NCBI GenBank assembly: GCA_964019335.1 | Contig: OZ025662.1 | Coordinates: forward strand, 682,001-746,000 | From: Diplonema japonicum | Taxonomy: Eukaryota; Protista; Euglenozoa: Diplonemea | Direction: 5' to 3' | DNA: 64,000 nucleotides | Part shown: positions 1 to 64,000 of the stretch, piece by piece | Numbering within the stretch: position 1 is the stretch's first letter | How the letters are laid out: each line of letters starts with the position of its first letter | Program-made: the position numbers and the translations under genes | Notes under the pieces: generated by a model | What the model was told of the DNA's origin: nothing | What the model saw: the letters and a program-made list of their open reading frames with translations, nothing else | Databases searched by the model: none

Positions 1-182
1 TCGATGTGTTCCTCTTGAGGTACGAGGGTTTGGAAGAGGCAGTCATGGGCACGCTCGACGAAGCGCACCGAAGTTGTTCGCTCTGCCGAAATGCAACTGC
101 AGAATCAGATATTTTAGATAAGAAATTGCATCGAAAACAGAGCAAATCGAACCGTGTTAAGAAGTCCTGTGCCGTGCAGTGA
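1..182 (+). CDS. 3' end of a gene truncated by the window edge, ending in a CaaX prenylation motif
   Basis: The frame from nt 3 reads DVFLLRYEGLEEAVMGTLDEAH...KKSCAVQ* (TGA 180-182). It has a polybasic stretch plus CAVQ. The first residues resemble the helical repeat of the protein at 4916. Confidence 0.6.
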   Translation, partial: DVFLLRYEGLEEAVMGTLDEAHRSCSLCRNATAESDILDKKLHRKQSKSNRVKKSCAVQ

Positions 183-418
183 CGGTTGGGAAGCTCTTTT
201 TTTTATTTGCTACTATTCTTTTTCTCGCTAGGTTTGTCATTATCTTTTTTTTTTTTTTTTTGGTACCGCCCCCCCTTCCTCATCCTCAATTTTTTCTTTT
301 CTTCCAGGTTTTTTTTATTCCCCTCCCTGCTTCGTCAGAAGGAGAAGAAGAAAAGGAGGAAAGAAAAAAAAGATTTTTTCCCCCCCATATCGCTGTACTG
401 AATCTTTTTTTTTTTTAA

Positions 419-500
419 AGAAAGGGGTAGATAAGTAGAGACAAGGGGGACGTTCCAAGACAGGGACCTCCTTTATCTCATCTCTTTTTTTTTTTTTTTT
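419..500 (+). repeat. Short retroelement 3'-end relic (family C) with T tail
   Basis: AGAAAGGGGTAGATAAGTAGAGACAAGGGGGACGTTCCAAGACAGG(G/A)ACCTCCTTTATCTCATCTCT is near-identical to 10544-10612 and is followed by a T run. Confidence 0.75.
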
Positions 501-3500
501 GGACGGAAGAACAAGGAGCCGAAGCAGTGGAAGCAGCCGGATTCCGACAGTACCTGCACGAAGGAAATATAACAAAAGCCTTCGAGACCCTCTCCCGGTG
601 CACCGAAGACCTCCTCATAGACCAACCAGTGGGGACGCCGGGGAGGGCAGCGTACGTCGGAAGAGGCAAACACACCAGCACAAAGGAGAAGGAAGTGTGT
701 GCAACAACGACGACGGGAACGGTGGGTGCAGCTACAACATGGCAAGCGCGACTGGAAAAGCTGAAGCTCAAGACGCGGACACTGCAACAACAGCTCGAGC
801 AAGCAGTTGAGGACAAGGGACTAAGCAAGCCGACCCTGAACACGATAAGAAACGTGAACAGGGAAGCAAAGGCTCTGGCAGTACCAGCTGAACCGGTGCC
901 GCACGACGCTGTTCTCATAGAGGACATGCTGGCAGCAGCGCTGAACATGGAAGACGCAATGCAGCTGAGGAACGGAAGAAAAGGACCGAGGCGAACACGT
1001 CACGGAGACGAGAATACCTGGCCGAGGTTGCAGCAGGACGCGAGACAACAAGACTGGTAAAAGTCGCGAAAGGCAAACGTCAAAGCGACGGAACCAGGGC
1101 GGTCAAGGAAGGGATGGTGCTCTTTGCGTCCCCCGGACTGATCGACAGCGTCATGCGCAAGGCGTGGAAGACCGTCTTTGCGAAATACGAGTCCCGACCG
1201 GAGCCCCTCTATGCCCCCTTCAAGGCAAAGTACAGCAAGTTCGTGCAACGGCATGAGATGGAGAGGACACAACTGACGTGAGCAAGGCTGAGGGAAGTGC
1301 TCAGAAAGAAAAGCAAGAAAAGCGCGGCAGGCATCGACGGGTGGAGGATGCTAGAGCTACGGAAACTACCAGAGTCAGTACTAGACGCCTGGGCGATGCT
1401 CTTCCATGCGATCGAAGCAACGGGGAGGTGGCCGGAAGCCATGAAAACGGCACTGGTTACCCTCGTACCGAAGTGCGACGATGCGGGACCACTGGAGCAC
1501 AGGCCTATCACAGTCACATCTGCGGTGTACAGACTCTGGGCATGCGCGCGACTGTCTGATATCCTCATCTGGCAGGAGAAATGGATACACGACAAGCAAT
1601 ACGGATTCCGCACTGGTTTCGGGACAGAGGACGCACTTTTGGACCTCGCCCTTGACATCGAAGAATCCATTCTGGAGGGGAAACCGCTAGTCGGGGTGGC
1701 ACTCGACTTTGCGAAATGCTTTGACAGTGTACCGCAACAGCTGGTTCTGGAGCTGGTGGAGAACATGGGCATGGACACAGGCATCCTCAGGGCACTGAAA
1801 GGAATGTACGCAGGCATGCGAAGACTGTTCAGGTACGCAGCAGGCGTGGGGGAGGAGTTCCACACAACCAATGGAATCCTTCAGGGATGCCCGATTTCAG
1901 TGGTACTCATCAACGCGCTGTTGGCGGTACTAATGAAGCAGGTGGAGAACGACACAGGGGTCCGCTCGCTGTCTTACGCGGACGATGCATACCTCTTGGC
2001 ACGGCTCGGTGCGGCGTTGCAGGAAGGCGTAGACGCAGTGGAAGCCTTCTGCAAACAGGTGGGGATGAAGCTCAACACCAGGAAGACGAAGACCTTTGCA
2101 GTGAACAGGAAGACACCGGAGGTGAAGGTGAAAGGCGAGGAACTGCAGCCGACACGGACTGTAGGAGTACTGGGAGCCAAGCTGCGGACAGACGGCAGGC
2201 CGCAAACCAACGGCGACAGGACGGCGGAGGCACTCGGGACGCTGAGCAGGCTGGGAGCAACGCCGTTGTCCTTTCAGCAGAAGGCGAAGATCATCAGCAG
2301 CACGATCCTACCGAGCTGCCTCTACGACTGCCCATTCTCACCGCCGAAAACGGGACAAATGGCCACGCTGGTGAAGGAGACCACGTACGCGCTCTGGGGG
2401 CAGAAGTACTGCACCAGGAACCCAGGCACAGTACTATCCGTGACACTGCCGGGACACACGAGCCACCCACAGATGACAGCCGCATACAGAGCACTTATGC
2501 TCCTATACAGAGCCTGCAAGAAGGACGACAAGCTGTGGACACGCTGCGACGCCATTGCCAAACGGTACAGCGGGAAGAAGATACCGCTGGGACCGGTGGG
2601 CATCATGATGGAAAGGTGGCTGCCTCAGATCAAGTTAAGCTGGGCACAGCTGAAGGACACCCACGCACTGGAAAAGGAGCCCTACAAGCACTACATCAGG
2701 GACCGACTCAGGCGGGCGGAAGCACAGGAAATCATGAGCAAACGGAGCACCATGGGGGGCATGGAAGCTGCGGCAGCAGCGGAGACCAACGCGCTGTGGA
2801 GGAAGCTGGTGGTGACGGACCCGATTGCAGCAAGGGACGTGCGAAGGATCATCTCGGGGGCAGTGTTCTACATCAACCCACGGGGATGGCGCACGGACAC
2901 GGTGGAGCACATCCCGATGGCGGAAGGAGAAGAAGACGAGGATGAAGACGAGGCTGAAGATGAACAAGAAGAAGAAGAAGAGAAAGGACAGGACACCGAA
3001 AAGTGGCTGATTGCGGAGGCGAGGAAGCAAGAAGCTAAGCAGGCCAAACCCACGACGGCACACTGCGACATCTGCGGTCAGGAGCAACAGCTGCCCAACA
3101 TGCTGGAGCACGCACTGTGGGAGTGCGAAAAGGCCAAGGAAGTGCAACAGCGGGAAGAACACGAAGGCATGACGCGCAGGGGGCTGGAACTGTGTACGAA
3201 ACTGCATGGCATCCTGCCAAGGGGAGCAGGGAAGGATGTCAGGGAAAGGCTCGAAGGAACGCAGAGGTACCTGCTGGCGGTGGTGGGGGAGCGGGACGCA
3301 GCCCTACAAGCGAAGAGGCAGGAGGTGTACCACACACACCAGTGGCTGGAGATCACACAAGGTCAAGAACACCCAGTACCGTCGGACAAGGACTTCGGCA
3401 AGCTACCGGCAGGGGATGTCCTACGGGAGTACACGAAGGAGGTGCTGAGGTGGATGCGGCAACTGCGCTGGTATGCAGGCAACAGGAACACGTCAGTGTC

Positions 3501-3959
3501 GACGGTGGAGCTGGCACTGGATTTCGAGAACGTGACCGGGAAGACCCTTGGAGGGAAGCTGGGGGATCTCGCAGAAGTACAGCAGAAAGCGAGGAGATTG
3601 CATGGACTGATGAAGAAGATCTGGCACACATGGGAGCTAGGGAGGGTACTGAAGAAGGTGAAAGGAAGGAGGGCCTTCCCAGCTGAGCCGAGCACAAGGG
3701 TGCACACACTACGATCCATCGGGAGGACAAAGGCGGTGATCGGATGGAACAGGAGGGCGATATTTGCATCACCGAAGACCAAGCATGACCTAGAGGCGTT
3801 GAAAGGACAATGGGCGAGAGAACGAAGAGAAAGAGCGGCCAGGCTGGGGAGAAGGCCGGCAAGACCACCAAAGGAGGAGAAACCGCTGCTGAAAGGGGAT
3901 AGGTGCAGGTAGAAGATGAGAACAAGGGGGCGTCTCACAAAGACTTCCTTTAACTCATA

Positions 3960-3992
<33 letters not shown>
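501..3992 (+). mobile_element. Non-LTR retrotransposon (LINE-like), 5'-truncated and disrupted, bounded by poly(T) tracts
   Basis: GC-rich block between T runs at 485-500 and 3964-3992. It contains an RT ORF, a broken upstream ORF (527-1060) and a short 3' UTR whose sequence recurs at 49007 and 54894. Confidence 0.9.
1297..3912 (+). pseudogene. LINE ORF2-type reverse transcriptase with C-terminal CCHC zinc knuckle; the N-terminal part is disrupted
   Basis: RT motifs AAGIDG, RPITV, QYGFR, LDFAKCFD, GILQGCPIS, YADD and KLN..KT are present, followed by HCDICG...EHALWEC. An in-frame TGA at 1279-1281 and a frame break near 1060-1135 separate it from upstream coding sequence. Confidence 0.88.
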
Positions 3993-4915
3993 CTATCTTC
4001 GTTGACGAATTTGGTGAAGTCTCTGCTCTCAGGCCCACCTTAATTTTTTTTTCTCCCCCTCTTTCCCCCTTTTCCTGCGACTATGGAAGTTTTTTTTTTT
4101 TTAAGGGGCAGCAGGACCACAAGGCCTTCGGGTCTAGGTCCCAGGTGCATGACGACACCTCCCACTACGCGAGTCAGTGTGACGGCGGTGGGGTAAGGGA
4201 CATCTTACCTCTCCTTAACAGAGTTCACTCTTCTTTTGTTTAAACGGAATACAGAGAAACTTTTTCTAACTAATCTATTTTTTTTTTCTTTATTCCAATA
4301 AAGGAAGCGTTTACGCAGCGCTTTCGTGAAAATATATAAAGAAAGGGGGGAACAATAAAAAAAAAAAGAAAAGAGAACGAAAAGGGAAATTGAAAAATAT
4401 AATTAAAAAGAAGAATAGAAAGGTGGGTTGAAGGGGGAGGAGGGGAAAAGAAATAGATTTCTTTATTAAGAAAATCTTTTCTTTCCCCCTACCCCCCCCC
4501 CTTTCTTTATCTCCATTTTTTTCTTGTTGTGTTACTTTTTCTAAGAAATAGAAGAGAGAATATGAGAAAAAAAAGAAAAGGAGAAGGGAAAAAAAAAGAA
4601 TAAATACTAAAAAAAGAAAAACAGCGATCAAAGAAAAAAGAGCAAAAAAAAAAAAAGAAAAAAGAAAAAAAGAAGAAGTGAGAAGCGAATGAAAATAGGG
4701 AACCGAAAACACTTCTTTTTTTTTCTTCTTCTTTTTTTTTGTAAAAAAAAGAAAAGGTTTTTTTTTTTTTTTTTCCCGTCTCTCTAGGTCCATTTTTTTT
4801 TTTAATTTATGTTTTTTTATTTCTTTCCCTCCCCTTCCATACCCCCTCTCTCTTCCTTCGCCACGCTCATGATAATTCTTCAAAGAGTTACATTTCGACA
4901 GGGCCACATGATGAT

Positions 4916-7900
4916 ATGACCGATAGCTTAGATGCCAAGAACCTGCCTAACCCTTGGGTGTGCCATGACGGTACGGTATACACACCAACGCAAGAGGGGC
5001 TGAACTTTTATTACACGTTATGGGGGTCCACTCTCCCGCAATACAGGTGGGATGTTTCAAACATAGGAGATGAAAGGGTGGTTTTGGTAAACGCCGTGAC
5101 TCATGAAAGGGTGACCACTCTGCCCGGGGTGGCAGAACCAGACCGACCCTTAAAGGTCGACCCCGTCAACAGGCTGATGCTCGAAGGTTTTTACAAACAG
5201 TACCAGGAACAGAATTTGGACGATGTCACAAAGCTACTCGTGCACTACTACGGCAACGAGGAGAAATTGTTCATGAACCTGTACAGGACATTCGACGCGG
5301 CCGTGTGGCCAGTTCACTACCAGCTGTTGTGGGTCTACGCACGACACGCACCAACAAAGATACAAAACGTCCCCGACTTGGTGCGAAAGTACGAGGGGAA
5401 CTATGCAGAGCTGTTGAAGAAGCTCAGCGACATGTACTGCAACGGCGTACCGATTCAAACACCCAAACCCATGTCGGACGACGGGGAATACAGGAAACGT
5501 TTAGTCGCATTCTATGAGGTGACGGGCCCTGACAAGCTGCAGGAGGTTGACGACATCATGAGCCATTACTCCACTCGGCTGGACGATCTAATGCTGATCC
5601 TCGCCACGTCGTACCCAGAGCACGCGCAGCTCCTGCTCCCCGACGAGAAGTACCAAGAGATCCAAGCCTTGCAAACCGCGCCGTTCTTCAACGAGATCAA
5701 AAAGTTCTACACCCAGTACTGCATGGACAAGCTGAACACCCTTCCCGAGGCCATGACCGCCGCCAAGGGGCAAGAGGAGGCCTTTTTAAAATCTCTCTAC
5801 GCATCCGTGAACGTAACTTATTACTGCCTGGACGAGATCAAGGCGAACCCGTATTACCAGCAGATTGTGGACTTCTACCAGACGTATAACCCTGAAAAGA
5901 TCAGCGACATACCTGACATTCTGAACAGCTACTGGGGCAGGGAGGAGGCGCTCATGAAGGATCTTAAGGCAAATTACAAGGTCGCCGACACGACCCCTGC
6001 GGCACCCCCCACAGCTACAGTGAACCCATACCAACAGAAGGTGCACGATTTTTACCAGAAGCACAACCCTGCCAAACTCGGGGAGGTGCAGAACATCCTC
6101 GCCACCTATAAAGGAAAAGAAGAAGAGCTTCTGCGCACCCTTCACCAGAGGTACGACGTCCCTTACCCGCCTGCAGAGCCCGCGCAAGTTGCTCAAGATG
6201 AAAACCCGTTTAAGGAGAAGGTCCGTAATTTCTACCAAGAGCATAACCCCAGCAAACTAGGGGACGTGGACAACATCCTCCTCACCTACAAGGGAAGGGA
6301 AGAGGAGCTGTTGAAAAACCTTCACGCTAGATACAATGTAACTTATCCTCCAGAAGGTAGCGAGGATCAACAGCCCGTGTCTGCTGCCACGCCTGCATCC
6401 CCAGCGTCCGTTGCTTCAAACGAGAACCCACACAAGCAGAAGCTTGTCGACTTCTTCACCAAGCATAACCCTGAGAAGCTCAAAGATGTGGATCAGATAC
6501 TGGCCTCGTACTCGGGGAAGGAAGATGTGATGATGAAGGCGCTACACGCGAGGTACCAGGTCAAGGAGCAGGAGGAAAACCCTGAACAGCCGGCATCTCA
6601 GGTCGAGAATCCTTATCGTCAGAAGGTTCATGAGTTCTATCAGCAACATAACCCAAACAAGTTGGGGGATGTGGATAACATTCTCAACACCTACAAAGGA
6701 AGAGAGGAAGAACTGCTGAAGAGCCTCCATGGGAGGTACAATGTACCTTACCCACCTGTAGAGAAGAAGGAGCCTGAGCAACCCCAGTCTCCGACGACGC
6801 CAGCATCCCCTACCTCTGAGTCGCCCTTCAAGCAGAGGCTTGTCGATTTCTTCACCAAACACAACCCTGACAAGGTTAAAGACGCAGATCAGATTCTAGC
6901 TGCTTACAAAGGGAAAGAAGAAGAATTGATGAAGACGCTTCATGAGAGGTACCAGGCTCCTTCTTCGCCAATAGAAAGCGCACCATCCGAGCTAGCCTCC
7001 TCTGACAACCCTTACCGCCAGAAGGTGCACGACTTCTACCAGAAGTACAACTCCAGCAAGTTAGGGGATGTAGGAACTATTCTGGCCGCTTATAAGGGAC
7101 GAGAGGAAGAGTTGTTGAGAAGCCTTCACGCAAGGTACAACGTCCCTTATTCGCCTACTGGTGAGAAACAAGAGCAGCCCCAGTCTCCAGCTGCAGCACC
7201 TACATCTCCCACACCCGATGAGTCGCCCTTCAAGCAGAGGCTTGTCGACTTCTTCACCGAACACAACCCTGACAAGGTTAAAGACGCAGACCGGGTTCTA
7301 GCTGCTTACAAAGGGAAAGAAGAAGAATTGATGAAGACGCTTCATGAGAGGTACCAGGTGCCGTATCCATCTGAAGAAACGGCTGAAGGTACGGTTACAG
7401 AAGAAACACAGCCCTCGCAAACAGAGAATGTCACACCCGCCGTGCCTACATCCCCAGCTCCTGAAGAGTCACCCTTCAAGCAGAGGCTTGTTGATTTTTT
7501 CACCAGCCACAATCCTGGCAAGGTGAAGGATGTAGACCAGATACTAGCCACGTATAACGGAAAAGAAGAAGAACTGATGAAAACGCTTCATGAGAGGTAC
7601 CAGGTCCGTAGTGAGCCAGTGGAAGAACAGGTTCCGTCTTCGTCAGCCCAGGAAGAACAGCCGCCTTCACAGGGTGAGAACCCATACCGCCAGAAAGTGC
7701 ATGACTTCTACCAGCAGTATAATCCCGGGAAGGTAGGTGATGTGGACACAATTCTGAACACATACAATGGGAGAGAGGAAGAGCTGTTGAGGAACCTACA
7801 CACAAGGTACAACGTGCCGTACCCGCATGAGAACAGCGAAAGTCAGAATCGGGCTGAAAGTCCCCAGGAACTAGCAACTGAGGAGCCCACTTCCCCTGCC

Positions 7901-7949
7901 ACACCTCAGCCGCCAGCTGCTGTAGCTGCTGCAGAGCAAGCCTCGTCAC
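4916..7949 (+). CDS. Large protein with tandem ~40-aa helical repeats (N-terminal part, runs into an assembly gap)
   Basis: About 14 copies of a consensus like YRQKVHDFYQKHNPxKLGDVDxILxxYKGREEELLxxLHxRY, separated by P/S/E/Q-rich linkers. Confidence 0.85.
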
Positions 7950-8149
7950 NNNNNNNNNNNNNNNNNNNNNNNNNNNNNNNNNNNNNNNNNNNNNNNNNNN
8001 NNNNNNNNNNNNNNNNNNNNNNNNNNNNNNNNNNNNNNNNNNNNNNNNNNNNNNNNNNNNNNNNNNNNNNNNNNNNNNNNNNNNNNNNNNNNNNNNNNNN
8101 NNNNNNNNNNNNNNNNNNNNNNNNNNNNNNNNNNNNNNNNNNNNNNNNN
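7950..8149. other. Assembly gap (200 N)
   Basis: Run of N inside the repeat gene. Confidence 0.99.
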
Positions 8150-8187
8150 GGTGGTATGCACTTGAACATGTAGTACATTTATTACAG

Positions 8188-10280
8188 GTATTCACGAAGG
8201 AAGGTGATCAACCAAGTGAGACGTGGGCGGCGATTGCAGGAAACGACCGTGTTGTGAGGTACGTGCCTGTGAACGAGACGATGCAGGCAGGGTACCCCTC
8301 TATACAAGGGAAGAAGACAGTGCGGATAGCGCAGACCCGCGACTACGGGGTGAACGTGATGCATGAGGTGAAGGACAAGGGAACGAGCACTGTCGCCGAG
8401 GTGATGGATCGCAACGTGGGCACAGCAGAAGTGACGACAACAGACAAGTCTACTACTGTTGAGTTCATGCTGGACACGATTGATGCCTACCCGAGCATCC
8501 CGCAAGACTCGGTTGAGATTGGGCAGCAGCTACTGGATGCCAAGGCCGAGATACTGGCGTTGAAAAGGACAGAGAAAGACACACAGGTGCAAGTGCAGCA
8601 CATGCGGCAGAAGATGGCGGACATCATGGGTGTCGTGGAGACGAGAGCACGCCTCGCCGACCCGCGTGCGGGTGTTGCGCAGGAGATCTACAGCGAGCTA
8701 CGAAAGCTAAACAAAGACGAGTCACTACACCGTGCAAGGACGCAGGACGCGGAGAAAATCATGAAGCTGAACACAGTCCTGTACAGCAAGGCGAAGGAGG
8801 AGTCCACGAAACTTACAGACGACCTGAAAGCCAGCCGGAACAGGGAGAGGAAACTGTTGAAAGAGATCGCTACACTGAAGAAAGAGCTGGCGGGCACACG
8901 GGAAGCGCAGGTGGCAGCGCTGAAAGAGGTCAGCTACGCACTCACACCTGATGACAAGCTGTACTCATTAAAGAAGGAGATCGAGAAGAGAGATGACCTA
9001 CTGTGGAAGCTTTCACAAGACGCGATGAGTGCAAGGTGGTCGGACACGGAGCGGTGCCTTGGTGTGTCCGAGAGTCTGCCTTCTATGCCGAGAGAACTCA
9101 CACCTCCCGAGGCAGTTCCCATTCCTAGCATGCCTGTTTGCGTCGACAGGTGTGTGCAGACGACGCCACAAGAAACACCCGATCCTGTGACGGTATCCGT
9201 TCCGGCACCGCCCTCGGATGACTTGTACACGGACTCCTCACTGTGGAAGAGGGTGCATGGATTCATGAAAGAGCACAACTCGGAGAAAGCTGGATCAGTG
9301 ACAGACATTGTGAAGAAGTACTGGGGCAGGGACGAGGAACTGATGAAGTCGCTGTACAAGAGGTACTCCGTGCCGTACAAGTCTGCTGGCAGCATCCAAG
9401 AGGCGCGCCCTGTGTATTACAAGAAGGTACTGACTGACCTGTACAAGAAACGGAACCCCGAGAAACTGGAGAAAGTCTCGGGTATACTGCAAACCTACAG
9501 CGGGAAAGAGAAGACGATGGTAGACAAGCTAGGGCAGACCTACGGGGTACGGATACCTTCTTTGGAGGAGGTGCGTGAGCATGCAGGGTGGGGGCTCGGG
9601 GTGGCTGTGCTGCAGCGGTACGACCAGGATAACATATTCAAGGTGGACGCGCTGGTGGGGGAGAATATCGGAAAGACCATTGAGCAGTTCAAGGCAGTGC
9701 TGGAGAGCACATATGGGCCTCTGGAAGAAGTGCAATGGGAAACGGTAAAGGCGGAGAAGCCAGAAGTTACGACCGCGACACAGGGAACAGGCCCCGGAAC
9801 GGTGGATGTGGAAGACACCTTACGGGAGCTAGGTGCGCTGAAAATGGAAAGGGAACACGACAGTGAGTACAGAGAAGAACAGGAAGAAGAGCTGCGGGTA
9901 TGGAAAAGAAAAAAAGAAAAGAATAAAAAAAACCTCAGGCATGCAGACTGCGTGTCGCGGAACTTGAGGAAATCGGACGGTGCAGGGATGACGAGATGAA
10001 CAGTGTGCTAACAGACGTTGAAGGGTACAAGCAATGTGAGGTGATCCATAATTGTGCCGTGACTCTCTATGCAGCTGCTCTTTCTGTATCAGCGGTCCAA
10101 GGTGCCAGGCCACCCGTGAAGCGCCATGCTGCCTTCTCCCCTCAAAAAGCCAAAGCAGCTAAAAACTCCTCGACCACTACCCGTTCTTCGCCTACCACAG
10201 CCGTGTCGCCGTACAACGCAGCTTTGGAGTCCTTCCATCGCCTTAAAGCCCTTGAAAAGATGAGCAAGGTTGTTGGGTAG
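8188..10280 (+). CDS. Probable C-terminal part of the same repeat protein (coiled coil plus 2-3 further repeats); 3' end uncertain
   Basis: ORF 8254-9999 has coiled-coil heptads and the repeats LWKRVHGFMKEHNSEK and YYKKVLTDLYKKRNPEK. An intron at 9898-9938 (GTATGG..CTCAG) joins it in frame to ORF 9996-10280. Confidence 0.65.
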
Positions 10281-10543
10281 GAAGAGACGTTGAATTGTTT
10301 ATTTCCCACATTCTGTTCTTTGTTTTTTTTTCTACTTTGTAAGGGAGTGTCAAAAATAGACCCCCCGTCACCCCCTCTAAGGGTGGTGGGATTTGTCTTT
10401 CTATTTTTTTTTTTTTTTTTTTTTTTAAGCATCCCCTGCACTCCCCCGCTGTGTTTCCCTCCCCTGTTAATGTAACCCCTCATCCCTCTTCTCATAGTAC
10501 CCCATGTTCTTTTCCCTTTTTTTTTTGTTTGGCCCCAGAAGGG

Positions 10544-10612
10544 AGAAAGGGGTAGATAAGTAGAGACAAGGGGGACGTTCCAAGACAGGAACCTCCTTTA
10601 TCTCATCTCTTT
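10544..10612 (+). repeat. Second copy of retroelement 3'-end relic, family C
   Basis: One mismatch to 419-484 over about 65 nt; followed by T-rich sequence. Confidence 0.75.
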
Positions 10613-11250
10613 GTTTTTGTTCATTTGGATGTTAGAAAGCGTTTTCTTTTTCATTCTTTTAAGCCACTAAGCCCACATGCTAAAAACCGGGGGGAAATGG
10701 CAGCATTTAATCATACAAAAGTGTTCTTTTTATGGAAAAGTGACTTCTGGAGACATTCAGGTATCAGGATTCCCCTGAACTGGCTTTTTACCTTATGATT
10801 TTTGACCCAACACCCTGTTTGGTAAAGGGGAACAAACCCCATATAACACTGTTCTAGCCCAGATTTAGCTTGCGTTTCACACCTTTGGCCAGTGGAGGGA
10901 GTCCGCTCGAGGGGGACCACTTTCGTCGCATTCTTCATCGCTCACGACCCTCTGCCCAGTCGAGTATTCCTCATTATCACCGGATTTTAGACCTCAAATC
11001 CTGGCAATTAGCCAAACAAAGTTCAAAAGAAATCGCGCAATGGTGCCTTAAAAAGAGAATGGCTGGTCGCAATTTGACCAAAACGTATTTTTTTTTTTCT
11101 CTCCATAAATATGACATGGTTAAAGCAAAAGAAAATGAGCAAAAAATACAAAAAAAAAGGGGGGGGGGAAGAAAAGGCGTGGTGGGGAAAAGAGGGCAAA
11201 GAAAAAAAAAAAAAAAAAAAAAGAAAGAAATAAAAAGGGAAAAAAGAAAT

Positions 11251-12058
11251 ATGCAGGCCAGCCAGCCGATCGGTATAACGGGGTCAGCTGGGATGAAGAC
11301 CCACGACAACGGCCTGACGGGGACAAGCCCAACGCAGAGAAAGTTTCTAGACATAGTAGACCTGTCCAGCAACGGGTACGAGGTCATGATTGCTGAAGAC
11401 GACGTGCATGAGATCTACGTAAAACTGCACCTCGACACAGTGAAGCACCCCCAGTTGAACGTGAGCAAGGAACTGTGCCCATACTTGGGGGGCGTATGGT
11501 GGCTGCACATCGAGCTCCCTGAGAGGTACCCTCAGGCAAGCCCCTCTGTCGGCTTCGTCAACCGTATATTCCACCCCAATGTGGAAGAGCAATCAGGTTC
11601 CATCTGCCTAGATGTGCTCAATCAGACGTGGTCTCCGATGTTCACGTTGACACACACACTTTCAAACTTCCTAACACAGCTGCTCCAGTACCCCAACCCG
11701 CATGATCCGATGAACGGGGAAGCAGCTGCGCTTTTGATCCAGTCTGAGGAACGATTTAAGGAGAAGGTACAGACCCACACAAAAACCCACGCTACCGAAG
11801 AGAAAGCCGCAGCAGCTATTGCCGCTGAGACCCATGGGAGAGAGTTCTACACTCCAGAGGTAAGAGGGAAGAAGAAGGCTCCTGCTGCCTCACCCGTCAC
11901 GCCATCATGCGACTCCCTGAACCTTGGAACCCCAGGAACTGAGGGAAGCAGCCATGAACAAGTATGGGGGAAAAAAATGGGGGGGGAAATATAAAGAAAA
12001 CACGTAGAAACGGGAAGAAGATGAAGTCAGCTCTGCGTCCGATATAGACCTCGACTGA
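11251..12058 (+). CDS. UBC8: Ubiquitin-conjugating enzyme E2, UBE2H/Ubc8-like
   Basis: PYLGGVWWLHIELPERYP and FHPNVEEQSGSICLDVLNQTWSP with the catalytic Cys, plus YPNPHDPMNGEAA. An intron at 11962-12007 gives the acidic tail KREEDEVSSASDIDLD*. Confidence 0.88.
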
Positions 12059-12680
12059 GGTGGAGGAGTGAAAGAAGAGCGGGGCGGGGAGGGAGGTTTT
12101 CCCCACCCGCCTGCCCCCCTTTTTTTTGTGTTTTATTTGTTTCATTTTGTTCCATAAAACGAAAGAAGAATGAGATTTTTTTTTTGTCCTGTCCGCATTT
12201 TTTAGTGTGCGCTCTTCCTGCGTTCCGAGGAACACGGTGTCGGGGAGGCGAAGAGAAGAAAAAAGAAAAGGGAAGAAAAAAAAATAATATAAAAAAAGGG
12301 GGAAGAAAAAAAAAAAGAATCGCCGATGGTTTTACCCTGTTTTACCCTCCTAGGAAAGAACAAGAAACACGAAGGGGAAGGGGGACAAATACTCGAGCAT
12401 TTTTTTTTTCTTCCTAGAAAAAAAAAAAAAGAAAAGAAAAAGAAAAACAAAAAAGAAAATACACACCCACAAGAAAAAAGAAGAAAAACAAAAAAGAAAA
12501 GAAAGCACGCACTACCTATCTCTATACCTTACCCAAAAAGAAAAGGAAAAAAAAAAGAAAAAACACTTTCTTGCTGTCTATATCTACTCCCCCTTTTATT
12601 TTATATTGGTATTCAGTGCAGTGCTTTTTCTTCTTTTTTCTCTCTCTCCCCCCTCCCCCCTTTGATTCACCACTTCAGGC

Positions 12681-13136
12681 ATGAAGTGGGATGCGTGGTT
12701 TGTGCTGAGCTTTTGTATCAGTTTAGCTGTGTTTATCTTGGGTGTACTGGTGAAGGTGTTAGAAGATTATGATGCAGCGTGTACCTTGGTGGGCCTGGTG
12801 CTGACGGTAGCCCTAGCCGCTTGCACCGGCCAGGGGGTGTACGTGTGTCTCACTAAAGAGCTTGCGCTCTTGCGGGAAGCTGTAGAAAACCAAACCTTGG
12901 ACGAACTGCCCAACTTTAGATTTGGTGAGACCGCGCTACTCGCCCAGCTTCTCGTGCAGCGCCATGAGACCACCAACGCTATCAAGCGCTCCAGATCAGT
13001 CCCACAGATCACCCCGAAGAGGGAAGAGCAACTCGAGTTCCCCAACGAACCCCATGAACCCCCCACTCCGACCACTCCAGCAGCCCACGACGGGGCACCT
13101 CCATCGTGGCACAATGGATGGTGCTCACTTATGTAG
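12681..13136 (+). CDS. Small hypothetical membrane protein (2 TM helices)
   Basis: ATG follows a polypyrimidine tract and CAG; two hydrophobic N-terminal segments; coding-like GC content. Confidence 0.55.
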   Translation: MKWDAWFVLSFCISLAVFILGVLVKVLEDYDAACTLVGLVLTVALAACTGQGVYVCLTKELALLREAVENQTLDELPNFRFGETALLAQLLVQRHETTNAIKRSRSVPQITPKREEQLEFPNEPHEPPTPTTPAAHDGAPPSWHNGWCSLM

Positions 13137-13189
13137 CAGGGCTGTGTGTTTTTAATTCAGTACTTTTTTTCATATGGTTTTCGACAGTT

Positions 13190-13231
<42 letters not shown>

Positions 13232-13549
13232 ACCCTTGAGCAACAAACTCTGCGAACACTCTCGAGTGGGATGCGCCGCAACTTGTTTTGCTCAGTTGTC
13301 CGGTCAACAAGTTTCCGCCCATCGTAGTCAATTGCTGGTATCACGTTCCCCGCCCGGCACATAGTCACTGCCTCTGTATGGCTCAGCACTTATAAATTCT
13401 CTAACTGCGGGCTCAGAGCGCATCGGGCAGATGTGGGACCAGATCTTCAAAAGTTGTGCCAGCTGTGCATTGAAACTTTATCGTTTTGATGCATCAATGG
13501 GAGGAAGACAAAAAAAACCCCAACCGCAGCATATTTTACTACTATTAAC

Positions 13550-14491
13550 ATGTCTGAGCTTCGTTTCGATGGCCGTGTGGCGATTGTGACCGGTGCCGGT
13601 GGTGGTCTTGGCCGTTCCTACGCTCTGGAGCTCGCCAAGCGTGGCGCCAGCGTTGTGGTGAACGACCTGGGTGGGTCTGTGAAGGGAGCGGCCACCAATG
13701 ATAGTGGGAAGGTTGCCGACAAGGTGGTTGCGGAGATCGTTGCCGCCGGCGGGAAGGCTGCTGCAAACTACGACAGCGTAGAGAACGGCGAGGCCATCGT
13801 CCAGACCGCCATCAAGGCTTTTGGCAGAGTGGACATCGTGATCAACAACGCAGGCATCCTGAGGGACATCACCTTCAAGAGGATGACGGAGAACGACTGG
13901 GACCTCATCATGAAGGTGCACCTGAAGGGTTCCTACGCCGTGACCAAGGCAGCCTGGCCGTACATGAACGAGCAGAAGTACGGCAGGGTTGTGAACACTG
14001 CGTCAGCGGCTGGGCTTTACGGGAACGTGGGGCAGGTGAACTACTCCGCGGCAAAGATGGGACTGGTAGGGTTCTCCCAGTCGCTTGCTAAGGAAGGTGC
14101 GAAGAACAAGGTCTTCACAAATGCGATTGCACCCATTGCCGGGACAAGAATGACCGCCACCGTGATGCCCCCCGCCATGGTTGCTGCGCTCAAGCCGGAG
14201 TTCATCGTTCCCTTGACCCTCTTCCTGTGCCATGAGTCCTCGAAGGAGAACGGGTCCTACTATGAATGTGGTGCTGGTACCTACCACAAGGTGATGATCG
14301 CACGTGCCCCTGGTTATGTCAGCGACATCTGCTCCGGGCACGAGCCCTCGATGGAGGACGTGTCGGCCAACTGGAAGAAGATCAACGACATGAAGGGGCA
14401 CGAGCTTGTGAACAACAAAATGGGCCTTTCCAAGAACCCCTCCCTTACCAACATGATGAAGTTCACCAAGCACCAGCAGAGCAAGCTCTAA
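13550..14491 (+). CDS. Peroxisomal (3R)-hydroxyacyl-CoA dehydrogenase, stand-alone SDR domain of MFE-2/HSD17B4 type, with PTS1
   Basis: TGAGGGLG, VVVNDLGG, NNAGILRD and the YSAAK catalytic motif; C-terminal SKL. Confidence 0.92.
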   Translation: MSELRFDGRVAIVTGAGGGLGRSYALELAKRGASVVVNDLGGSVKGAATNDSGKVADKVVAEIVAAGGKAAANYDSVENGEAIVQTAIKAFGRVDIVINNAGILRDITFKRMTENDWDLIMKVHLKGSYAVTKAAWPYMNEQKYGRVVNTASAAGLYGNVGQVNYSAAKMGLVGFSQSLAKEGAKNKVFTNAIAPIAGTRMTATVMPPAMVAALKPEFIVPLTLFLCHESSKENGSYYECGAGTYHKVMIARAPGYVSDICSGHEPSMEDVSANWKKINDMKGHELVNNKMGLSKNPSLTNMMKFTKHQQSKL

Positions 14492-15235
14492 GAAAAAGAA
14501 ATTGGAAAAAAAATAAAAATTAAAAGGTAATAAAATGAAAATTTTCGGCAGGAAAAAACTATTTTCTCGACGGTTTTACAGTAAACGGTTTTTTTTTTCT
14601 TCTTTCTTTTTTTTTTTTAAATTGTTGCGTGTGAAAAGCATTTTGATGTGACTAAATAAAAGGTACGAGGAGGGGGGAGGGGGCGTAAGAAAAAAAAGAA
14701 ACACGGGGAAAGGGAAGGGAAACAAACAAACAAAAAAGAAAAGGAAACTGTATTATTCACAGTAAAGTACACACCCACTTTCTGCGATTTGCCTTTTTTT
14801 TCTTTGTCTGAACATAAGGAGAACGTTAGCTGTGAACGTGTTACGGGTTGATAAACTTCTCCAGGTTTCTACCCAGCACGTACAAACAACTATCGGTTCC
14901 TCTTTTCTTTCAGGTTGTTGTTGTTACTATTGAGTATTTCCCCTTTTCTTATTCTTCTTCTTTTTTACTCCCCCCCCTTCTCCTCCCCCCCCCCCCCCCT
15001 GTCCTTTTCTTTTTTTTTTCCTTCTTCTCCTCTCATTCAGTGCTCCCCCCAAAAAATAGTTGTTTGGTGGGGAATGATGTCCGGCCCTTTTCGTTTTTTT
15101 TTTTACTTTCTCTTTCTTTTTTTATTCTCCTTCTCCATTGCATTCCAAAAAAAGAAAAGCTTACATTTGGTGTGTTCCCCCTTTTTTAAATTCACAATCA
15201 CCTATCCATCAAAACAGGTTGAGGGATCGAACACA

Positions 15236-18200
15236 ATGCAAAGCAGTTTTGCTGGAAAGAAAGGACTGCCCAGCCCAGAAAACCCGCACTTAAAGCTGAC
15301 AGGAGGGGAGATCAACATCTCAAAGGATGACGTGGAGGAGGTGGTAACACTGCTGCAAGGAGTGAAGGAAGGGGGTGGGGGCGACAGGGCGGTAGTGGGG
15401 GCTGTGTTGAGTGCCGCTGCGAAGTTCACGGACCCGCCTACACTGCGGGCGGCTACTGTTAGCTGGCTTGAAAGAAAAAAGAACCCTATGACTGACGAGG
15501 ACAGAAAATTCAGCGATGGCATAGCTAATGCCAAGCCTGCAAACAACCCCAAAGAGGTTGTCCTCACACACTTCTATGACGCAGCCTACACCCCACCCTT
15601 CCCTGTTGAAGAGCTTCACCAGGATATCTCTACGTGGTGCACGCCTACAGGCGAGATCTGGAACAACACTGCCATCAACGACCTGCAGGCAAACTGTAAC
15701 CTCGTCCTCACCCACCACTCCAACAACCAACCCCCCCAGGTCGTCACTCCTCTCTGGCTCTACTCCGCTTCTCAGCTCGGCCGCCACAAGCTCTGGGCCA
15801 CATGGGTCACTCCCTCCGACAACATCGAGGGGGCGCGGTGGAAGGCTGTGCCAGGCAACTTGATCGAGAAATGCATGCAGCCGGACGGCGCACTCCTCCT
15901 CGACCCTTCGTGGATGAAAGCTTACAACTTCCCAGCAGGCTCCATCCCTGCCAGTGTTGCCATGGGCCTGGAGGCTGATCCTTACCCTAGTGAGCTGCGT
16001 GGCGAAGCGTCCGTTGTCGACTTCAGGTGGTCCCACACAGAAACGAAATGCAACATTGCAGCACACAAACATTTCTACCTAGTAAGGTACGAGTGTCTGT
16101 GCCTGGGCAACGGGCAGTGGTCCCCTCTGCACGATGTAGTCATGTGGCTACCAAGGCCTTCTGAAAACGGCCTTGCGATCAATATCGGGGAGCTGCCACC
16201 ATCGGGGGTCTTGGAATACCTGTACAGTAGGGGTGTCGAGGAGGAGATCCTGTGGCCCTTGCAACAGCACGGCTGGACAGCAAAGCTGTGCTACGGTACA
16301 GTCATGGCCATGTTCAGTGCGAAGTGTTTTGCGGAGCCCGACCAGCAGATGTACAACCCTGCCCTCCATGACAGGTTCAAGGACCTTTGCTCCGTGCTGT
16401 TGGGACAGAAAAAGAGCGAAGATGTGAAGCACACATTTGAGTGGTTACTCGACTCACGGGAGGGCAATGACATCAGCAGCATGATGCAGGAGATGGATGC
16501 CCTCTCTGGCATCATCCCTCAAAGCCTCCTCGACGTGAAGTTAAAAGGCAATGCTGACCCTCCGCCGGGTGTTCTGGCACACGCTACGGAAGTACAAGAG
16601 TTGGCATGGGGTGGAAAGAAGTTCCTTGTAGCCCTGTCCGGCGAGCATCCTTGTGTATGCGTCGGTGGCACCGCCTACGAGCTGTTCCGCGTAAACGACA
16701 CGTATGAAGACCAGATCTTCTGGCACATGAACTATGCCATGCGAAGCAAACAGTTCGGGACCGAGACATCGCTCAGTATTAAGGAAGGGCCTGCAGCCGG
16801 AAAGTATCTGCCTCCGCCACAGGAAGAGGTAGCTTCTGAGATCACCAAGTGGAACGATGACTGGGACGGTCAGGACGACGACGACTCTGTTGCAGCCGCA
16901 CGTGCAGCGCCTGTTACATACACCCGTGTCGCACTCCCGCCTTGCACTGCGCAGTGGGACGGCTACACATGGAGCTACTCCCTTGAAGGGTCAGTGCCTG
17001 TAACGCTGCAAAACTTCAATGTTTGGTTGTCACTCGGAACATGGCTGCTACCCCAAGCAATACCATTGATATATTACTTGGACAAAGCGCTGGCAGTACT
17101 TTCTGAGATAGATGGCTGCCGAGCACCAGCCAATCTTGTTGTGTACCGTGGGCTGAGGGGCGTGACCCTTCCGAGGACTGTCTACGACGACAACAAGGTA
17201 GTGCTGTGGTCTGCGTATTCATCCGCATCTTCGGATAGGGGTGTTGCCAGCAGTTTTGCTCGGGGCGAAGCGGCTGCGGCAGTGTTCGCTTTGACGGGTA
17301 AAACATGTGTGTGCATTTCGCACTGGTCCAGGTTCGGAAGGGAACGAGAGTGGCTTTACCCCCCGAACACGACATTTCAAGTGACCTCAACCCTCAGTGA
17401 GGAGCAGGCAAAGATACTAAAATTAGACAAGCTGCAGCTATTCACTATGAATGAGGTCAGTATTCTAGACACCCTCCTCGTCTACTTGAGATCCCTAGTC
17501 AATGTTGTGGCAGCGACTGTGGAGGGTTCTGTCATGCCACGGCACGTGGAACAGATTTTCGGTGTGATGAAGTACCTGACGACAGGAAAGCTCACAGAAG
17601 CTCTGGAAATATGTCTTGATCCAAAATTACCCGTTCTAAAGACGCAGCAAGGTGCAGAGATATGTGGCATGCTGGTACGCATGGGTGCCAACCGCAGTAC
17701 CTTCGCTTCTACCGCCTTGTCTCTAGACGACCCTGATCCTGTGACCTTCATGTACCTCGTGAGGGCTGGTGCCAGCTTTGAAGACGCCCAGCAATGGATG
17801 AGCCATTATGAGACTACAGCGAGGGAGCACGTGATGAACATCGGCATGCTCATCATAAGCGAGACGCTCGAGAGAGCCGACATTCGTGAGGAGTGCTCTC
17901 TTCAGTTCGAAAATACACAACACGAGTACGAAGCTGCCACGAACCTTGCCCTTGGGCACATCACAACGGTAAGCGTCACAAGGTTACACGGGGAGTATGC
18001 ACACATGAACGGGGTCTACACTCTGGATCTTCCGCGTGTTTTCATGTGCCCTGGGTTCCATGAATGCAAGGAGCTGGGCTGGACTCTTGATGCAACACGT
18101 CCGTGGGGCGTCTTTGTTGTGAAAGCCACATCGAGACCTGCATCAACATGGGGACTTACCTCAGGATCCCGCGTAATATCTATGTGCAAAGACGGCGTCG

Positions 18201-21091
18201 AGACCAAGCTGCAGGGTCTCAGTAGTGTCGATGGTATTATCGCTGAACTGAAGGGCGGCTCGCCATCCCCGGTGACGCTGCACATAGAAGAGAAACCGCA
18301 GTATTCTATGATGAACCCGACACGCTTCCTGTCATACTGCACCATCACCCTTGAGCTGAACGGGGAGTGGCGCATTAAAGACGCAGAGCTTAGGCAGAAA
18401 GAATCTGAGAAGCACCCAGATTGGGACACATGGATTCCTGTGGGCAGGTGGAAGGGGAAATATGACAAAACAAGCACTCCATATGAATGGCTGCTAGGGC
18501 AGTGGGCACAGAGGTCACAGCATCAATATCAGTGGTACATAACGGGGCCTGTGACTTCGGCGATCGCTTTGTGTGGCGGTGTGACGGAATACGGCTGGGT
18601 ACACGAGGGGTTGCTGCGGTACACCGTAGAAGAAGATGTAGAGACCATCAAGCCGATCAAAACACTGTACGACGACACACAATTGCTAGAACAGGCCAGA
18701 CACAGCCTCATAGAAATGGAAGAGGGGGACCTCGACACAAGAGAGACTCAAGTGGCTATTCCCAACCTCTTCAAATCCACCAAGGTGCTCCCTGATGGCG
18801 TTCACGCAATGCACCGTGTCAGCGAAGGGTGGGTCCTTGTCAACCACACCACCCTTCTGACGTACACCTTGGAGCGTGTGAGAGTAGAAGGCGTGTACCC
18901 CTATGTGACAGCATGCGACTCTGTAACCACGTGCAAAGACGGCAACACCGTCATGGCACCCAAAGAGGAATCCCTGAAGCGGCAAGGATTCTTCTCCTAC
19001 TCGTTTCAGCCGTACGATGACACCGTTCCCTTCGTACTCAAGGGCATGGGAAACACGAAGAAGTGGACCCCAAGGGATTGTGGCGGCGGCGCGTTCACGT
19101 ATTGCCGAAGCAAGAGTTTCATCGGAGAAAACCGTCCTAAGCTTCTTGAATCGGGAACAGCGAGAATTGTGGGGAGGTGCAAGGTACGCGGGATGGATGA
19201 GAACGATGCATCGGTAGAGGGGTGGAGTGTCGAGGACATGCCGGAGTCGATAGAACTGAGGGACGGAACGGTGGTGAAACCGTGCTGCAACATTGCAAGA
19301 TATGAATGGGACTGGTGGCACGTTGTCGATGTAGAACAGTACAGGAAGAAGGTCAAAGAACCGCGGTTTAGAAACCAAAGCACCGAGTGGTTCAATGCGC
19401 AACAGAAATCAGGGGAAGCTTTTGAAGCACTTCTTAGCAACCCCGACATCGCCCCAATGAAGAAGCACGTCGAGCAGTACGAGAAGAGGATGTTAGTGAG
19501 GAACATCTACACCGCGCAATACATGTGCGATGAGGCGGGGAACATCCCACCAGATCTGCCTGACATCAAATCCCTATGGGATCAGGACAACATGCATAAC
19601 TTGAAGACTGCATTAGAAGAATACGAGGAAGCTGTAAAGCTCGCTGTGAAGAAGCCAGTAAAGGTAGTTGATGAACTGAAGGAATCAAAGGTCGATGAGG
19701 GGGGTACTTTCAGGAGCATTGGGGGCGACACGGGCCTCATCAGTTTGCACATAGGCCAGGCAGGCGTACAGATAGGCGATGCACTGTGGGATCTCTATAG
19801 TCGTGAGCATGAGATTTGCAACACGGATGTAGCTGACCGTGTATCGTCCTTGCTGTTCCGGGAGTTGAGTGATGGGTCTTTTAGGCCAAGGGCGCTCTTC
19901 ATTGACACTGACCCGAGCACGGTGGACAATCTGAAAACTAAATGGTTATTCGACAGTTCTAATTACATTAAAGGAAAGCAATGTTCTAGTGACATTTACT
20001 CCCGTGGTTTTAACTGTGAAGGGAAAGAGATCTTCAACGCCACAGTTGCAGCGCTCAACAGGCAGTTGGAAGAGTGCGACAGAGTCACGGGGTTCCACAT
20101 TACGCATGCTGGCGGAGGCGGCACTGGCGGCGGGTTCCAAAACCTGCTTTCCGAGCTCCTGCAAGTAGAGTACGGCAGGGTGCCAGTTCATAACTTCACA
20201 GTGCTCTCAAATGAGTCGTCCTCCCCTACAGGGGTTTATAATACAATATTCACGTTGGAGAGCCTCCTGTCGCATCAACACAGGATGGTCACGATTTTCG
20301 ATAACGGGAGGCTGCAGAGTATGACTTGTTACATAACCCCCGTTACTCAGAAACCACAGGGTTGTGCGCTACTCGACTGGGTTTGAAGGATGCCACATAC
20401 CATCACATGAACCACATGGTGGCACAGGTATGCCTGGTTGTTTTTACATTCTCTCTAGTTCATGAGCTCCCTGACTTCTTCTATCCGCCTCACGCGAGTG
20501 GTGGGTGACATTAGGTGTGACATAGGCGACACGAACACTTCGCTGGTGCCATATCCAAATCTGAGGTTTACATGCCCTACATTTGTGCCGTGTTTGGGTG
20601 AAAAGGAGGACGAGAGGCCGAGGGTTGAGCAGCTGGTGGTCGAGGCTCACGATCCAAACTGCTGTATGGTGCCCCTGTCGGGCAAACGGAACCTATTCAG
20701 TAGCGCCTTGTACCTAAAAGGAAGAATGGCTCACTGCAACATCCTTATAGCCGCCAATGCTGTGCGCTACTGCGACAGGATGAACGAGATTCCCCCTTGG
20801 TCATCGCGGATAGCTATCTCGCAGGTGCCTCCCAAGTTCGTGCCTGGCTGCGGTATTGCTGCGGTCCCTCGTACCTGTGCGTACCTCCAGAACACCTCTG
20901 GCATCATCAATTATTTCGACAGGTATAGCCACCAGTTTGACCTCCTGTTCAGCAAACGAGCTTTCTGTCACTGGTATTCCAGTGAGGAAGGGAGCTTCTC
21001 CGAGGCGCGGATGAGCGTCGCAGGGCTTGTTAAGGATTATGAGATGTCATTCGACGAGCCTGAGCAAGAGTCCGATGAATGGGAGGGATAA
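15236..21091 (+). CDS. ADP-ribosyltransferase-tubulin fusion protein 1 (~1927 aa)
   Basis: Exons 15236-20318, 20360-20427 and 20459-21091. ART motifs YRG, YSSAS and FGREREWLYPP. Tubulin domain from about 19733: LHIGQAGVQIG, RPRALFIDTDP, GGGTGGG, FDN, LVPYP, KRAFCHWY..EGSFSEAR. Confidence 0.88.
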
Positions 21092-21232
21092 ACTCTGCTG
21101 CTTTTCCAAGCAGGTGTCCATAGTTGTCGGTGCCAACATCATGCTCGGCGCTGTTTTTTCACTCAGCGCTGTTTTTTCATGTATTTTCTTCGCTGTTCGT
21201 ACTTCATTGAGTGTAGCTAACAGGTTTTCGGG

Positions 21233-24200
21233 ATGAAACGGAAGCAGAGCATAACCGCAGGATGCACCAAGGAAGTAAGCGGCATTCTGAAAGGGTTGAA
21301 TGAAGTTGTTGACGATAGCCGTGTGGTGGTGGAGACGCTCCTGGGTGCTGTAGGTGAAGTGGTGGATGGTCATGTAATGCGCAAGAAGGTGGTGTCGTGG
21401 TTTGACGAAAAGGGTGTGGGTGAGGAGGAAGACAAGAAGTTCAGCGATGGGATCGCCAACGCGTCAGAGGCTACTCCCGAGATGCTCTCCACGGTGTCGT
21501 TTTACAATGGCTCCTACGTGCCCAGCATCTCAGGCATCGATCTGTGTGACTCAGTGGGCACCTGGTTCCTTCCTACGCGAGTCCTCTGGAAGCCCGAAAC
21601 GATCACAGACCTCAAAGGCAACTGCAAGATGATGCTAGACCATCACAACTACGGCATGCCCTCCCTCGTTGTCCCCTTTGTTCTGTACTCCGCTTCTCAG
21701 AAAGGCCAGCGGTACGTATGGTCTGTATGGATAGTCCCCCGTGACCCTGAGCAACCAGGAAAATGGAAGTCTGTGAAGTCCGCGGAGCTCGAGGAGGCAT
21801 TTAGCACATCTGGTGGTACCTTCGAACTTGACCCTGCTTGGTTCCCAAAGAAACTGGGTCTGCACTCGAAACACGTGCCCGATGACCCCATCACATTCAC
21901 AGAAGTTGAAGAAGCCTCCCATGCAGAAGGCTTTTCCCTCCATGCGCATTTTGCCTCGCGGTTTGTGCTCGTGCGGTACGCGCTCAAGCAAAGAGGCGCG
22001 CCTCTGTGGAGTCCTGTGCACGATACAATATCCTGGCTCCCGACACCCAACCTTGACACCAACACCTTCACCACGTCAATGAACACCATCCTCCCGCCAG
22101 GCGTTATAGAGTACCTCTACTCCCGTGAGCCTTCACAGCCGATTACTTGGCCTGGGTGGGAAGCTAGCTATGCCCTTGGTCTGCCTGCCGCTGCTCTCGT
22201 GAGTAAGTGCTTTGCAGAACCCAACCAACAGGACTACAATAAGTCGCTTCATGAAGAAGTGCTTGCTCTGGTCGACAGCATCGTGGATGACAACAAAGAG
22301 CAACGCGAGAACATCGGAAACATGCTGGCGTCCTGGGCGCTGAACAACAACGCTACCATCGACGTTCCACATGTGGACGAAGAGTTGGTACGCCCTATGC
22401 TTCGGCAGATTGTTGGGGCAAAGCTGGGGAGGGAGGAGAAACCTCCCCCAGCGATGCTTGCACACTGCCTTGAGGTGCAGAAGGTGCAATGGAACGGTAG
22501 TATTTACCTCGTGGCCTTGTCAGGGAGCAACCCGCTGGTCACATCCACGGACGGAAATGTCTCGGTGGTCTCCCGCATGGCAGACTTGTACGATGACCAG
22601 ATATTCTGGCAGCTGAACAGAGCTATGCGTATGAAACAGTTCGGTGTCGAGCCGCATCTCCAGGTCAGTGCCCCGGACATGAAAGGGAATTACTACTTAA
22701 AAGCAGATGTCCCCAACACTATCGAAGAGTGCGAGGGTTTGGCTTTCCAGCATGACGGCGGTGCAAGGTTAAGCCTGCAACAAGGTTCATGGACGGGGTG
22801 TACACACAATAAACTGCATAGTCGCTTCGTGTGGTTCGAGAGTGGCACATGGCTCCTCAAGCAAATGCTGCCTCTGCAGTATCACATAGACAAGGCTCTG
22901 AAGGAGGCAGGAACCCTCAAGGGATCCAAGGCACCACCTGGACTTACCACATATCGAGGCCTTAAAGATGTTGCGCTGGACAGGTCTATCTATGACACTG
23001 GAAAGGTTGTGCTGTGGGGTGCATACTCGAGTACATCTGGTGACAGGGGTATTGCTGCTGCCTTTGCGCAGACAGACGGTAAAGCTGCAGTGTTCAGTCT
23101 CACAGGAAAGAACTGTGTGTGCATCTCGAAATGGTCTAGATTCGGAAGGGAGCGGGAATGGCTGTACCCCCCGAACTCGGCATTCCAGGTAACATCTTCC
23201 CTGTCAGAGGAGCACGCAGAGCTCGCAGGGAAAAAGGACTTGCAGATCTTTTCGATGAACGAAGTAGACGAGGTGGACGCACTAATCGTATATCTGAGAG
23301 GGCTTGTGAACAAGGTTGTGACACAGGCAAACAACGCGGCGGACGAAGCTAAGAAGATGCCAAGACACGTCGAACAGCTGTTCAAGGTGATGCTGGGCCT
23401 TGTCAAGTACAAGAACACCAAAGAAGACATTGACCTCAACACAGCATTGGCTGCTGTTTGCGAGTATGTCGTCACTTTAGCACACAGCACCCCACAGCCC
23501 TGAGGAACAGGTCTTGTACACAGCAGAGGGTTCTGGTTTATCAAGAAAGCTACTCGCTATGGGTGCTAGCAGGTTCGCCTTGTCAAACATTGCAAGACGC
23601 AAGGTGGGCCCTGTCCCGAACGTGCTGGGGAGGCTCGTCGATGCGGGTGCTCCCTTCGAAGGTGCGAACGGTGCTGTCGGCTGGATGGGCGAGTTCGAGT
23701 CACAAAGCAGGTCGCTGTTCGAGACGGGCGTCAAGCTCCAGAAGCAGCAGCTCGTAAAGTACCTTCACCTCCGTCTGGAAGAGGAACGTGAGTGTAGGAT
23801 CCTCCAGGACAACAACGACAGTCTGCTGCAGGTCACGCAACACGCAGAAGCGCTGTGCGTCTCAGGGTTGTACGGTGATAGGAATTACTACAACGGATAC
23901 TATGTAAGAAACCGCAGCAAGGGGAGAGTGTTCACACAGGTCAGTCCGATCAGGCTCTTGTCGTACTGCGAGATACACTACGACACCAAGAGACAGGGCA
24001 TTGGGGAGTGGCTTCTCACCGACAGCACGACACGGGCACTGCTGTCACGCAACAAAGAAGTTAATTGGTTGTCGGGAAGCTTCAAGCTTGAAGGGCAGTG
24101 GGGTTTGGCCGGTGGGGCCAAGCAAGAGGGAAAAGGGTTCCCATTCGTCACTGTTCTCACAACGAATCCACAGGAGGTGATTTGTGCGAGGCCCGACAGC

Positions 24201-26421
24201 TACGACGAGGAGAAGGAGGAGGTATGTTACCACACGCAGTTCATGCATACAGATGCTGCGGCTGGCTAAAGAGCCGCCCTTACCAAGAGACAGGTACTCA
24301 GATGAAGATGAAGATGAATTTGAAGGGGATGACGGCGACAGCTGGTTTTGGGAAGAGGCTGCCCAGAATGTCGAGAAGCGTCCCCTTAAGCCCGTCACCA
24401 CTGCAGTGGACCAAAACATGCTAAAGGCACCTTCCATGTTTCGCAACTCAAACAGATGCGAGCTGAAAGCCTCCGACTGGGGGGGTACAGGATTCGGCTT
24501 CGAGCATTCTTGGCGGAACGAAAACACTCGCCCACTAGTCGTACGGGCAGGGTTCCTCAGAGCTGTTCATGGGTCAGGATTCAAGTGTGGTGTCTTCAAG
24601 TCGAAGAAAACGTCTAGTAATTGTGTAATAAGCAAAAAAACTTCCAAACCGCTGAGGCACGAGCTTAAACCATGGGAAAGGGAACGCGCCAGCGTACTGA
24701 AAGCTTACGACGCGCTGATGGCAGCAGCGGAAGAAAGTGCAACGCCAGAGGTTGTGCAGATTAAATACCAGTTAGCCGAGAAGAAAAGCATAGCATACAG
24801 GCTGTTTGGTCTTACTGAGAATGTGCACCCTTCGCCTGTGCGTGAACTTTGGCAGAAGGACGATACGGGTGCTGCAATGCAGGAAAAGATTGTTGAAATC
24901 CTCGAGGCTGCTGACCCCGACAGTTTGAGTTTTGAGCAGAGGTTGCTGATGTTTCCAGAGACCATTGAGGCTCTGAAGCGCAAGACGCTGCTGCAGATGA
25001 AGCCGCCGCTGTCTCCTAAGGAAAAGACTGAACTGCCGCCGCTGCCCGACGTGACCCCGTTGGGCGGCAGCAGGGGTATCATCAACATTCACATCGGGCA
25101 AGCTGGGTGTCAAATAGGCAGTGCCTGTTGGGAGCTGTTTTGCCTTGACCACGAGATAGGGATCGACGGCTACCCAGACCCAGAGGCACACGGCGGCGAT
25201 CATGACCCGAGGTACCTTTTCGATGAAAGGAAGAACGGCAAATGGCGGCCAAGGGCGGTGTTTGTGGACATGGACCCGACCGTAGTCGGCAACTCGCAAG
25301 AAGTAAGCCGCATCAACAATGTGGTGCTGAAGGAGAACAACGTCATCGGGAAACAAGAGTGCGGTGACAATTATGCCGATGGCTACTACAGCAACAAACC
25401 GATGCAGGCTGTGGCCATCGATCGGATGAGGAAGCTTTTTGAGGCGTGTGATGTGTCGCTTGGAGTGCAGATCACGCACTCCCTTGGAGGTGGGTGCGGA
25501 AGCGGCTTTGGGAGTGCCATTTTGCACGACCTGAAGGAGTACACCAGAAGGCCCATCCACTGCTACACCGTGATGCCATCACCGAAGGTGTCAAATGGCG
25601 TGACGGAGCTGTACAATTGGGTCTTGGCTGTGCCCGACATCAACGAGGTGGCATCCATGTGTGCCATGTATGACAACGAGTCTTTGTACTTCGCGACGCT
25701 CATGAACATGGGGATGAAGGATCCGAAGTTCACAGACATGAACAGGATAATAGCGCAGTCCCTGTCGTCGGTGACAGCAACCATCCGTCTGAGCTCACGA
25801 ATGTCATTACGCAGCATGGAGCACGTGGGGACGAACCTGTGTCCGTTCCCGAGGACTAATTTCATGACAACTGCCTTCGCACCATTGTTTTCGGCGACGA
25901 AGTGTGCGTTCCCAAAGTCGAGCTTCAAGGCGCTGGCAACTATGGCTTCTGCGGTGCTTCATCCTAGCGGGTCGTTAGTTTCAGTTGATCAGCGGAAGGG
26001 GAAGGCCATTGCAACCTCTTTGAACTTCCGCGGCGATGTGGAACCGAGCGATGCCCTCGCCGTGCTGACCGCCTACAGACAGAACCGCGACATCGTCCGA
26101 GTGGACTACACACCATGCGATATCAAGAGCACCATCTGCAGCAAGCTGCCCATCGTTGCCAAGGGCTCCGCCATGCAGAAGACTACACGCAACATCTCCC
26201 TGCTCATGAACACCACAGCAACAGGAGGCATGATGCAGACATCCTTCAAGCGTGCGAACCAGCTGTTCTGCAAACGTGCCTTTGTCCATTGGTACTGCCG
26301 TGTTGGAATGGAAGAAGGCGAGTTCAGCGAAAAGTTTGAAGGTGTGGCTGCCCTTATTAGGTCTTATGAAGAATTAGGCAAGGAACCAGAATATGAAGAA
26401 GAGGAAGAGGACTACTACTGA
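21233..26421 (+). CDS. ADP-ribosyltransferase-tubulin fusion protein 2 (~1707 aa)
   Basis: Exons 21233-23463, 23498-24221 and 24253-26421. Splicing of intron 1 restores the CDP..VL motif shared with the paralogues. ART motifs YRG, YSSTS and FGREREW. Tubulin from about 25072: IHIGQAGCQIGSACWELFCLDH, GGGCGSG, KRAFVHWY..GMEEGEFSE, tail EEEEEDYY. Confidence 0.88.
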
Positions 26422-26582
26422 CAAAACTACATCAACTGTATCATATGTGGTCGTGTTCCCTTTTACGAGGGGATGTTACTGCTTTTACATCTAATCTATT
26501 ACTTGTGAAATCTTTTTTTTTCTCTTGTTTGTGAAATCTATTATCCTTCGTTGTAGATATTTTTTTCAGTACGGTTGGGAAG

Positions 26583-29500
26583 ATGACAGGCTCCAGGTTC
26601 GCTGCTTCGAAAGAGCTTCCTGTTAAAACGCCTTCAGATGCCATAGCGCAGTTGCTTGATAAGATGAGTGCTTCTGTTGGAGGCGACATGGAGACGGTGA
26701 TTGAAGTGTGTTTAGATGCTTCGTGGCGTGTTGTAGATAGAACGGACACAATCCCACATGCCGCTGTGAAGTGGTTCAAAACAATGAATGAAGACATCGC
26801 TGCTGAGGTGAGCGCCAAGTTCAGCGACGGTATTGCCAATGCGAAGGGTATTGATGCACCAGAACAGATCACGAAACTTGACTTCTACGACCCGCACTAC
26901 GAAGTCCCTGTGGGCATGGACGAGATATACTCATACCTCCAATCCTGGAAAACACCCCTTGGCGCTTCCATATGGGAGTCCACCGCCGTTGGCGACCTTC
27001 AGGCCACAGGGAGCGTCATTGCCGAACATCACCACAGCGAGCAGCCTGAGGATATCGTCCTACCTCTGTACATCTACAGCGCGTCGCAGATCGGGAGCAG
27101 AGTGATCTGGTGCGCCAACATGGATGACAGGAATTGGGAGCTTCTCGACGGGGAGCGCTTTGAGGAGGCCTTCAAGTCAGGCGACACATTTGAGCTGAAG
27201 CGTTCGATGTTCCCCGATCTCTCTGGAAACCTCATCAGGTCAGACTGCGCAATGGTCAAGGTGCCGTCACACCCCAGCGACGACGTGCAGGCATTCCAAA
27301 CGCTCACTTCGTCAGACGAGCATGTCACCATAGTGCGCTACGAGCACTCCAAAAGGGGTGATTCGCTACTGGGGCCATACAGCGACACGGTGAGCTGGCT
27401 ACCGTTTCCTAGCATTGAACATCAGTTCCAAGTGCCCCTTACTAGCATGCCGTCATCGGGTATTTTGGAATATCTCTACTCCAGAGGCGCAGAGGAAACT
27501 GTCTCCTGGCATCCCGAGTGGTCATCCAGATTTGCCCTTGGCCAGGCCATTGAGATGCTGATCAAGGTCTTGTTTGCAGTGACAGACCAGCAGACATTCG
27601 ACTTGAAAATGTACAGGCACTTCACCATACTTATAGAGAGCTTGCTGGGCACGCCGGAGGAACGCAGGAAGAGGGAAGACGACATGAAACAAGTGCTAGT
27701 GGAGATGGTGTCGGAGGGGGCGAGCGACAGCAGCAGCCTGGGCCACGCCGCGTCGGTATCGGCGATACGGCTGTTCATAGGCTCCGGGCAGTTCATCTCC
27801 GAGCTAGCATTCCCACCAGCTGTGGTGAAGAAGCTTATCAACGCAAAGCTAGGCAGCAACCCTGAGCCGTCTCCAGCACTTCTAGCACATTCGCTTGAAA
27901 TCCAAGAGCTGCGGTGGTGTGGCAAGAAATACCTCTTGTCCTTGTCGGGAGAACGTAAGTATCTCATCACCGAAAACGGCGAGCTGGCAGAGGTCTTCCG
28001 CACTAACAACCCGTTCCCCGACCAGGTATTCTGGCTCTTGAATGCTGCAATGCGACACAAGCAATTCCAGACGCCCACAAAGCTGGAAGTTTACTCGGCC
28101 CGCCATCGAGGCGACTACGTGTACTGTCCTAACACAAAGGAATGGACAATGAACGGTGTCGCGGCAGTGCACAAGGAAGGGGAGTGGAGTGTTAATGGGG
28201 ACATTCTCGAGAAGAATCAGTACTGGCTTCAGATGGGGTCTTTTATGGTGCCGCAGGTGACACCCCTGATTTATTGGCTGGACAGAGCCCTGCGTGCTAT
28301 AGACGAGAAATGCGAGAAGCCCCAGACGTACCGCGGTCTGAAGAACGTGACACTGCCAAAGGAAGTATATGACAAGGACAAGGTTGTGTTGTGGTCTGCT
28401 TACTCGTCCTCCACTTCTGACAGGGGCGTAGCGAGCTCTTTTGCTAAGGACGACGGCCAAGCTGCGATTTTCGCGCTGCACGGAAACACTTGCGTCTGCA
28501 TCTCACCGTGGTCGAGGTTCAGCAGGGAGAGGGAGCTGCTCTTCCCCCCGAACTCGACCTTCCTCATCAGCGCCTCCCTCGATGAGACGCAGCAAGAGAT
28601 CTTGGGCGTTGCTAACCTGCAGCTCTTCAGCATGAAGGAGGTCGACCGTTACGGTGCAATGGTTGTCTACCTGCGCAAGGTGGTGAATCACGTAATCAGC
28701 ACTGTGCAAGCAGCAATGGTGCCGGTGCACGTCAGGCAGCTATTCAAGATCATGAGATGCTTTGAAAAACATGATCTAGATGGTGCTTTGGAACACACGT
28801 GTGACCCAGATGAGCCTGTGCTCGGCACTCCTGAGGGCGTGGCACTGGCACGCATGCTCATAGACATCGGTGCCGACCCTGGGGTACGCACAAAGGTGGC
28901 GATGAGGTCGCAGGATGCTTCGGTGGAATCGTTGTCGCAGCTGGTGATGGCGGGGGGCTCTTGGGCGGATGCCTTTGAATGGGTGTTGATGTACGAGAAG
29001 CAGAACAGGGAGGCCATCGACAGCCTGTGTACTTTTCTTGGTGACTCTATTTTGAAGCATGAAGGATTGCTGGTATCTGAGCAGTCTGAGTTTGAGATGC
29101 TTTTAAGCGGTGTCTGGGACAGAGTCGCAACCTCTGATTCAGAGCACTTCGTGCCTCAGGTCACTGTGACGGGTCTCAAAGGGAAGGCTTCTTATCTCAA
29201 TGGGCTGTATGCGAGACTCGATGCGAATAGTGCCGCAAAGATGGGGCTGCACCCTGAGAAAACTTTCGCGAAGGTCGCCACAAGAGTAAACTCTTGGGCA
29301 CACATATCGTACAACGAGCACCACGATTGCTGGTTTTTGGATGATGCCTACATGAAAGAATGCAGGCAGACTCGAGGCGAAGCAAGCGAGGCTGTGGCAT
29401 TCATGTGGCCGCCGCCATTTCGTGCGAGGCCTGTGAATATGTGTTTGCTGGGAAAGTGGATGGATGGGTTTTGTGTGATCTTTTCTAAGCCTGCGGTGCC

Positions 29501-32500
29501 GAAGGACAAGCAGGTGGCGTGGACGGATCAGGACCTGGCCTCGTTCGAGGGGTTGGATGAAGATGTGGACAGCGGGACTGTCGAGCGGTTCAAAGCAAAT
29601 GGGCCGCAGCAGTGTAGTGAAGATTCACGTGTAAAGCTGAACAGGCACAGCGCAAAGCCTTGGTGGAATGGCGGGACAAACTTCAAAATCCAGACAACAA
29701 TCCATGAGCAGGACCTGGTGGAGCTCCGTTTGGGGAACAGCGTGCGTCGTTTGGTAAGCCATTCATACGGACGCGGCTTTGCGATGGGCATAGCACATGA
29801 TAAACGAAAGACATACGCACGCACCCCTGGCAGAGTTGAGCAGTCCGTTAACCTGAGCCGCGGGGAGCTGCCTTTCAACAAGCACTTGGCCGAAGGCTGG
29901 GAAGCTTTCCAACTGCTGCTAACCGATGAGAAGCACCGCGAGATTACAGAAAAGATCAAAAAGCGCGTATCGCTACTGGAGGGCAGAGTCCCACCAAATG
30001 ATTGTTGCAGCAACATAAAAACTTCGTTTTCGACGCCGGCTAAATACGAGCGAAGGGCGAGGCTGAGGACCGACGAAACGACGTGTCCCTCAGCCCTTGA
30101 GATCGTGGACGGGATAGGGTGCGGGTTGTACAAGATGAAGTCTGAACTGTGCTATGAAACAGAGGCAGGGTTCAAGTTTTTCAAGAAAGACGAAGAAAGC
30201 AAATGGCTGCTGAAGGTACCCGAGAGTGTTGTAGACTATCAGATGTTGCTGAATGCCACAGTCGAGGCTGTCAACGATAACGAGCTCAAGACGTACCTGG
30301 AGGAGACAGAGGCACAGAAGACTGAGGCTATTAAAGCACTTCGGTCGTGGGATGGCGACCTGTGTTGCAGTTTTTCCAGCCAACGCACCGGCTTGCTGAG
30401 CCGCAACATCGTAGAGCTCCTTGACATCTGCAGGTTGGACAACAAGGAGGATACCGACGCTGAGGACTACTCAGATGTGGTGCGAATGTTCCAAGACGAC
30501 GCAGAGGCTACCATCAAGAGTATGTGCTGTGCATGAAAGAAAAAGAGAAAATAAAAGAGTTGCTGCCGCTGTCCAGAGTAATCGAAGCAAAGGCGCACAT
30601 CCTGAAGCACCAAAAGCAGAACATGCCAGGCATAGACGACAAGTCTCTGGACTGGATTGAAGCACTGCGGGTTGTCATGAACATCGCAAGGACCACGAGC
30701 GACAAGAACGGCGAGGCTGCCGAGGTATTATGTTTGTGCTTTACCTATCACACATCAGCATGAACATGTGCGCGAATGTGACATCATTCCTGCAGATGGC
30801 ATTCTTGTAAGGAGCACGAGGCAAGTGGGTGCTGCAAACCCCACGTGCGCCATTGTCGAAGGGTGGACAGGGAGTGATTGGGCTTCCGTTGCGCCACCTG
30901 TCTCTAAGGTATCTTTATCTTTATCTATGATGCTTCCAGGTGCCGAACCTCCTGAGGGTCACAGGCGAGGCTGCCGTGGAGGGGAGCTACACAAGCTTTT
31001 ACGGCGAAGCCTGGGTGGACCACGCCACTGGCAATGTAATGGATTTGCGTCACGACTACTACGTGTTCTGCGACAAGCACGGCAGCGAGCTTCTCAGGAG
31101 CAACGTGCAAAAGTACGGCAGAGCAGCCGAGGACATCAAGTCATGGGCGGTGAAGAAAGGTGAGGAATGGGAAGAGGTGATGCACGTGGCAGTCGAGAAG
31201 CCTGTACGTGTCGTGAGCATGCATGGGACACTAGCTGCACGCGGCGGGGACATCATAACCATAGGCGTAGGGCAGGCAGGTGTGCAGATCTGCGAGTCGC
31301 TCTTGTCACTTTACAGCATCGAGCCATCAGGCGTGTCTGCGTACCACAACTGCTTGTTCAACGTGACAGAAAGCGCTGCCCTGTCACGGGCTCTGCTGAT
31401 CGACACCGATGACATGGTCCTCAACACGCTGAAAAGAAAGAGGTACAACTTCTTGTCAGACGAGAACTTCTATTCATTGAACTCACGGGACAGCGTGACG
31501 TGGGAACGAGGCAGAGGCCTGTACCGTGAAGAGGTCCTAGAGGCCGTACAGAAACACCTGGAAGCTGCTGACCGAATAGCGGCTATTCATTTTGTCCACG
31601 CAGTAAGCGGTGGCACAGGTCCTGCTTTGACAGAGAGAATCATTCAAGAGATGGGGTGCAAAAAGATAACAAAGAAGGCTTTCCCCATTTTCCCCTCACC
31701 CGTCAACGCTTCTTTAGACACACAAGTTGCACCGTACCATGCGTGTCTTTACTACGCAGGGATGTCTACCTTGTGCGACCTAATCGTCCCCTTTGACAAC
31801 GAAAGCATGCGCAGGGTCCTTATCAGCAGGACAGATGCAAGGAGGCCACTGTTCGGTGATTATAACGAGATTGTGGCGAATGTAGTGTCGGCGTGCTCCG
31901 ACAGCATGCGGCACGACGGGCCTATCTCGGTCAACCCCACAGGCATCACGCAGGGTTTGGTGCCGTACCCGCAGCTGCGTTACGCGTGGGCGGGACTTGC
32001 TCCAATGGTAGAGCATCGCGCGAACAAGCTATCGCTGAACTCGCTGGCGTTGAGTGCCTTGTCCGCACCTCTCACGGGAGCCGACTACATGAAGTCTACG
32101 ATGTCAGTGGGGCTATTCATGCGTGGCCCGAATATCGAGGCAAGCAAGGCGCACATCACGAGCTACAACCTGAATTATGTTAGAAAAGGCAGGCAGTACC
32201 TCCCTGTAGCAGACTGGTCCCCCTGCAGCAGGTTCCTTTCTGTGTGTCACGCGCAGCCGCCGAAGCCACTGCACAGCTTTACTTTGCGCGACAGAACCGT
32301 GACGACGCTGACGTCGGGACTCGGTATCACAGTGCCAATGCAACAGATCAAAAGGTCGTTCAATCTTCTGATGAACCAAAGAAGTTACCTGCACTGGATG
32401 ATCAAAGACGGGATGGAGGAGGATACACTCAAACAGGCGGGTGACAGTACTACAAGCCTCATCAAAGAGTACAAAAACGCATGCGCAGAGCCAGATTACT

Positions 32501-32505
32501 TCTGA
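26583..32505 (+). CDS. ADP-ribosyltransferase-tubulin fusion protein 3 (~1939 aa)
   Basis: Proposed exons 26583-30519, 30558-30724, 30759-30908 and 30940-32505; the first acceptor is an AAG and is less certain. ART motifs YRG, YSSST and FSRERELLFPP. Tubulin from about 31243: IGVGQAGVQI, RALLIDTD, SGGTG, FDNES, LVPYP, RSYLHWMIKDGMEE. Confidence 0.78.
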
Positions 32506-32578
32506 CTTCCGTCAGCAGCTGTAGTTTTATTTACATACATCGCACTTTCCTTCTTCTGTTCACACCCAACAGGCTACA

Positions 32579-35500
32579 ATGATCCTTGATGTTCTGGTAG
32601 CAATTTCATTGATCTCCGTCGCAGTCGCGCAGTACACCTTCGTTGCTGACCAGTGGTGCCTCACACACGATGATTGCAGGGAGTATGGCAGATTTCCTGA
32701 TTTGGGAGCGACATGCGAGCAGGGTAGGTGCTACTGTACTGACAGATATGAGTACATAGGAGAAGGCCTCTATCACTGCGCGCACAAAAACAGTACCGGG
32801 AACACGTATTCTTACATGTACAGCTGGGTGTTCCCCAACGGTGACTGCACAGCTGTGGACGCCAATGTGAGAGCGCACGTTGCCAACGTGTTCAGCATGG
32901 TATTCGGAGTGGGGCACAAGGTGTCGTTGGAATTTTATGTGTGCGCCAACGATACGACACCTGTGTTCCACACGCGTGGCACCTTTGATGCTACAGACCC
33001 CATGGGTTCCATCTCCCTCAGCGACATGGTGACGATCGCACTACGCCTCATCAGCAACAACTCCTACCTCTCGGACTTGACAACCGCACTTCAGTTCTCC
33101 TCTGCAAGCGATGTCATTGCATCCCGTGCAATAGTAGGTGCCTTGTGCACTGTTCCAAACACAGTCAAGACGGTTGAAATCTCGGGCACCTGTCACTCCA
33201 TCAAGTGCTCAAACGACTACGGCCTCTCTATTGTGAACAACCAGCAGGTCTGCGTCGGTAACGATGACTCTCTTGCAGCAACAGACATTGTTGGCATCTT
33301 GTTTGCTGGGCTCATCGGTTGTGTGATCTGCTGTGTGCTGTGCTGCTTGTGCTACACGGGGTACACGAAGAAGGACAAGGTCGTCTACTACGAAGATAAG
33401 CTTGAGAACACACCTCTGTCACGGGAGCCCATCTACGACCCCTACAACCCAAGGTCCACCACACCCATCGATGGCCCCCTAGGGTCAGCATCTCCAGGGT
33501 CGACAGTGCCCCACGGACAGGTGGCAAGACAGCATGCCATGGCTCACGGTGTCTTAGGAGCACCATACAAGTCAGGGGACCGCGCCATGCCGGGCTTTGA
33601 AAGGCCAGGCCCTGACGGAAGGTTCTTAGATGGCACATTCGCTGCTCTGGGTCCTGATGGTAGGTTTCCGGATGGCACGTATGGGTGGCCTAAGCCCGAT
33701 GGGAGGTTTCACAATGGTATCTACGCTCAGCCCAGTCCAGACGGCAGGTACCCTGATGGTTCGTTTGCAAAGCCCGGCCCCGATGGCAGATGGCCTGATG
33801 CATGCTTAGGTCCTGACGGGAGGTACCCAGATGGTTCTCAACCCGGCCCTGATGGCGTGTATCCTGACGGTACAGTCGCAAGACGTGGTCCTGATGGCAG
33901 GTATTATGACCCACGGCCATATGCTGATGGTAGAATCCCTGATGGCACCTTTCTGAAGCCAGGCCCCGATGGAAGGTACCCAGACAGCATGCTGCCGGGT
34001 CCCGGGGGAAGGTACCCTGATGGCACCATAGCCATGCGTGGCCCCGATGGCAGATATTACGACCCACGCCCGTACGGTGGCCAGCATGCTGGTCTCAATC
34101 GCACTCTGCCAGAGCTGGGCCCTGGTGGAAGATACCCCGACGGTGCTCAGCCGGGTCCAAATGGTCGGTACCCTGATGGGACGCTAGCAATGATGGGGCC
34201 AAACGGTAGGTATTACGACCCCAGACCATATGCTGATGGCACCTACCCTGATGGAACAGTGATGCCTGGGCCTGACGGGAGATACCCAGATGGCAGCTAT
34301 GCGCAGCCTGGTCCTGACGGCAGGTATCCTGATGGTACATATGCAAAGCCAGGTCCCAATGGTCGGTACCCTGATGGTTCATACGCGATAGGCCCCGATG
34401 GTCGGTACCCTGATGGCGCCCAGCCTGGTCCTGATGGAAGGTACCCCGACGGCACAATGGGCAGGCTTGGTGCTAATGGAAGGTACTTTGACCCCAGACC
34501 ATATGCTGATGGCACCTACCCTGATGGCACGATAATGCCTGGGCCTGACGGGAGATACCCAGATGGCAGCTATGCGCAACCCGGTCCCGACGGTAGGTAT
34601 CCTGATGGAACAATTGCGCTGGTGGGTGTTGACGGAAGATATCCTGATGGGACGTATGAAAAGAAATCAGGTGTCCCTTCTGGGAGTCGTGGTGTCCCTT
34701 CTGGAAGTCGTGGTGTGCCAGGCAACGACGGTGGACACCCCAGTGGTACTCGTGTTCCTGGCGGCTTTGGTTATGCAGCAGCAGTGTTAGGCCCTGATGG
34801 TAGGTACCCCGAAGGCACTGAGCCTGGTCCGGATGGCAGGTATCCGGACGGCACAGTTGCGCAGCGTGGCCCTGACGGCAAGTACTTTGACCCCCGTCCT
34901 GCTGGTGGCAGCAGAGGCCTTGGAAGCAGGCAAGGCCCCGACGGGATGGCTGCTACGAGCGGTTCACGCAACGTGCCAGGCTCACCTGAGATGTCGACGT
35001 CAGCGAAGACAAATACTTTAATGGGGGCTGGTGTAGGGGTGTTGGCGGGTGGTGCTATGGGTGGTGCGTTGATGAGTAATAAGAAAAGTGATAAAGAAAA
35101 AGACAAGCCAGAGGGGCTCATATATCCAGACGGCGACGGGCCACTAATCAAGTCGCGGGACGAGATGAGGAGCAGTACGGGCATGGCTCCAAACACCACC
35201 CCCACCAGGGAGAGGAAGTCACCCATGTCCAACCCTTCTAACACCTTCCCAGGCAGCCAGCGCCCATCGGCCAGGTCAATCGAGCCGTTGGACTCGAACG
35301 ATGACTTGCCGCGCTTTGGCAGCGATCCCTCTCCTCCATACCCAGTAGGCTCTAGTGGTAATAATGACCAGGGTGTGGATTTCGCAGCTATGCTTGCAGG
35401 GGCAGGAGTGGGCATGGCTGCGGGAGGTATTGTAGGGGCGGCTGCTGCTGGGGCAGCTGAAAAAGGGAGCTCACGAAGAGGCTCGGATGCAGACAGAAAA

Positions 35501-36856
35501 GGTGCGGAAGAAGGGACAACCGATCCAAGGGGAGCCAAGCAGTCCGAACAAGGTTCTGCTAGACACGTCACGGAGGGGGCGAAGAGCGCGGCACTGCCTG
35601 GACAGACAGCAGGTCTCGCAGCTCAGCAGGCGTCCGCAGGACATAGCGCTGCAAACAGCCCCGCGAAGGGCAGTGAACAGGGAGACCAAGGTCGCCTGAC
35701 AGAGGCGCACCGGGCTACGTCCGCATCTTCCGGACTGCCGTCTCTCTCCACGGAACAGAAAGTGGCTGGCGCCACAATTCTCGGAGCGTTGGCCATGAGC
35801 AAGGCTAGGAAGGAGTTCAAGAAAGATGTAAAAAACTACAGAGATTCTGAGAAAGATCGAAGGTATTAATATAATTCAAAGGTTGCATTCATCCAACCAC
35901 AGGGACTGGCTGGCAAAAGGGAAGTCTGGGTCCATCGGGATGAACATGGACAGGGACATGAGGGTATGTTTTAAGGTGGAAATACTCTACTACCGACAGG
36001 TACTTGCGCTTGTGAGCAATGGAGCAGGGGTGCAGGCAGGGGTGGAGGTAGGTGACTTGATTCTGCAGATCGAGAGCATCCAGAAGGGCGGGGGGTGGGT
36101 AAAGATCCCGGTGCCCAATAGGGGGAGGTTCTTGGAGTCGGTGGGGCCTCAGAGCGAATTGTTCGCAGGGCGGGACGTGAAGATCACGCTGATCAGAGAC
36201 CAACGTGAGCAGAGCAAGTGGAAGGCAATGAACCACCGTGCGCCGAGAAAGGGGTTCCAGCCAGACACCATCGTGTGGAACAACGCGATTGATGGCGCGA
36301 AGCACATGGTGGTGGAGGCAAAGCTGCAGGACGAAAGCGACAGGGTGATGGTGACACGGGAGAAGAGGATGCAACACATCAAGGAACAGAAAGGACTGAA
36401 ACAGATGGACATAGGACTCATCACTGACATTTTGTATGGAAAAGCAAGTAAAAAAAAAGAAATGTTTACAACTAAACAGGAACAATCCTCCAGCGGCCAG
36501 GGAGTACATACGTAGGGTCTTCACCAAGGCTGATGACTCCCACAAGGGTAAAATAGGACTCACTGGGCTGGTGTCTGTGTGCACTGATGTGGCAATTGCT
36601 ACTGGCTGCCCACCCCCTGGTAAGGAGGATTCCCAACGTCTGTTTGACTCTATAGACACCAAGCACGACGGGTATGTGGAAAATAGTAACAAAGAAAAAG
36701 TATTTTTGTTTTTCTTTTCACAGAGCTGTTTCGTTTGACTTGTTCTTCCCTTACTTCCGACTTTACCAGATCAAGACTATAGCCAGGCACCATGAAACGA
36801 TAGAGTATGTGAAGGGGGGGGGAAAAGAAAAAAGAGGGGTAAACAAATACAGGTAA
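32579..36856 (+). CDS. Type I membrane protein: signal peptide, Cys-rich ectodomain, TM, cytoplasmic GPDGRYPDG repeats, PDZ-like domain and EF-hand pair
   Basis: Introns 35863-35902, 35964-35999, 36434-36479 and 36672-36723 join ORFs 32579, 35883, 36436 and 36674 in frame. PDZ-like GSIGM..VLALVSNGAGVQAGVEVGDLILQI; EF loops DDSHKGKIG and DTKHDGAVSFD. Confidence 0.7.
33605..34895 (+). repeat. Coding tandem repeat (P)GPDGRY(P/Y)DG, several dozen units
   Basis: Visible in the translation. Larger block duplications also occur, e.g. YYDPRPYADGTYPDGT(V/I)MPGPDGRYPDGSYAQPGPDGRYPDG twice. Confidence 0.9.
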
Positions 36857-38269
36857 GAGAACTAAAACAAGAGTTTAAAAAATAAAAATAAAATGGAACG
36901 AATAGAAAGGAGAAAAGAAGGGAGAAGGGGGGGGAATATTTTCCCCTCCCCTGCCTTCTTTTTCTTCCCCCGTATCTTCCCCAGCCCCTCTTCCAGCATT
37001 TTGTCAAGTCATTGCCGTCGTGGCCCGATTCAACAAACTGGAACCCAATTGCATGTCAGTTTTTTTTTTTTTTTTTAATACTTCTTAAAGATGAACACAA
37101 GGCAGATGGATATCCAAGGCTTCTTTTTTGCGGCTATTTTTCTTCCCCCCCCCCCCGGCAGTTCTTCATTGCCATATCTTCACTCGGAGGCTTCCTTTTA
37201 TAGTCAATTGAAAGCGCCAAGCGGAGACCGTGAAAAGAAGGTCCTCTCTTTGTTCTTTTTAACCCTTCTGAATACTCACCCCGAGTCGAAATGTGTCTTT
37301 GTGTCTATTCTTATTGGGGGAATCATGCAATAAAACTTCTCCTCTTATGGCGATCTTTCTTCTTGCTTCCCCCCTTTTTTTTCTTCTTCCGTGTTTGTCT
37401 TTATTCTTTTAGTTTCTGTTCACTGTGTGTGTAAAAGATCTGGTTTCAGTAAAGAGGCCCCCCCCCTTGGCTTGTATTGGTTTTTCTTCTCCCCCTGCCA
37501 GTCAGTTCTCATCCTCCACTTCGTGAATTTTATTTCTTTTTTTTTTCCCCTTTATATTGCTCCTTTTGGGTGCATGAGTTTTTAATCTGTGAGTCGTGCT
37601 TGAAAATGGTCCTTTTCCTTCTTTCATCATAGTGAATTATATTTCTTTTCACCCTCCCATATCTCTAACAAGGGAAGGTTTTGCGAACAAAGATTTGTTC
37701 GCAAGAAGAGAGGGTGGGGTTTCTCTCTTTCTTTTTCCCTCAATTCCAGGATCAATATTGCTGTATGTGCCCCCGCCTATAGGAGGAGAACTGAGACAGA
37801 GGGAAAACAAAAATTTAAAAAAAGGAATTTCCCACCAAGTCGGGGGAATAGAAAGAAAAGCGAAAAAAAAAAAAAGAGAAGGAAAAAGGAACCAGCAGGG
37901 TATCATACCCCTCGCCCCCCTTCCCTTCCCCATCTGTACCCCATCGCCCCTTCCCAGCCTTGTTCAGTTTTTTTTTTTTTTTTTTTTTTTTTTGTTGTTT
38001 CATTCTTTCAAAAACACTTTGCCCTTTTTACAACCATTGGTCGGGCTGGCCACCCATAGATCGTAGAGCGGCTCCTTTACCTTGGCCTTTCTTGCCAATG
38101 GTCCATTCGAATAGGCCGAGTACCGCGTTGCACCTTCTCTGTCTGCCCAGATGCAACTGTCAAGGGTGAGTAGCTGAACTCTCTTGTTGCAGTCATTCCT
38201 TTGAAGCACAAGAAGAAGAAGAAGAAAGAAACATTAGTGTTCCCAGCATACAAAAAGAAAGAAGAAAAG

Positions 38270-39850
38270 ATGGTGAAAATAAAGTTGAAGCACGAGAAGA
38301 CGAAATATGAGCTGGATGTGGACACTGCCGCGGGGATAGAGGTGCTGCGGGCACAGATTCAAAGCACGACTGGCGTGCCTGGTGACAGGCAGAAGATCGT
38401 TATTAAGGGCAAGGAGCTGAAGGAGGGTGACGATCTGGCATCGAAAATCACCCCCAACCTGGTGGCCATGTTGATGGGGAGTGCCGAGGCCGTGCCTGAG
38501 AAGCCGAAGGAGGAGCACAAGTTCATTGAAGATGTGGCTGGTTCAGCAGTCGTTGACATGAGGCCACCCGGTCTGAATAACCTCGACAACACATGCTACC
38601 TGAACGCCTCTGTGCAGTGCTTCAAGATGATCCCCGAGCTCAGGAAGAAGCTTGATGAAGTTAAGGCGCCTCCCACACCATCGCAGGAGGGGTATGACAA
38701 GTCACACACACACACACGCACACAGGGTGCTCGCCATGTTGAAGGCGCTGTACGCTGAGATCGAAAAGAACAAGTCCGGGGAGCCTGTGACACCCATGAT
38801 GTTCGTCATGATGTGCCGTGCCTTCTGGCCGCAGTTCGACCAGCAGGTACAGGGGAGATATGCTCAGCAGGACGCTGAGGAATACTGCGGCGAGCTGATG
38901 CAGGCCTTCTCTGTCCTGAAGGACAAGGACACCGACATGGACCTGTGCCAGCAGCTGTTCGAAGGTGAGTACGAAGAGATCTCTGCGTGCAAGGAACCCG
39001 GCGCAGAGGCAGAGCCACCCACCACCAACTACAGCACCTTCCGCATCATGAGGTGCACGCTGGACACGGACACGACCACTGTGGAGGCAGGCCTCGAGAG
39101 GGCGATGATCCAGGAGCGTGAGAAGACCTCACCGACATTGGGGAGGAACGCTATTTACACAGTGACCGCAAAGCTGAACAGGCTGCCAACGTACTTGTGG
39201 ATCAATCTGGTGAGGTTCGAGTGGAGGAAGGACATTGGGAAGAAGACTAAGAAGCTCAGGAAGATCGTGTTCCCGTTCAGGCTGGACGCCTTCACGCTGT
39301 GCAGCGACGGGTTCAAAGAGAGGATGAAGGACTCCCGTGAGCAGCTGAAGGACGAGAGGGACAAGGTGCTGGAAGCGAAGAGAAAAGACAAACAAGAGAA
39401 GAGGGACAAACCTGCTGAAGAACTGAAAAAAGAAGGAGACACCGTGATGGCACAGAGTGTTGATGGGGAGAAGAAGGACGAAGACGCTGTGATGGCAGAG
39501 GCACCCATCGAAATAGGCAACAACAATGCTTACTACGACCTGTGCGGCATCGTGACTCACAGGGGGAGGGATGCTGACTCGGGGCATTACATCGGCTGGA
39601 CCCTGCAGGACGACGGGAAATGGATGTGTTTTGATGACCACAAGGTGACACAGGTCACTGAGGACAAGATCAAGGTATGCGCGTGGTGTACCTTATTCGA
39701 TAATATAAATTTACCTTTTTTTTTTTTTTTTTGCAGGAGCTTGCTGGTGGTGGCGAGTCTGACAGCGCTTACCTCCTTCTCTACAGGTCCAAAGACCCGG
39801 TATGTTCGGGGAGGCAAAAAAAAATTTCCTTCCCCCTATAAAAAAAAAAG

Positions 39851-39881
<31 letters not shown>

Positions 39882-39912
39882 ATAGGCTGGTAAGAGTGCT
39901 GGTATCTTCTAG
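38270..39912 (+). CDS. USP14: Proteasome-associated deubiquitinase USP14/Ubp6
   Basis: N-terminal UBL (TGVPGDRQK..IKG), Cys box GLNNLDNTCYLNA, QQDAEE, His box THRGRDADSGHYIGW and ELAGGGE. Introns 38692-38725, 39675-39736 and 39800-39885. Confidence 0.93.
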
Positions 39913-40631
39913 GATTAAAAAAAAAAAGAAAAAAAAAGGTTTTTGGAGTGTTTTTTTTTTTAGAAAGTGTTTTTATTTTATTTTATTTGTCTTAAGATTA
40001 TTATCCCTCTCTTTTTGTTGTTATCTAGCCTTTCTAATGCAACATGGAATAATGGTTGGTGTGGCTTTTTTTTTTTTTGAGGAAAAAGAAAATAAAGGAA
40101 AAAAAAACACCACCTCCCCCCTTTTTTTAAATAAGAACCAAGTAGAGGAAGTTAGACTTTTTTTCCCCCCTGGTTCAGATTTCTTTTTTTTTTTTTAAAG
40201 GTTAACTACGGAGGAAGGCACAAAGATACCGGGGAGGGCAGCAGGGGGAAAGGGGAGAGAAGAATAAGCACCAAAGTAGCAACGGTATAACAAAGACCTA
40301 GCTTTCCAAAGAAGTAAAAGAATTAAAATGTACACTAGAAATGAAGAAAGCGATCGGACTCTTGTATCTGGCTTTTCTTTTTTCTTTTTTTAACAAGATC
40401 CCCAGTCGCGGTGGGCACCAACCAGCGCACTGCAAAAGACAATAAAATCGAGTATATATTTTTTTTCTCTCTCTTCTTCAGTCTGTTGCATCTGTCATAA
40501 GCATAAGTGCAAACTCCGTCCTTCTTACACCTGCATTCTTTCTCTTTTTCTTCTTTTTTTTTTTATATTTATTTTACGCATGAGAATATTACCTAAAAGG
40601 GAAGACCAAAAAAGAAAAAAGGAAGAAAAAA

Positions 40632-41486
40632 ATGGAGTTGTGGATGATAGGCCACACGAACCTGTTCAGACTGACAGGCGACATCTTGCATCTAATCAGC
40701 GTCCTGATCGTATTGCAGAAGATGCTGAAAATGAGAAGCTGTACTGGCCTGTCTTTGAAGTCCCAGCTCGCCTACGCTATCGTTTTCACAACAAGGTACA
40801 TCCCATCCTTCAGCTTTGATAGCACGGTATGAGCAAGGGGGGAAAGAAAAAAAAAAAAGAAATTTCCATCCCAACAGCTTTACGTCATTTTCATGAAGCT
40901 CTTCTTCCTGCTGAGCTCATGGTACATAGTATTCTTGATCAGAACAAGGAACCCGTGGAAGGTATTTTTTATTTTCCTTAAAAAGAAGATTTTTTTTTAT
41001 AGGCCACCTATGATGAGAGACTCGATTCATTCAAGATGCGCTACCTAATCGTGCCCTGTGTGATCCTTGCCTTCATCTTCCATTACGATAGGCCTCACCA
41101 TCAGATAGCAGAGCTCCTTTGGACTTTCTCGCAGTACCTCGAAGCCGTTGCAATCATCCCTCAGCTGTCCCTACTTACAGTTGTCCTTGAGCAGGGCAGA
41201 AAGTGGGAGCTTCTCACCGGTCACTACGTCTTCGCGCTCGGGATGTACAGGGCCTTCTACGTGATGAACTGGGTATGCAAAAAAAAAAAAAAAAAAAAAA
41301 AAAACGAAAAAAGATTATTTTATTTTTTATCAGATCTACCGCTACTGGACAGAGGGCCACTGGAATTGGGTGGATTCTACCTCGGGCATCATCCAGACCT
41401 TCCTGTACTCTGAGTTCTTCTACAAGTACCTCCAGGGGATCAAGGAGCTTCGGAAAGAGGGGCTCCCCACGCACATGATGGATTGA
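40632..41486 (+). CDS. ERD2: ER lumen protein-retaining (KDEL/HDEL) receptor
   Basis: NLFRLTGDILHL, SCTGLSLKSQ, WTFSQYLEAVAIIPQL and HYVFALGMYRAFY. Introns 40827-40877, 40962-41002 and 41273-41333. Confidence 0.93.
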
Positions 41487-41991
41487 GAGGGAAAAGGAAG
41501 AAGAATATAAAAGAAAAAGAACCGGCTTGTTTTTTTTTCTTTCTTTTTTTTTTTTTTTCCAGGAAGGGAAGGTGGGGAGACAAAGAATGAAGAGAGAGGC
41601 AAAGCCTTGGGCCGGCTGTCATCAGCTATTGCGCCACCGAGCGGCTCACTCCAAATGTGTCGCCTGAGAACACCCACCCCACCCTGTGTACTTTATGGTA
41701 CATTTGGAGCAGACTGTGGTGGTCGTACGTTAAAGGATCGATTTTTTTTGTCCCCCTTTTTTTTTCCTTTAGTAATTTTTTTTTTCCTGTGGCTGCACGC
41801 CAGCAGATAGCCAACACGGCATATCTCCTGTGCTGCCTTCGTAGTGTTCTTCGGCATAAGGTGTGTCTCTGGAGGTTAAGAGAGATGTGGCGGCTAGTGT
41901 GCTGGTGATCATGTAAGGTTTCTTTTTTTTTTTTTATCGGTTATTTTATGTACTTCTGTCCATTCTGTCTTCAGCACTACGCAGTGTGAAC

Positions 41992-42520
41992 ATGCCGGCG
42001 CCACAGCTTTCTGCCCTTGCGATCATAAGCAAGAAAGGCACACCAATCTTCACTGTTGTGTACGGGGACGTGAGTGATGAGGATGCACTGTGGCTGCAGT
42101 GTACCATGGTGTGCAGCCTTGACTCTCTAGAGGAAAAGGTGAAAGGAGTGCTGAGCACAGCAGCGATGCAAGATAGAAAGACGCCGCAGGTAGACAAGTA
42201 TGCCCTCTTGCCTTACCACACCACACTTCACAGCAAATATCTCGGGTTCATTATGCCCGCAACAGAGTACCGTGTGTACGGGTCGACATCCAACACAATG
42301 GTGAAGCTCCTCGCCATCACAAAAGGCGAGTGCCGAGAGCAGGAACTGAAGACGATACTTAAGTCTTTGCACGACGTCTACAGCCGCTACGTATGTCCTT
42401 CCCCCACCTTATTCCTCTCAGGTGTGCAACCCATTCTACGAGTTCGATACTGAGATAACTTCCACTAACTTCCACAAACAAGTCGACCAGATAGTGAAGG
42501 ACACCCCCCTCCGCGTCTAG
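41992..42520 (+). CDS. Sedlin-family TRAPP subunit (TRAPPC2L-like)
   Basis: LAIISKKGTPIF, SLDSLEEK, YLG and YRVYG..SNT.VK. An intron at 42391-42421 gives the family ending VCNPFY. Confidence 0.82.
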
Positions 42521-42579
42521 CCTCAGTCCAGTGTACCGTTATTTGTTGGAAGCCTGCCAGCAGCCTCCGCGCAGGTAAC

Positions 42580-43563
42580 ATGGAGAGCGTGGTGCCCGCA
42601 GTGCTGGCAGGCGTGGCGGAGGCAGTCACAGTGCAACCGCTGGACATGGTGAAGACGCGGATGCAGCTCAGCACTGTGAGGATAAGCATGCGGCAGGCTG
42701 GGTTGGAGGTGTGGCACAGGGGTTTCGGGGGCTTCTACCGAGGGGGCGGGGTCGAGATGGGGAGCATAGTGGTTGCAAGGGGGACGTGCTTCCTAGTGTA
42801 CGATGCTCTGGAGCTGCTTGGGGCACGCAATGAAGTGGTGAAGGGGGCAGTGGCTGGGGGCGTGGAGGCTGTGGTTGTGACGCCATTGCAGGTGGTGAAG
42901 GTGAGGATGCAGAGCAAGGCATTTTTGACTAAGTACCAAAATCCCTACCAATGTACTATGCTGACTCTGAAAGAGGAAGGCCCACGTGCTTTCGCATCAG
43001 GCTTGCAGGCAACCATCCTACGGAATTGCGTGTGGACTGCTGGCTACTTCTCGCTGATGGCGCAGCTCACTTTCCTTCCAATTTCCGTCTCAGGCTTCGT
43101 GGCAGGTGCTGCCTCTGCTGCCTTGAACGCACCCTTTGACGTCATCAAATCCGTCCAGCAGGAGGCTGTGCACAAGCAGTCTGTCTTCAAGACTGCTGCC
43201 GCCATCCTCGCACACGGGGGGCCCCTAGGCCTGTACAAGGGTGTGCTACCCAAGATCCTCCGCATGGGGGTTGGGGGGTCGGTGAGTATAACAATGTTGA
43301 AGTACGCTAAAACCTTTTTTGAAGTTTGCTTTTTTTCGCGACACGAACAAACTATATCAAATGCACAAAAACAGAACCTAAAGAAAAAAGAAAAAGATCT
43401 TAACAAACACAATGATGCAGCCCATGCAGTTCGTGATGCCCCAGCAAATGATGCAGCAGCAGATGTTGCCCCAACAGATGATGCAGCAGCAGATGATGCC
43501 TCAACAAATGGTGCAGCAGCAGATGATGATGGTTGCAACCCCGGTATGTTGCACAAGCCGTAG
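42580..43563 (+). CDS. Mitochondrial carrier protein (SLC25; resembles oxodicarboxylate carriers); the true stop is probably near 43330-43400
   Basis: Three carrier signatures: PLDMVKTRMQ, PLQVVKVRMQ and PFDVIKSVQQ. The ORF tail beyond about 43325 overlaps the next gene and is doubtful. Confidence 0.85.
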   Translation: MESVVPAVLAGVAEAVTVQPLDMVKTRMQLSTVRISMRQAGLEVWHRGFGGFYRGGGVEMGSIVVARGTCFLVYDALELLGARNEVVKGAVAGGVEAVVVTPLQVVKVRMQSKAFLTKYQNPYQCTMLTLKEEGPRAFASGLQATILRNCVWTAGYFSLMAQLTFLPISVSGFVAGAASAALNAPFDVIKSVQQEAVHKQSVFKTAAAILAHGGPLGLYKGVLPKILRMGVGGSVSITMLKYAKTFFEVCFFSRHEQTISNAQKQNLKKKEKDLNKHNDAAHAVRDAPANDAAADVAPTDDAAADDASTNGAAADDDGCNPGMLHKP

Positions 43564-44432
43564 CACAAGAAGAAAAAAAAAAACAGAACGGTAACCAGGC
43601 CATGATGGTGCCTGTGATGTGTGTTCCCCAGCAGCCAATGATGTTGATGCCGTCCCTGCAAACGGTTGACTTGAAGACAGGTCTGCAGCACCCTTTGATG
43701 AAGTGCGTGGACAACATTTCGCTGGAAGCGAGGAGCCACGAGGTGTCCAGCGACCACACCTCCAGCACAACTGAGGAGCTTGTGACACCGGTTCACAACC
43801 AGCAGCAGGGCAACAGCAGCGTGGCGGTTCTGTCTGCTATTCTAAGGGCATCTGGCAACACGCCTGTGACGGGTTTGGCTGGCGCACTTGCGAAGAGGCT
43901 GCGCAACAAGCAGGAAGTGGTGATCGAGGCGATGGGCCCAACGAGCGTAGCACAGGCGATGAGGGCCATGATCTTGGCAAGGAGCTTCCTGTTCCAGGAG
44001 GGCATCATGATCACGGGGAACAGTGACTTCATGTTTGCCCCGAGCAGGGAAGCAGGGTCTGTGTCCCCCCACCCAGGGCTTCGCTTCACGGTTAACGGAG
44101 TGCAAACACCTCAAGAGGAGCCGAAGTACGATGACACCCTGAACATCACAGACGAGAGTGTTGTAGGGAAGGCTGCAGGTGCCATCTCCAAGCTGGTGAG
44201 GAGCACCGGGTCAAGGGGAGGAGTGCTTGGTCTCACGTTCGGTCCCTCTCCAGGGGCCATCAACTTGGCTGCCAAGGCCATCACGCTCTCTCGTGCAATG
44301 CTCGTTGAGGACAACCTTGATATCAAAATCCAGCCCATGATGCCCAAGTCTGTTTATGGCTCGAGGATCCAGCCAGAAGAACAGGTCCTTGAATTTGCCG
44401 TGACTACCTACATCAGGTCTTTGCAAAACTGA
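43412..44432 (+). CDS. Tandem SpoVS (Alba-like fold) domain protein with Met/Gln-rich low-complexity N-terminus
   Basis: Intron 43544-43586. Domain 1, ILRASGNTPVTGLAGALAKRLR..VVIEAMGPTSVAQAMRAMILARSFL, matches bacterial SpoVS (LKVS..S.P..VAGALA..LR....EIQAIGAGA.NQAVKA.AIARGF). A second copy reads KAAGAISKLVR...GAINLAAKAITLSR. Confidence 0.75.
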
Positions 44433-46321
44433 TACCTGTGAGCAGCTGTCTCACTCTGGACTGCCTGGGGTTTCCCGTTGCAGCCTTCACTGAAACCTTT
44501 ATTTTTTTTTTTCCCTTCCATATTTTGTTCTTCTCTCCTTTTATTATTATTCCTTCCTTTGCCTTTTTTTCTCCCCCCCCCCTCCTCGAGTTTGTTTTCT
44601 TTTTTTTTCTTTTTTTTTCTTTTCAGGTTTTTTTTCTTTTCTTTGTTATCTACCTTTTTTTTTTAAATGCTGCTGTGTCAAGGCTCTGATGCACCTCGTC
44701 CAGTAGGAAGAAAGGTATTTTCTTTTTTTTTCCTTCCTTTTTTTTCACCTTAACATATCCTTTTTTTTTTTTTTGCTATAAAGAAATTCGAAAGAAGATG
44801 AAAAAGAAGAAGACGAAGGTTAGAAACAACAAAAGAAAAAGAAGAAGGAAAAGGAAGAGGTAAGCAATTCCTCCTGACTGACCAGAAGTACGAACGACTG
44901 TTGGAAAAAAAAAAAAACAGGGGTGCTTTGGGCTTTTCTTAATCTTTCTTTATAAGCCCTCCTGATTTTGCCGGCTTTGGCCCGTTTTTTTGGATTTACT
45001 TTATATTGGATGCTAGGGGAATGGCTACTCGTGGTGCCCTGCTCCTGTTTGGCCCCCGCCTTGGCGTTCAGTGACCATGCAACATTTTTTTTTTTTGATG
45101 TAGTAAAGACCGTGGGCTGGCATGTGGCTGTATTCGAGAGGGTTTGATTTTTTTTTTTCCCTTCTTCTTTTCTTTTTTATACTTTTTTTTTTTTCATTTT
45201 TTTTTTCTTCAGTATCTTTTCGTTCTCTTTTCCTCTTTTTCTTTTTTCTTTTTCCATCCAAGACGCCTTTTCTAAGGTCAGGGTTGAGGGGGTGGGAGGG
45301 GGTCTTGACAACTGATGATGCCCTCTCTACAGAGGAACAAGAATAATTTAAGAACACTGCAGGCAACAAAGAGAACAAAGAATCTGCACTGAGAAGGGTC
45401 TTAGGTGTCTCCTCCTCCGCCTCCTTTTTTTTTTTTTTTTTGACACCTTCTTATTTTGTAAAACTAGCATAGGATTGAAAGATAAGGGGAGGGGAAAGTC
45501 CTTCTCTTTCTTTTTTTCTTTTCGAAAAGCCTTTCTGAGGCCACTGGGAGACAGTGGTGGGAAAATATTTTTTTTTAACCATTAAATAAGTTTTTAGAGG
45601 CGCGAGGGCTCACGCGGGCAGTGCTGATCACCCAGATGGTCGGGGGTGCCACACGGGGACACTTAACTAGCACCAGCTGGGAGAGCGAAATCACTCAGTC
45701 TCTGCAAGCCTTTTTTTCCCCAAAACCCGTCCTTTAATGGTTAAAAAGAAGAAAAAAAAAAAGAAATATATTATACTGTCCTTTCTTCTCATTCTCTATT
45801 TTTTTTTTTTTTTTTTTTTACTAAGAATTGTTTCTTTATTTTTATTCTTTATTCTACATTTCTATTTTCTTTTCTCCCTTCCTTTCCCCCTCCCTGAATT
45901 TAACAAGATGAAAAAAAAAAACAAAAAAAAAAGTTTTAAGAAAAAAAGAGCCCTTAGGAGCTCTGTGCAAGGGCTCATCTTTTCCCCCTTTCTTCTTTTC
46001 TCGACAGGGTGGGAAAGACAAAAGCAAAAAAAAGAAAAAAAAAGACAAAAAGAAAAGAAAAAGAAGTAACTAACACAGGGTCGGAAGAAATTAACAATTT
46101 TCTTGGACCCGGAGAACGAAAAGAAAAGAAAAGAAAAAAAGAAGAGAGCGGTCTGCAACATCCACTTCTTTTTCGCTTACTTTAAGAAGATGCCATAAAA
46201 GAAGGGGGAAAAAAAAAAAAAAAGGAAGAAAAAAAAAAGAAAACCCAATGTTTATGACTCTGGTTCAGTCACAACTTAAGCAGAGAAAAGAGAGGGAAAA
46301 AATAATCCAATTTAAATTTAA

Positions 46322-46601
46322 CCCATAAAGGGCCGCTGTTTTTGGTCTAAAAAGTCGATTTTGAACTTTTCGTTCTGACAATAATAAATGGCAAAGGGTG
46401 GAGTTATAAGGTGTCTAACCATAAGATTGCGCCCTTTAGCCATTCTGCCCACCCGCGATAGCCTCTTAATAGGGCCGCTCTGTATAGCACTAAAGATGCC
46501 TTAGCAGAATTAAAAAGTTTTTTGCGGGCCGTTGCTAACCACTTCGTTCCTATCATGGTGAATTTTTTTTTGACTGATAAATTAACTCCAGTCCTTTATG
46601 G

Positions 46602-46602
<1 letters not shown>
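46322..46602. mobile_element. Possible piggyBac-like MITE
   Basis: 10-bp inverted termini CCCATAAAGG / CCTTTATGGG, flanked by TTAA on the left and TTTA on the right. Confidence 0.4.
46524..46571 (+). repeat. T-tailed short repeat, family D, copy 1
   Basis: GCGGGCCGTTGCTAACCACTTCGTTCCTATCAT(G/A)GTGAA plus a T run; second copy at 47618-47663. Confidence 0.7.
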
Positions 46603-46659
<57 letters not shown>

Positions 46660-47617
46660 AAACGCTGTAAAAAACGAAAAAAGAAGACTGATAAATGTTC
46701 TGGAATTTTTTCAGGCCAAACCATTTTGTGTCTAGAGATAAGTTGACGACTGGAAAAGTGTTTTTTTTTTCTTTTTTTTTTTTTTTTTTGCTGTGGGAAT
46801 TGGTCAGTCCTGATGGCTTCCGTTCGGCGTTTGTCAAGTCCCATATTTTTCACTTTACAGATAAAAAAAAGAAAAAAAAAGATTTCTTGTCAGCTTGCCA
46901 ACTTTTTTTTTTCCCCCTCTTCCTTTTCTTCCCCATGAGGGAATGGAAAAGAAAACCCGGCTTTTTGACGGTTTATTTTTCGCCCTCAAGGGAGTTGAAA
47001 AGCCCCCCCTCTTTTGTGTGAGGCAGCTCCTCACACTATAAAAAAAAAAAAAAAAAAAAGAAAGTTTTAATAAAATTTTAGATTTCGGGGAAAAGAACTT
47101 TTAGGGAACACTGCTGCGCGGGAGCAAAAAAAAAAAAGTTTTTTTTTTTTTTTTTTGGAAACAACTGTACCCGAGATTGTGTACCCCTTTCGTATGCTGT
47201 TTTTAGTCATTGTTTTGTAGTACTGCAGGGAGGTGACGATGAAGGAGGAGGCACCACACCAAAACAGCCGGAGGGGTTGGGGACAAGGTCACGGGTCAGA
47301 TTTTATGCTATGCGGGGAATATAAGCCCCTAGGTGCATGTGTAAAAAGAAAAAATAAATAAAAAATGAAATCTTACCTCCCTTTTTTTTTTTTTTTTCGC
47401 CCATCGTTGGGTCCACTTGTGGGGAGCTTCGACTTTTTGCTCAGAGGCTCGGCACAAACATTGCATTAAAAAAAAAGGAGGGGGGAACATCTCGTGTTGA
47501 GATAGCAGCATAATCGCATATTAAATGGAGTAACCAAACATCTCTTCTCTTCAAAAAGCTTTTTTGTGCAGGGAACGACCCAACAAGGGAGCATCATAAG
47601 GTAGGCACGCCACCGCG

Positions 47618-47663
47618 GCGGGCCGTTGCTAACCACTTCGTTCCTATCATAGTGAATTTTTTT
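47618..47663 (+). repeat. T-tailed short repeat, family D, copy 2
   Basis: One mismatch to 46524-46562; followed by a T run. Confidence 0.7.
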
Positions 47664-47969
47664 CTTTGCGACAAAGTAATCAGCTTTGGCAGGCTCTTTT
47701 TTTATTTTTTTTTACACAGGGATGCTCTCTCTTCGCCCGTGGAGAGATCTAGAATCGAAAAAAAAAAAAAAAAAAAGAAAGTGAGCAAGAAGTTTGAATT
47801 TTAACTGTAAAACATGAAAGAGGGCGTGGGTAGACGGGCCCTATATTTCTCCTTGGGGACCCGTGTTTCCTCCCCCCTTTTTTTTATCTTTCTTCCTCTT
47901 CCTCTCTTTTCTAAGGGGTGTTTTCGCAGCTTTACTTTTACTCATCGTTTTTTATTTTATTTTATTTCC

Positions 47970-48012
47970 AAAGGGCGCCGCCAACACCGGCCTCCTTTAA
48001 CTCATATATTTT
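47970..48012 (+). repeat. Retroelement 3'-end relic, family B, copy 1
   Basis: AAAGGGCGCCGCCAACACCGGCCTCCTTTAACTCATATAT, identical to 49167-49206. Confidence 0.75.
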
Positions 48013-49006
48013 ATTTTATTTTATTTTTTTTATCCTTCACGTTTCAAGCAAAGGAATAAGTAGCCTTTCTGAGATCCCCTCTTTTTTTTCTCTCTCTCTT
48101 TTTTTTGTTTTATTGTTATTATTTTAAAAAAAGAGGGGAAAAAAAAGTAAAGAAGACATCACGGCGCAACAGGGTTCCACTGCTCGTTCCCTTCTTAGCT
48201 GAAGATCTGTCATTCCGCATTTGAGCAGTAAGTCTATCTTGAAAAAGTGGCACATGATGCATATAAAAATGAACGCCTTTTTTTTCTTTTTTTGAGCTCG
48301 GCGGAGAGCCAAGAGGCAGAGCCGTGTATAGCATGTGGCCCCTTAATGTTACAAGATTGAATTATATATATATATTTTTTTTTTTATCTTCTTCCTCCCC
48401 TCGAGAACACGAAAATAAATAATTTGGCTCTGCTTCTTATTTTTTTCTCCCTTTTTTTTTTTTTTTAAAAAAAAAGGCACGATTGGGAAAAGCACCATCA
48501 GGCAGGTGCGTGCTAACCCATGCCGCCTGACTAATTTCTTTCTTCTTCTTTGGAAGACAAGAATACTGTAAAAAGAAAAAAGGTAGGAGGGGGGTAAGAA
48601 GAAGAAAAAAAGGAATTGCCTATATGTGGTACTACGCCTTTGAGTGGCCCATTCTTTTTTTTCTTCTCATTTTTTTTTCTTCATTTTCTTCTTCCCGCTT
48701 CTTCTGGAATACAATAGAAAAAGCGTTCTAGGACTGCCTTTCATTTTTTTTCTTTTTTTTTTGAATTTTCTTCCCCCCCCCCTCCCCCCTAATTAACCCC
48801 CTAAGGAGGGGGGCACCATCAGCCATACAGAATTTTTGGAAAAGGCCAACGTGCCTGTGTGAAGTCTTTTATTTTTATTTTTGATACTTACAAAAAAAAA
48901 AAAAGAAAAAATGAATCAAAAGCCTCTCTCGGAGCCCGATAAAAATTGGGGGGGGACGGAAAAAATGGCAATTTTCAAATTTTCCGGGCCAATATATATT
49001 TTTTCA

Positions 49007-49049
49007 GGGGCGTCTCACAAAGACTTCCTTTAACTCATATATATATTTT
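49007..49049 (+). repeat. 3'-end relic of the LINE at 501-3992 (family A)
   Basis: GGGGCGTCTCACAAAGACTTCCTTTAACTCATATATAT, identical to 3927-3964. Confidence 0.85.
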
Positions 49050-49166
49050 CTTGGTGAGCTGGTTAGCATTTTTTTTTCTCTCTTTTTTTCCCCCCCTCCC
49101 GAAAAAAACGGCAACAAATTATTTTTCAAAAAAAGAAAAAAAAGGTGGAATGACTTTTTATTTTTT

Positions 49167-49214
49167 AAAGGGCGCCGCCAACACCGGCCTCCTTTAACTC
49201 ATATATATTTTTTT
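49167..49214 (+). repeat. Retroelement 3'-end relic, family B, copy 2
   Basis: Identical to 47970-48009; followed by a T run. Confidence 0.75.
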
Positions 49215-52200
49215 ATTTTCTAAACCATTCAATACTTTAACAACACCGATGCACCTCTCTTTGGTAGCAATGGGGATCTTGTGCAAGGTGATTCCCCCCC
49301 CCCTTTTTTTTCACTCTTTCATCGCAGGGTTACCCACTTTTTTTTCCTTTTTTTTTTGGTGTCAGATCCTGCGGAATCTTGTAGTTGTTCACCCAACAAA
49401 TTAATTTAAAAAAAAAAAAGAAAAAAAGAAGAAAAAAAGAAGATGATCTTAGGTGAAACATTGCTCCCCCTTTTTTAAGCAATTCACCTTTTTTGTTTTT
49501 TTTTTTTTTTGTTTTTGTTTCTCTACCACCTTGGTCAATCTGTACTTATTCCCACCGCTACCCCGAAGGGAAAAAAGAAAAAAAAAAAAGAAAAGAAAAA
49601 AAGAAAGAGACGGACATAGTACATACATTTTTTTTTTTTGAAAGTGGTCACCAGCTGTTGTGACAAAAAAAGATTTTTTTTTCCCCCTCTTCCTTTAGAC
49701 AGGGCGATCACTGAAAAGAAAAGAAAAAAAAAAAAGAATACATTTAAAAAATTTGATATCATACCCCACACCAATCAAGAAAGTTGTTTATTTGCCTCCC
49801 TTACCACAACCAGTGCTATCATTCATTTCTCCTCTGCAAACGCATTTCATAGGCGGAATTATTCTATAAAAGGTCACCCCCCCCTTTTTTTTCAGCACCC
49901 GCACTGAGCGCGTACCCAAAAGTGGTAGCAATGAATTATAAAAAAAAGAAAAAACGGAAGGAGGATGAAAATGGGCGGGGAAAAAAATAATATAAATGCA
50001 GTTGGATAAATCTCTCTCCCCCCCCCCCCCAAGAAAGAAAGAAAAAAAGAAGAATGTGCAACAATATTATTTTTTCCCCCCCTCCAACTTTTTGTTAAAT
50101 TCTGGTTTAAAGAAAAGGTTGAGTGCAAGGTTCCCCTCCCCCCCCCCTTTTTTTTGTTTTAACAAAACAAGAACTTGCCAAGATTTTTCTTTTTTTTTTG
50201 TTTGAAGAATTTCTTGTTGATTGCAAAATGATCTTAGGTAGGTTTTCATTCTCTCTCTCCCCATTTTTTTTGCCCTCCCCCCCCCCCTTCCTACGCCCCT
50301 CCCCCCTATGTTCACGTTAAAATAGATAAAATCGCGATAAGAAAAAAAAGAAGAACTATTGATTTCTTTCCACCCCCTTGTTTGCCCCCCCCCCCCCCTC
50401 CCCCCACCACCAACCAAAAAATAAAAAAGTTTTTTTTTTCGCACATCAATCAACCCATACCTTTTTTTAAAAAAAGTTTTTTATAAAAGATTTTTTTTTA
50501 GCCCTCCTCTATTCATACATTTACATGCTGTACACGATGTCAGTCAGGGAGAAGTTAAAAAAGATTTTTATTTAAAAAAAAAAAGAAGAAAAAGAAAAAA
50601 AAAAGAAAATGCGGGAGAAAAGGAAAAAAGTCATATACAAAATAAAAAAAAACCTTCTACGAAAAGAAATTCAGTTTTTTAATCAGCGATTTTGAATCTT
50701 AAAATAAATTTTTTTTAACACGAACTGCGGGCGCTTATCCTTCTATTCTCCTCGGCACACTGCTTACAGACGACTGACTACACGTAGTTTCTTGCAACGA
50801 AAAAAAAAAAATAATAATAATAAGAGAAAGAAAAGAAAAGGTCTGTCTGCGTGGCGTGCTTCCCCCCATCCCTCCCTCCATAGCTCCTCTCTTTCCAAGA
50901 AAAAGAAGAGATTTAAAAAAAAAAAAAAAAAAAGAAAAAGGAAGAAGAAATATGAGTTCACTCCTGTCTACACCGTTTCAATAATGAAAAATACGATTTG
51001 TTTTTTTTTTTTATTTTATTGTCACACTCATAGTGAAACAAGCATAAAGACTGGTTGGAAGGTACCCTAGGATGCGGCACAGGGGGCAAAGTAAGTTTCC
51101 CTGAGGAGCAGGCACTACGTCCTGACAGTACTACAACAAGCTCACATTCTTGAGCATTTTCGTTTATGATTGCATGAAATTTTTAAAACAAAAAAAAAAA
51201 AAAAAAAAAAAGAATTAAAAAATTGTTGAAACACCATTGTTGGCGAGACTCATTTTTTTTTTTTTTTTTTTTTTTTTGGCCCTTCTTTTTTTTTTTTTTA
51301 TTATTGTTCTTCCCTCAACATCTTCTTTAGGCATTTCAAAACAAGCAAAAGAGAGAAATAGGAGACATACATTTTTTTTTTTTTTTTTTTTTTTTTCCAT
51401 AAAAGAGAGAGAAAAAAAAAAAAGGAAAAAAGATTGTGGCAACCCACGGCCCTGCTGCATGTAGAACAATGGCCACTCTCCCTTTTTTTCTTCTCCCCAC
51501 CTCTTCAAATCCCCACTCACTTCACTTTGCATCTTTTGCCTTCAAAGGATAGAGGGAGCAGGGGGAGCTAAGCAGTGATTTGTCTAAACAAAAGAATAAG
51601 GGTTGCTGCGATAACCTCCCGAAAAGTGATATCATTTTGTTTTATTTTATTTTCCTTCCCTTCCTCCCCTTCCCCTACCAAAGAAGACGCGGTCTGTGTT
51701 TTAAAAACTATGAATTTTAGAAAGTTCATTTTCTTCTTTTCCTTTTTATCCCCACCCCCCTCAAGATATGGACTGGCCTTCCCTTCCTTTTGGCTGCTTC
51801 AGATAACTCCTATTTGTTTTTGGGAAGATGATCAACAAATCTGAGACCTTTTTTTTTTTGAACATATTGACAATTAAAGAAAATGTTATTTGGTAGAGTC
51901 CTCAAACTTCTAGGTCCCTGCGAAGCCTCTGATGAATTTCTGTGGTGTTTTTTTTTTTTTTTTTATTCTATCTGTCTGTGACTCTTGATGACTTTTGGTC
52001 AATTAGAAATTTTAAAAAAAAAAGAATAATAATAATAAAAAGAGTTGGTCCCCTCGTTCTCATTACACAAAAAAAAAGATAAAGTTTTTTTTTTTTTCAT
52101 TTTGCACCTTAAGTTGTAACCGGCTGCACACAAAAAAAAAGGGGGGGGGGGAGGGATGAAACAAAGAAAGAACGAGTAATCTCTTTTTATTAGGTAAGAT

Positions 52201-52631
52201 TCGCAACCTGTTGTCCCCCCCCTCCCCCCTCCCCGAAACAAGGATTTATTTGCCTTTTTTTTTGACTTTTTGCCTCCTTCCCCAACATCAGGAATGTGCT
52301 CCTCATCACGAGTTTGTTTCAATGTAATCTCAAACATACATGTGAGGATGAAAAAGAAAGAAGGGGGGGGGGGGAGAAATGAAAACACAACTTAAGAAAC
52401 ATCCTGCTGAATAGGGGGGGGCATTCCAGGGAGAGCACCCTCTTCTCCCTCCCCAATGCAAGGAATCAAAAATAACAGAGAAGCGGAAAAGAGAAAAACA
52501 AAAAGAAATCTTCTTCTCTATTTTCTTTTCTGCTACTGCTCCCCCCCCCCCACTAAAATTCCGGATCTATTTTTGCTCTCAGTTTTCCCCTCCACGTCTT
52601 TTACATGATGCGATTTCTTTTCCCTTTCATT

Positions 52632-52664
<33 letters not shown>

Positions 52665-53343
52665 CATAGACCTCTGACTCCCTCTTTTTTCTTTTTGTAG
52701 AGAGGGCAGCAACAACAAAGAGCAGCGGTATGGGGGAGGGGGAGGAGGTTGCACAGTGATGTAGTTGCTGCTTCTTGCACTTTCTCTCCCTCCATTATAA
52801 TGAAAGAAAAATGTGAAATTAAAAAAAAAAAAAAAAGATTAACTATTTTATTTAGTGAATATAAGATCTCCTGTGATTTCACGCGAGTGTAATAACATTT
52901 AACGAGTCAAAATTGCCACCACAAGTGACATCATCAAACTTTATATTCACATTACGTTGCTTTATATAACGACAGCAGAATTTGAGTGTGTAGGGGTGGC
53001 GGTGGTACAAATTACAACCAAGCCGTCCGGGTTCATTAGCTACAGAATAAAATCCTCTTTTTTCGGGCAGGTGGAAGGGGGCGAACCCAGCTGCGGCCGC
53101 CTCTTGTGCAGTCGGCTTGTCGCCCATCCCAAAGGAACCTTTGTAGGTATTTTAGGAGGGTTTTGCTGAAATTAGGCCCGTGAAAATAAAGTCAGGAATG
53201 AAATTGAGAATAAAAGTGAATTTCTGATTTTCACTTTCCACACACGAAAGTTTTGCTGAAGTTAGATAAAAGAAAATTAAAAAAAAAAAAAAAAAACGAA
53301 ATAATAATAATGGTCCCTTCCTTTTTCTTTCGTATTTTGTCGC

Positions 53344-53379
<36 letters not shown>

Positions 53380-54893
53380 CCAAAAAGATTTTTTTTTTCT
53401 CTGAATTTTTACTACGGTGAGCACCCACCCGCACACCAAAATTTATCAAATGTGTAGTTTGGGAAGCAGTGAGGCCTGGGTGGGCCCTCTGTTTTCCGAG
53501 AATAAGAATTGGGGGAAAAGAAAAAAAAAAAAAAAAAAAAAAGAAAAGAGAAGAAATTCATGTCACCTTCCAAAATATATTTTTCTACTTTTCCAACTCA
53601 ACTCAACTCAACTCAATTTAACTTAACTCTTCGTGCTTTTATTTATTTATTTTTTTTCTCTTTTTTTCCCTCTGATTTTCTTTTCAGTGGCCACTTGCTC
53701 CCTTTCTTTTTTTCCGTTTTAAAGAAAAAAATGAAGGAAAAAAGTAAAAAGAAAAAAAAGGGTTGCACTAAATGTAAAAATTGTTTGAGAAAAATAGACA
53801 GTATATCAAAAGGATCCATGAAAACGGCGAAATGTCAAAAAATGTAACCTTTCCTACTTATTGGTGAATCTTGATGCAGAAAGGACAGCTATACTAAAAC
53901 AAAGAAAAAGAAGAAGTTTTGTGATACGGGAAAAAGGAAGGTTAAAACACAAAAAGAAGAAATAAAGGAGGGTCTCCTTGTCTTTTCTTTTTTTTTTTCT
54001 TCAACCCCCTTCTCCTGTTCTATCTCTCGTGGTTCTCGTGGTTATATTTTGAGTGCTAGTTCTTATTTTCTCTCCCCCACCCCCTTCTAATTCCCATCAA
54101 ATTTATAAAATGGGATCAAAGACAAAAAAGAAAAGAAAAAAAAAAAAGCACAAAAAAAAGGAAAGTTTTTTCTTAAACTATTTTTTTTTATTCCCCCACA
54201 CCCCTTTGTTTCATTTCTATTTTTTTTGATTTTTTTTTTTCCCTTGTTTTTTTTTCGTTTTTTTTTTTGTTTTTTTTTATTCCCTCTGGAAAAAGAAGAA
54301 AATTAATAATTGTTCTTTTCCCCCCCAAAAAAAAACCCCATTATCGGGGCATAAGACTTTGCCTTGATGAAACACTGTCTCCTCTGATTTGAGGGGGAAA
54401 AAAAGAAAGTGAATTAAAGGAGGGTTTCTCAAATAACCTCCTTTTTGTGAAAGATGTTTTTTTTTCGAAGATGTTTTTTTTTTTGTAAAGATTAACAGAG
54501 TAAAAAAGACAATTTAAAAAAAAGGAAACTGTTCAGAACTAGCAGTAAAACAAAATGCTATAGATAGTTTTTTTTTTCTTTTTTTTATTGGTTCAAAAAA
54601 AAGGGGGAAAACAAAAGGGAACTACTATTTCTTTTTAATCAAATACAAAAATATGGTGATCAACTGTATTCTTTATGCCGAGTAAGGATTTACAACTGCA
54701 GGTTTTACCTTTGCGTTTTCCCCCTTTGCTCGAGCGAAAAACGAAAACTACCAGTTTTACCATAATATTTTGGACAGGCCCTGCGACTCACTTTTGAGTC
54801 CCTGTCCGGATATATATTTATATATATTATTTATCATGTTAAACAGTCCAAAAGAAAAAAAAGAAAAAAAAAAAAAAGAAGAATTTATTATTT

Positions 54894-54952
54894 GGTGCAG
54901 GTAGTGCATGAGAACAAGGGGGCGTCTCACAAAGACTTCCTTTAACTCATAT
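54894..54952 (+). repeat. 3'-end relic of the LINE (family A), interrupted at its ATAT end by a MITE
   Basis: GGTGCAGGTAG..ATGAGAACAAGGGGGCGTCTCACAAAGACTTCCTTTAACTCATAT matches 3902-3960. Confidence 0.85.
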
Positions 54953-55657
54953 GAGCTCGTCCGGAAGAAAATGTCAACAAATGACCCTCCTATGCGGCGG
55001 AAAACCCCCGTTAAATTTCTAAGTAGAAATCCGACACCACTTTGTGTGCAGAAATGCAGTCTAAGCTTGATCAAAATGCTCGCCGCTTTGTTTTATTTTT
55101 AAAACGCGCGTGCAAAAACATGTTTTTTAGAATGGTTTTTGGCAAACGATTCAATTTGGAAGTTACAAATAACCCGGACTCCATTTTTTATTATTGGGGG
55201 ACCAATGTTTCCAACCTCCCTGTGGTGGTTCCTGGTAATTGTGGTTTGGAGAAACACAAGCGAAAGGGAAACTCTCGTTCTAAAGCCGTACACGTGGGGA
55301 AACCTGGACGGGGGTGGAGAGCCCACCCTACGCGTGGCGCCAGTTAGCATCGCCCTCAACGGAGAGTCCCTTATCCCATTACATCGAACAAGGAGGTGGC
55401 TTCACCAGTTCAGGCAAGTAGCCTCCCCGCGGCATCGTGCCAGTGAAGCAAGCCTCCCACAACTCTCTCCCAGGGGTCACAAGTGCGCTTGATCACCAAT
55501 TGTATGCACCCTAGATGCTGCATTTTAAGCAATAAAATTGCATTTTAAACATTTTTCGCCGTTTTTCTGACCTCTATTTTTCGCTTCCCGGGGGCAGCCG
55601 GTTGCAAAGCCTGCCACCCTCATGGCAAAGTGTTGACATTTTCGTCCGGACGAGCTC
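54953..55657. mobile_element. Non-autonomous DNA transposon (MITE, 705 bp) with 27-bp TIRs
   Basis: Left end GAGCTCGTCCGGAAGAAAATGTCAACA and right end TGTTGACATTTTCGTCCGGACGAGCTC (1 mismatch), with ATAT on both flanks. Confidence 0.88.
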
Positions 55658-56715
55658 ATATATTATTTCTTATATTTTTAATTTTCTTCCTTAACTTGCC
55701 TCCCATGTTTAACCCTTTCTCCAAAAGACATCTCCCCTAATAAAAAAAAAAAAAAAAAAAAAAAAAAACAACAACTTGTTTTTTCCCCCTCTCTCTTCCT
55801 CTGGCAAACCTCTCTTGAGACCCGCTCTCTGTTGTTTTTTATTTTCTCTTTTTTTTTTTATTTTATTTTATTTTTTATTTTGTCATCAAGGCTAATGTGG
55901 TAAAGCTCGATTTCTTTTTTTTTTCATTGTTGGCAAAAGGTGTGTGGGGTATATAATGGGTTCTTTCTTAATCCATTTCTTTTTTTTTTCTTTCGTTTTT
56001 TACTTTATTTTAATCATTGCCTAGTACTGCACATCAACGAGTGTCATAGAATTCCCCAGAGCAACGTGAGTGATGGAGTACTTTGATTTCCGTTTCCTTT
56101 TTTTCCTTTGAAAAATCACACAAAGAAATAAAAAAATAAAAAATAAAAAATATATACATGAGCCCCTTTCAGAGGGTACTAACATGGCCTTGTTGCAAAA
56201 AAAGAAAAAAGAAAATAATAAATAAATTAAAAAAAAGGAAAAATAAAAATAAAATAACCTTCCAGCTATTCCCCCTTTCTTGCTAAGGTTTTCAATACGC
56301 AATTTCAAAAACATCTTATGCAGCAACTTACTTAAGCAGGCTCATATAAAAAAAAGAAAACAAACAATTCATATAGCAAGAGAACGGGCCGCCACACACC
56401 CCTCCCCCTTCCTTTCTTTTTAAACAGCACTTCAAGTTCCTGAATGTGAAAATGCCCGGAAAAGACAAGACACTTCTTTTCCTCCCTTTTTTTTAAGCCA
56501 TTGGAGATTGGGGGTGGGGGGGGGGGGGGGGGGGAGGAGGATGTCTTTTTTTCCCTTTTTTTTTCCAAAATGAAGTGCTGTTTTCTCTACCTTTCTCTTT
56601 TTTATTTATTTTTTTTCTTCCTTATTTTTCTTTTCTTTCTTTCCTTTTTTTTTTCACTTTGTTTCAAACCAAATACCACCACCACCCCCGCCCCCCCCCT
56701 CCCCTCAGGAGCACA

Positions 56716-57726
56716 ATGGAATCTGTTGTGAATGTCACTATTGTATTAAACAACAAGAAGCGCAAGTCGGTGGTGACAACAGCCCACCCCACTGAGTCCA
56801 TAGAGACTGTGGTAGAGAGAGCAGTAGCAGAGGGGCTGCAGGAGGTTCACAACGCGGTGACGACAACAACCCTTGACGAGGGCATCACAGGCACTGCAGG
56901 GACACACAGATGCGTTGAAGCGAAAGTCACACGCCAGCTCCACCACGACAAGATTGAAAGATCTCTTGTGATGAAGATGTTCGCACGCGAGAACGAGCTG
57001 CGCACCTGCAAGGAGACACAGGATGCTTACTCGGCACATGAAACACCCTTCAACAGCGGTGTGACAGAGCAGCTCCAAAGGGACCTTCTGTGGGAGTATG
57101 ACATCCCCGCCAACGACGAGGCCCTTGATGTCTGGCAGACGCAGAGGTGGTACCACCGTGACGACCCAGAGGTGCAGGCCATCCCATTGTACATCAAGTA
57201 CGACATCTCACGTGAGGGGGACCTCCGTGTCGGCGATGCGATGGTCGATGCACACCTTGTCTCGTGCAAAGGGGCTGACACTGTGCTGAGCTCCTTCATG
57301 AAGGACAACAGACCCCTTATTGTTCTTGGGGGTTCCTACTCTTGACCCCCCTTCAGGGTGTGGGCGTCCTTCTGGAACGAGCTGTACCAGAAGTGGGCCC
57401 CGCTCGCGGACTTTCTTCACGTTTACATTTATGAAGCCCATGCATCCGACCAGTGGCCCTTGGGGAACAGGGTCTCATTCATCCAGCACCCCACACAGGA
57501 GTACAGGATACAGTGCGCGGAGCAGTGCCGGAAGGACCTGCAGGTGGCCATGCCCACCGTCACGGACCGCATCGACAACGACTTCAACAACAAGTACGCC
57601 TCGTGGCCTGAGCGCTTTTACATCTTCTTGAACAAGAAGATCGAATACATTGCGTACCCTAAAGAAGCCTGCTACGACCCGAATGAGATCAGCGACTGGC
57701 TGACTGCGTGGCACGCAAAGCAGTGA
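56716..57726 (+). CDS. Iodothyronine deiodinase-like selenoprotein (336 aa; Sec UGA at 57343-57345)
   Basis: ORFs 56575-57345 and 57358-57726 are in the same frame. Read-through gives RPLIVLGGSYS-U-PPFR (cf. DIO RPLVLNFGSCTUPPF), then FLHVYIYEAHASDQW and YASWPERFYI. A SECIS-like stem follows the stop. Confidence 0.9.
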
Positions 57727-57733
57727 CCGGAAG

Positions 57734-57841
57734 GTGCCTTGCACGGTGCTTGTGACGGCCACGTCTAGGGCGCACCTTTCTTAACCAACTGAAATGATCG
57801 GTGCGGACAACTCTCGACGACGGCCTGATGCACCAAGGCAC
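57734..57841 (+). promoter_or_regulatory. SECIS-like element in the 3' UTR
   Basis: Helix GTGCCTT/AAGGCAC plus GGTGC/GCACC, then the non-Watson-Crick core GTGAC (57752-56) / TGAT (57826-29). Above it are GGCC/GGCC, CGTC/GACG, AGGG/CTCT and CGCACC/GGTGCG. Confidence 0.75.
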
Positions 57842-57861
57842 TCCCCAGCTTGCTGCATTGT

Positions 57862-57903
57862 CCCTATCCCTATCCCTATCCCTAGCCTTAGCCTTAGCCC
57901 TAG
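57862..57903 (+). repeat. Degenerate telomere-like hexamer array
   Basis: (CCCTAT)3 CCCTAG (CCTTAG)2 CCCTAG. Confidence 0.6.
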
Positions 57904-58027
57904 TTAACCTGATTGCTTCTTAACGTTTCTCTATATTCCATTATTACATTACTGCTTTCTTTCTGTCAATGCGCCCCCACCCTCGTAGCGTCCGCATCAA
58001 AACTCTTCCCTCCACTAGACCCAGGCA

Positions 58028-59800
58028 ATGATGAGCGGACGTTCATCGCGTACGGAAACCAGCTGGGGGATGGGCATCATGCCGCTTATGATGAGCAAGG
58101 CAAAGCGCCTTGAGGAGGGCAGTGTGTGTGGGTCCTGTAGCGAGGTGCAGATGAATGTGGAGGTCATGAATCTCAGCAGCTACTCAACTATGGCAAATGA
58201 GAAGCGGCGGGGGCAGCAGGAGATCTTATATCCCCACGCACCATGCGCCCAGCGCCTGCACCCCACTGGGCGGCACAATGGGGATGCACACAATGCGACA
58301 AACGACGAGATCGCACGCAGTATTCGGAACATAAAAGACATGTGCTACACGCTGCGGGGGAAGCAGGTGGCGTCACCCACCCTGACACAAGAAGACTCGT
58401 TCTTCCCCTCGATACGTACCACAAGCACCGCTGCAAAGGGGCGTGGGTGTGAGTCGATGAAGAAGGTTGTTGAGAAACCCGTTGTGGCTACCATGCTGGT
58501 GAAGCAGAAGTTAGAGTACCTCCGCAGCTTAGACGCAGAAGAGTTCCTAGAACACTGCAAGACCACAAATGAGATAAAACAAACCACCCAGCCCCCCCCG
58601 GAAGGGAGCAATTTCGTGGCACTAAACAAGAAGAACCTACGCAGGCAGTATCCTTCCGTAGCGCACAGCATGGAGCAGCAAGCAAAAGTAAAACAAAAAC
58701 ATACGAAGATCATTGCACAGAAATACAGAGAAGGGAAGCGGCTTGCAGGCATGATTGCCACGAACCAGCTGCATGCGCGGAAGATGCGTGCAGCAACATG
58801 GCGCAGGGTGGTATCGTTTGTGTGCTTCACACGTGTGATCTACATCACGTTGACTGCATTGCGCTACATCGAAGTCTGCAAGGTGGGGCACATGTGCAAC
58901 GACGTGTTCTCAGTCAAGGAGGCGATGTCAATGGTCAAGAGGCAGATGACAAATAAGAACCACAAAAACGTGAAAGAGGCAGCCGACGCTGAGCTGACAC
59001 TGATGATCTTTAAAACCATCACTCCCAGCATTCTCGAGAGCCTGCGGCGGGGCATACGGCGCGCGAAGATTCGGTGCATGTCAACAAGGGTGGAGTTGGT
59101 GAAGTCCTTTCTCCTCTCTTACAGAGAGAGGAGCGTGTTTAAATGCGGGATACTAATTCTCCGAAGGCGTTTGATGACATGCCAGAAGGTTGCCAGGAAG
59201 TGGCACCGGATGTTCCGGAATAGGCTGAGGCTGTGGGGCATGCAGGTAGCAAGGATAGCTACGCAGATTTGTATGATAGAGCACGCAACAAACACAAATG
59301 TGGCAAACTTCAAGATGGCCGTGCAATTATCAAACATCAAGAAAGACAAAGATAAAGAAAGTTTGTATTTCCTCCCTGTGAGTGTTCCACTTGGCCGTTT
59401 CAAGCCACGGCTACCATCAGAGGCCTTGCTGACCCTGCTTAAAACACGCTACAAAATGGAAAGGTACACGTTTGACATGGCATGGGAAGATTGGTCTGCA
59501 GCGGACGGAGTCGGCAAGTGCCCGCTATTTCCTGTGTTACTGCCGGTGAAGGCTGCCGTAGAGGTGTACCTTGATCTAAAGGGCATCATTGAAAATGAAG
59601 CTAGGGAAAAAGCAGCCGCCTTTGAAAGGAAATTGCAGACAGCAACTTACGTTGTAGCCGCGTCCCTTGGCACCGTCGCCTTTGTCAACGTTGCCATTGA
59701 CCCTTTCAGCGCTGCTGCCATATTCTTACAATCCAGCGCGTCCAGCTACTTTGACCTTCCGGTCACCAGCAGGATGACACCGCCTCCTGCACTGTCCTGA
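58028..59800 (+). CDS. Hypothetical basic protein (~590 aa; may hide in-frame introns)
   Basis: Long ORF with coding-like composition; no motif recognised. Confidence 0.65.
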   Translation: MMSGRSSRTETSWGMGIMPLMMSKAKRLEEGSVCGSCSEVQMNVEVMNLSSYSTMANEKRRGQQEILYPHAPCAQRLHPTGRHNGDAHNATNDEIARSIRNIKDMCYTLRGKQVASPTLTQEDSFFPSIRTTSTAAKGRGCESMKKVVEKPVVATMLVKQKLEYLRSLDAEEFLEHCKTTNEIKQTTQPPPEGSNFVALNKKNLRRQYPSVAHSMEQQAKVKQKHTKIIAQKYREGKRLAGMIATNQLHARKMRAATWRRVVSFVCFTRVIYITLTALRYIEVCKVGHMCNDVFSVKEAMSMVKRQMTNKNHKNVKEAADAELTLMIFKTITPSILESLRRGIRRAKIRCMSTRVELVKSFLLSYRERSVFKCGILILRRRLMTCQKVARKWHRMFRNRLRLWGMQVARIATQICMIEHATNTNVANFKMAVQLSNIKKDKDKESLYFLPVSVPLGRFKPRLPSEALLTLLKTRYKMERYTFDMAWEDWSAADGVGKCPLFPVLLPVKAAVEVYLDLKGIIENEAREKAAAFERKLQTATYVVAASLGTVAFVNVAIDPFSAAAIFLQSSASSYFDLPVTSRMTPPPALS

Positions 59801-59846
59801 GTTATTAAATTTTCTTGTTTTGCTCAATATATTCACAACAGAGAAA

Positions 59847-61025
59847 ATGTTGAAGTGGATCTTCCTGGTGTCGGTGGCGGTATGTACAGGTCTTCCGGCA
59901 CAGGAGATCAAGTCAAGCGGCGAAAAGATATCTCACGCAATCTTACAAGAAGTGAATAAGGGCGTTAAGTTGCTAGACAAAATACATGACATTATGAAGG
60001 AGGGGAAAGTAAAGGCTGTGCATCCCGACTTTCAAAGGATGGCACAGTCTGAGATCGACAAGCTTCTGGAGACGGACGAGGGGATCGGTGGTGTCTTCTC
60101 TTTATTCTATGGAACGGAGGAGGGGCTGATGAACGGGCTGCAGATTCTAGCGGACAAGTCCCAGCTCATCATTGGACACGCGCCAAGCGATCCCAAGTTG
60201 GAGTGCCCTGATAAGCTGAACAGGAAGCTCTGTGTGACCCCCCCAGGGGTGGCGGCAGGCTATGTTGAGGTGTACGACGTGGGAGAGAACCCTGCGACTT
60301 GGGAGCTGACGCGCCTGTCGCACAACACTACGTACGACCCCAGACAGCATGACTGGTATACAAACTCTCCCGCGCACGTGTGGGGGAGCAGCTTTGTGTA
60401 CAAGCACGACGAGCACTCGTCGGGCATTGCAGTGACCGTGTCACGTGCGGTCATCATCAACGGCAAGCAGGTGGGCACGGCTGCCGTCGACATTGACCTC
60501 AGCGGCCTGGACATGGTCATCGGGTATGCAGCAACAACAGACTTTATACTATATGACAGCCCTTTACGACCGGCTCCTGGTTCAGAAGCCGTTCTTGCTG
60601 ACCCGACCACGGGCAAGGTCATCGCCTCCACACTTCCTGCTGCAAGAATGGTGAGGTTTACGGTATGCTGCTTCACACACCACCATCTTCTCACAGCACC
60701 AGCAAGTTAGCTGCTTCACTCCACCGTTCACGCAGATCTTCAGCCCCTTAGCCCACACACTTGGGGGGCTACACCGCGCTGCTCGAATCGGCCCTGTTCT
60801 GCTGCGAGCCGACCAGGTGATGGGCAACTTGCTACGTTGGGATGCCATCTATTCACACCCGGTATGAAAGAAGCATTCCACGACGCTCCGCAGATCGCCC
60901 TTCAGAAGGACCGAACATGGCTTTTGGTTGTCACAGACGACTCCGAGCATCGAACAGATGCTGCTTCATCTCTGCATTGCAACTTCTTGCTTTTCGCATT
61001 GTTGCTTTTGTGTACCCTTGCATGA
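59847..61025 (+). CDS. Secreted, probably GPI-anchored dCache-domain protein
   Basis: Signal peptide and the Cache motif YDPRQHDWY..WGSSF..VTVSRAV...G..VGTAAVDI.L. Introns 60524-60559, 60663-60696 and 60862-60893 lead to WLLVVT and a hydrophobic C-terminus, FLLFALLLLCTLA*. Confidence 0.7.
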
Positions 61026-61108
61026 TCCCCCAGATGCACGAAACTAGAGACAAGTTTAAAATAGTGTTCTTTCCGAATTCTTGACGTACTCCTTTATTGC
61101 ATAAAGGA

Positions 61109-62368
61109 ATGGTGCACAGCACGCTAGATAGGCTGCGGCCGTCCGAAAGAAAGAGGAGAATACTCTTGGAGAGAACATGCGTTACAAAAACACCCGTCCC
61201 TGGGCCCAAGGAGAACAGGGCAAAAAGAGCACTGCTTGCGAAGGTGAATGAGCCAGCGAAGCTGGTAATCGCTGCGGAGGGCGGGGATGTCACAGTCTGG
61301 AACGTTGCGATCCAGCGATGCGGCGAGCTTGGTGCTGCTAGCGAGCTTGTGCAGATTTACATGAGGATGCACGCCTCAGGCCTGGCGAAGGTACTCCGGG
61401 CAGACACAGGCTGCATCCTCATGACTGCCCTGCGCCGCTGCAGCCTTTTCACCATTGCTAAAAGGCTCTGGTACACTTCAGGCACCTACGATGTGTACAC
61501 GACTTCGGCGGCCATGGCTGCTGCCAGCAGCGCCAACGATCTTCAATGGGGCACCGACATCATGTCTCATGCTGTAACGCCACTGCACTCTTACACCATA
61601 AACCACTACTGCGCACTCTTGTTGCGCGGTGGGAAATACTGCTTGTTGTTCAGCTACTTCAAGAATGTGGATGTAACTTCATCCGTTGTGCTCTTGATGC
61701 TTCATTCCTGCAATTCGGTAGTACAGCTCCAGATGGTATTGGTGCTATTCTCTACGAAGATAGCACTGATGCTGCTCCACTTTACGGTGTGCATGAAGAT
61801 GTACCTCAAGAGCTGTCTCCACGACATGGTGAGGATCATGTACGTACTGATGCTCGAGGCAGGCATAGCACCTGATGCGAGGGCGTGCTTGGTCATGTGC
61901 ATGTCCGAGGCAGCAAGGGGGTCAAGAGAGAATGTTGTTTACTTCGCAAGGAAAGGGCTTGCACTGCGGGATGTCAGTGCGTCAGAGGGCACTCAATTGC
62001 GGCGGTATCTACACAGTAATAATTGTGCAGCACAACGCGAGGCAAGCCATACTATGTTGCCGAGAGCAGAGTTGCGACGGTGGAAGGTGCTGCGGATGCT
62101 GACAGGTGTGGGGTTGAGTACTAGAGACCAGTTGGCAGTGCGTGCGATACGCGCAGCTGTCAAAGTAGCGCGCCCGCTACACGCATTACGAGCTGCGTGC
62201 GCTGCTAGAATCATGAGGCACTTAAGTAACAAGCACAGCCATACAGGGTACCAATATGCATCTTGGCCTCCTCGCTTTGCTCGCATCGTGCCTGTCTGCA
62301 CGCCAGGGGGATGTCGAACAAGCATTGATGGGCTTGTACAACGCAACACATGGCGGGGGCTGGCTTAG
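61109..62368 (+). CDS. PPR-like helical repeat protein; 3' end uncertain
   Basis: Degenerate PPR-like units DVTVWNVAIQRCG, DVYTTSAAMAA and MLEAGIAPDARAC. The ORF tail overlaps the next gene. Confidence 0.5.
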   Translation: MVHSTLDRLRPSERKRRILLERTCVTKTPVPGPKENRAKRALLAKVNEPAKLVIAAEGGDVTVWNVAIQRCGELGAASELVQIYMRMHASGLAKVLRADTGCILMTALRRCSLFTIAKRLWYTSGTYDVYTTSAAMAAASSANDLQWGTDIMSHAVTPLHSYTINHYCALLLRGGKYCLLFSYFKNVDVTSSVVLLMLHSCNSVVQLQMVLVLFSTKIALMLLHFTVCMKMYLKSCLHDMVRIMYVLMLEAGIAPDARACLVMCMSEAARGSRENVVYFARKGLALRDVSASEGTQLRRYLHSNNCAAQREASHTMLPRAELRRWKVLRMLTGVGLSTRDQLAVRAIRAAVKVARPLHALRAACAARIMRHLSNKHSHTGYQYASWPPRFARIVPVCTPGGCRTSIDGLVQRNTWRGLA

Positions 62369-63389
62369 GAACGAAGGCTGGGGCAAAGAGAATGATATAT
62401 GCACGTGGTACGGTGTGACATGCACGGGAGGCCTCGTGGCTGGGCTGTCCCTCGACAGCAACAACCTGATGGGCAGTATCCCTGGCAGCTTTGAGGTAGG
62501 TACTCTCAGCACTCTGGATCTTGGTTCGAACAGCTTGCATGGCACACTCCCTTGCACTCTGTTCACAGAGAACCTCACGTCTATAAAGCTTAGTTCCAAC
62601 GCTATCAGTGGCACTGTACCTACTTGCCTCGAGAGTGCTTCTAGCTTGGTGTTGATCGAGTTTGACAGCAATTCCCTCAGAGGGCAGCTGCCAGAGATGA
62701 GTGGCATGAGTAAACTAGCAGGATTGTACATTTCCTGGAATGAACTCGAAGGAACCCTCCCCAAGGGTCTGATGACATTGACTGCTTTGCAAGGCATATT
62801 CCTGGATGGCAACAAGATACAAGGAACGCTTCCAAGCTTTCGAATGTGTGAGAGCTTGTATCACCTCTGGCTGGACAACAACAGGCTGTCAGGCACTATT
62901 CCTGACGATGTTGCGTCGCCTGTGATGACGGAACTTGAACTGCAAGGAAACCTGCTTCGAGGCTTGGTACCTGTTTTGCCCTTTAAGAATTTTCACAAGT
63001 GTGACTTGGGTAATGGTTATGACTGCCCACTTCCGAGCAATGTTTGCAAACAGGGCTGCAAGTGCTCTGCTTTGTGCACTGACACATGCGACTTTTGGGA
63101 TGACTGTAACTTGGACGGCAGCGCCCCCATGCTGCTGTGCGCCGCATGTGTTGGCAGCATGCTTCTTGCATTTCTTACGAGATGGCTGACAACGCACGAC
63201 ACGACTGCAAGCACCGCATCGTGCACCTCGCACCAGTCGACGGCCTCGAATACCACCCCGCCTGTCACCCCGCAGCTTCCAGACCTTGCTGCCCTGCGCC
63301 CTGGAAGGTGGCGTCTCTCGCTCGGCAATGACTGGGATGTAGATGTGCGCGTGAAGGTGAAAGACAAACCTTTCCGCCCCGCTACGTAA
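62256..63389 (+). CDS. Secreted or surface leucine-rich repeat protein (plant-type LRR with N-cap)
   Basis: Signal peptide, the cap ALMGLYNATHG..W....GW....ICTWYGVTC, about 8 LxxLxLxxNxLxGxxP repeats and a Cys-rich tail. Confidence 0.85.
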   Translation: MHLGLLALLASCLSARQGDVEQALMGLYNATHGGGWLRNEGWGKENDICTWYGVTCTGGLVAGLSLDSNNLMGSIPGSFEVGTLSTLDLGSNSLHGTLPCTLFTENLTSIKLSSNAISGTVPTCLESASSLVLIEFDSNSLRGQLPEMSGMSKLAGLYISWNELEGTLPKGLMTLTALQGIFLDGNKIQGTLPSFRMCESLYHLWLDNNRLSGTIPDDVASPVMTELELQGNLLRGLVPVLPFKNFHKCDLGNGYDCPLPSNVCKQGCKCSALCTDTCDFWDDCNLDGSAPMLLCAACVGSMLLAFLTRWLTTHDTTASTASCTSHQSTASNTTPPVTPQLPDLAALRPGRWRLSLGNDWDVDVRVKVKDKPFRPAT

Positions 63390-63413
63390 AAAGAAGTAGG
63401 AAAGGGGGGTAAA

Positions 63414-64000
63414 ATGCCGCGAATGCTCACAGCAGCTGCTCTATTCAAGGAGACTGACAGCGAGGTGTGGAAGACAGCTGCTGCAGCATATGGCAAATGC
63501 CTGCTTAGGAAAAAGGATCCCGTAATACTTGTGAAAGACGACGCGTACCTTAATGGCGCCTTAGGTGAAGCTATCAAAAAGAGCAAGCTGACAGTTGACG
63601 ATCTAGAGCAGGTGATGCGGTGGAAGCTTGCAAGAGGTAAGTGGCGCCCAAAGCTGCAGGCACTTGTGGCTACGAATACTGCTGATGGTGTCCTGGCAAG
63701 TTGCAAGGCCGCCAATGTGTGCTTGGCGAGCAACAACATAAGAGGTGCCCTGAAGGCATACTGCACCTTGAAAGGGATTGGTGCTGCAACTGCGTCACTG
63801 TTGCTGTCTCTGTCTTGCAACACCTGCCCATTCATGAGTGACGAGGCCTACGAAGCTGCCGTGGGCAGCAAGATAGTCCGATACAGTGAGAAGGAGTACC
63901 TCGCTTTCCAGTCCCTAGTCAGTGACAAGGCAGAGGAACTATCTGTTTCAGCAGACTACATCGAAAAAGCCTTATGGGCACAGCACATGACATTCTCCGT
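63414..64000 (+). CDS. Amun-like helix-hairpin-helix (putative DNA glycosylase-fold) protein, truncated at the window end
   Basis: Absent from the ORF track because it has no stop. My translation gives VMRWKLARGKWRPKL, LKGIGAATASLLLS...PFMSDEA and IEKALW. Confidence 0.75.
   Translation, partial: MPRMLTAAALFKETDSEVWKTAAAAYGKCLLRKKDPVILVKDDAYLNGALGEAIKKSKLTVDDLEQVMRWKLARGKWRPKLQALVATNTADGVLASCKAANVCLASNNIRGALKAYCTLKGIGAATASLLLSLSCNTCPFMSDEAYEAAVGSKIVRYSEKEYLAFQSLVSDKAEELSVSADYIEKALWAQHMTFS

Follow-up and report, generated by a model that had tools for sequence, protein, structure and literature searches.

Three tandem genes lie next to one another in the window (a 64,000-nucleotide stretch of Diplonema japonicum DNA), each encoding an ADP-ribosyltransferase (ART) of the R-S-E (E-x-E) type, a variable middle region and a C-terminal alpha-tubulin domain (Table 1). 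Short GT-AG introns give stop-free models for genes 1, 2 and 3. Gene 1 likely starts at the ATG at 15236, because residue 2 of the homologue P0087 aligns with its residue 1, and the frame across the first intron of gene 3 stays open with all five acceptors tried. An earlier note on this DNA had described three adjacent ART-tubulin paralogues, and Pfam matched both domains in each gene, with ART above its cut-off in all three. In gene 1, ART matches aa 610-732 (50.1 bits, cut-off 22.3), Tubulin matches aa 1502-1695 (131 bits) and Tubulin_C in 20459-21091 scores 21 bits, under its cut-off of 26.6. The corresponding matches are ART in 21221-23503 and Tubulin plus Tubulin_C in 24181-26421 for gene 2, and ART in 26535-30536 and Tubulin in 30931-32505 for gene 3. 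As had been proposed, the ART and the N-terminal half of the gene 1 tubulin share one reading frame, 15236-20386 (stop to stop 14855-20386), with no intervening stop.

Table 1. Positions in the window of the three ART-tubulin genes and their parts.
Feature	Position	Strand	Description
Gene 1	15236..21091	+	~1927 aa; exons 15236-20318, 20360-20427, 20459-21091
Gene 1 split ART domain	15563..17461	+	~aa 110-742; helical lobe segments, insertions, then catalytic core
Gene 1 catalytic motifs	17144..17350	+	YRG 17144; S-x-S; ARTT loop S-R-F-G-R-E-R-E, RERE 17339-17350
Gene 1 middle	17462..19732	+	helical bundle, ankyrin-like helices, long helix, small conserved NG-x-Y segment, variable region
Gene 1 alpha-tubulin-derived domain	19733..21091	+	two introns; 32% identical to a canonical alpha-tubulin
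Gene 2	21233..26421	+	~1707 aa; exons 21233-23463, 23498-24221, 24253-26421
Gene 2 catalytic motifs	YRG 22952; RERE 23147-23158	+	sequence motif
Gene 2 alpha-tubulin-derived domain	25075..26421	+	38% identical to canonical; acidic tail end EEEEEDYY
Gene 3	26583..32505	+	~1914-1945 aa; exons 26583-30519, (several possible acceptors)-30724, 30759-30908, 30940-32505
Gene 3 catalytic motifs	YRG 28329; RERE 28524-28535	+	sequence motif
Gene 3 alpha-tubulin-derived domain	31249..32505	+	25% identical to canonical

The ART-alpha-tubulin fusion is real. Public contigs of three runs (two of which are one sample, the assembly's own source possibly being among them) span 14986-33000 unbroken with no differences and no gaps. 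Such gap-free contigs and the fused homologues rule out an assembly artefact; open frames and an excess of silent changes rule out a pseudogene; and single ORFs together with one transcript bearing both domains rule out a merger of gene models. That transcript is P0001, the gene 2 orthologue in the relative Sulcionema specki, whose 5388 nt encode the ART and both tubulin domains. Since P0001 is a single transcript and gene 1 a single ORF, split mRNAs joined by trans-splicing appear unlikely in Diplonema japonicum as well. One contig of run X1, which is only guessed to be RNA, lacks the gene 1 intron 20319-20359, and in the same run ~30725-30758 of gene 3 is skipped. Among long tubulin-containing proteins, 85 of 86 are without an ART domain, and most resemble merged neighbours.

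The same architecture is found in P0001 and in three single-ORF proteins of other assemblies, among them the gene 3 orthologue P0089, in which ART and tubulin occupy a single called ORF; each of the three paralogues has an orthologue in other assemblies. The tubulin-bearing proteins form a single clade inside a large ART family, and a single fusion with at least four paralogues arising afterwards would best fit this clade. The genes had been presented as a candidate novel system; the architecture stands as described, but the genes belong to this far larger ART-ankyrin family, in which only four of the 150 members listed bear a tubulin domain and others carry ankyrin, WWE, cNMP-binding, F5/8C, 5'-nucleotidase or kinase domains. 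Add-on modules are thus a habit of the family. At the place of the gene 1 middle region, relatives have Pfam ankyrins, which are without a Pfam match in genes 1-3. All named family members are diplonemids, and the fusion thereby brings to light, in an abundant marine lineage, a large family of ARTs whose catalytic domain is split. Five of the ten nearest ART-only relatives are named and all five are euglenids. A metagenome pattern scan gave 230 matches, none confirmed; a homologue search confined to proteins of 3150-5000 aa found nothing, which is uninformative; and residues 1-470 of P0001 had no usable match in the ESM Atlas. The earlier note knew of no described ART-tubulin fusion, and none appears in the titles and abstract openings covered, where subscription journals are thinly represented. 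Keyword look-ups likewise met no mention of domain fusion in a tubulin family survey (PMC4202323) or of ADP-ribosylation in the main text of two diplonemid genome and transcriptome papers.

The first ~500 aa had been described as an unknown N-terminal domain. Part of this region is in fact the helical lobe of the ART itself, which large insertions interrupt. The fold had been set beforehand as a check on the ART assignment, and the AF2 model of the gene 1 ART module (pLDDT 86) contains both the helical lobe and the beta core. It matches HopU1 (Z 13.4, rmsd 3.6, 198 aligned), ART2.2 (Z 12.3, rmsd 3.5, 204 aligned) and Tre1 (Z 11.9, rmsd 3.1, 177 aligned), over a span running from model residues 97-122 to 741-744. 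The gene 1 insertions fall at ~aa 181-490 and ~510-600, their borders being placed by motifs and secondary structure. When the whole gene 1 ART module was compared with solved structures, the insertions resembled no known fold in particular, which we count as no evidence of novelty. A WWE domain in the first insertion found no support, with no Pfam match and an hhalign probability of 0.5% (from a profile of two sequences only).

All of the sequence motifs quoted earlier were found, and the claimed catalytic site is intact: YRG, SSAS/SSTS/SSST and RERE are present in all three genes, matching the R-S-E class pattern of Arg, S-x-S/T and catalytic Glu on strands 1, 2 and 5. The Arg, the Ser and both Glu residues are intact in every one of the seven fused proteins whose ART domain was scored, and across the family in 123 of 144 domains. 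The ARTT loop, S-R-F-G/S-R-E-R-E, fits the X-X-aromatic-X-X-E/Q-X-E definition; in iota toxin, the glutamate at the sixth position binds the arginine to be modified (PMC7827354). However, SdeA also has E-x-E, and there the residue at position six binds an arginine that is not the target (PMC7827354), so the motif fails to fix the target. NAD+ turnover and arginine specificity are predicted properties of these modules.

Among R-S-E/ARTC-type enzymes with E-x-E (PF01129), the fold is shared with HopU1, XopAI, rat ART2.2, Tre1, ExoS/T and Vis (Z 10-13.4), and the R, S-x-S and aromatic-x-x-E-x-E motifs of the R-S-E mono-ARTs are common to genes 1-3. Unlike those enzymes, the ART here is broken by ~400 residues of insertions, is fused to alpha-tubulin and has no secretion signal or membrane anchor. 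Vertebrate ecto-ARTCs and secreted ART toxins carry a signal peptide, GPI or membrane anchor, whereas a hydropathy scan of the seven fused proteins detected neither a hydrophobic signal nor a membrane segment (maximum 19-residue KD 1.14-1.64 in all seven; first 60 residues at most 1.34). Ankyrins are also joined to ART in tankyrase, which is an H-Y-E class enzyme. Plant NLR integrated domains and Dictyostelium filactin likewise place a captured host or cytoskeletal-subunit domain in a larger protein, but genes 1-3 have no NLR or filamin domain. Serratia Tre1, an E-x-E ART and the top Foldseek match by a small margin, is functionally tied to the tubulin superfamily through ADP-ribosylation of FtsZ Arg174 (PMC7827354); it is secreted as an effector against bacteria, its target is a different protein, and its own chain has no tubulin domain. 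Members of the FtsZ-like 1 family are long proteins (1051 aa in one case) that carry a tubulin-superfamily domain and are encoded near kinase genes, but the family is prokaryotic, distant from alpha-tubulin and without an ART (the main text nowhere uses 'ribosyl'; PMC2875224).

The tubulin had been called complete. The fused domains are indeed full length but strongly diverged, at ~23-38% identity to canonical alpha-tubulin (25-38% in genes 1-3; mean of seven fused domains 31%), and canonical alpha-tubulins are 70-97% identical among themselves. For each of three queries, all 60 PDB matches listed were alpha-tubulin; the tubulin tree was drawn with no non-alpha outgroup. The fused domains share the GQAG, GGxG, DN and KRAF-x-HW-GxEEGE motifs and the acidic tail of alpha-tubulin (the tail being present in gene 1, gene 2 and P0088), but have shortened or altered lateral loops and ~1250-1500 residues joined N-terminally. 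Orthologous tubulin domains are 37-40% identical, lower than their ART modules (43-52%). In a comparison with a related strain, 19 of the 28 tubulin codons that differ are silent (27% expected; omega ~0.18), which shows that the domain is under purifying selection.

Divergence is uneven across the seven fused domains, as judged with an alignment that has indels and with surface sets and residue roles taken from the tubulin structure literature rather than computed. Nucleotide-site positions keep 54% identity and residues 399-423 keep 61%, whereas lateral positions fall to 20%, under background (P 0.013). The beta-tubulin-binding (plus) face, at 35%, is not different from the 31% background (P 0.18), the loss on the opposite (minus) face (26%) is not significant (P 0.17) and the remaining outer surface is at background level (29%). 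Most of the residues that are conserved are glycines or lie in the core or the pocket. In the nucleotide-binding signature, G10, Q11, D69, G143, G144, G146, N206 and N228 are present in 7/7, T145 in 5/7, and E71 is Asp in 6/7; the domain is predicted to bind nucleotide. E254, which we take to be the GTPase-activating residue of alpha-tubulin, is lost from all seven (Asp, His and Gly in genes 1, 2 and 3), as is T179, and N101 is kept in only one. R402 is kept in all seven. The H11'-H12 hairpin is likewise kept while much of the lateral surface is lost; R402 and E415 stabilise this hairpin for MAP and dynein binding (PMC9975266), but, because they form an internal salt bridge, its conservation may reflect folding only. 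With the lateral and GTPase-activating surfaces degraded, ordinary lattice incorporation is doubtful, and the domain may be excluded from the microtubule lattice.

Few eukaryotic proteins are as constrained as alpha-tubulin, which is known as a lattice subunit that stands alone. In these genes it forms a conserved enzyme domain retained in at least four paralogue lineages, a natural experiment on which of its surfaces persist once polymerisation is relaxed. We tentatively favour the reading that these proteins are cytosolic arginine mono-ARTs whose captured tubulin could dock tubulin-binding proteins outside the lattice. The enzymes are predicted to be cytosolic, and an R-S-E/E-x-E ART would modify arginines. 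The diverged alpha-tubulin may form a folded, nucleotide-bound module apart from the normal lattice and bring the ART to tubulin partners, putatively motors, MAPs, chaperones or free beta-tubulin. This would tie arginine ADP-ribosylation to the microtubule system of a eukaryote in a way that can be tested. The background-level conservation of the beta-tubulin-binding face and the possible folding role of the hairpin both speak against docking. A single shared partner also fits poorly, because the tubulins of the three retained paralogues are only 22-30% identical to one another.

Diplonemids might instead have captured alpha-tubulin as a sensor within a family of NAD+-consuming enzymes, through which proteins that bind tubulin, the nucleotide state or tubulin-targeting agents switch arginine ADP-ribosylation on. 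We regard this as conceivable but somewhat doubtful; if true, it would give a protist either a new tubulin-code writer or a defence receptor baited with tubulin. An integrated bait or switch, the third option of the earlier note, is an unlikely role for the tubulin, which would then restrain its own ART until a tubulin-targeting agent (virus, bacterium or algal toxin) or a nucleotide change frees the enzyme. The large, lineage-restricted family with its varied add-on domains and tandem paralogues, the faster change of tubulin surfaces than of the enzyme, the selectively retained nucleotide pocket and a resemblance to the integrated domains of plant NLRs all suit this idea, but the orthologue of each paralogue in other assemblies is unlike fast-turnover immune arrays, no positive selection was seen in the strain comparison, and a decoy should lie nearer its real target than these tubulins do.

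Delivery to microtubules through the tubulin moiety, the first option of the earlier note, is weakened by the degraded surfaces. We think it improbable that the protein forms a pair with beta-tubulin and, at low stoichiometry, caps microtubules or enters them as a built-in writer of tubulin marks on neighbouring tubulin or MAPs: a domain of full length that keeps its nucleotide site, KRAF-x-HW motif and acidic tail would allow it, as would the precedent of Tre1 and FtsZ, but the depleted lateral positions and the losses of E254, N101 and T179 tell against it, and Tre1 is uninformative on target because many ART matches nearly tie with it. Very unlikely is a purely structural or oligomerising appendage to an ART unrelated to the cytoskeleton; the glycine, core and pocket bias of conserved residues and the rarity of tubulin in the family agree with it, yet purifying selection has kept the domain in four paralogue lineages, with its acidic tail in three of the proteins. 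The other early suggestion, an exported toxin against prey or competitors, is without support and barely credible: most of the nearest solved folds belong to bacterial effectors, but these dominate the solved R-S-E structures anyway, and the ~200 kDa proteins have no detected signal peptide or membrane segment and have euglenids as their nearest named ART-only relatives.

Each of the three genes was found to encode an ADP-ribosyltransferase (ART), above the Pfam cut-off, together with a tubulin GTPase domain, bearing out the architecture proposed in the earlier note. The window contains co-oriented eukaryotic genes with short GT-AG introns, and a pyrimidine tract with AG lies upstream of all three start codons. 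In gene 1 both domains share one open reading frame (ORF) so that the fusion, as had been claimed, is independent of splice calls. Models without stops were obtained for genes 1 and 2 using introns of 31–41 nt, and gene 3 requires three introns, for the first of which all five tested acceptors leave the frame open. No ART-tubulin fusion was found in the literature searched (listings, abstract openings and keyword passages; supplements may list these genes), in agreement with the earlier note, to which no such fusion was known; both domains are known singly and their combination is new to that literature.

Contigs from each of the public runs X2, X3 and X5 (X3 and X5 being the same sample, and all three possibly including the source of the assembly) span 14986–33000 with no differences. 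These contigs, plus fused homologues, rule out an assembly artefact as the origin of the fusion. Contigs of X1, a run from a different organism whose RNA status is a guess, omit 20319–20359 (GT..AG) and about 30725–30758, and some of them lie over the tubulin regions of genes 1, 2 and 3. None of the X1 contigs bridges ART and tubulin, so the evidence for a bridge on one molecule comes from homologues such as P0001 (1774 aa; ART, Tubulin and Tubulin_C), a 5388-nt Sulcionema specki transcript and the sole match among 7993 candidates.

A structure model of gene 1 residues 1–830, built from a 45-row alignment (pLDDT 86, pTM 0.82), retrieved R-S-E ARTs in Foldseek, with 133–170 aligned columns for single-domain ART chains. 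VIA-align matched 177–204 residues to HopU1, XopAI, ART2.2 and Tre1 over ranges running from model residue 97–122 to 741–744, and the modelled ART is therefore discontinuous, starting near residue 110. The ART of the earlier note thus stands, but the N-terminal domain placed before it is only partly separate. Helices 144–177, 494–506 and 605–622, with insertions between them, would form the helical lobe, an assignment we infer because VIA-align gives just the first and last residues. Of the 144 family domains, 123 keep the R, S, E and E that had previously been reported as intact, and so does each of the seven fused domains scored. The ARTT loop of the fused ARTs matches the E-x-E pattern as defined in a passage of PMC7827354, and arginine is predicted as the target residue on this basis. 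The fused enzyme looks active, and the protein cytosolic.

All PDB matches listed for the tubulin domains (60 of 60 for each gene) are alpha-tubulins, and the domains of genes 1, 2 and 3 are 32%, 38% and 25% identical to a canonical alpha-tubulin; five canonical alphas share 70–97%. Surface positions (nucleotide, lateral, longitudinal and 399–423, all assigned after the tubulin structure literature rather than computed) were counted in seven fused domains, leaving out the homologue P0087 because its call enters an intron. Against a background identity of 31%, nucleotide-site positions reach 54% and residues 399–423 reach 61% (each matched by 0 of 10000 random sets), the lateral positions lie below at 20% (P 0.013), and the two longitudinal faces show no difference. 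E254 is present in none of the seven and R402 in all. According to a passage of PMC9975266, R402 and E415 belong to a hairpin that is bound by dynein and MAPs and that these residues also stabilise, so structure alone could equally explain why they are conserved. Relative to X1, 37 coding differences were classed from the 40 rows shown of 53; of the 28 codons changed within the tubulin regions, 19 differ silently (expectation 27%), and some differences may be errors since X1 contigs are shallow.

The tubulin domain looks folded, under constraint and poorly suited to the lattice. Among five readings we tentatively favour a docking module, in which the alpha-tubulin domain would carry the ART to tubulin-binding proteins. 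That the domain serves as bait or switch is less probable, and that the protein joins or caps the lattice is somewhat unlikelier still. A neutral structural role for a domain under constraint is improbable, and an exported toxin, for a protein that looks cytosolic, can scarcely be credited.

Searching gene 1 residues 1–920 against 1.84 billion cluster representatives gave 227 matches; among the 150 listed, four carry a tubulin domain, namely P0087, P0088 and P0089, with tubulin and ART within one called ORF, and the N-terminally partial P0164. In a set of 86 long proteins that contain tubulin, P0001 alone carries an ART. The ART-module and tubulin trees both pair P0087 with gene 1, P0001 with gene 2 and P0089 with gene 3, and place P0088 and P0164 in a fourth lineage. 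With P0091, a truncated Rhynchopus transcript in which no tubulin was seen, the fused proteins form one side of a branch with support 1.0 in a tree of 86 rows and SH-aLRT 100 in a tree of 40 rows (these nine and, of 77 others, the first 31), both midpoint-rooted. A single fusion followed by duplications is the simplest reading. The calls of P0241, another homologue, and P0087 seem to extend into introns that coincide in position with the first introns of genes 2 and 1, respectively, and these positions thus look conserved between species.

Organism names were obtained for 14 of 20 module-bearing proteins looked up, all diplonemid genera (one inferred from the prefix Hpha); Namystynia and Artemidia we take to be such genera. 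Passages of PMC7052976 confirm three of these genera as diplonemid, and of PMC10161547 Diplonema. The homologues thus suggest a diplonemid source for the window. Five of ten ART-only matches carry names, all euglenid. Among 101 rows of at least 800 aa, 83 have the full set of three N-terminal blocks together with the ART core. Pfam searches with some of the listed proteins (overlapping sets of 26, 19, 45 and 23) gave ankyrin, WWE, cNMP-binding, F5/8C, 5'-nucleotidase and kinase add-on domains. Seven relatives (P0090, P0097, P0098 and P0103–P0106) carry the split-ART module twice, in many cases alongside ankyrins and a cNMP-binding domain.

Neighbouring features of the window
Feature	Position	Remark
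Reverse transcriptase ORF	1282–3912	Pfam; likely a retroelement
Assembly gap	7950–8149	200 N; outside the region of genes 1–3
Shared short element	14835–14890	common to many contigs
Predicted membrane protein	32579–35869	cysteine-rich hydrophobic segment, many GPDGRYPDG-like repeats; without Pfam family
Two-SpoVS-domain ORF	43530–44432	Pfam
Cache/PDC sensor-domain match	59778–60710	weak, below cut-off

The shared short element has no Rfam match at gathering score and is single copy within the window (folding z −2.2); its summed depth is hundreds to thousands, versus 17–229 in single-copy DNA, and it is likely a dispersed repeat. SpoVS is a family known chiefly from bacteria.

Follow-up and report, generated by a model that had tools for sequence, protein, structure and literature searches.

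Three Tandem Genes Code for Fusions of an ADP-Ribosyltransferase to a Tubulin

Throughout the window, which is the whole stretch of 64,000 nucleotides of Diplonema japonicum analyzed here (contig OZ025662.1, positions 682,001 to 746,000), 19 open reading frames (ORFs) of at least 300 amino acyl residues, counted from stop to stop, are encoded on the forward strand and none on the reverse strand. Three tandem paralogues on the forward strand, coding for proteins of 1,707–1,939 amino acyl residues, share a common architecture consisting of an N-terminal domain without family name (about 550 residues), an ADP-ribosyltransferase (ART) domain, a linker, and a C-terminal tubulin derived from α-tubulin. 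The interval considered in an initial annotation corresponds to the tubulin ends of these three genes; the ART fusion partner, which was not named there, carries more weight. In each of the three genes, the ATG directly follows a pyrimidine-rich tract with an AG, which together with the one-stranded coding would fit a euglenozoan with trans-splicing.

15236..21091, forward strand: gene 1, 1,927 residues, assembled from ORFs, spliced model open with a single terminal stop
20319–20359 and 20428–20458, forward strand: introns of gene 1, the first skipped in a contig of run X1, the second predicted
17063..17431, forward strand: ART domain of gene 1 (Pfam ART, E 3.1e-13)
17144, 17213, and 17339, forward strand: Arg, Ser, and E-x-E motifs of this ART domain
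19727..21091, forward strand: tubulin domain 1, 430 residues, two introns (Pfam Tubulin, E 7.5e-38)
20528..20530, forward strand: codon 254 of copy 1 (Asp)
21233..26421, forward strand: gene 2, 1,707 residues, architecture as in gene 1
23464–23497 and 24222–24252, forward strand: predicted introns of gene 2, GT-AG, frame-restoring
22877..23209, forward strand: ART domain of gene 2, triad intact (Pfam ART, E 1.5e-07)
25069..26421, forward strand: tubulin domain 2, 450 residues (Pfam Tubulin, E 4e-40)
25819..25824, forward strand: codons for Glu253 and His254 of copy 2, that of His254 at 25822
26583..32505, forward strand: gene 3, about 1,939 residues, architecture as in gene 1
30520 to about 30557, 30725–30758, and 30909–30939, forward strand: introns of gene 3, the second joined across in X1
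28254..28589, forward strand: ART domain of gene 3, triad intact (Pfam ART, E 1.1e-08)
31243..32505, forward strand: tubulin domain 3, 420 residues (Pfam Tubulin, E 1.3e-24)
31942..31944, forward strand: codon 254 of copy 3 (Gly)

Removal of GT-AG introns of 31–41 nucleotides gives one frame per gene. For the first intron of gene 3, four acceptors preserve the frame, so its 3′ end is approximate, and the middle exon of gene 2 resembles the linkers of its paralogues. Sequencing run X1 from a close relative, taken to be RNA only by guess, skips 20319–20359 exactly and joins across 30725–30758 (one contig each, depth 3–4); these two of the seven introns are therefore supported by X1 contigs and the other five are inferred. 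Assembly frameshifts were considered as a cause of the broken frames and rejected, because four DNA runs belonging to two studies gave contigs (one of which may be the source of the window) that do not differ from the window and because of the X1 joints. In gene 1, the ART domain and the GTPase domain of the tubulin lie within a single uninterrupted ORF.

Among the nine ART-bearing sequences of the family, the aromatic-x-x-E-x-E signature of the ARTT loop is present in all and the Arg motif in eight, the ninth sequence being cut before the Arg, and the Ser motif was aligned in four rows. The domain thus has the Arg, the Ser motif, and the catalytic Glu of R-S-E (ARTC-type) enzymes as well as a Glu at the sixth place of the ARTT loop, as in the arginine-type loop defined in PMC7827354, and by its motifs it is a putative NAD:arginine ADP-ribosyltransferase of the R-S-E class. 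Its best solved match is Tre1, which modifies FtsZ at Arg174 (PMC8120803), although the match is weak (E 7e-4) and says nothing on the substrate.

The Fusion Is Conserved in Relatives

Genes 1, 2, and 3 find their matches in P0001, P0003, and P0122, respectively, and all three of these proteins are encoded on one ENA contig of 648,286 bases, which suggests that the three-gene set is kept in another organism. ART and tubulin occur in a single called protein in P0001, which departs from the tubulin reading frame at an intron position of copy 1 and hence contributes no residue 254; as a partial sequence it was omitted from the tree. P0123 (1,730 residues), the orthologue of gene 3, and P0218 (1,718 residues) each combine the ART with a whole tubulin in one called protein, whereas P0198 begins within the ART and ends in the tubulin. 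These last three originate from three further contigs, so that fusion relatives are found on four other contigs (contigs being counted, not genomes). A EukProt sequence, P0124, carries the N-terminal domain and the ART and gave no tubulin match; its label Hpha presumably denotes the diplonemid Hemistasia phaeocysticola. Each word-based search for relatives scored only about 8,000 candidates, and the family range is therefore a lower bound. Pattern matches in metagenome contigs (381), viral contigs (115), and prokaryotic genome contigs (63) included no confirmed relatives. Pfam and NCBIfam named no family for the N-terminal domain or the linker, and in a protein atlas the leads for the N-terminal part all scored under 0.9, with no usable match for P0123.

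The fusion is conserved in relatives, and it is this fusion family, rather than the loss of a residue, that constitutes the finding. In the literature searched, which took in few subscription journals, no report of an ART-tubulin fusion was found, and the accessible portions of a tubulin survey (PMC4202323), of two diplonemid papers (PMC13615690 and 10.1101/2024.08.06.606595), and of PMC3417536 do not mention one. Annotation tables of the diplonemid genome papers may list these proteins.

Seven tubulin domains of the family, i.e., copies 1–3 and those of P0003, P0123, P0218, and P0198, were compared. Paralogous tubulin domains are only 22–30% identical to one another. Between X1 and the window, 49 differences occur; among the 40 that were listed, those in the tubulin domains amount to 19 silent and 9 replacement codons and those in the upstream parts to 5 and 6, respectively. 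As there are about three replacement sites per silent site, the excess of silent changes suggests that the tubulin domains are under purifying selection.

Placement of the Fused Tubulins

By sequence and tree, α-tubulin is the closest tubulin subfamily, as far as the references used allow. In three PDB searches, one per copy, all 60 matches shown in each are α chains. The initial annotation had proposed a phylogeny of the tubulin superfamily for distinguishing α from δ-, ε-, and ζ-tubulins, and in a tree of 38 hand-chosen rows (7 family domains, 10 canonical α, 12 divergent α, 5 β, 2 γ, 1 named ε, and 1 unnamed) the family is situated on the α side with a support of 96/94; this tree contains one ε and no δ or ζ references, and long branches may contribute to the grouping. 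The seven family domains come together as a single, weakly supported group (80/83). With the two γ references as outgroup, the family does not group with γ-tubulin and falls beyond β on the α side, and the single named ε forms a long branch outside the α-side group. Identity of the family to α-tubulin amounts to 23–39% and to γ-tubulin to 21–26%, and in the case of copy 3 and P0123 sequence identity by itself does not distinguish α from the other subfamilies. A fold search did not resolve the subfamily either, as β, α, and BtubA were tied at Z 53.2, 53.0, and 52.9; δ and ε are absent from its list, which excludes nothing.

Residue 254, the T7 Loop, and the GAP Function

Residues were numbered against 95 α-tubulins, 94 of which possess E254. 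In agreement with the initial annotation, copies 1, 2, and 3 carry Asp, His, and Gly at residue 254, whose counterparts in P0003, P0123, P0218, and P0198 are Ser, Asn, Cys, and Cys, respectively. E254 thus occurs in none of the seven family domains, N249 is lost in all seven, D251 is kept in three including copy 1, and insertions in the T7 loop are present in five. Taking N249, D251, and E254 together, only 3 of 21 residues match α-tubulin, and no family domain has the full α-type set of GAP residues. Domain 1 has kept D251 and has D254, N101D, a T7 insertion of three residues, and an acidic tail. Domain 2 is characterized by S251, E253, H254, N101D, T145C, a T7 insertion of one residue, and an acidic tail with terminal Tyr. 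Domain 3, the most divergent copy (25% identical to α-tubulin), has N251, G254, N101V, and a short tail. Loss of the T7 motif GxxNxD had been claimed for copy 2 and is found there, but N249 is lost in all three copies, being replaced by Arg, Ser, and Ser.

A Glu at position 254 had been named beforehand as the observation that would speak against the loss. For copy 2, one of the three HMMER alignments shown sets a Glu on 254 and two set His there. In a predicted model of copy 2 (pLDDT 89), which was built from an alignment of 96 rows including 93 α-tubulins and thus leans towards an α fold, helix H8 starts right after the Ser that replaces D251, favoring the assignment Glu253/His254; a single-sequence prediction for domain 2 had a pLDDT of 32. 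The counterpart residues in the orthologue P0003 are N253/S254, and Glu253 is Val in X1 (single contig of depth 3.4, possibly an error). A conserved catalytic Glu at 254 of copy 2 was therefore rejected, and since its counterparts are Asn in the orthologue and Val in X1, this Glu is no conserved substitute, so that the claim of loss stands for copy 2.

Both D251 and E254 have been named as catalytic (PMC10319017), and the replacement E254D slows hydrolysis fourfold in human tubulin (PMC7018511). The statement that the GAP residue is lost is correct in that E254 occurs in none of seven domains, but copy 1 keeps the acidic pair D251 and D254. The prediction of nucleotide binding without GAP activity accordingly has good support for copies 2 and 3, in which neither 251 nor 254 is acidic, and for the family as a whole. 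As worded, it is not supported for copy 1 in view of its acidic pair and the modest effect of E254D, even though the T7 loop of copy 1 contains three extra residues. From the loss of E254 it had been concluded that these domains act as caps, poisons, or decoys rather than as polymer subunits; this does not follow, because stable microtubules are formed by tubulins with E254A or E254N (PMC8764682).

How ordinary such losses are can be judged from 149 representatives scored with an α profile, 100 of which are near full length and outside the family. Of these, 54 are divergent α-like tubulins, some of which may be pseudogenes or poor models. Among these 54 stand-alone tubulins, E254 is kept in 25 and missing in 29, 21 have neither Asp nor Glu at this position, N249 is kept in 24, and N206 and N228 are kept in all 54. 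A retained pocket combined with loss of GAP residues is, as judged from these alignments, a common state among divergent α-like tubulins, and the loss of E254 is ordinary and has precedent; for these reasons the loss alone matters little. Other long tubulin fusions among the representatives, with Ig, 7TM, RVT, or ion-channel parts, contain near-canonical tubulins and look like gene-model chimeras.

Nucleotide Pocket and Contact Faces

Conservation was scored over the seven family domains at positions that are at least 90% conserved in α-tubulin, using assumed lists of pocket and face positions based on tubulin structures. The family rows are related to one another, and p-values are indicative only. 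Against a background of 682/1624 matches to the α consensus (42%), 32 of 35 guanine base contacts (Q11, A12, Q15, N206, and N228) and 44 of 49 T1/T4 contacts (including G143–G146) are kept as in α-tubulin, and the GQAG.Q, DN, and glycine motifs are present as quoted in the initial annotation. In the T3 loop (residues 98–101, D98-A-A-N101 in α-tubulin), however, only 4 of 28 residues match and the α-type loop is lost. N101 is missing in six of seven domains, being Asp in copies 1, 2, and P0003 (and also in P0001) and Val in the copy-3 pair, and is kept in one. As the other plus-face positions match in 57 of 119 cases, the earlier view of a retained GTP-binding face holds for the pocket and not for the face; both halves of its heading, a retained face and a lost GAP residue, are overstated, as only the pocket is kept and copy 1 is partly acidic. 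From these alignments, the nucleotide pocket, which is predicted to be buried, is kept and the surrounding face is near background.

The minus face (T7/H8) matches at 61 of 168 positions, and its difference from the plus face is slight (p 0.052, rows not independent). Stand-alone divergent tubulins tilt likewise (59% on the plus vs. 47% on the minus face), and therefore the tilt is not special to the fusion. Nevertheless, the minus face of the family is more worn than that of these stand-alone tubulins (61/168 vs. 386/816; p 0.011, rows not independent). H11′ (residues 401–407), a surface contacting the next tubulin, is kept at 36 of 49 positions, and of 12 lateral-contact positions 3–5 are kept. 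Acidic tails occur in copies 1 and 2, P0003, and P0218. The α-type insert of the S9–S10 loop has full length in copies 1, 2, and P0003 and is shortened in copy 3 and P0123.

Possible Role of the Fused Tubulin

Tentatively, and without holding it for established, we favor the reading that the tubulin domain is a nucleotide-bound docking module devoid of GAP activity which brings the ART to tubulin or to the minus ends of microtubules. Very probably the domain is folded and has GTP or GDP bound in a structural role. Probably it is not a regular lattice subunit, because of the T7 insertions, the worn minus face, and the 1,250–1,500 residues attached to its N-terminus, which in tubulins is situated at the minus (T7/H8) face, the side from which the cargo would leave. 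That it localizes the enzyme to tubulin seems somewhat favored. Docking through the nucleotide face, either on β-tubulin as α-tubulin does or on α-tubulin as γ-tubulin does, is conceivable but doubtful; our confidence thus falls in the order of fold and nucleotide, non-lattice state, localization, and nucleotide-face route. With such docking, only the last position of a protofilament at the minus end would be available, and D251 and E254 might not be under selection because no GTP would lie below a terminal domain there. γ-Tubulin binds α-tubulin at minus ends (10.1101/2023.11.20.567916), and both γ references have Gly at position 254. The predicted target of the ART would be an arginine, possibly on tubulin or on a microtubule-bound protein. 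A cap or poison at the plus end was ranked low, since landing there needs the T7/H8 face, which is the more worn one (61/168).

Counting for the docking reading are the fusion in one frame and in called proteins of relatives, the ART motifs, the retained pocket and H11′, the loss of GAP residues, the T7 insertions, the model of pLDDT 89, the excess of silent changes, the position on the α side of the tree, the binding of γ-tubulin at minus ends, and the match to Tre1. Counting against it, the difference between plus and minus face is weak and is seen in stand-alone divergent tubulins as well, the loss of T3, which belongs to the nucleotide face, makes an ordinary α-β contact less likely, and D251 survives in three of seven domains. 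In addition, the Hpha relative without tubulin match indicates that the enzyme module can exist alone, the model made from 93 α-tubulins is biased towards an α fold, and the Tre1 match is weak. In its most far-reaching form, which we regard as speculative and rather unlikely, a diplonemid α-tubulin would have turned into a targeting domain, i.e., a pseudo-α restricted to minus ends that ADP-ribosylates arginines of tubulin or its partners. If so, a eukaryotic tubulin would be the writer of a microtubule modification and at the same time a minus-end cap independent of γ-tubulin.

An unlikely alternative, for which the restriction of strong conservation to the buried pocket speaks, is that the tubulin domain serves as an internal nucleotide sensor or scaffold controlling the ART of the same chain and makes no contact with microtubules. 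Neither longitudinal face clearly exceeds the background of 42%, one lying near and one below it, the T3 loop at the γ-phosphate is altered (N101 being Asp in 3/7 and kept in 1/7), and the paralogous domains have diverged to 22–30% identity. Yet H11′ is kept at 36 of 49 positions, copies 1 and 2, P0003, and P0218 still have acidic tails, and free tubulin monomers normally require a partner to stay folded. To a still lesser degree we consider that the proteins are rare GAP-dead α isotypes, present sparsely in stable arrays, which carry the enzyme into the lattice and stabilize it. Such stabilization by a GAP-less isotype was proposed for Toxoplasma α3, whose Glu253/His254 pattern is that of copy 2 (PMC10056924), tubulins with E254A, E254N, or E254D polymerize and stabilize microtubules (PMC7018511 and PMC8764682), copy 1 has D251 and D254, and the feeding apparatus of diplonemids is elaborate and microtubule-based (PMC13615690). 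The minus face, however, is less conserved than in matched stand-alone divergent tubulins (61/168 vs. 386/816; p 0.011, rows not independent), and the T7 insertions, the few lateral-contact positions kept (3–5 of 12), and the very large N-terminal cargo also speak against it.

Equally improbable is a conflict system with the tubulin domain as decoy or bait: it would catch an effector directed at tubulin by a symbiont, virus, or prey, whereupon the ART would respond. R-S-E ARTs are typical conflict enzymes (PMC8120803), tubulin domains are contained in prokaryotic conflict systems (PMC7159879), and there are three tandem, fast-diverging paralogues. But another organism apparently has the three-gene set on a single contig (P0001, P0003, and P0122) and the tubulin domains show fewer replacement changes than expected, so that housekeeping fits better than an arms race, and no domain for secretion or delivery was found by Pfam or NCBIfam. 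Finally, an identity to α-tubulin of only 23–39% and five of seven introns being inferred could have meant that the tubulin parts are functionless, decaying passengers or gene-model artefacts. This is largely refuted and very improbable, as the fusion exists in one ORF and in relatives, the contigs of the four DNA runs do not differ from the window, the pocket is kept, and 19 silent stand against 9 replacement codons.

Comparison With Known Systems

Eukaryotic α-tubulins are, to our knowledge, stand-alone polymer subunits. The fused domains have in common with canonical α-tubulin the guanine pocket, the glycine loop, much of H11–H12 and, in copies 1 and 2, the acidic tail. In contrast to the stand-alone protein of about 450 residues, however, they form the C-terminal domain of proteins of 1,707–1,939 residues, are 23–39% identical to it, have lost N249 and E254 in all seven cases and N101 in six, and carry T7 insertions in five. 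A conserved family with α-tubulin at the C-terminal end of a large enzyme would mean that the fold has been reused as a targeting or regulatory module.

Toxoplasma α3, with T251, E253, and H254, is the closest precedent for copy 2, which similarly has lost D251 and has His254 and a Glu shifted to 253, and slow or absent GAP activity was already proposed for it (PMC10056924). As described in that source, α3 differs in being stand-alone, its C-terminal tail is long and an enzyme domain is absent, and the shifted Glu is not retained in the orthologue of copy 2. γ-Tubulin likewise lacks the catalytic Glu, both references sharing Gly254 with copy 3, and its seat at minus ends via the nucleotide face has the geometry proposed here (10.1101/2023.11.20.567916), a functional resemblance that would be analogous only, as the family does not group with γ-tubulin and is 21–26% identical to it.

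With the R-S-E mono-ADP-ribosyltransferases (Pfam PF01129; Tre1, PDB 6DRE/6DRH) the ART domain shares the Arg, the Ser motif, and the aromatic-x-x-E-x-E loop. Tre1, to which the match is weak (E 7e-4), modifies the tubulin homologue FtsZ. Whereas Tre1 is a secreted bacterial effector with a separate immunity protein, the ART considered here is encoded in a large intron-containing eukaryotic gene and has the tubulin in the same chain. The family therefore allows a direct test of whether arginine ADP-ribosylation regulates eukaryotic microtubules, as modification by Tre1 does for bacterial FtsZ. Prokaryotic conflict proteins (PMC7159879) resemble the family in that a tubulin fold is one domain of a larger protein, but those described in the accessible part of that work are bacterial FtsZ/tubulin-like proteins with coiled-coil or helical domains, are not derived from α-tubulin, and include no ART fusion. 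As far as the literature searched shows, what is new in the present family is the ART-tubulin architecture; the loss of E254 is real but already known elsewhere.

N-terminal domain and other features of the window

The three tandem genes, in which an ADP-ribosyltransferase (ART) is joined by a linker to an alpha-derived tubulin domain (copies 1-3), begin with a conserved domain of about 550 amino acids, for which Pfam, NCBIfam, and the protein atlas gave no assignment.

15236-17060: N-terminal domain, gene 1
21233-22870: N-terminal domain, gene 2
26583-28250: N-terminal domain, gene 3

The same domain precedes the ART in P0124, a relative labelled Hpha, for which the domain search gave no tubulin match.

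Other features were located by Pfam searches, an ORF scan, and GC content.

1297-3912: reverse transcriptase ORF (RVT_1, E 4e-26, Pfam)
32579-35869: ORF of 1,096 amino acids (ORF scan and Pfam)
43533-44432: ORF matching SpoVS over two stretches (E 1e-19, Pfam)
46000-56000: low-GC stretch (35-38% GC)
59820-63389: Cache-domain ORF (weak match) and leucine-rich-repeat ORF, near each other (Pfam)

The first is probably a retroelement. The 1,096-residue ORF, for which the Pfam search returned no family, has a hydrophobic N-terminus, numerous Pro-Asp-Gly repeats and likely one membrane span. The SpoVS family takes its name from bacterial sporulation, and its ORF sits here within a eukaryotic gene cluster. 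Long ORFs are absent from the low-GC stretch, which lies inside the one-stranded cluster.

T3 loop and C-terminal tails of the tubulin domains

19991: position 101 codon, copy 1
25366: position 101 codon, copy 2
31495: position 101 codon, copy 3
21050-21091: acidic tail, copy 1
26380-26421: acidic tail, copy 2

Alignment to alpha-tubulins shows that Asp replaces the T3-loop residue N101 in copy 1, copy 2 and the orthologues of both, whereas copy 3 and its partner P0123 carry Val there. Speculatively, an acidic residue 101 might confer GDP preference or pair with beta K254.

Outside this family, the fluke alpha-like tubulins P0136 and P0157 (964 and 1,052 amino acids) retain D251 and E254, with His at 249; their C-terminal extensions exceed 500 amino acids and gave zero Pfam matches.

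In copy 3 and P0123 the tail is short and its last residue is Phe. Copies 1 and 2 retain the acidic tail, which in copy 2 ends in Tyr, as in alpha-tubulin.
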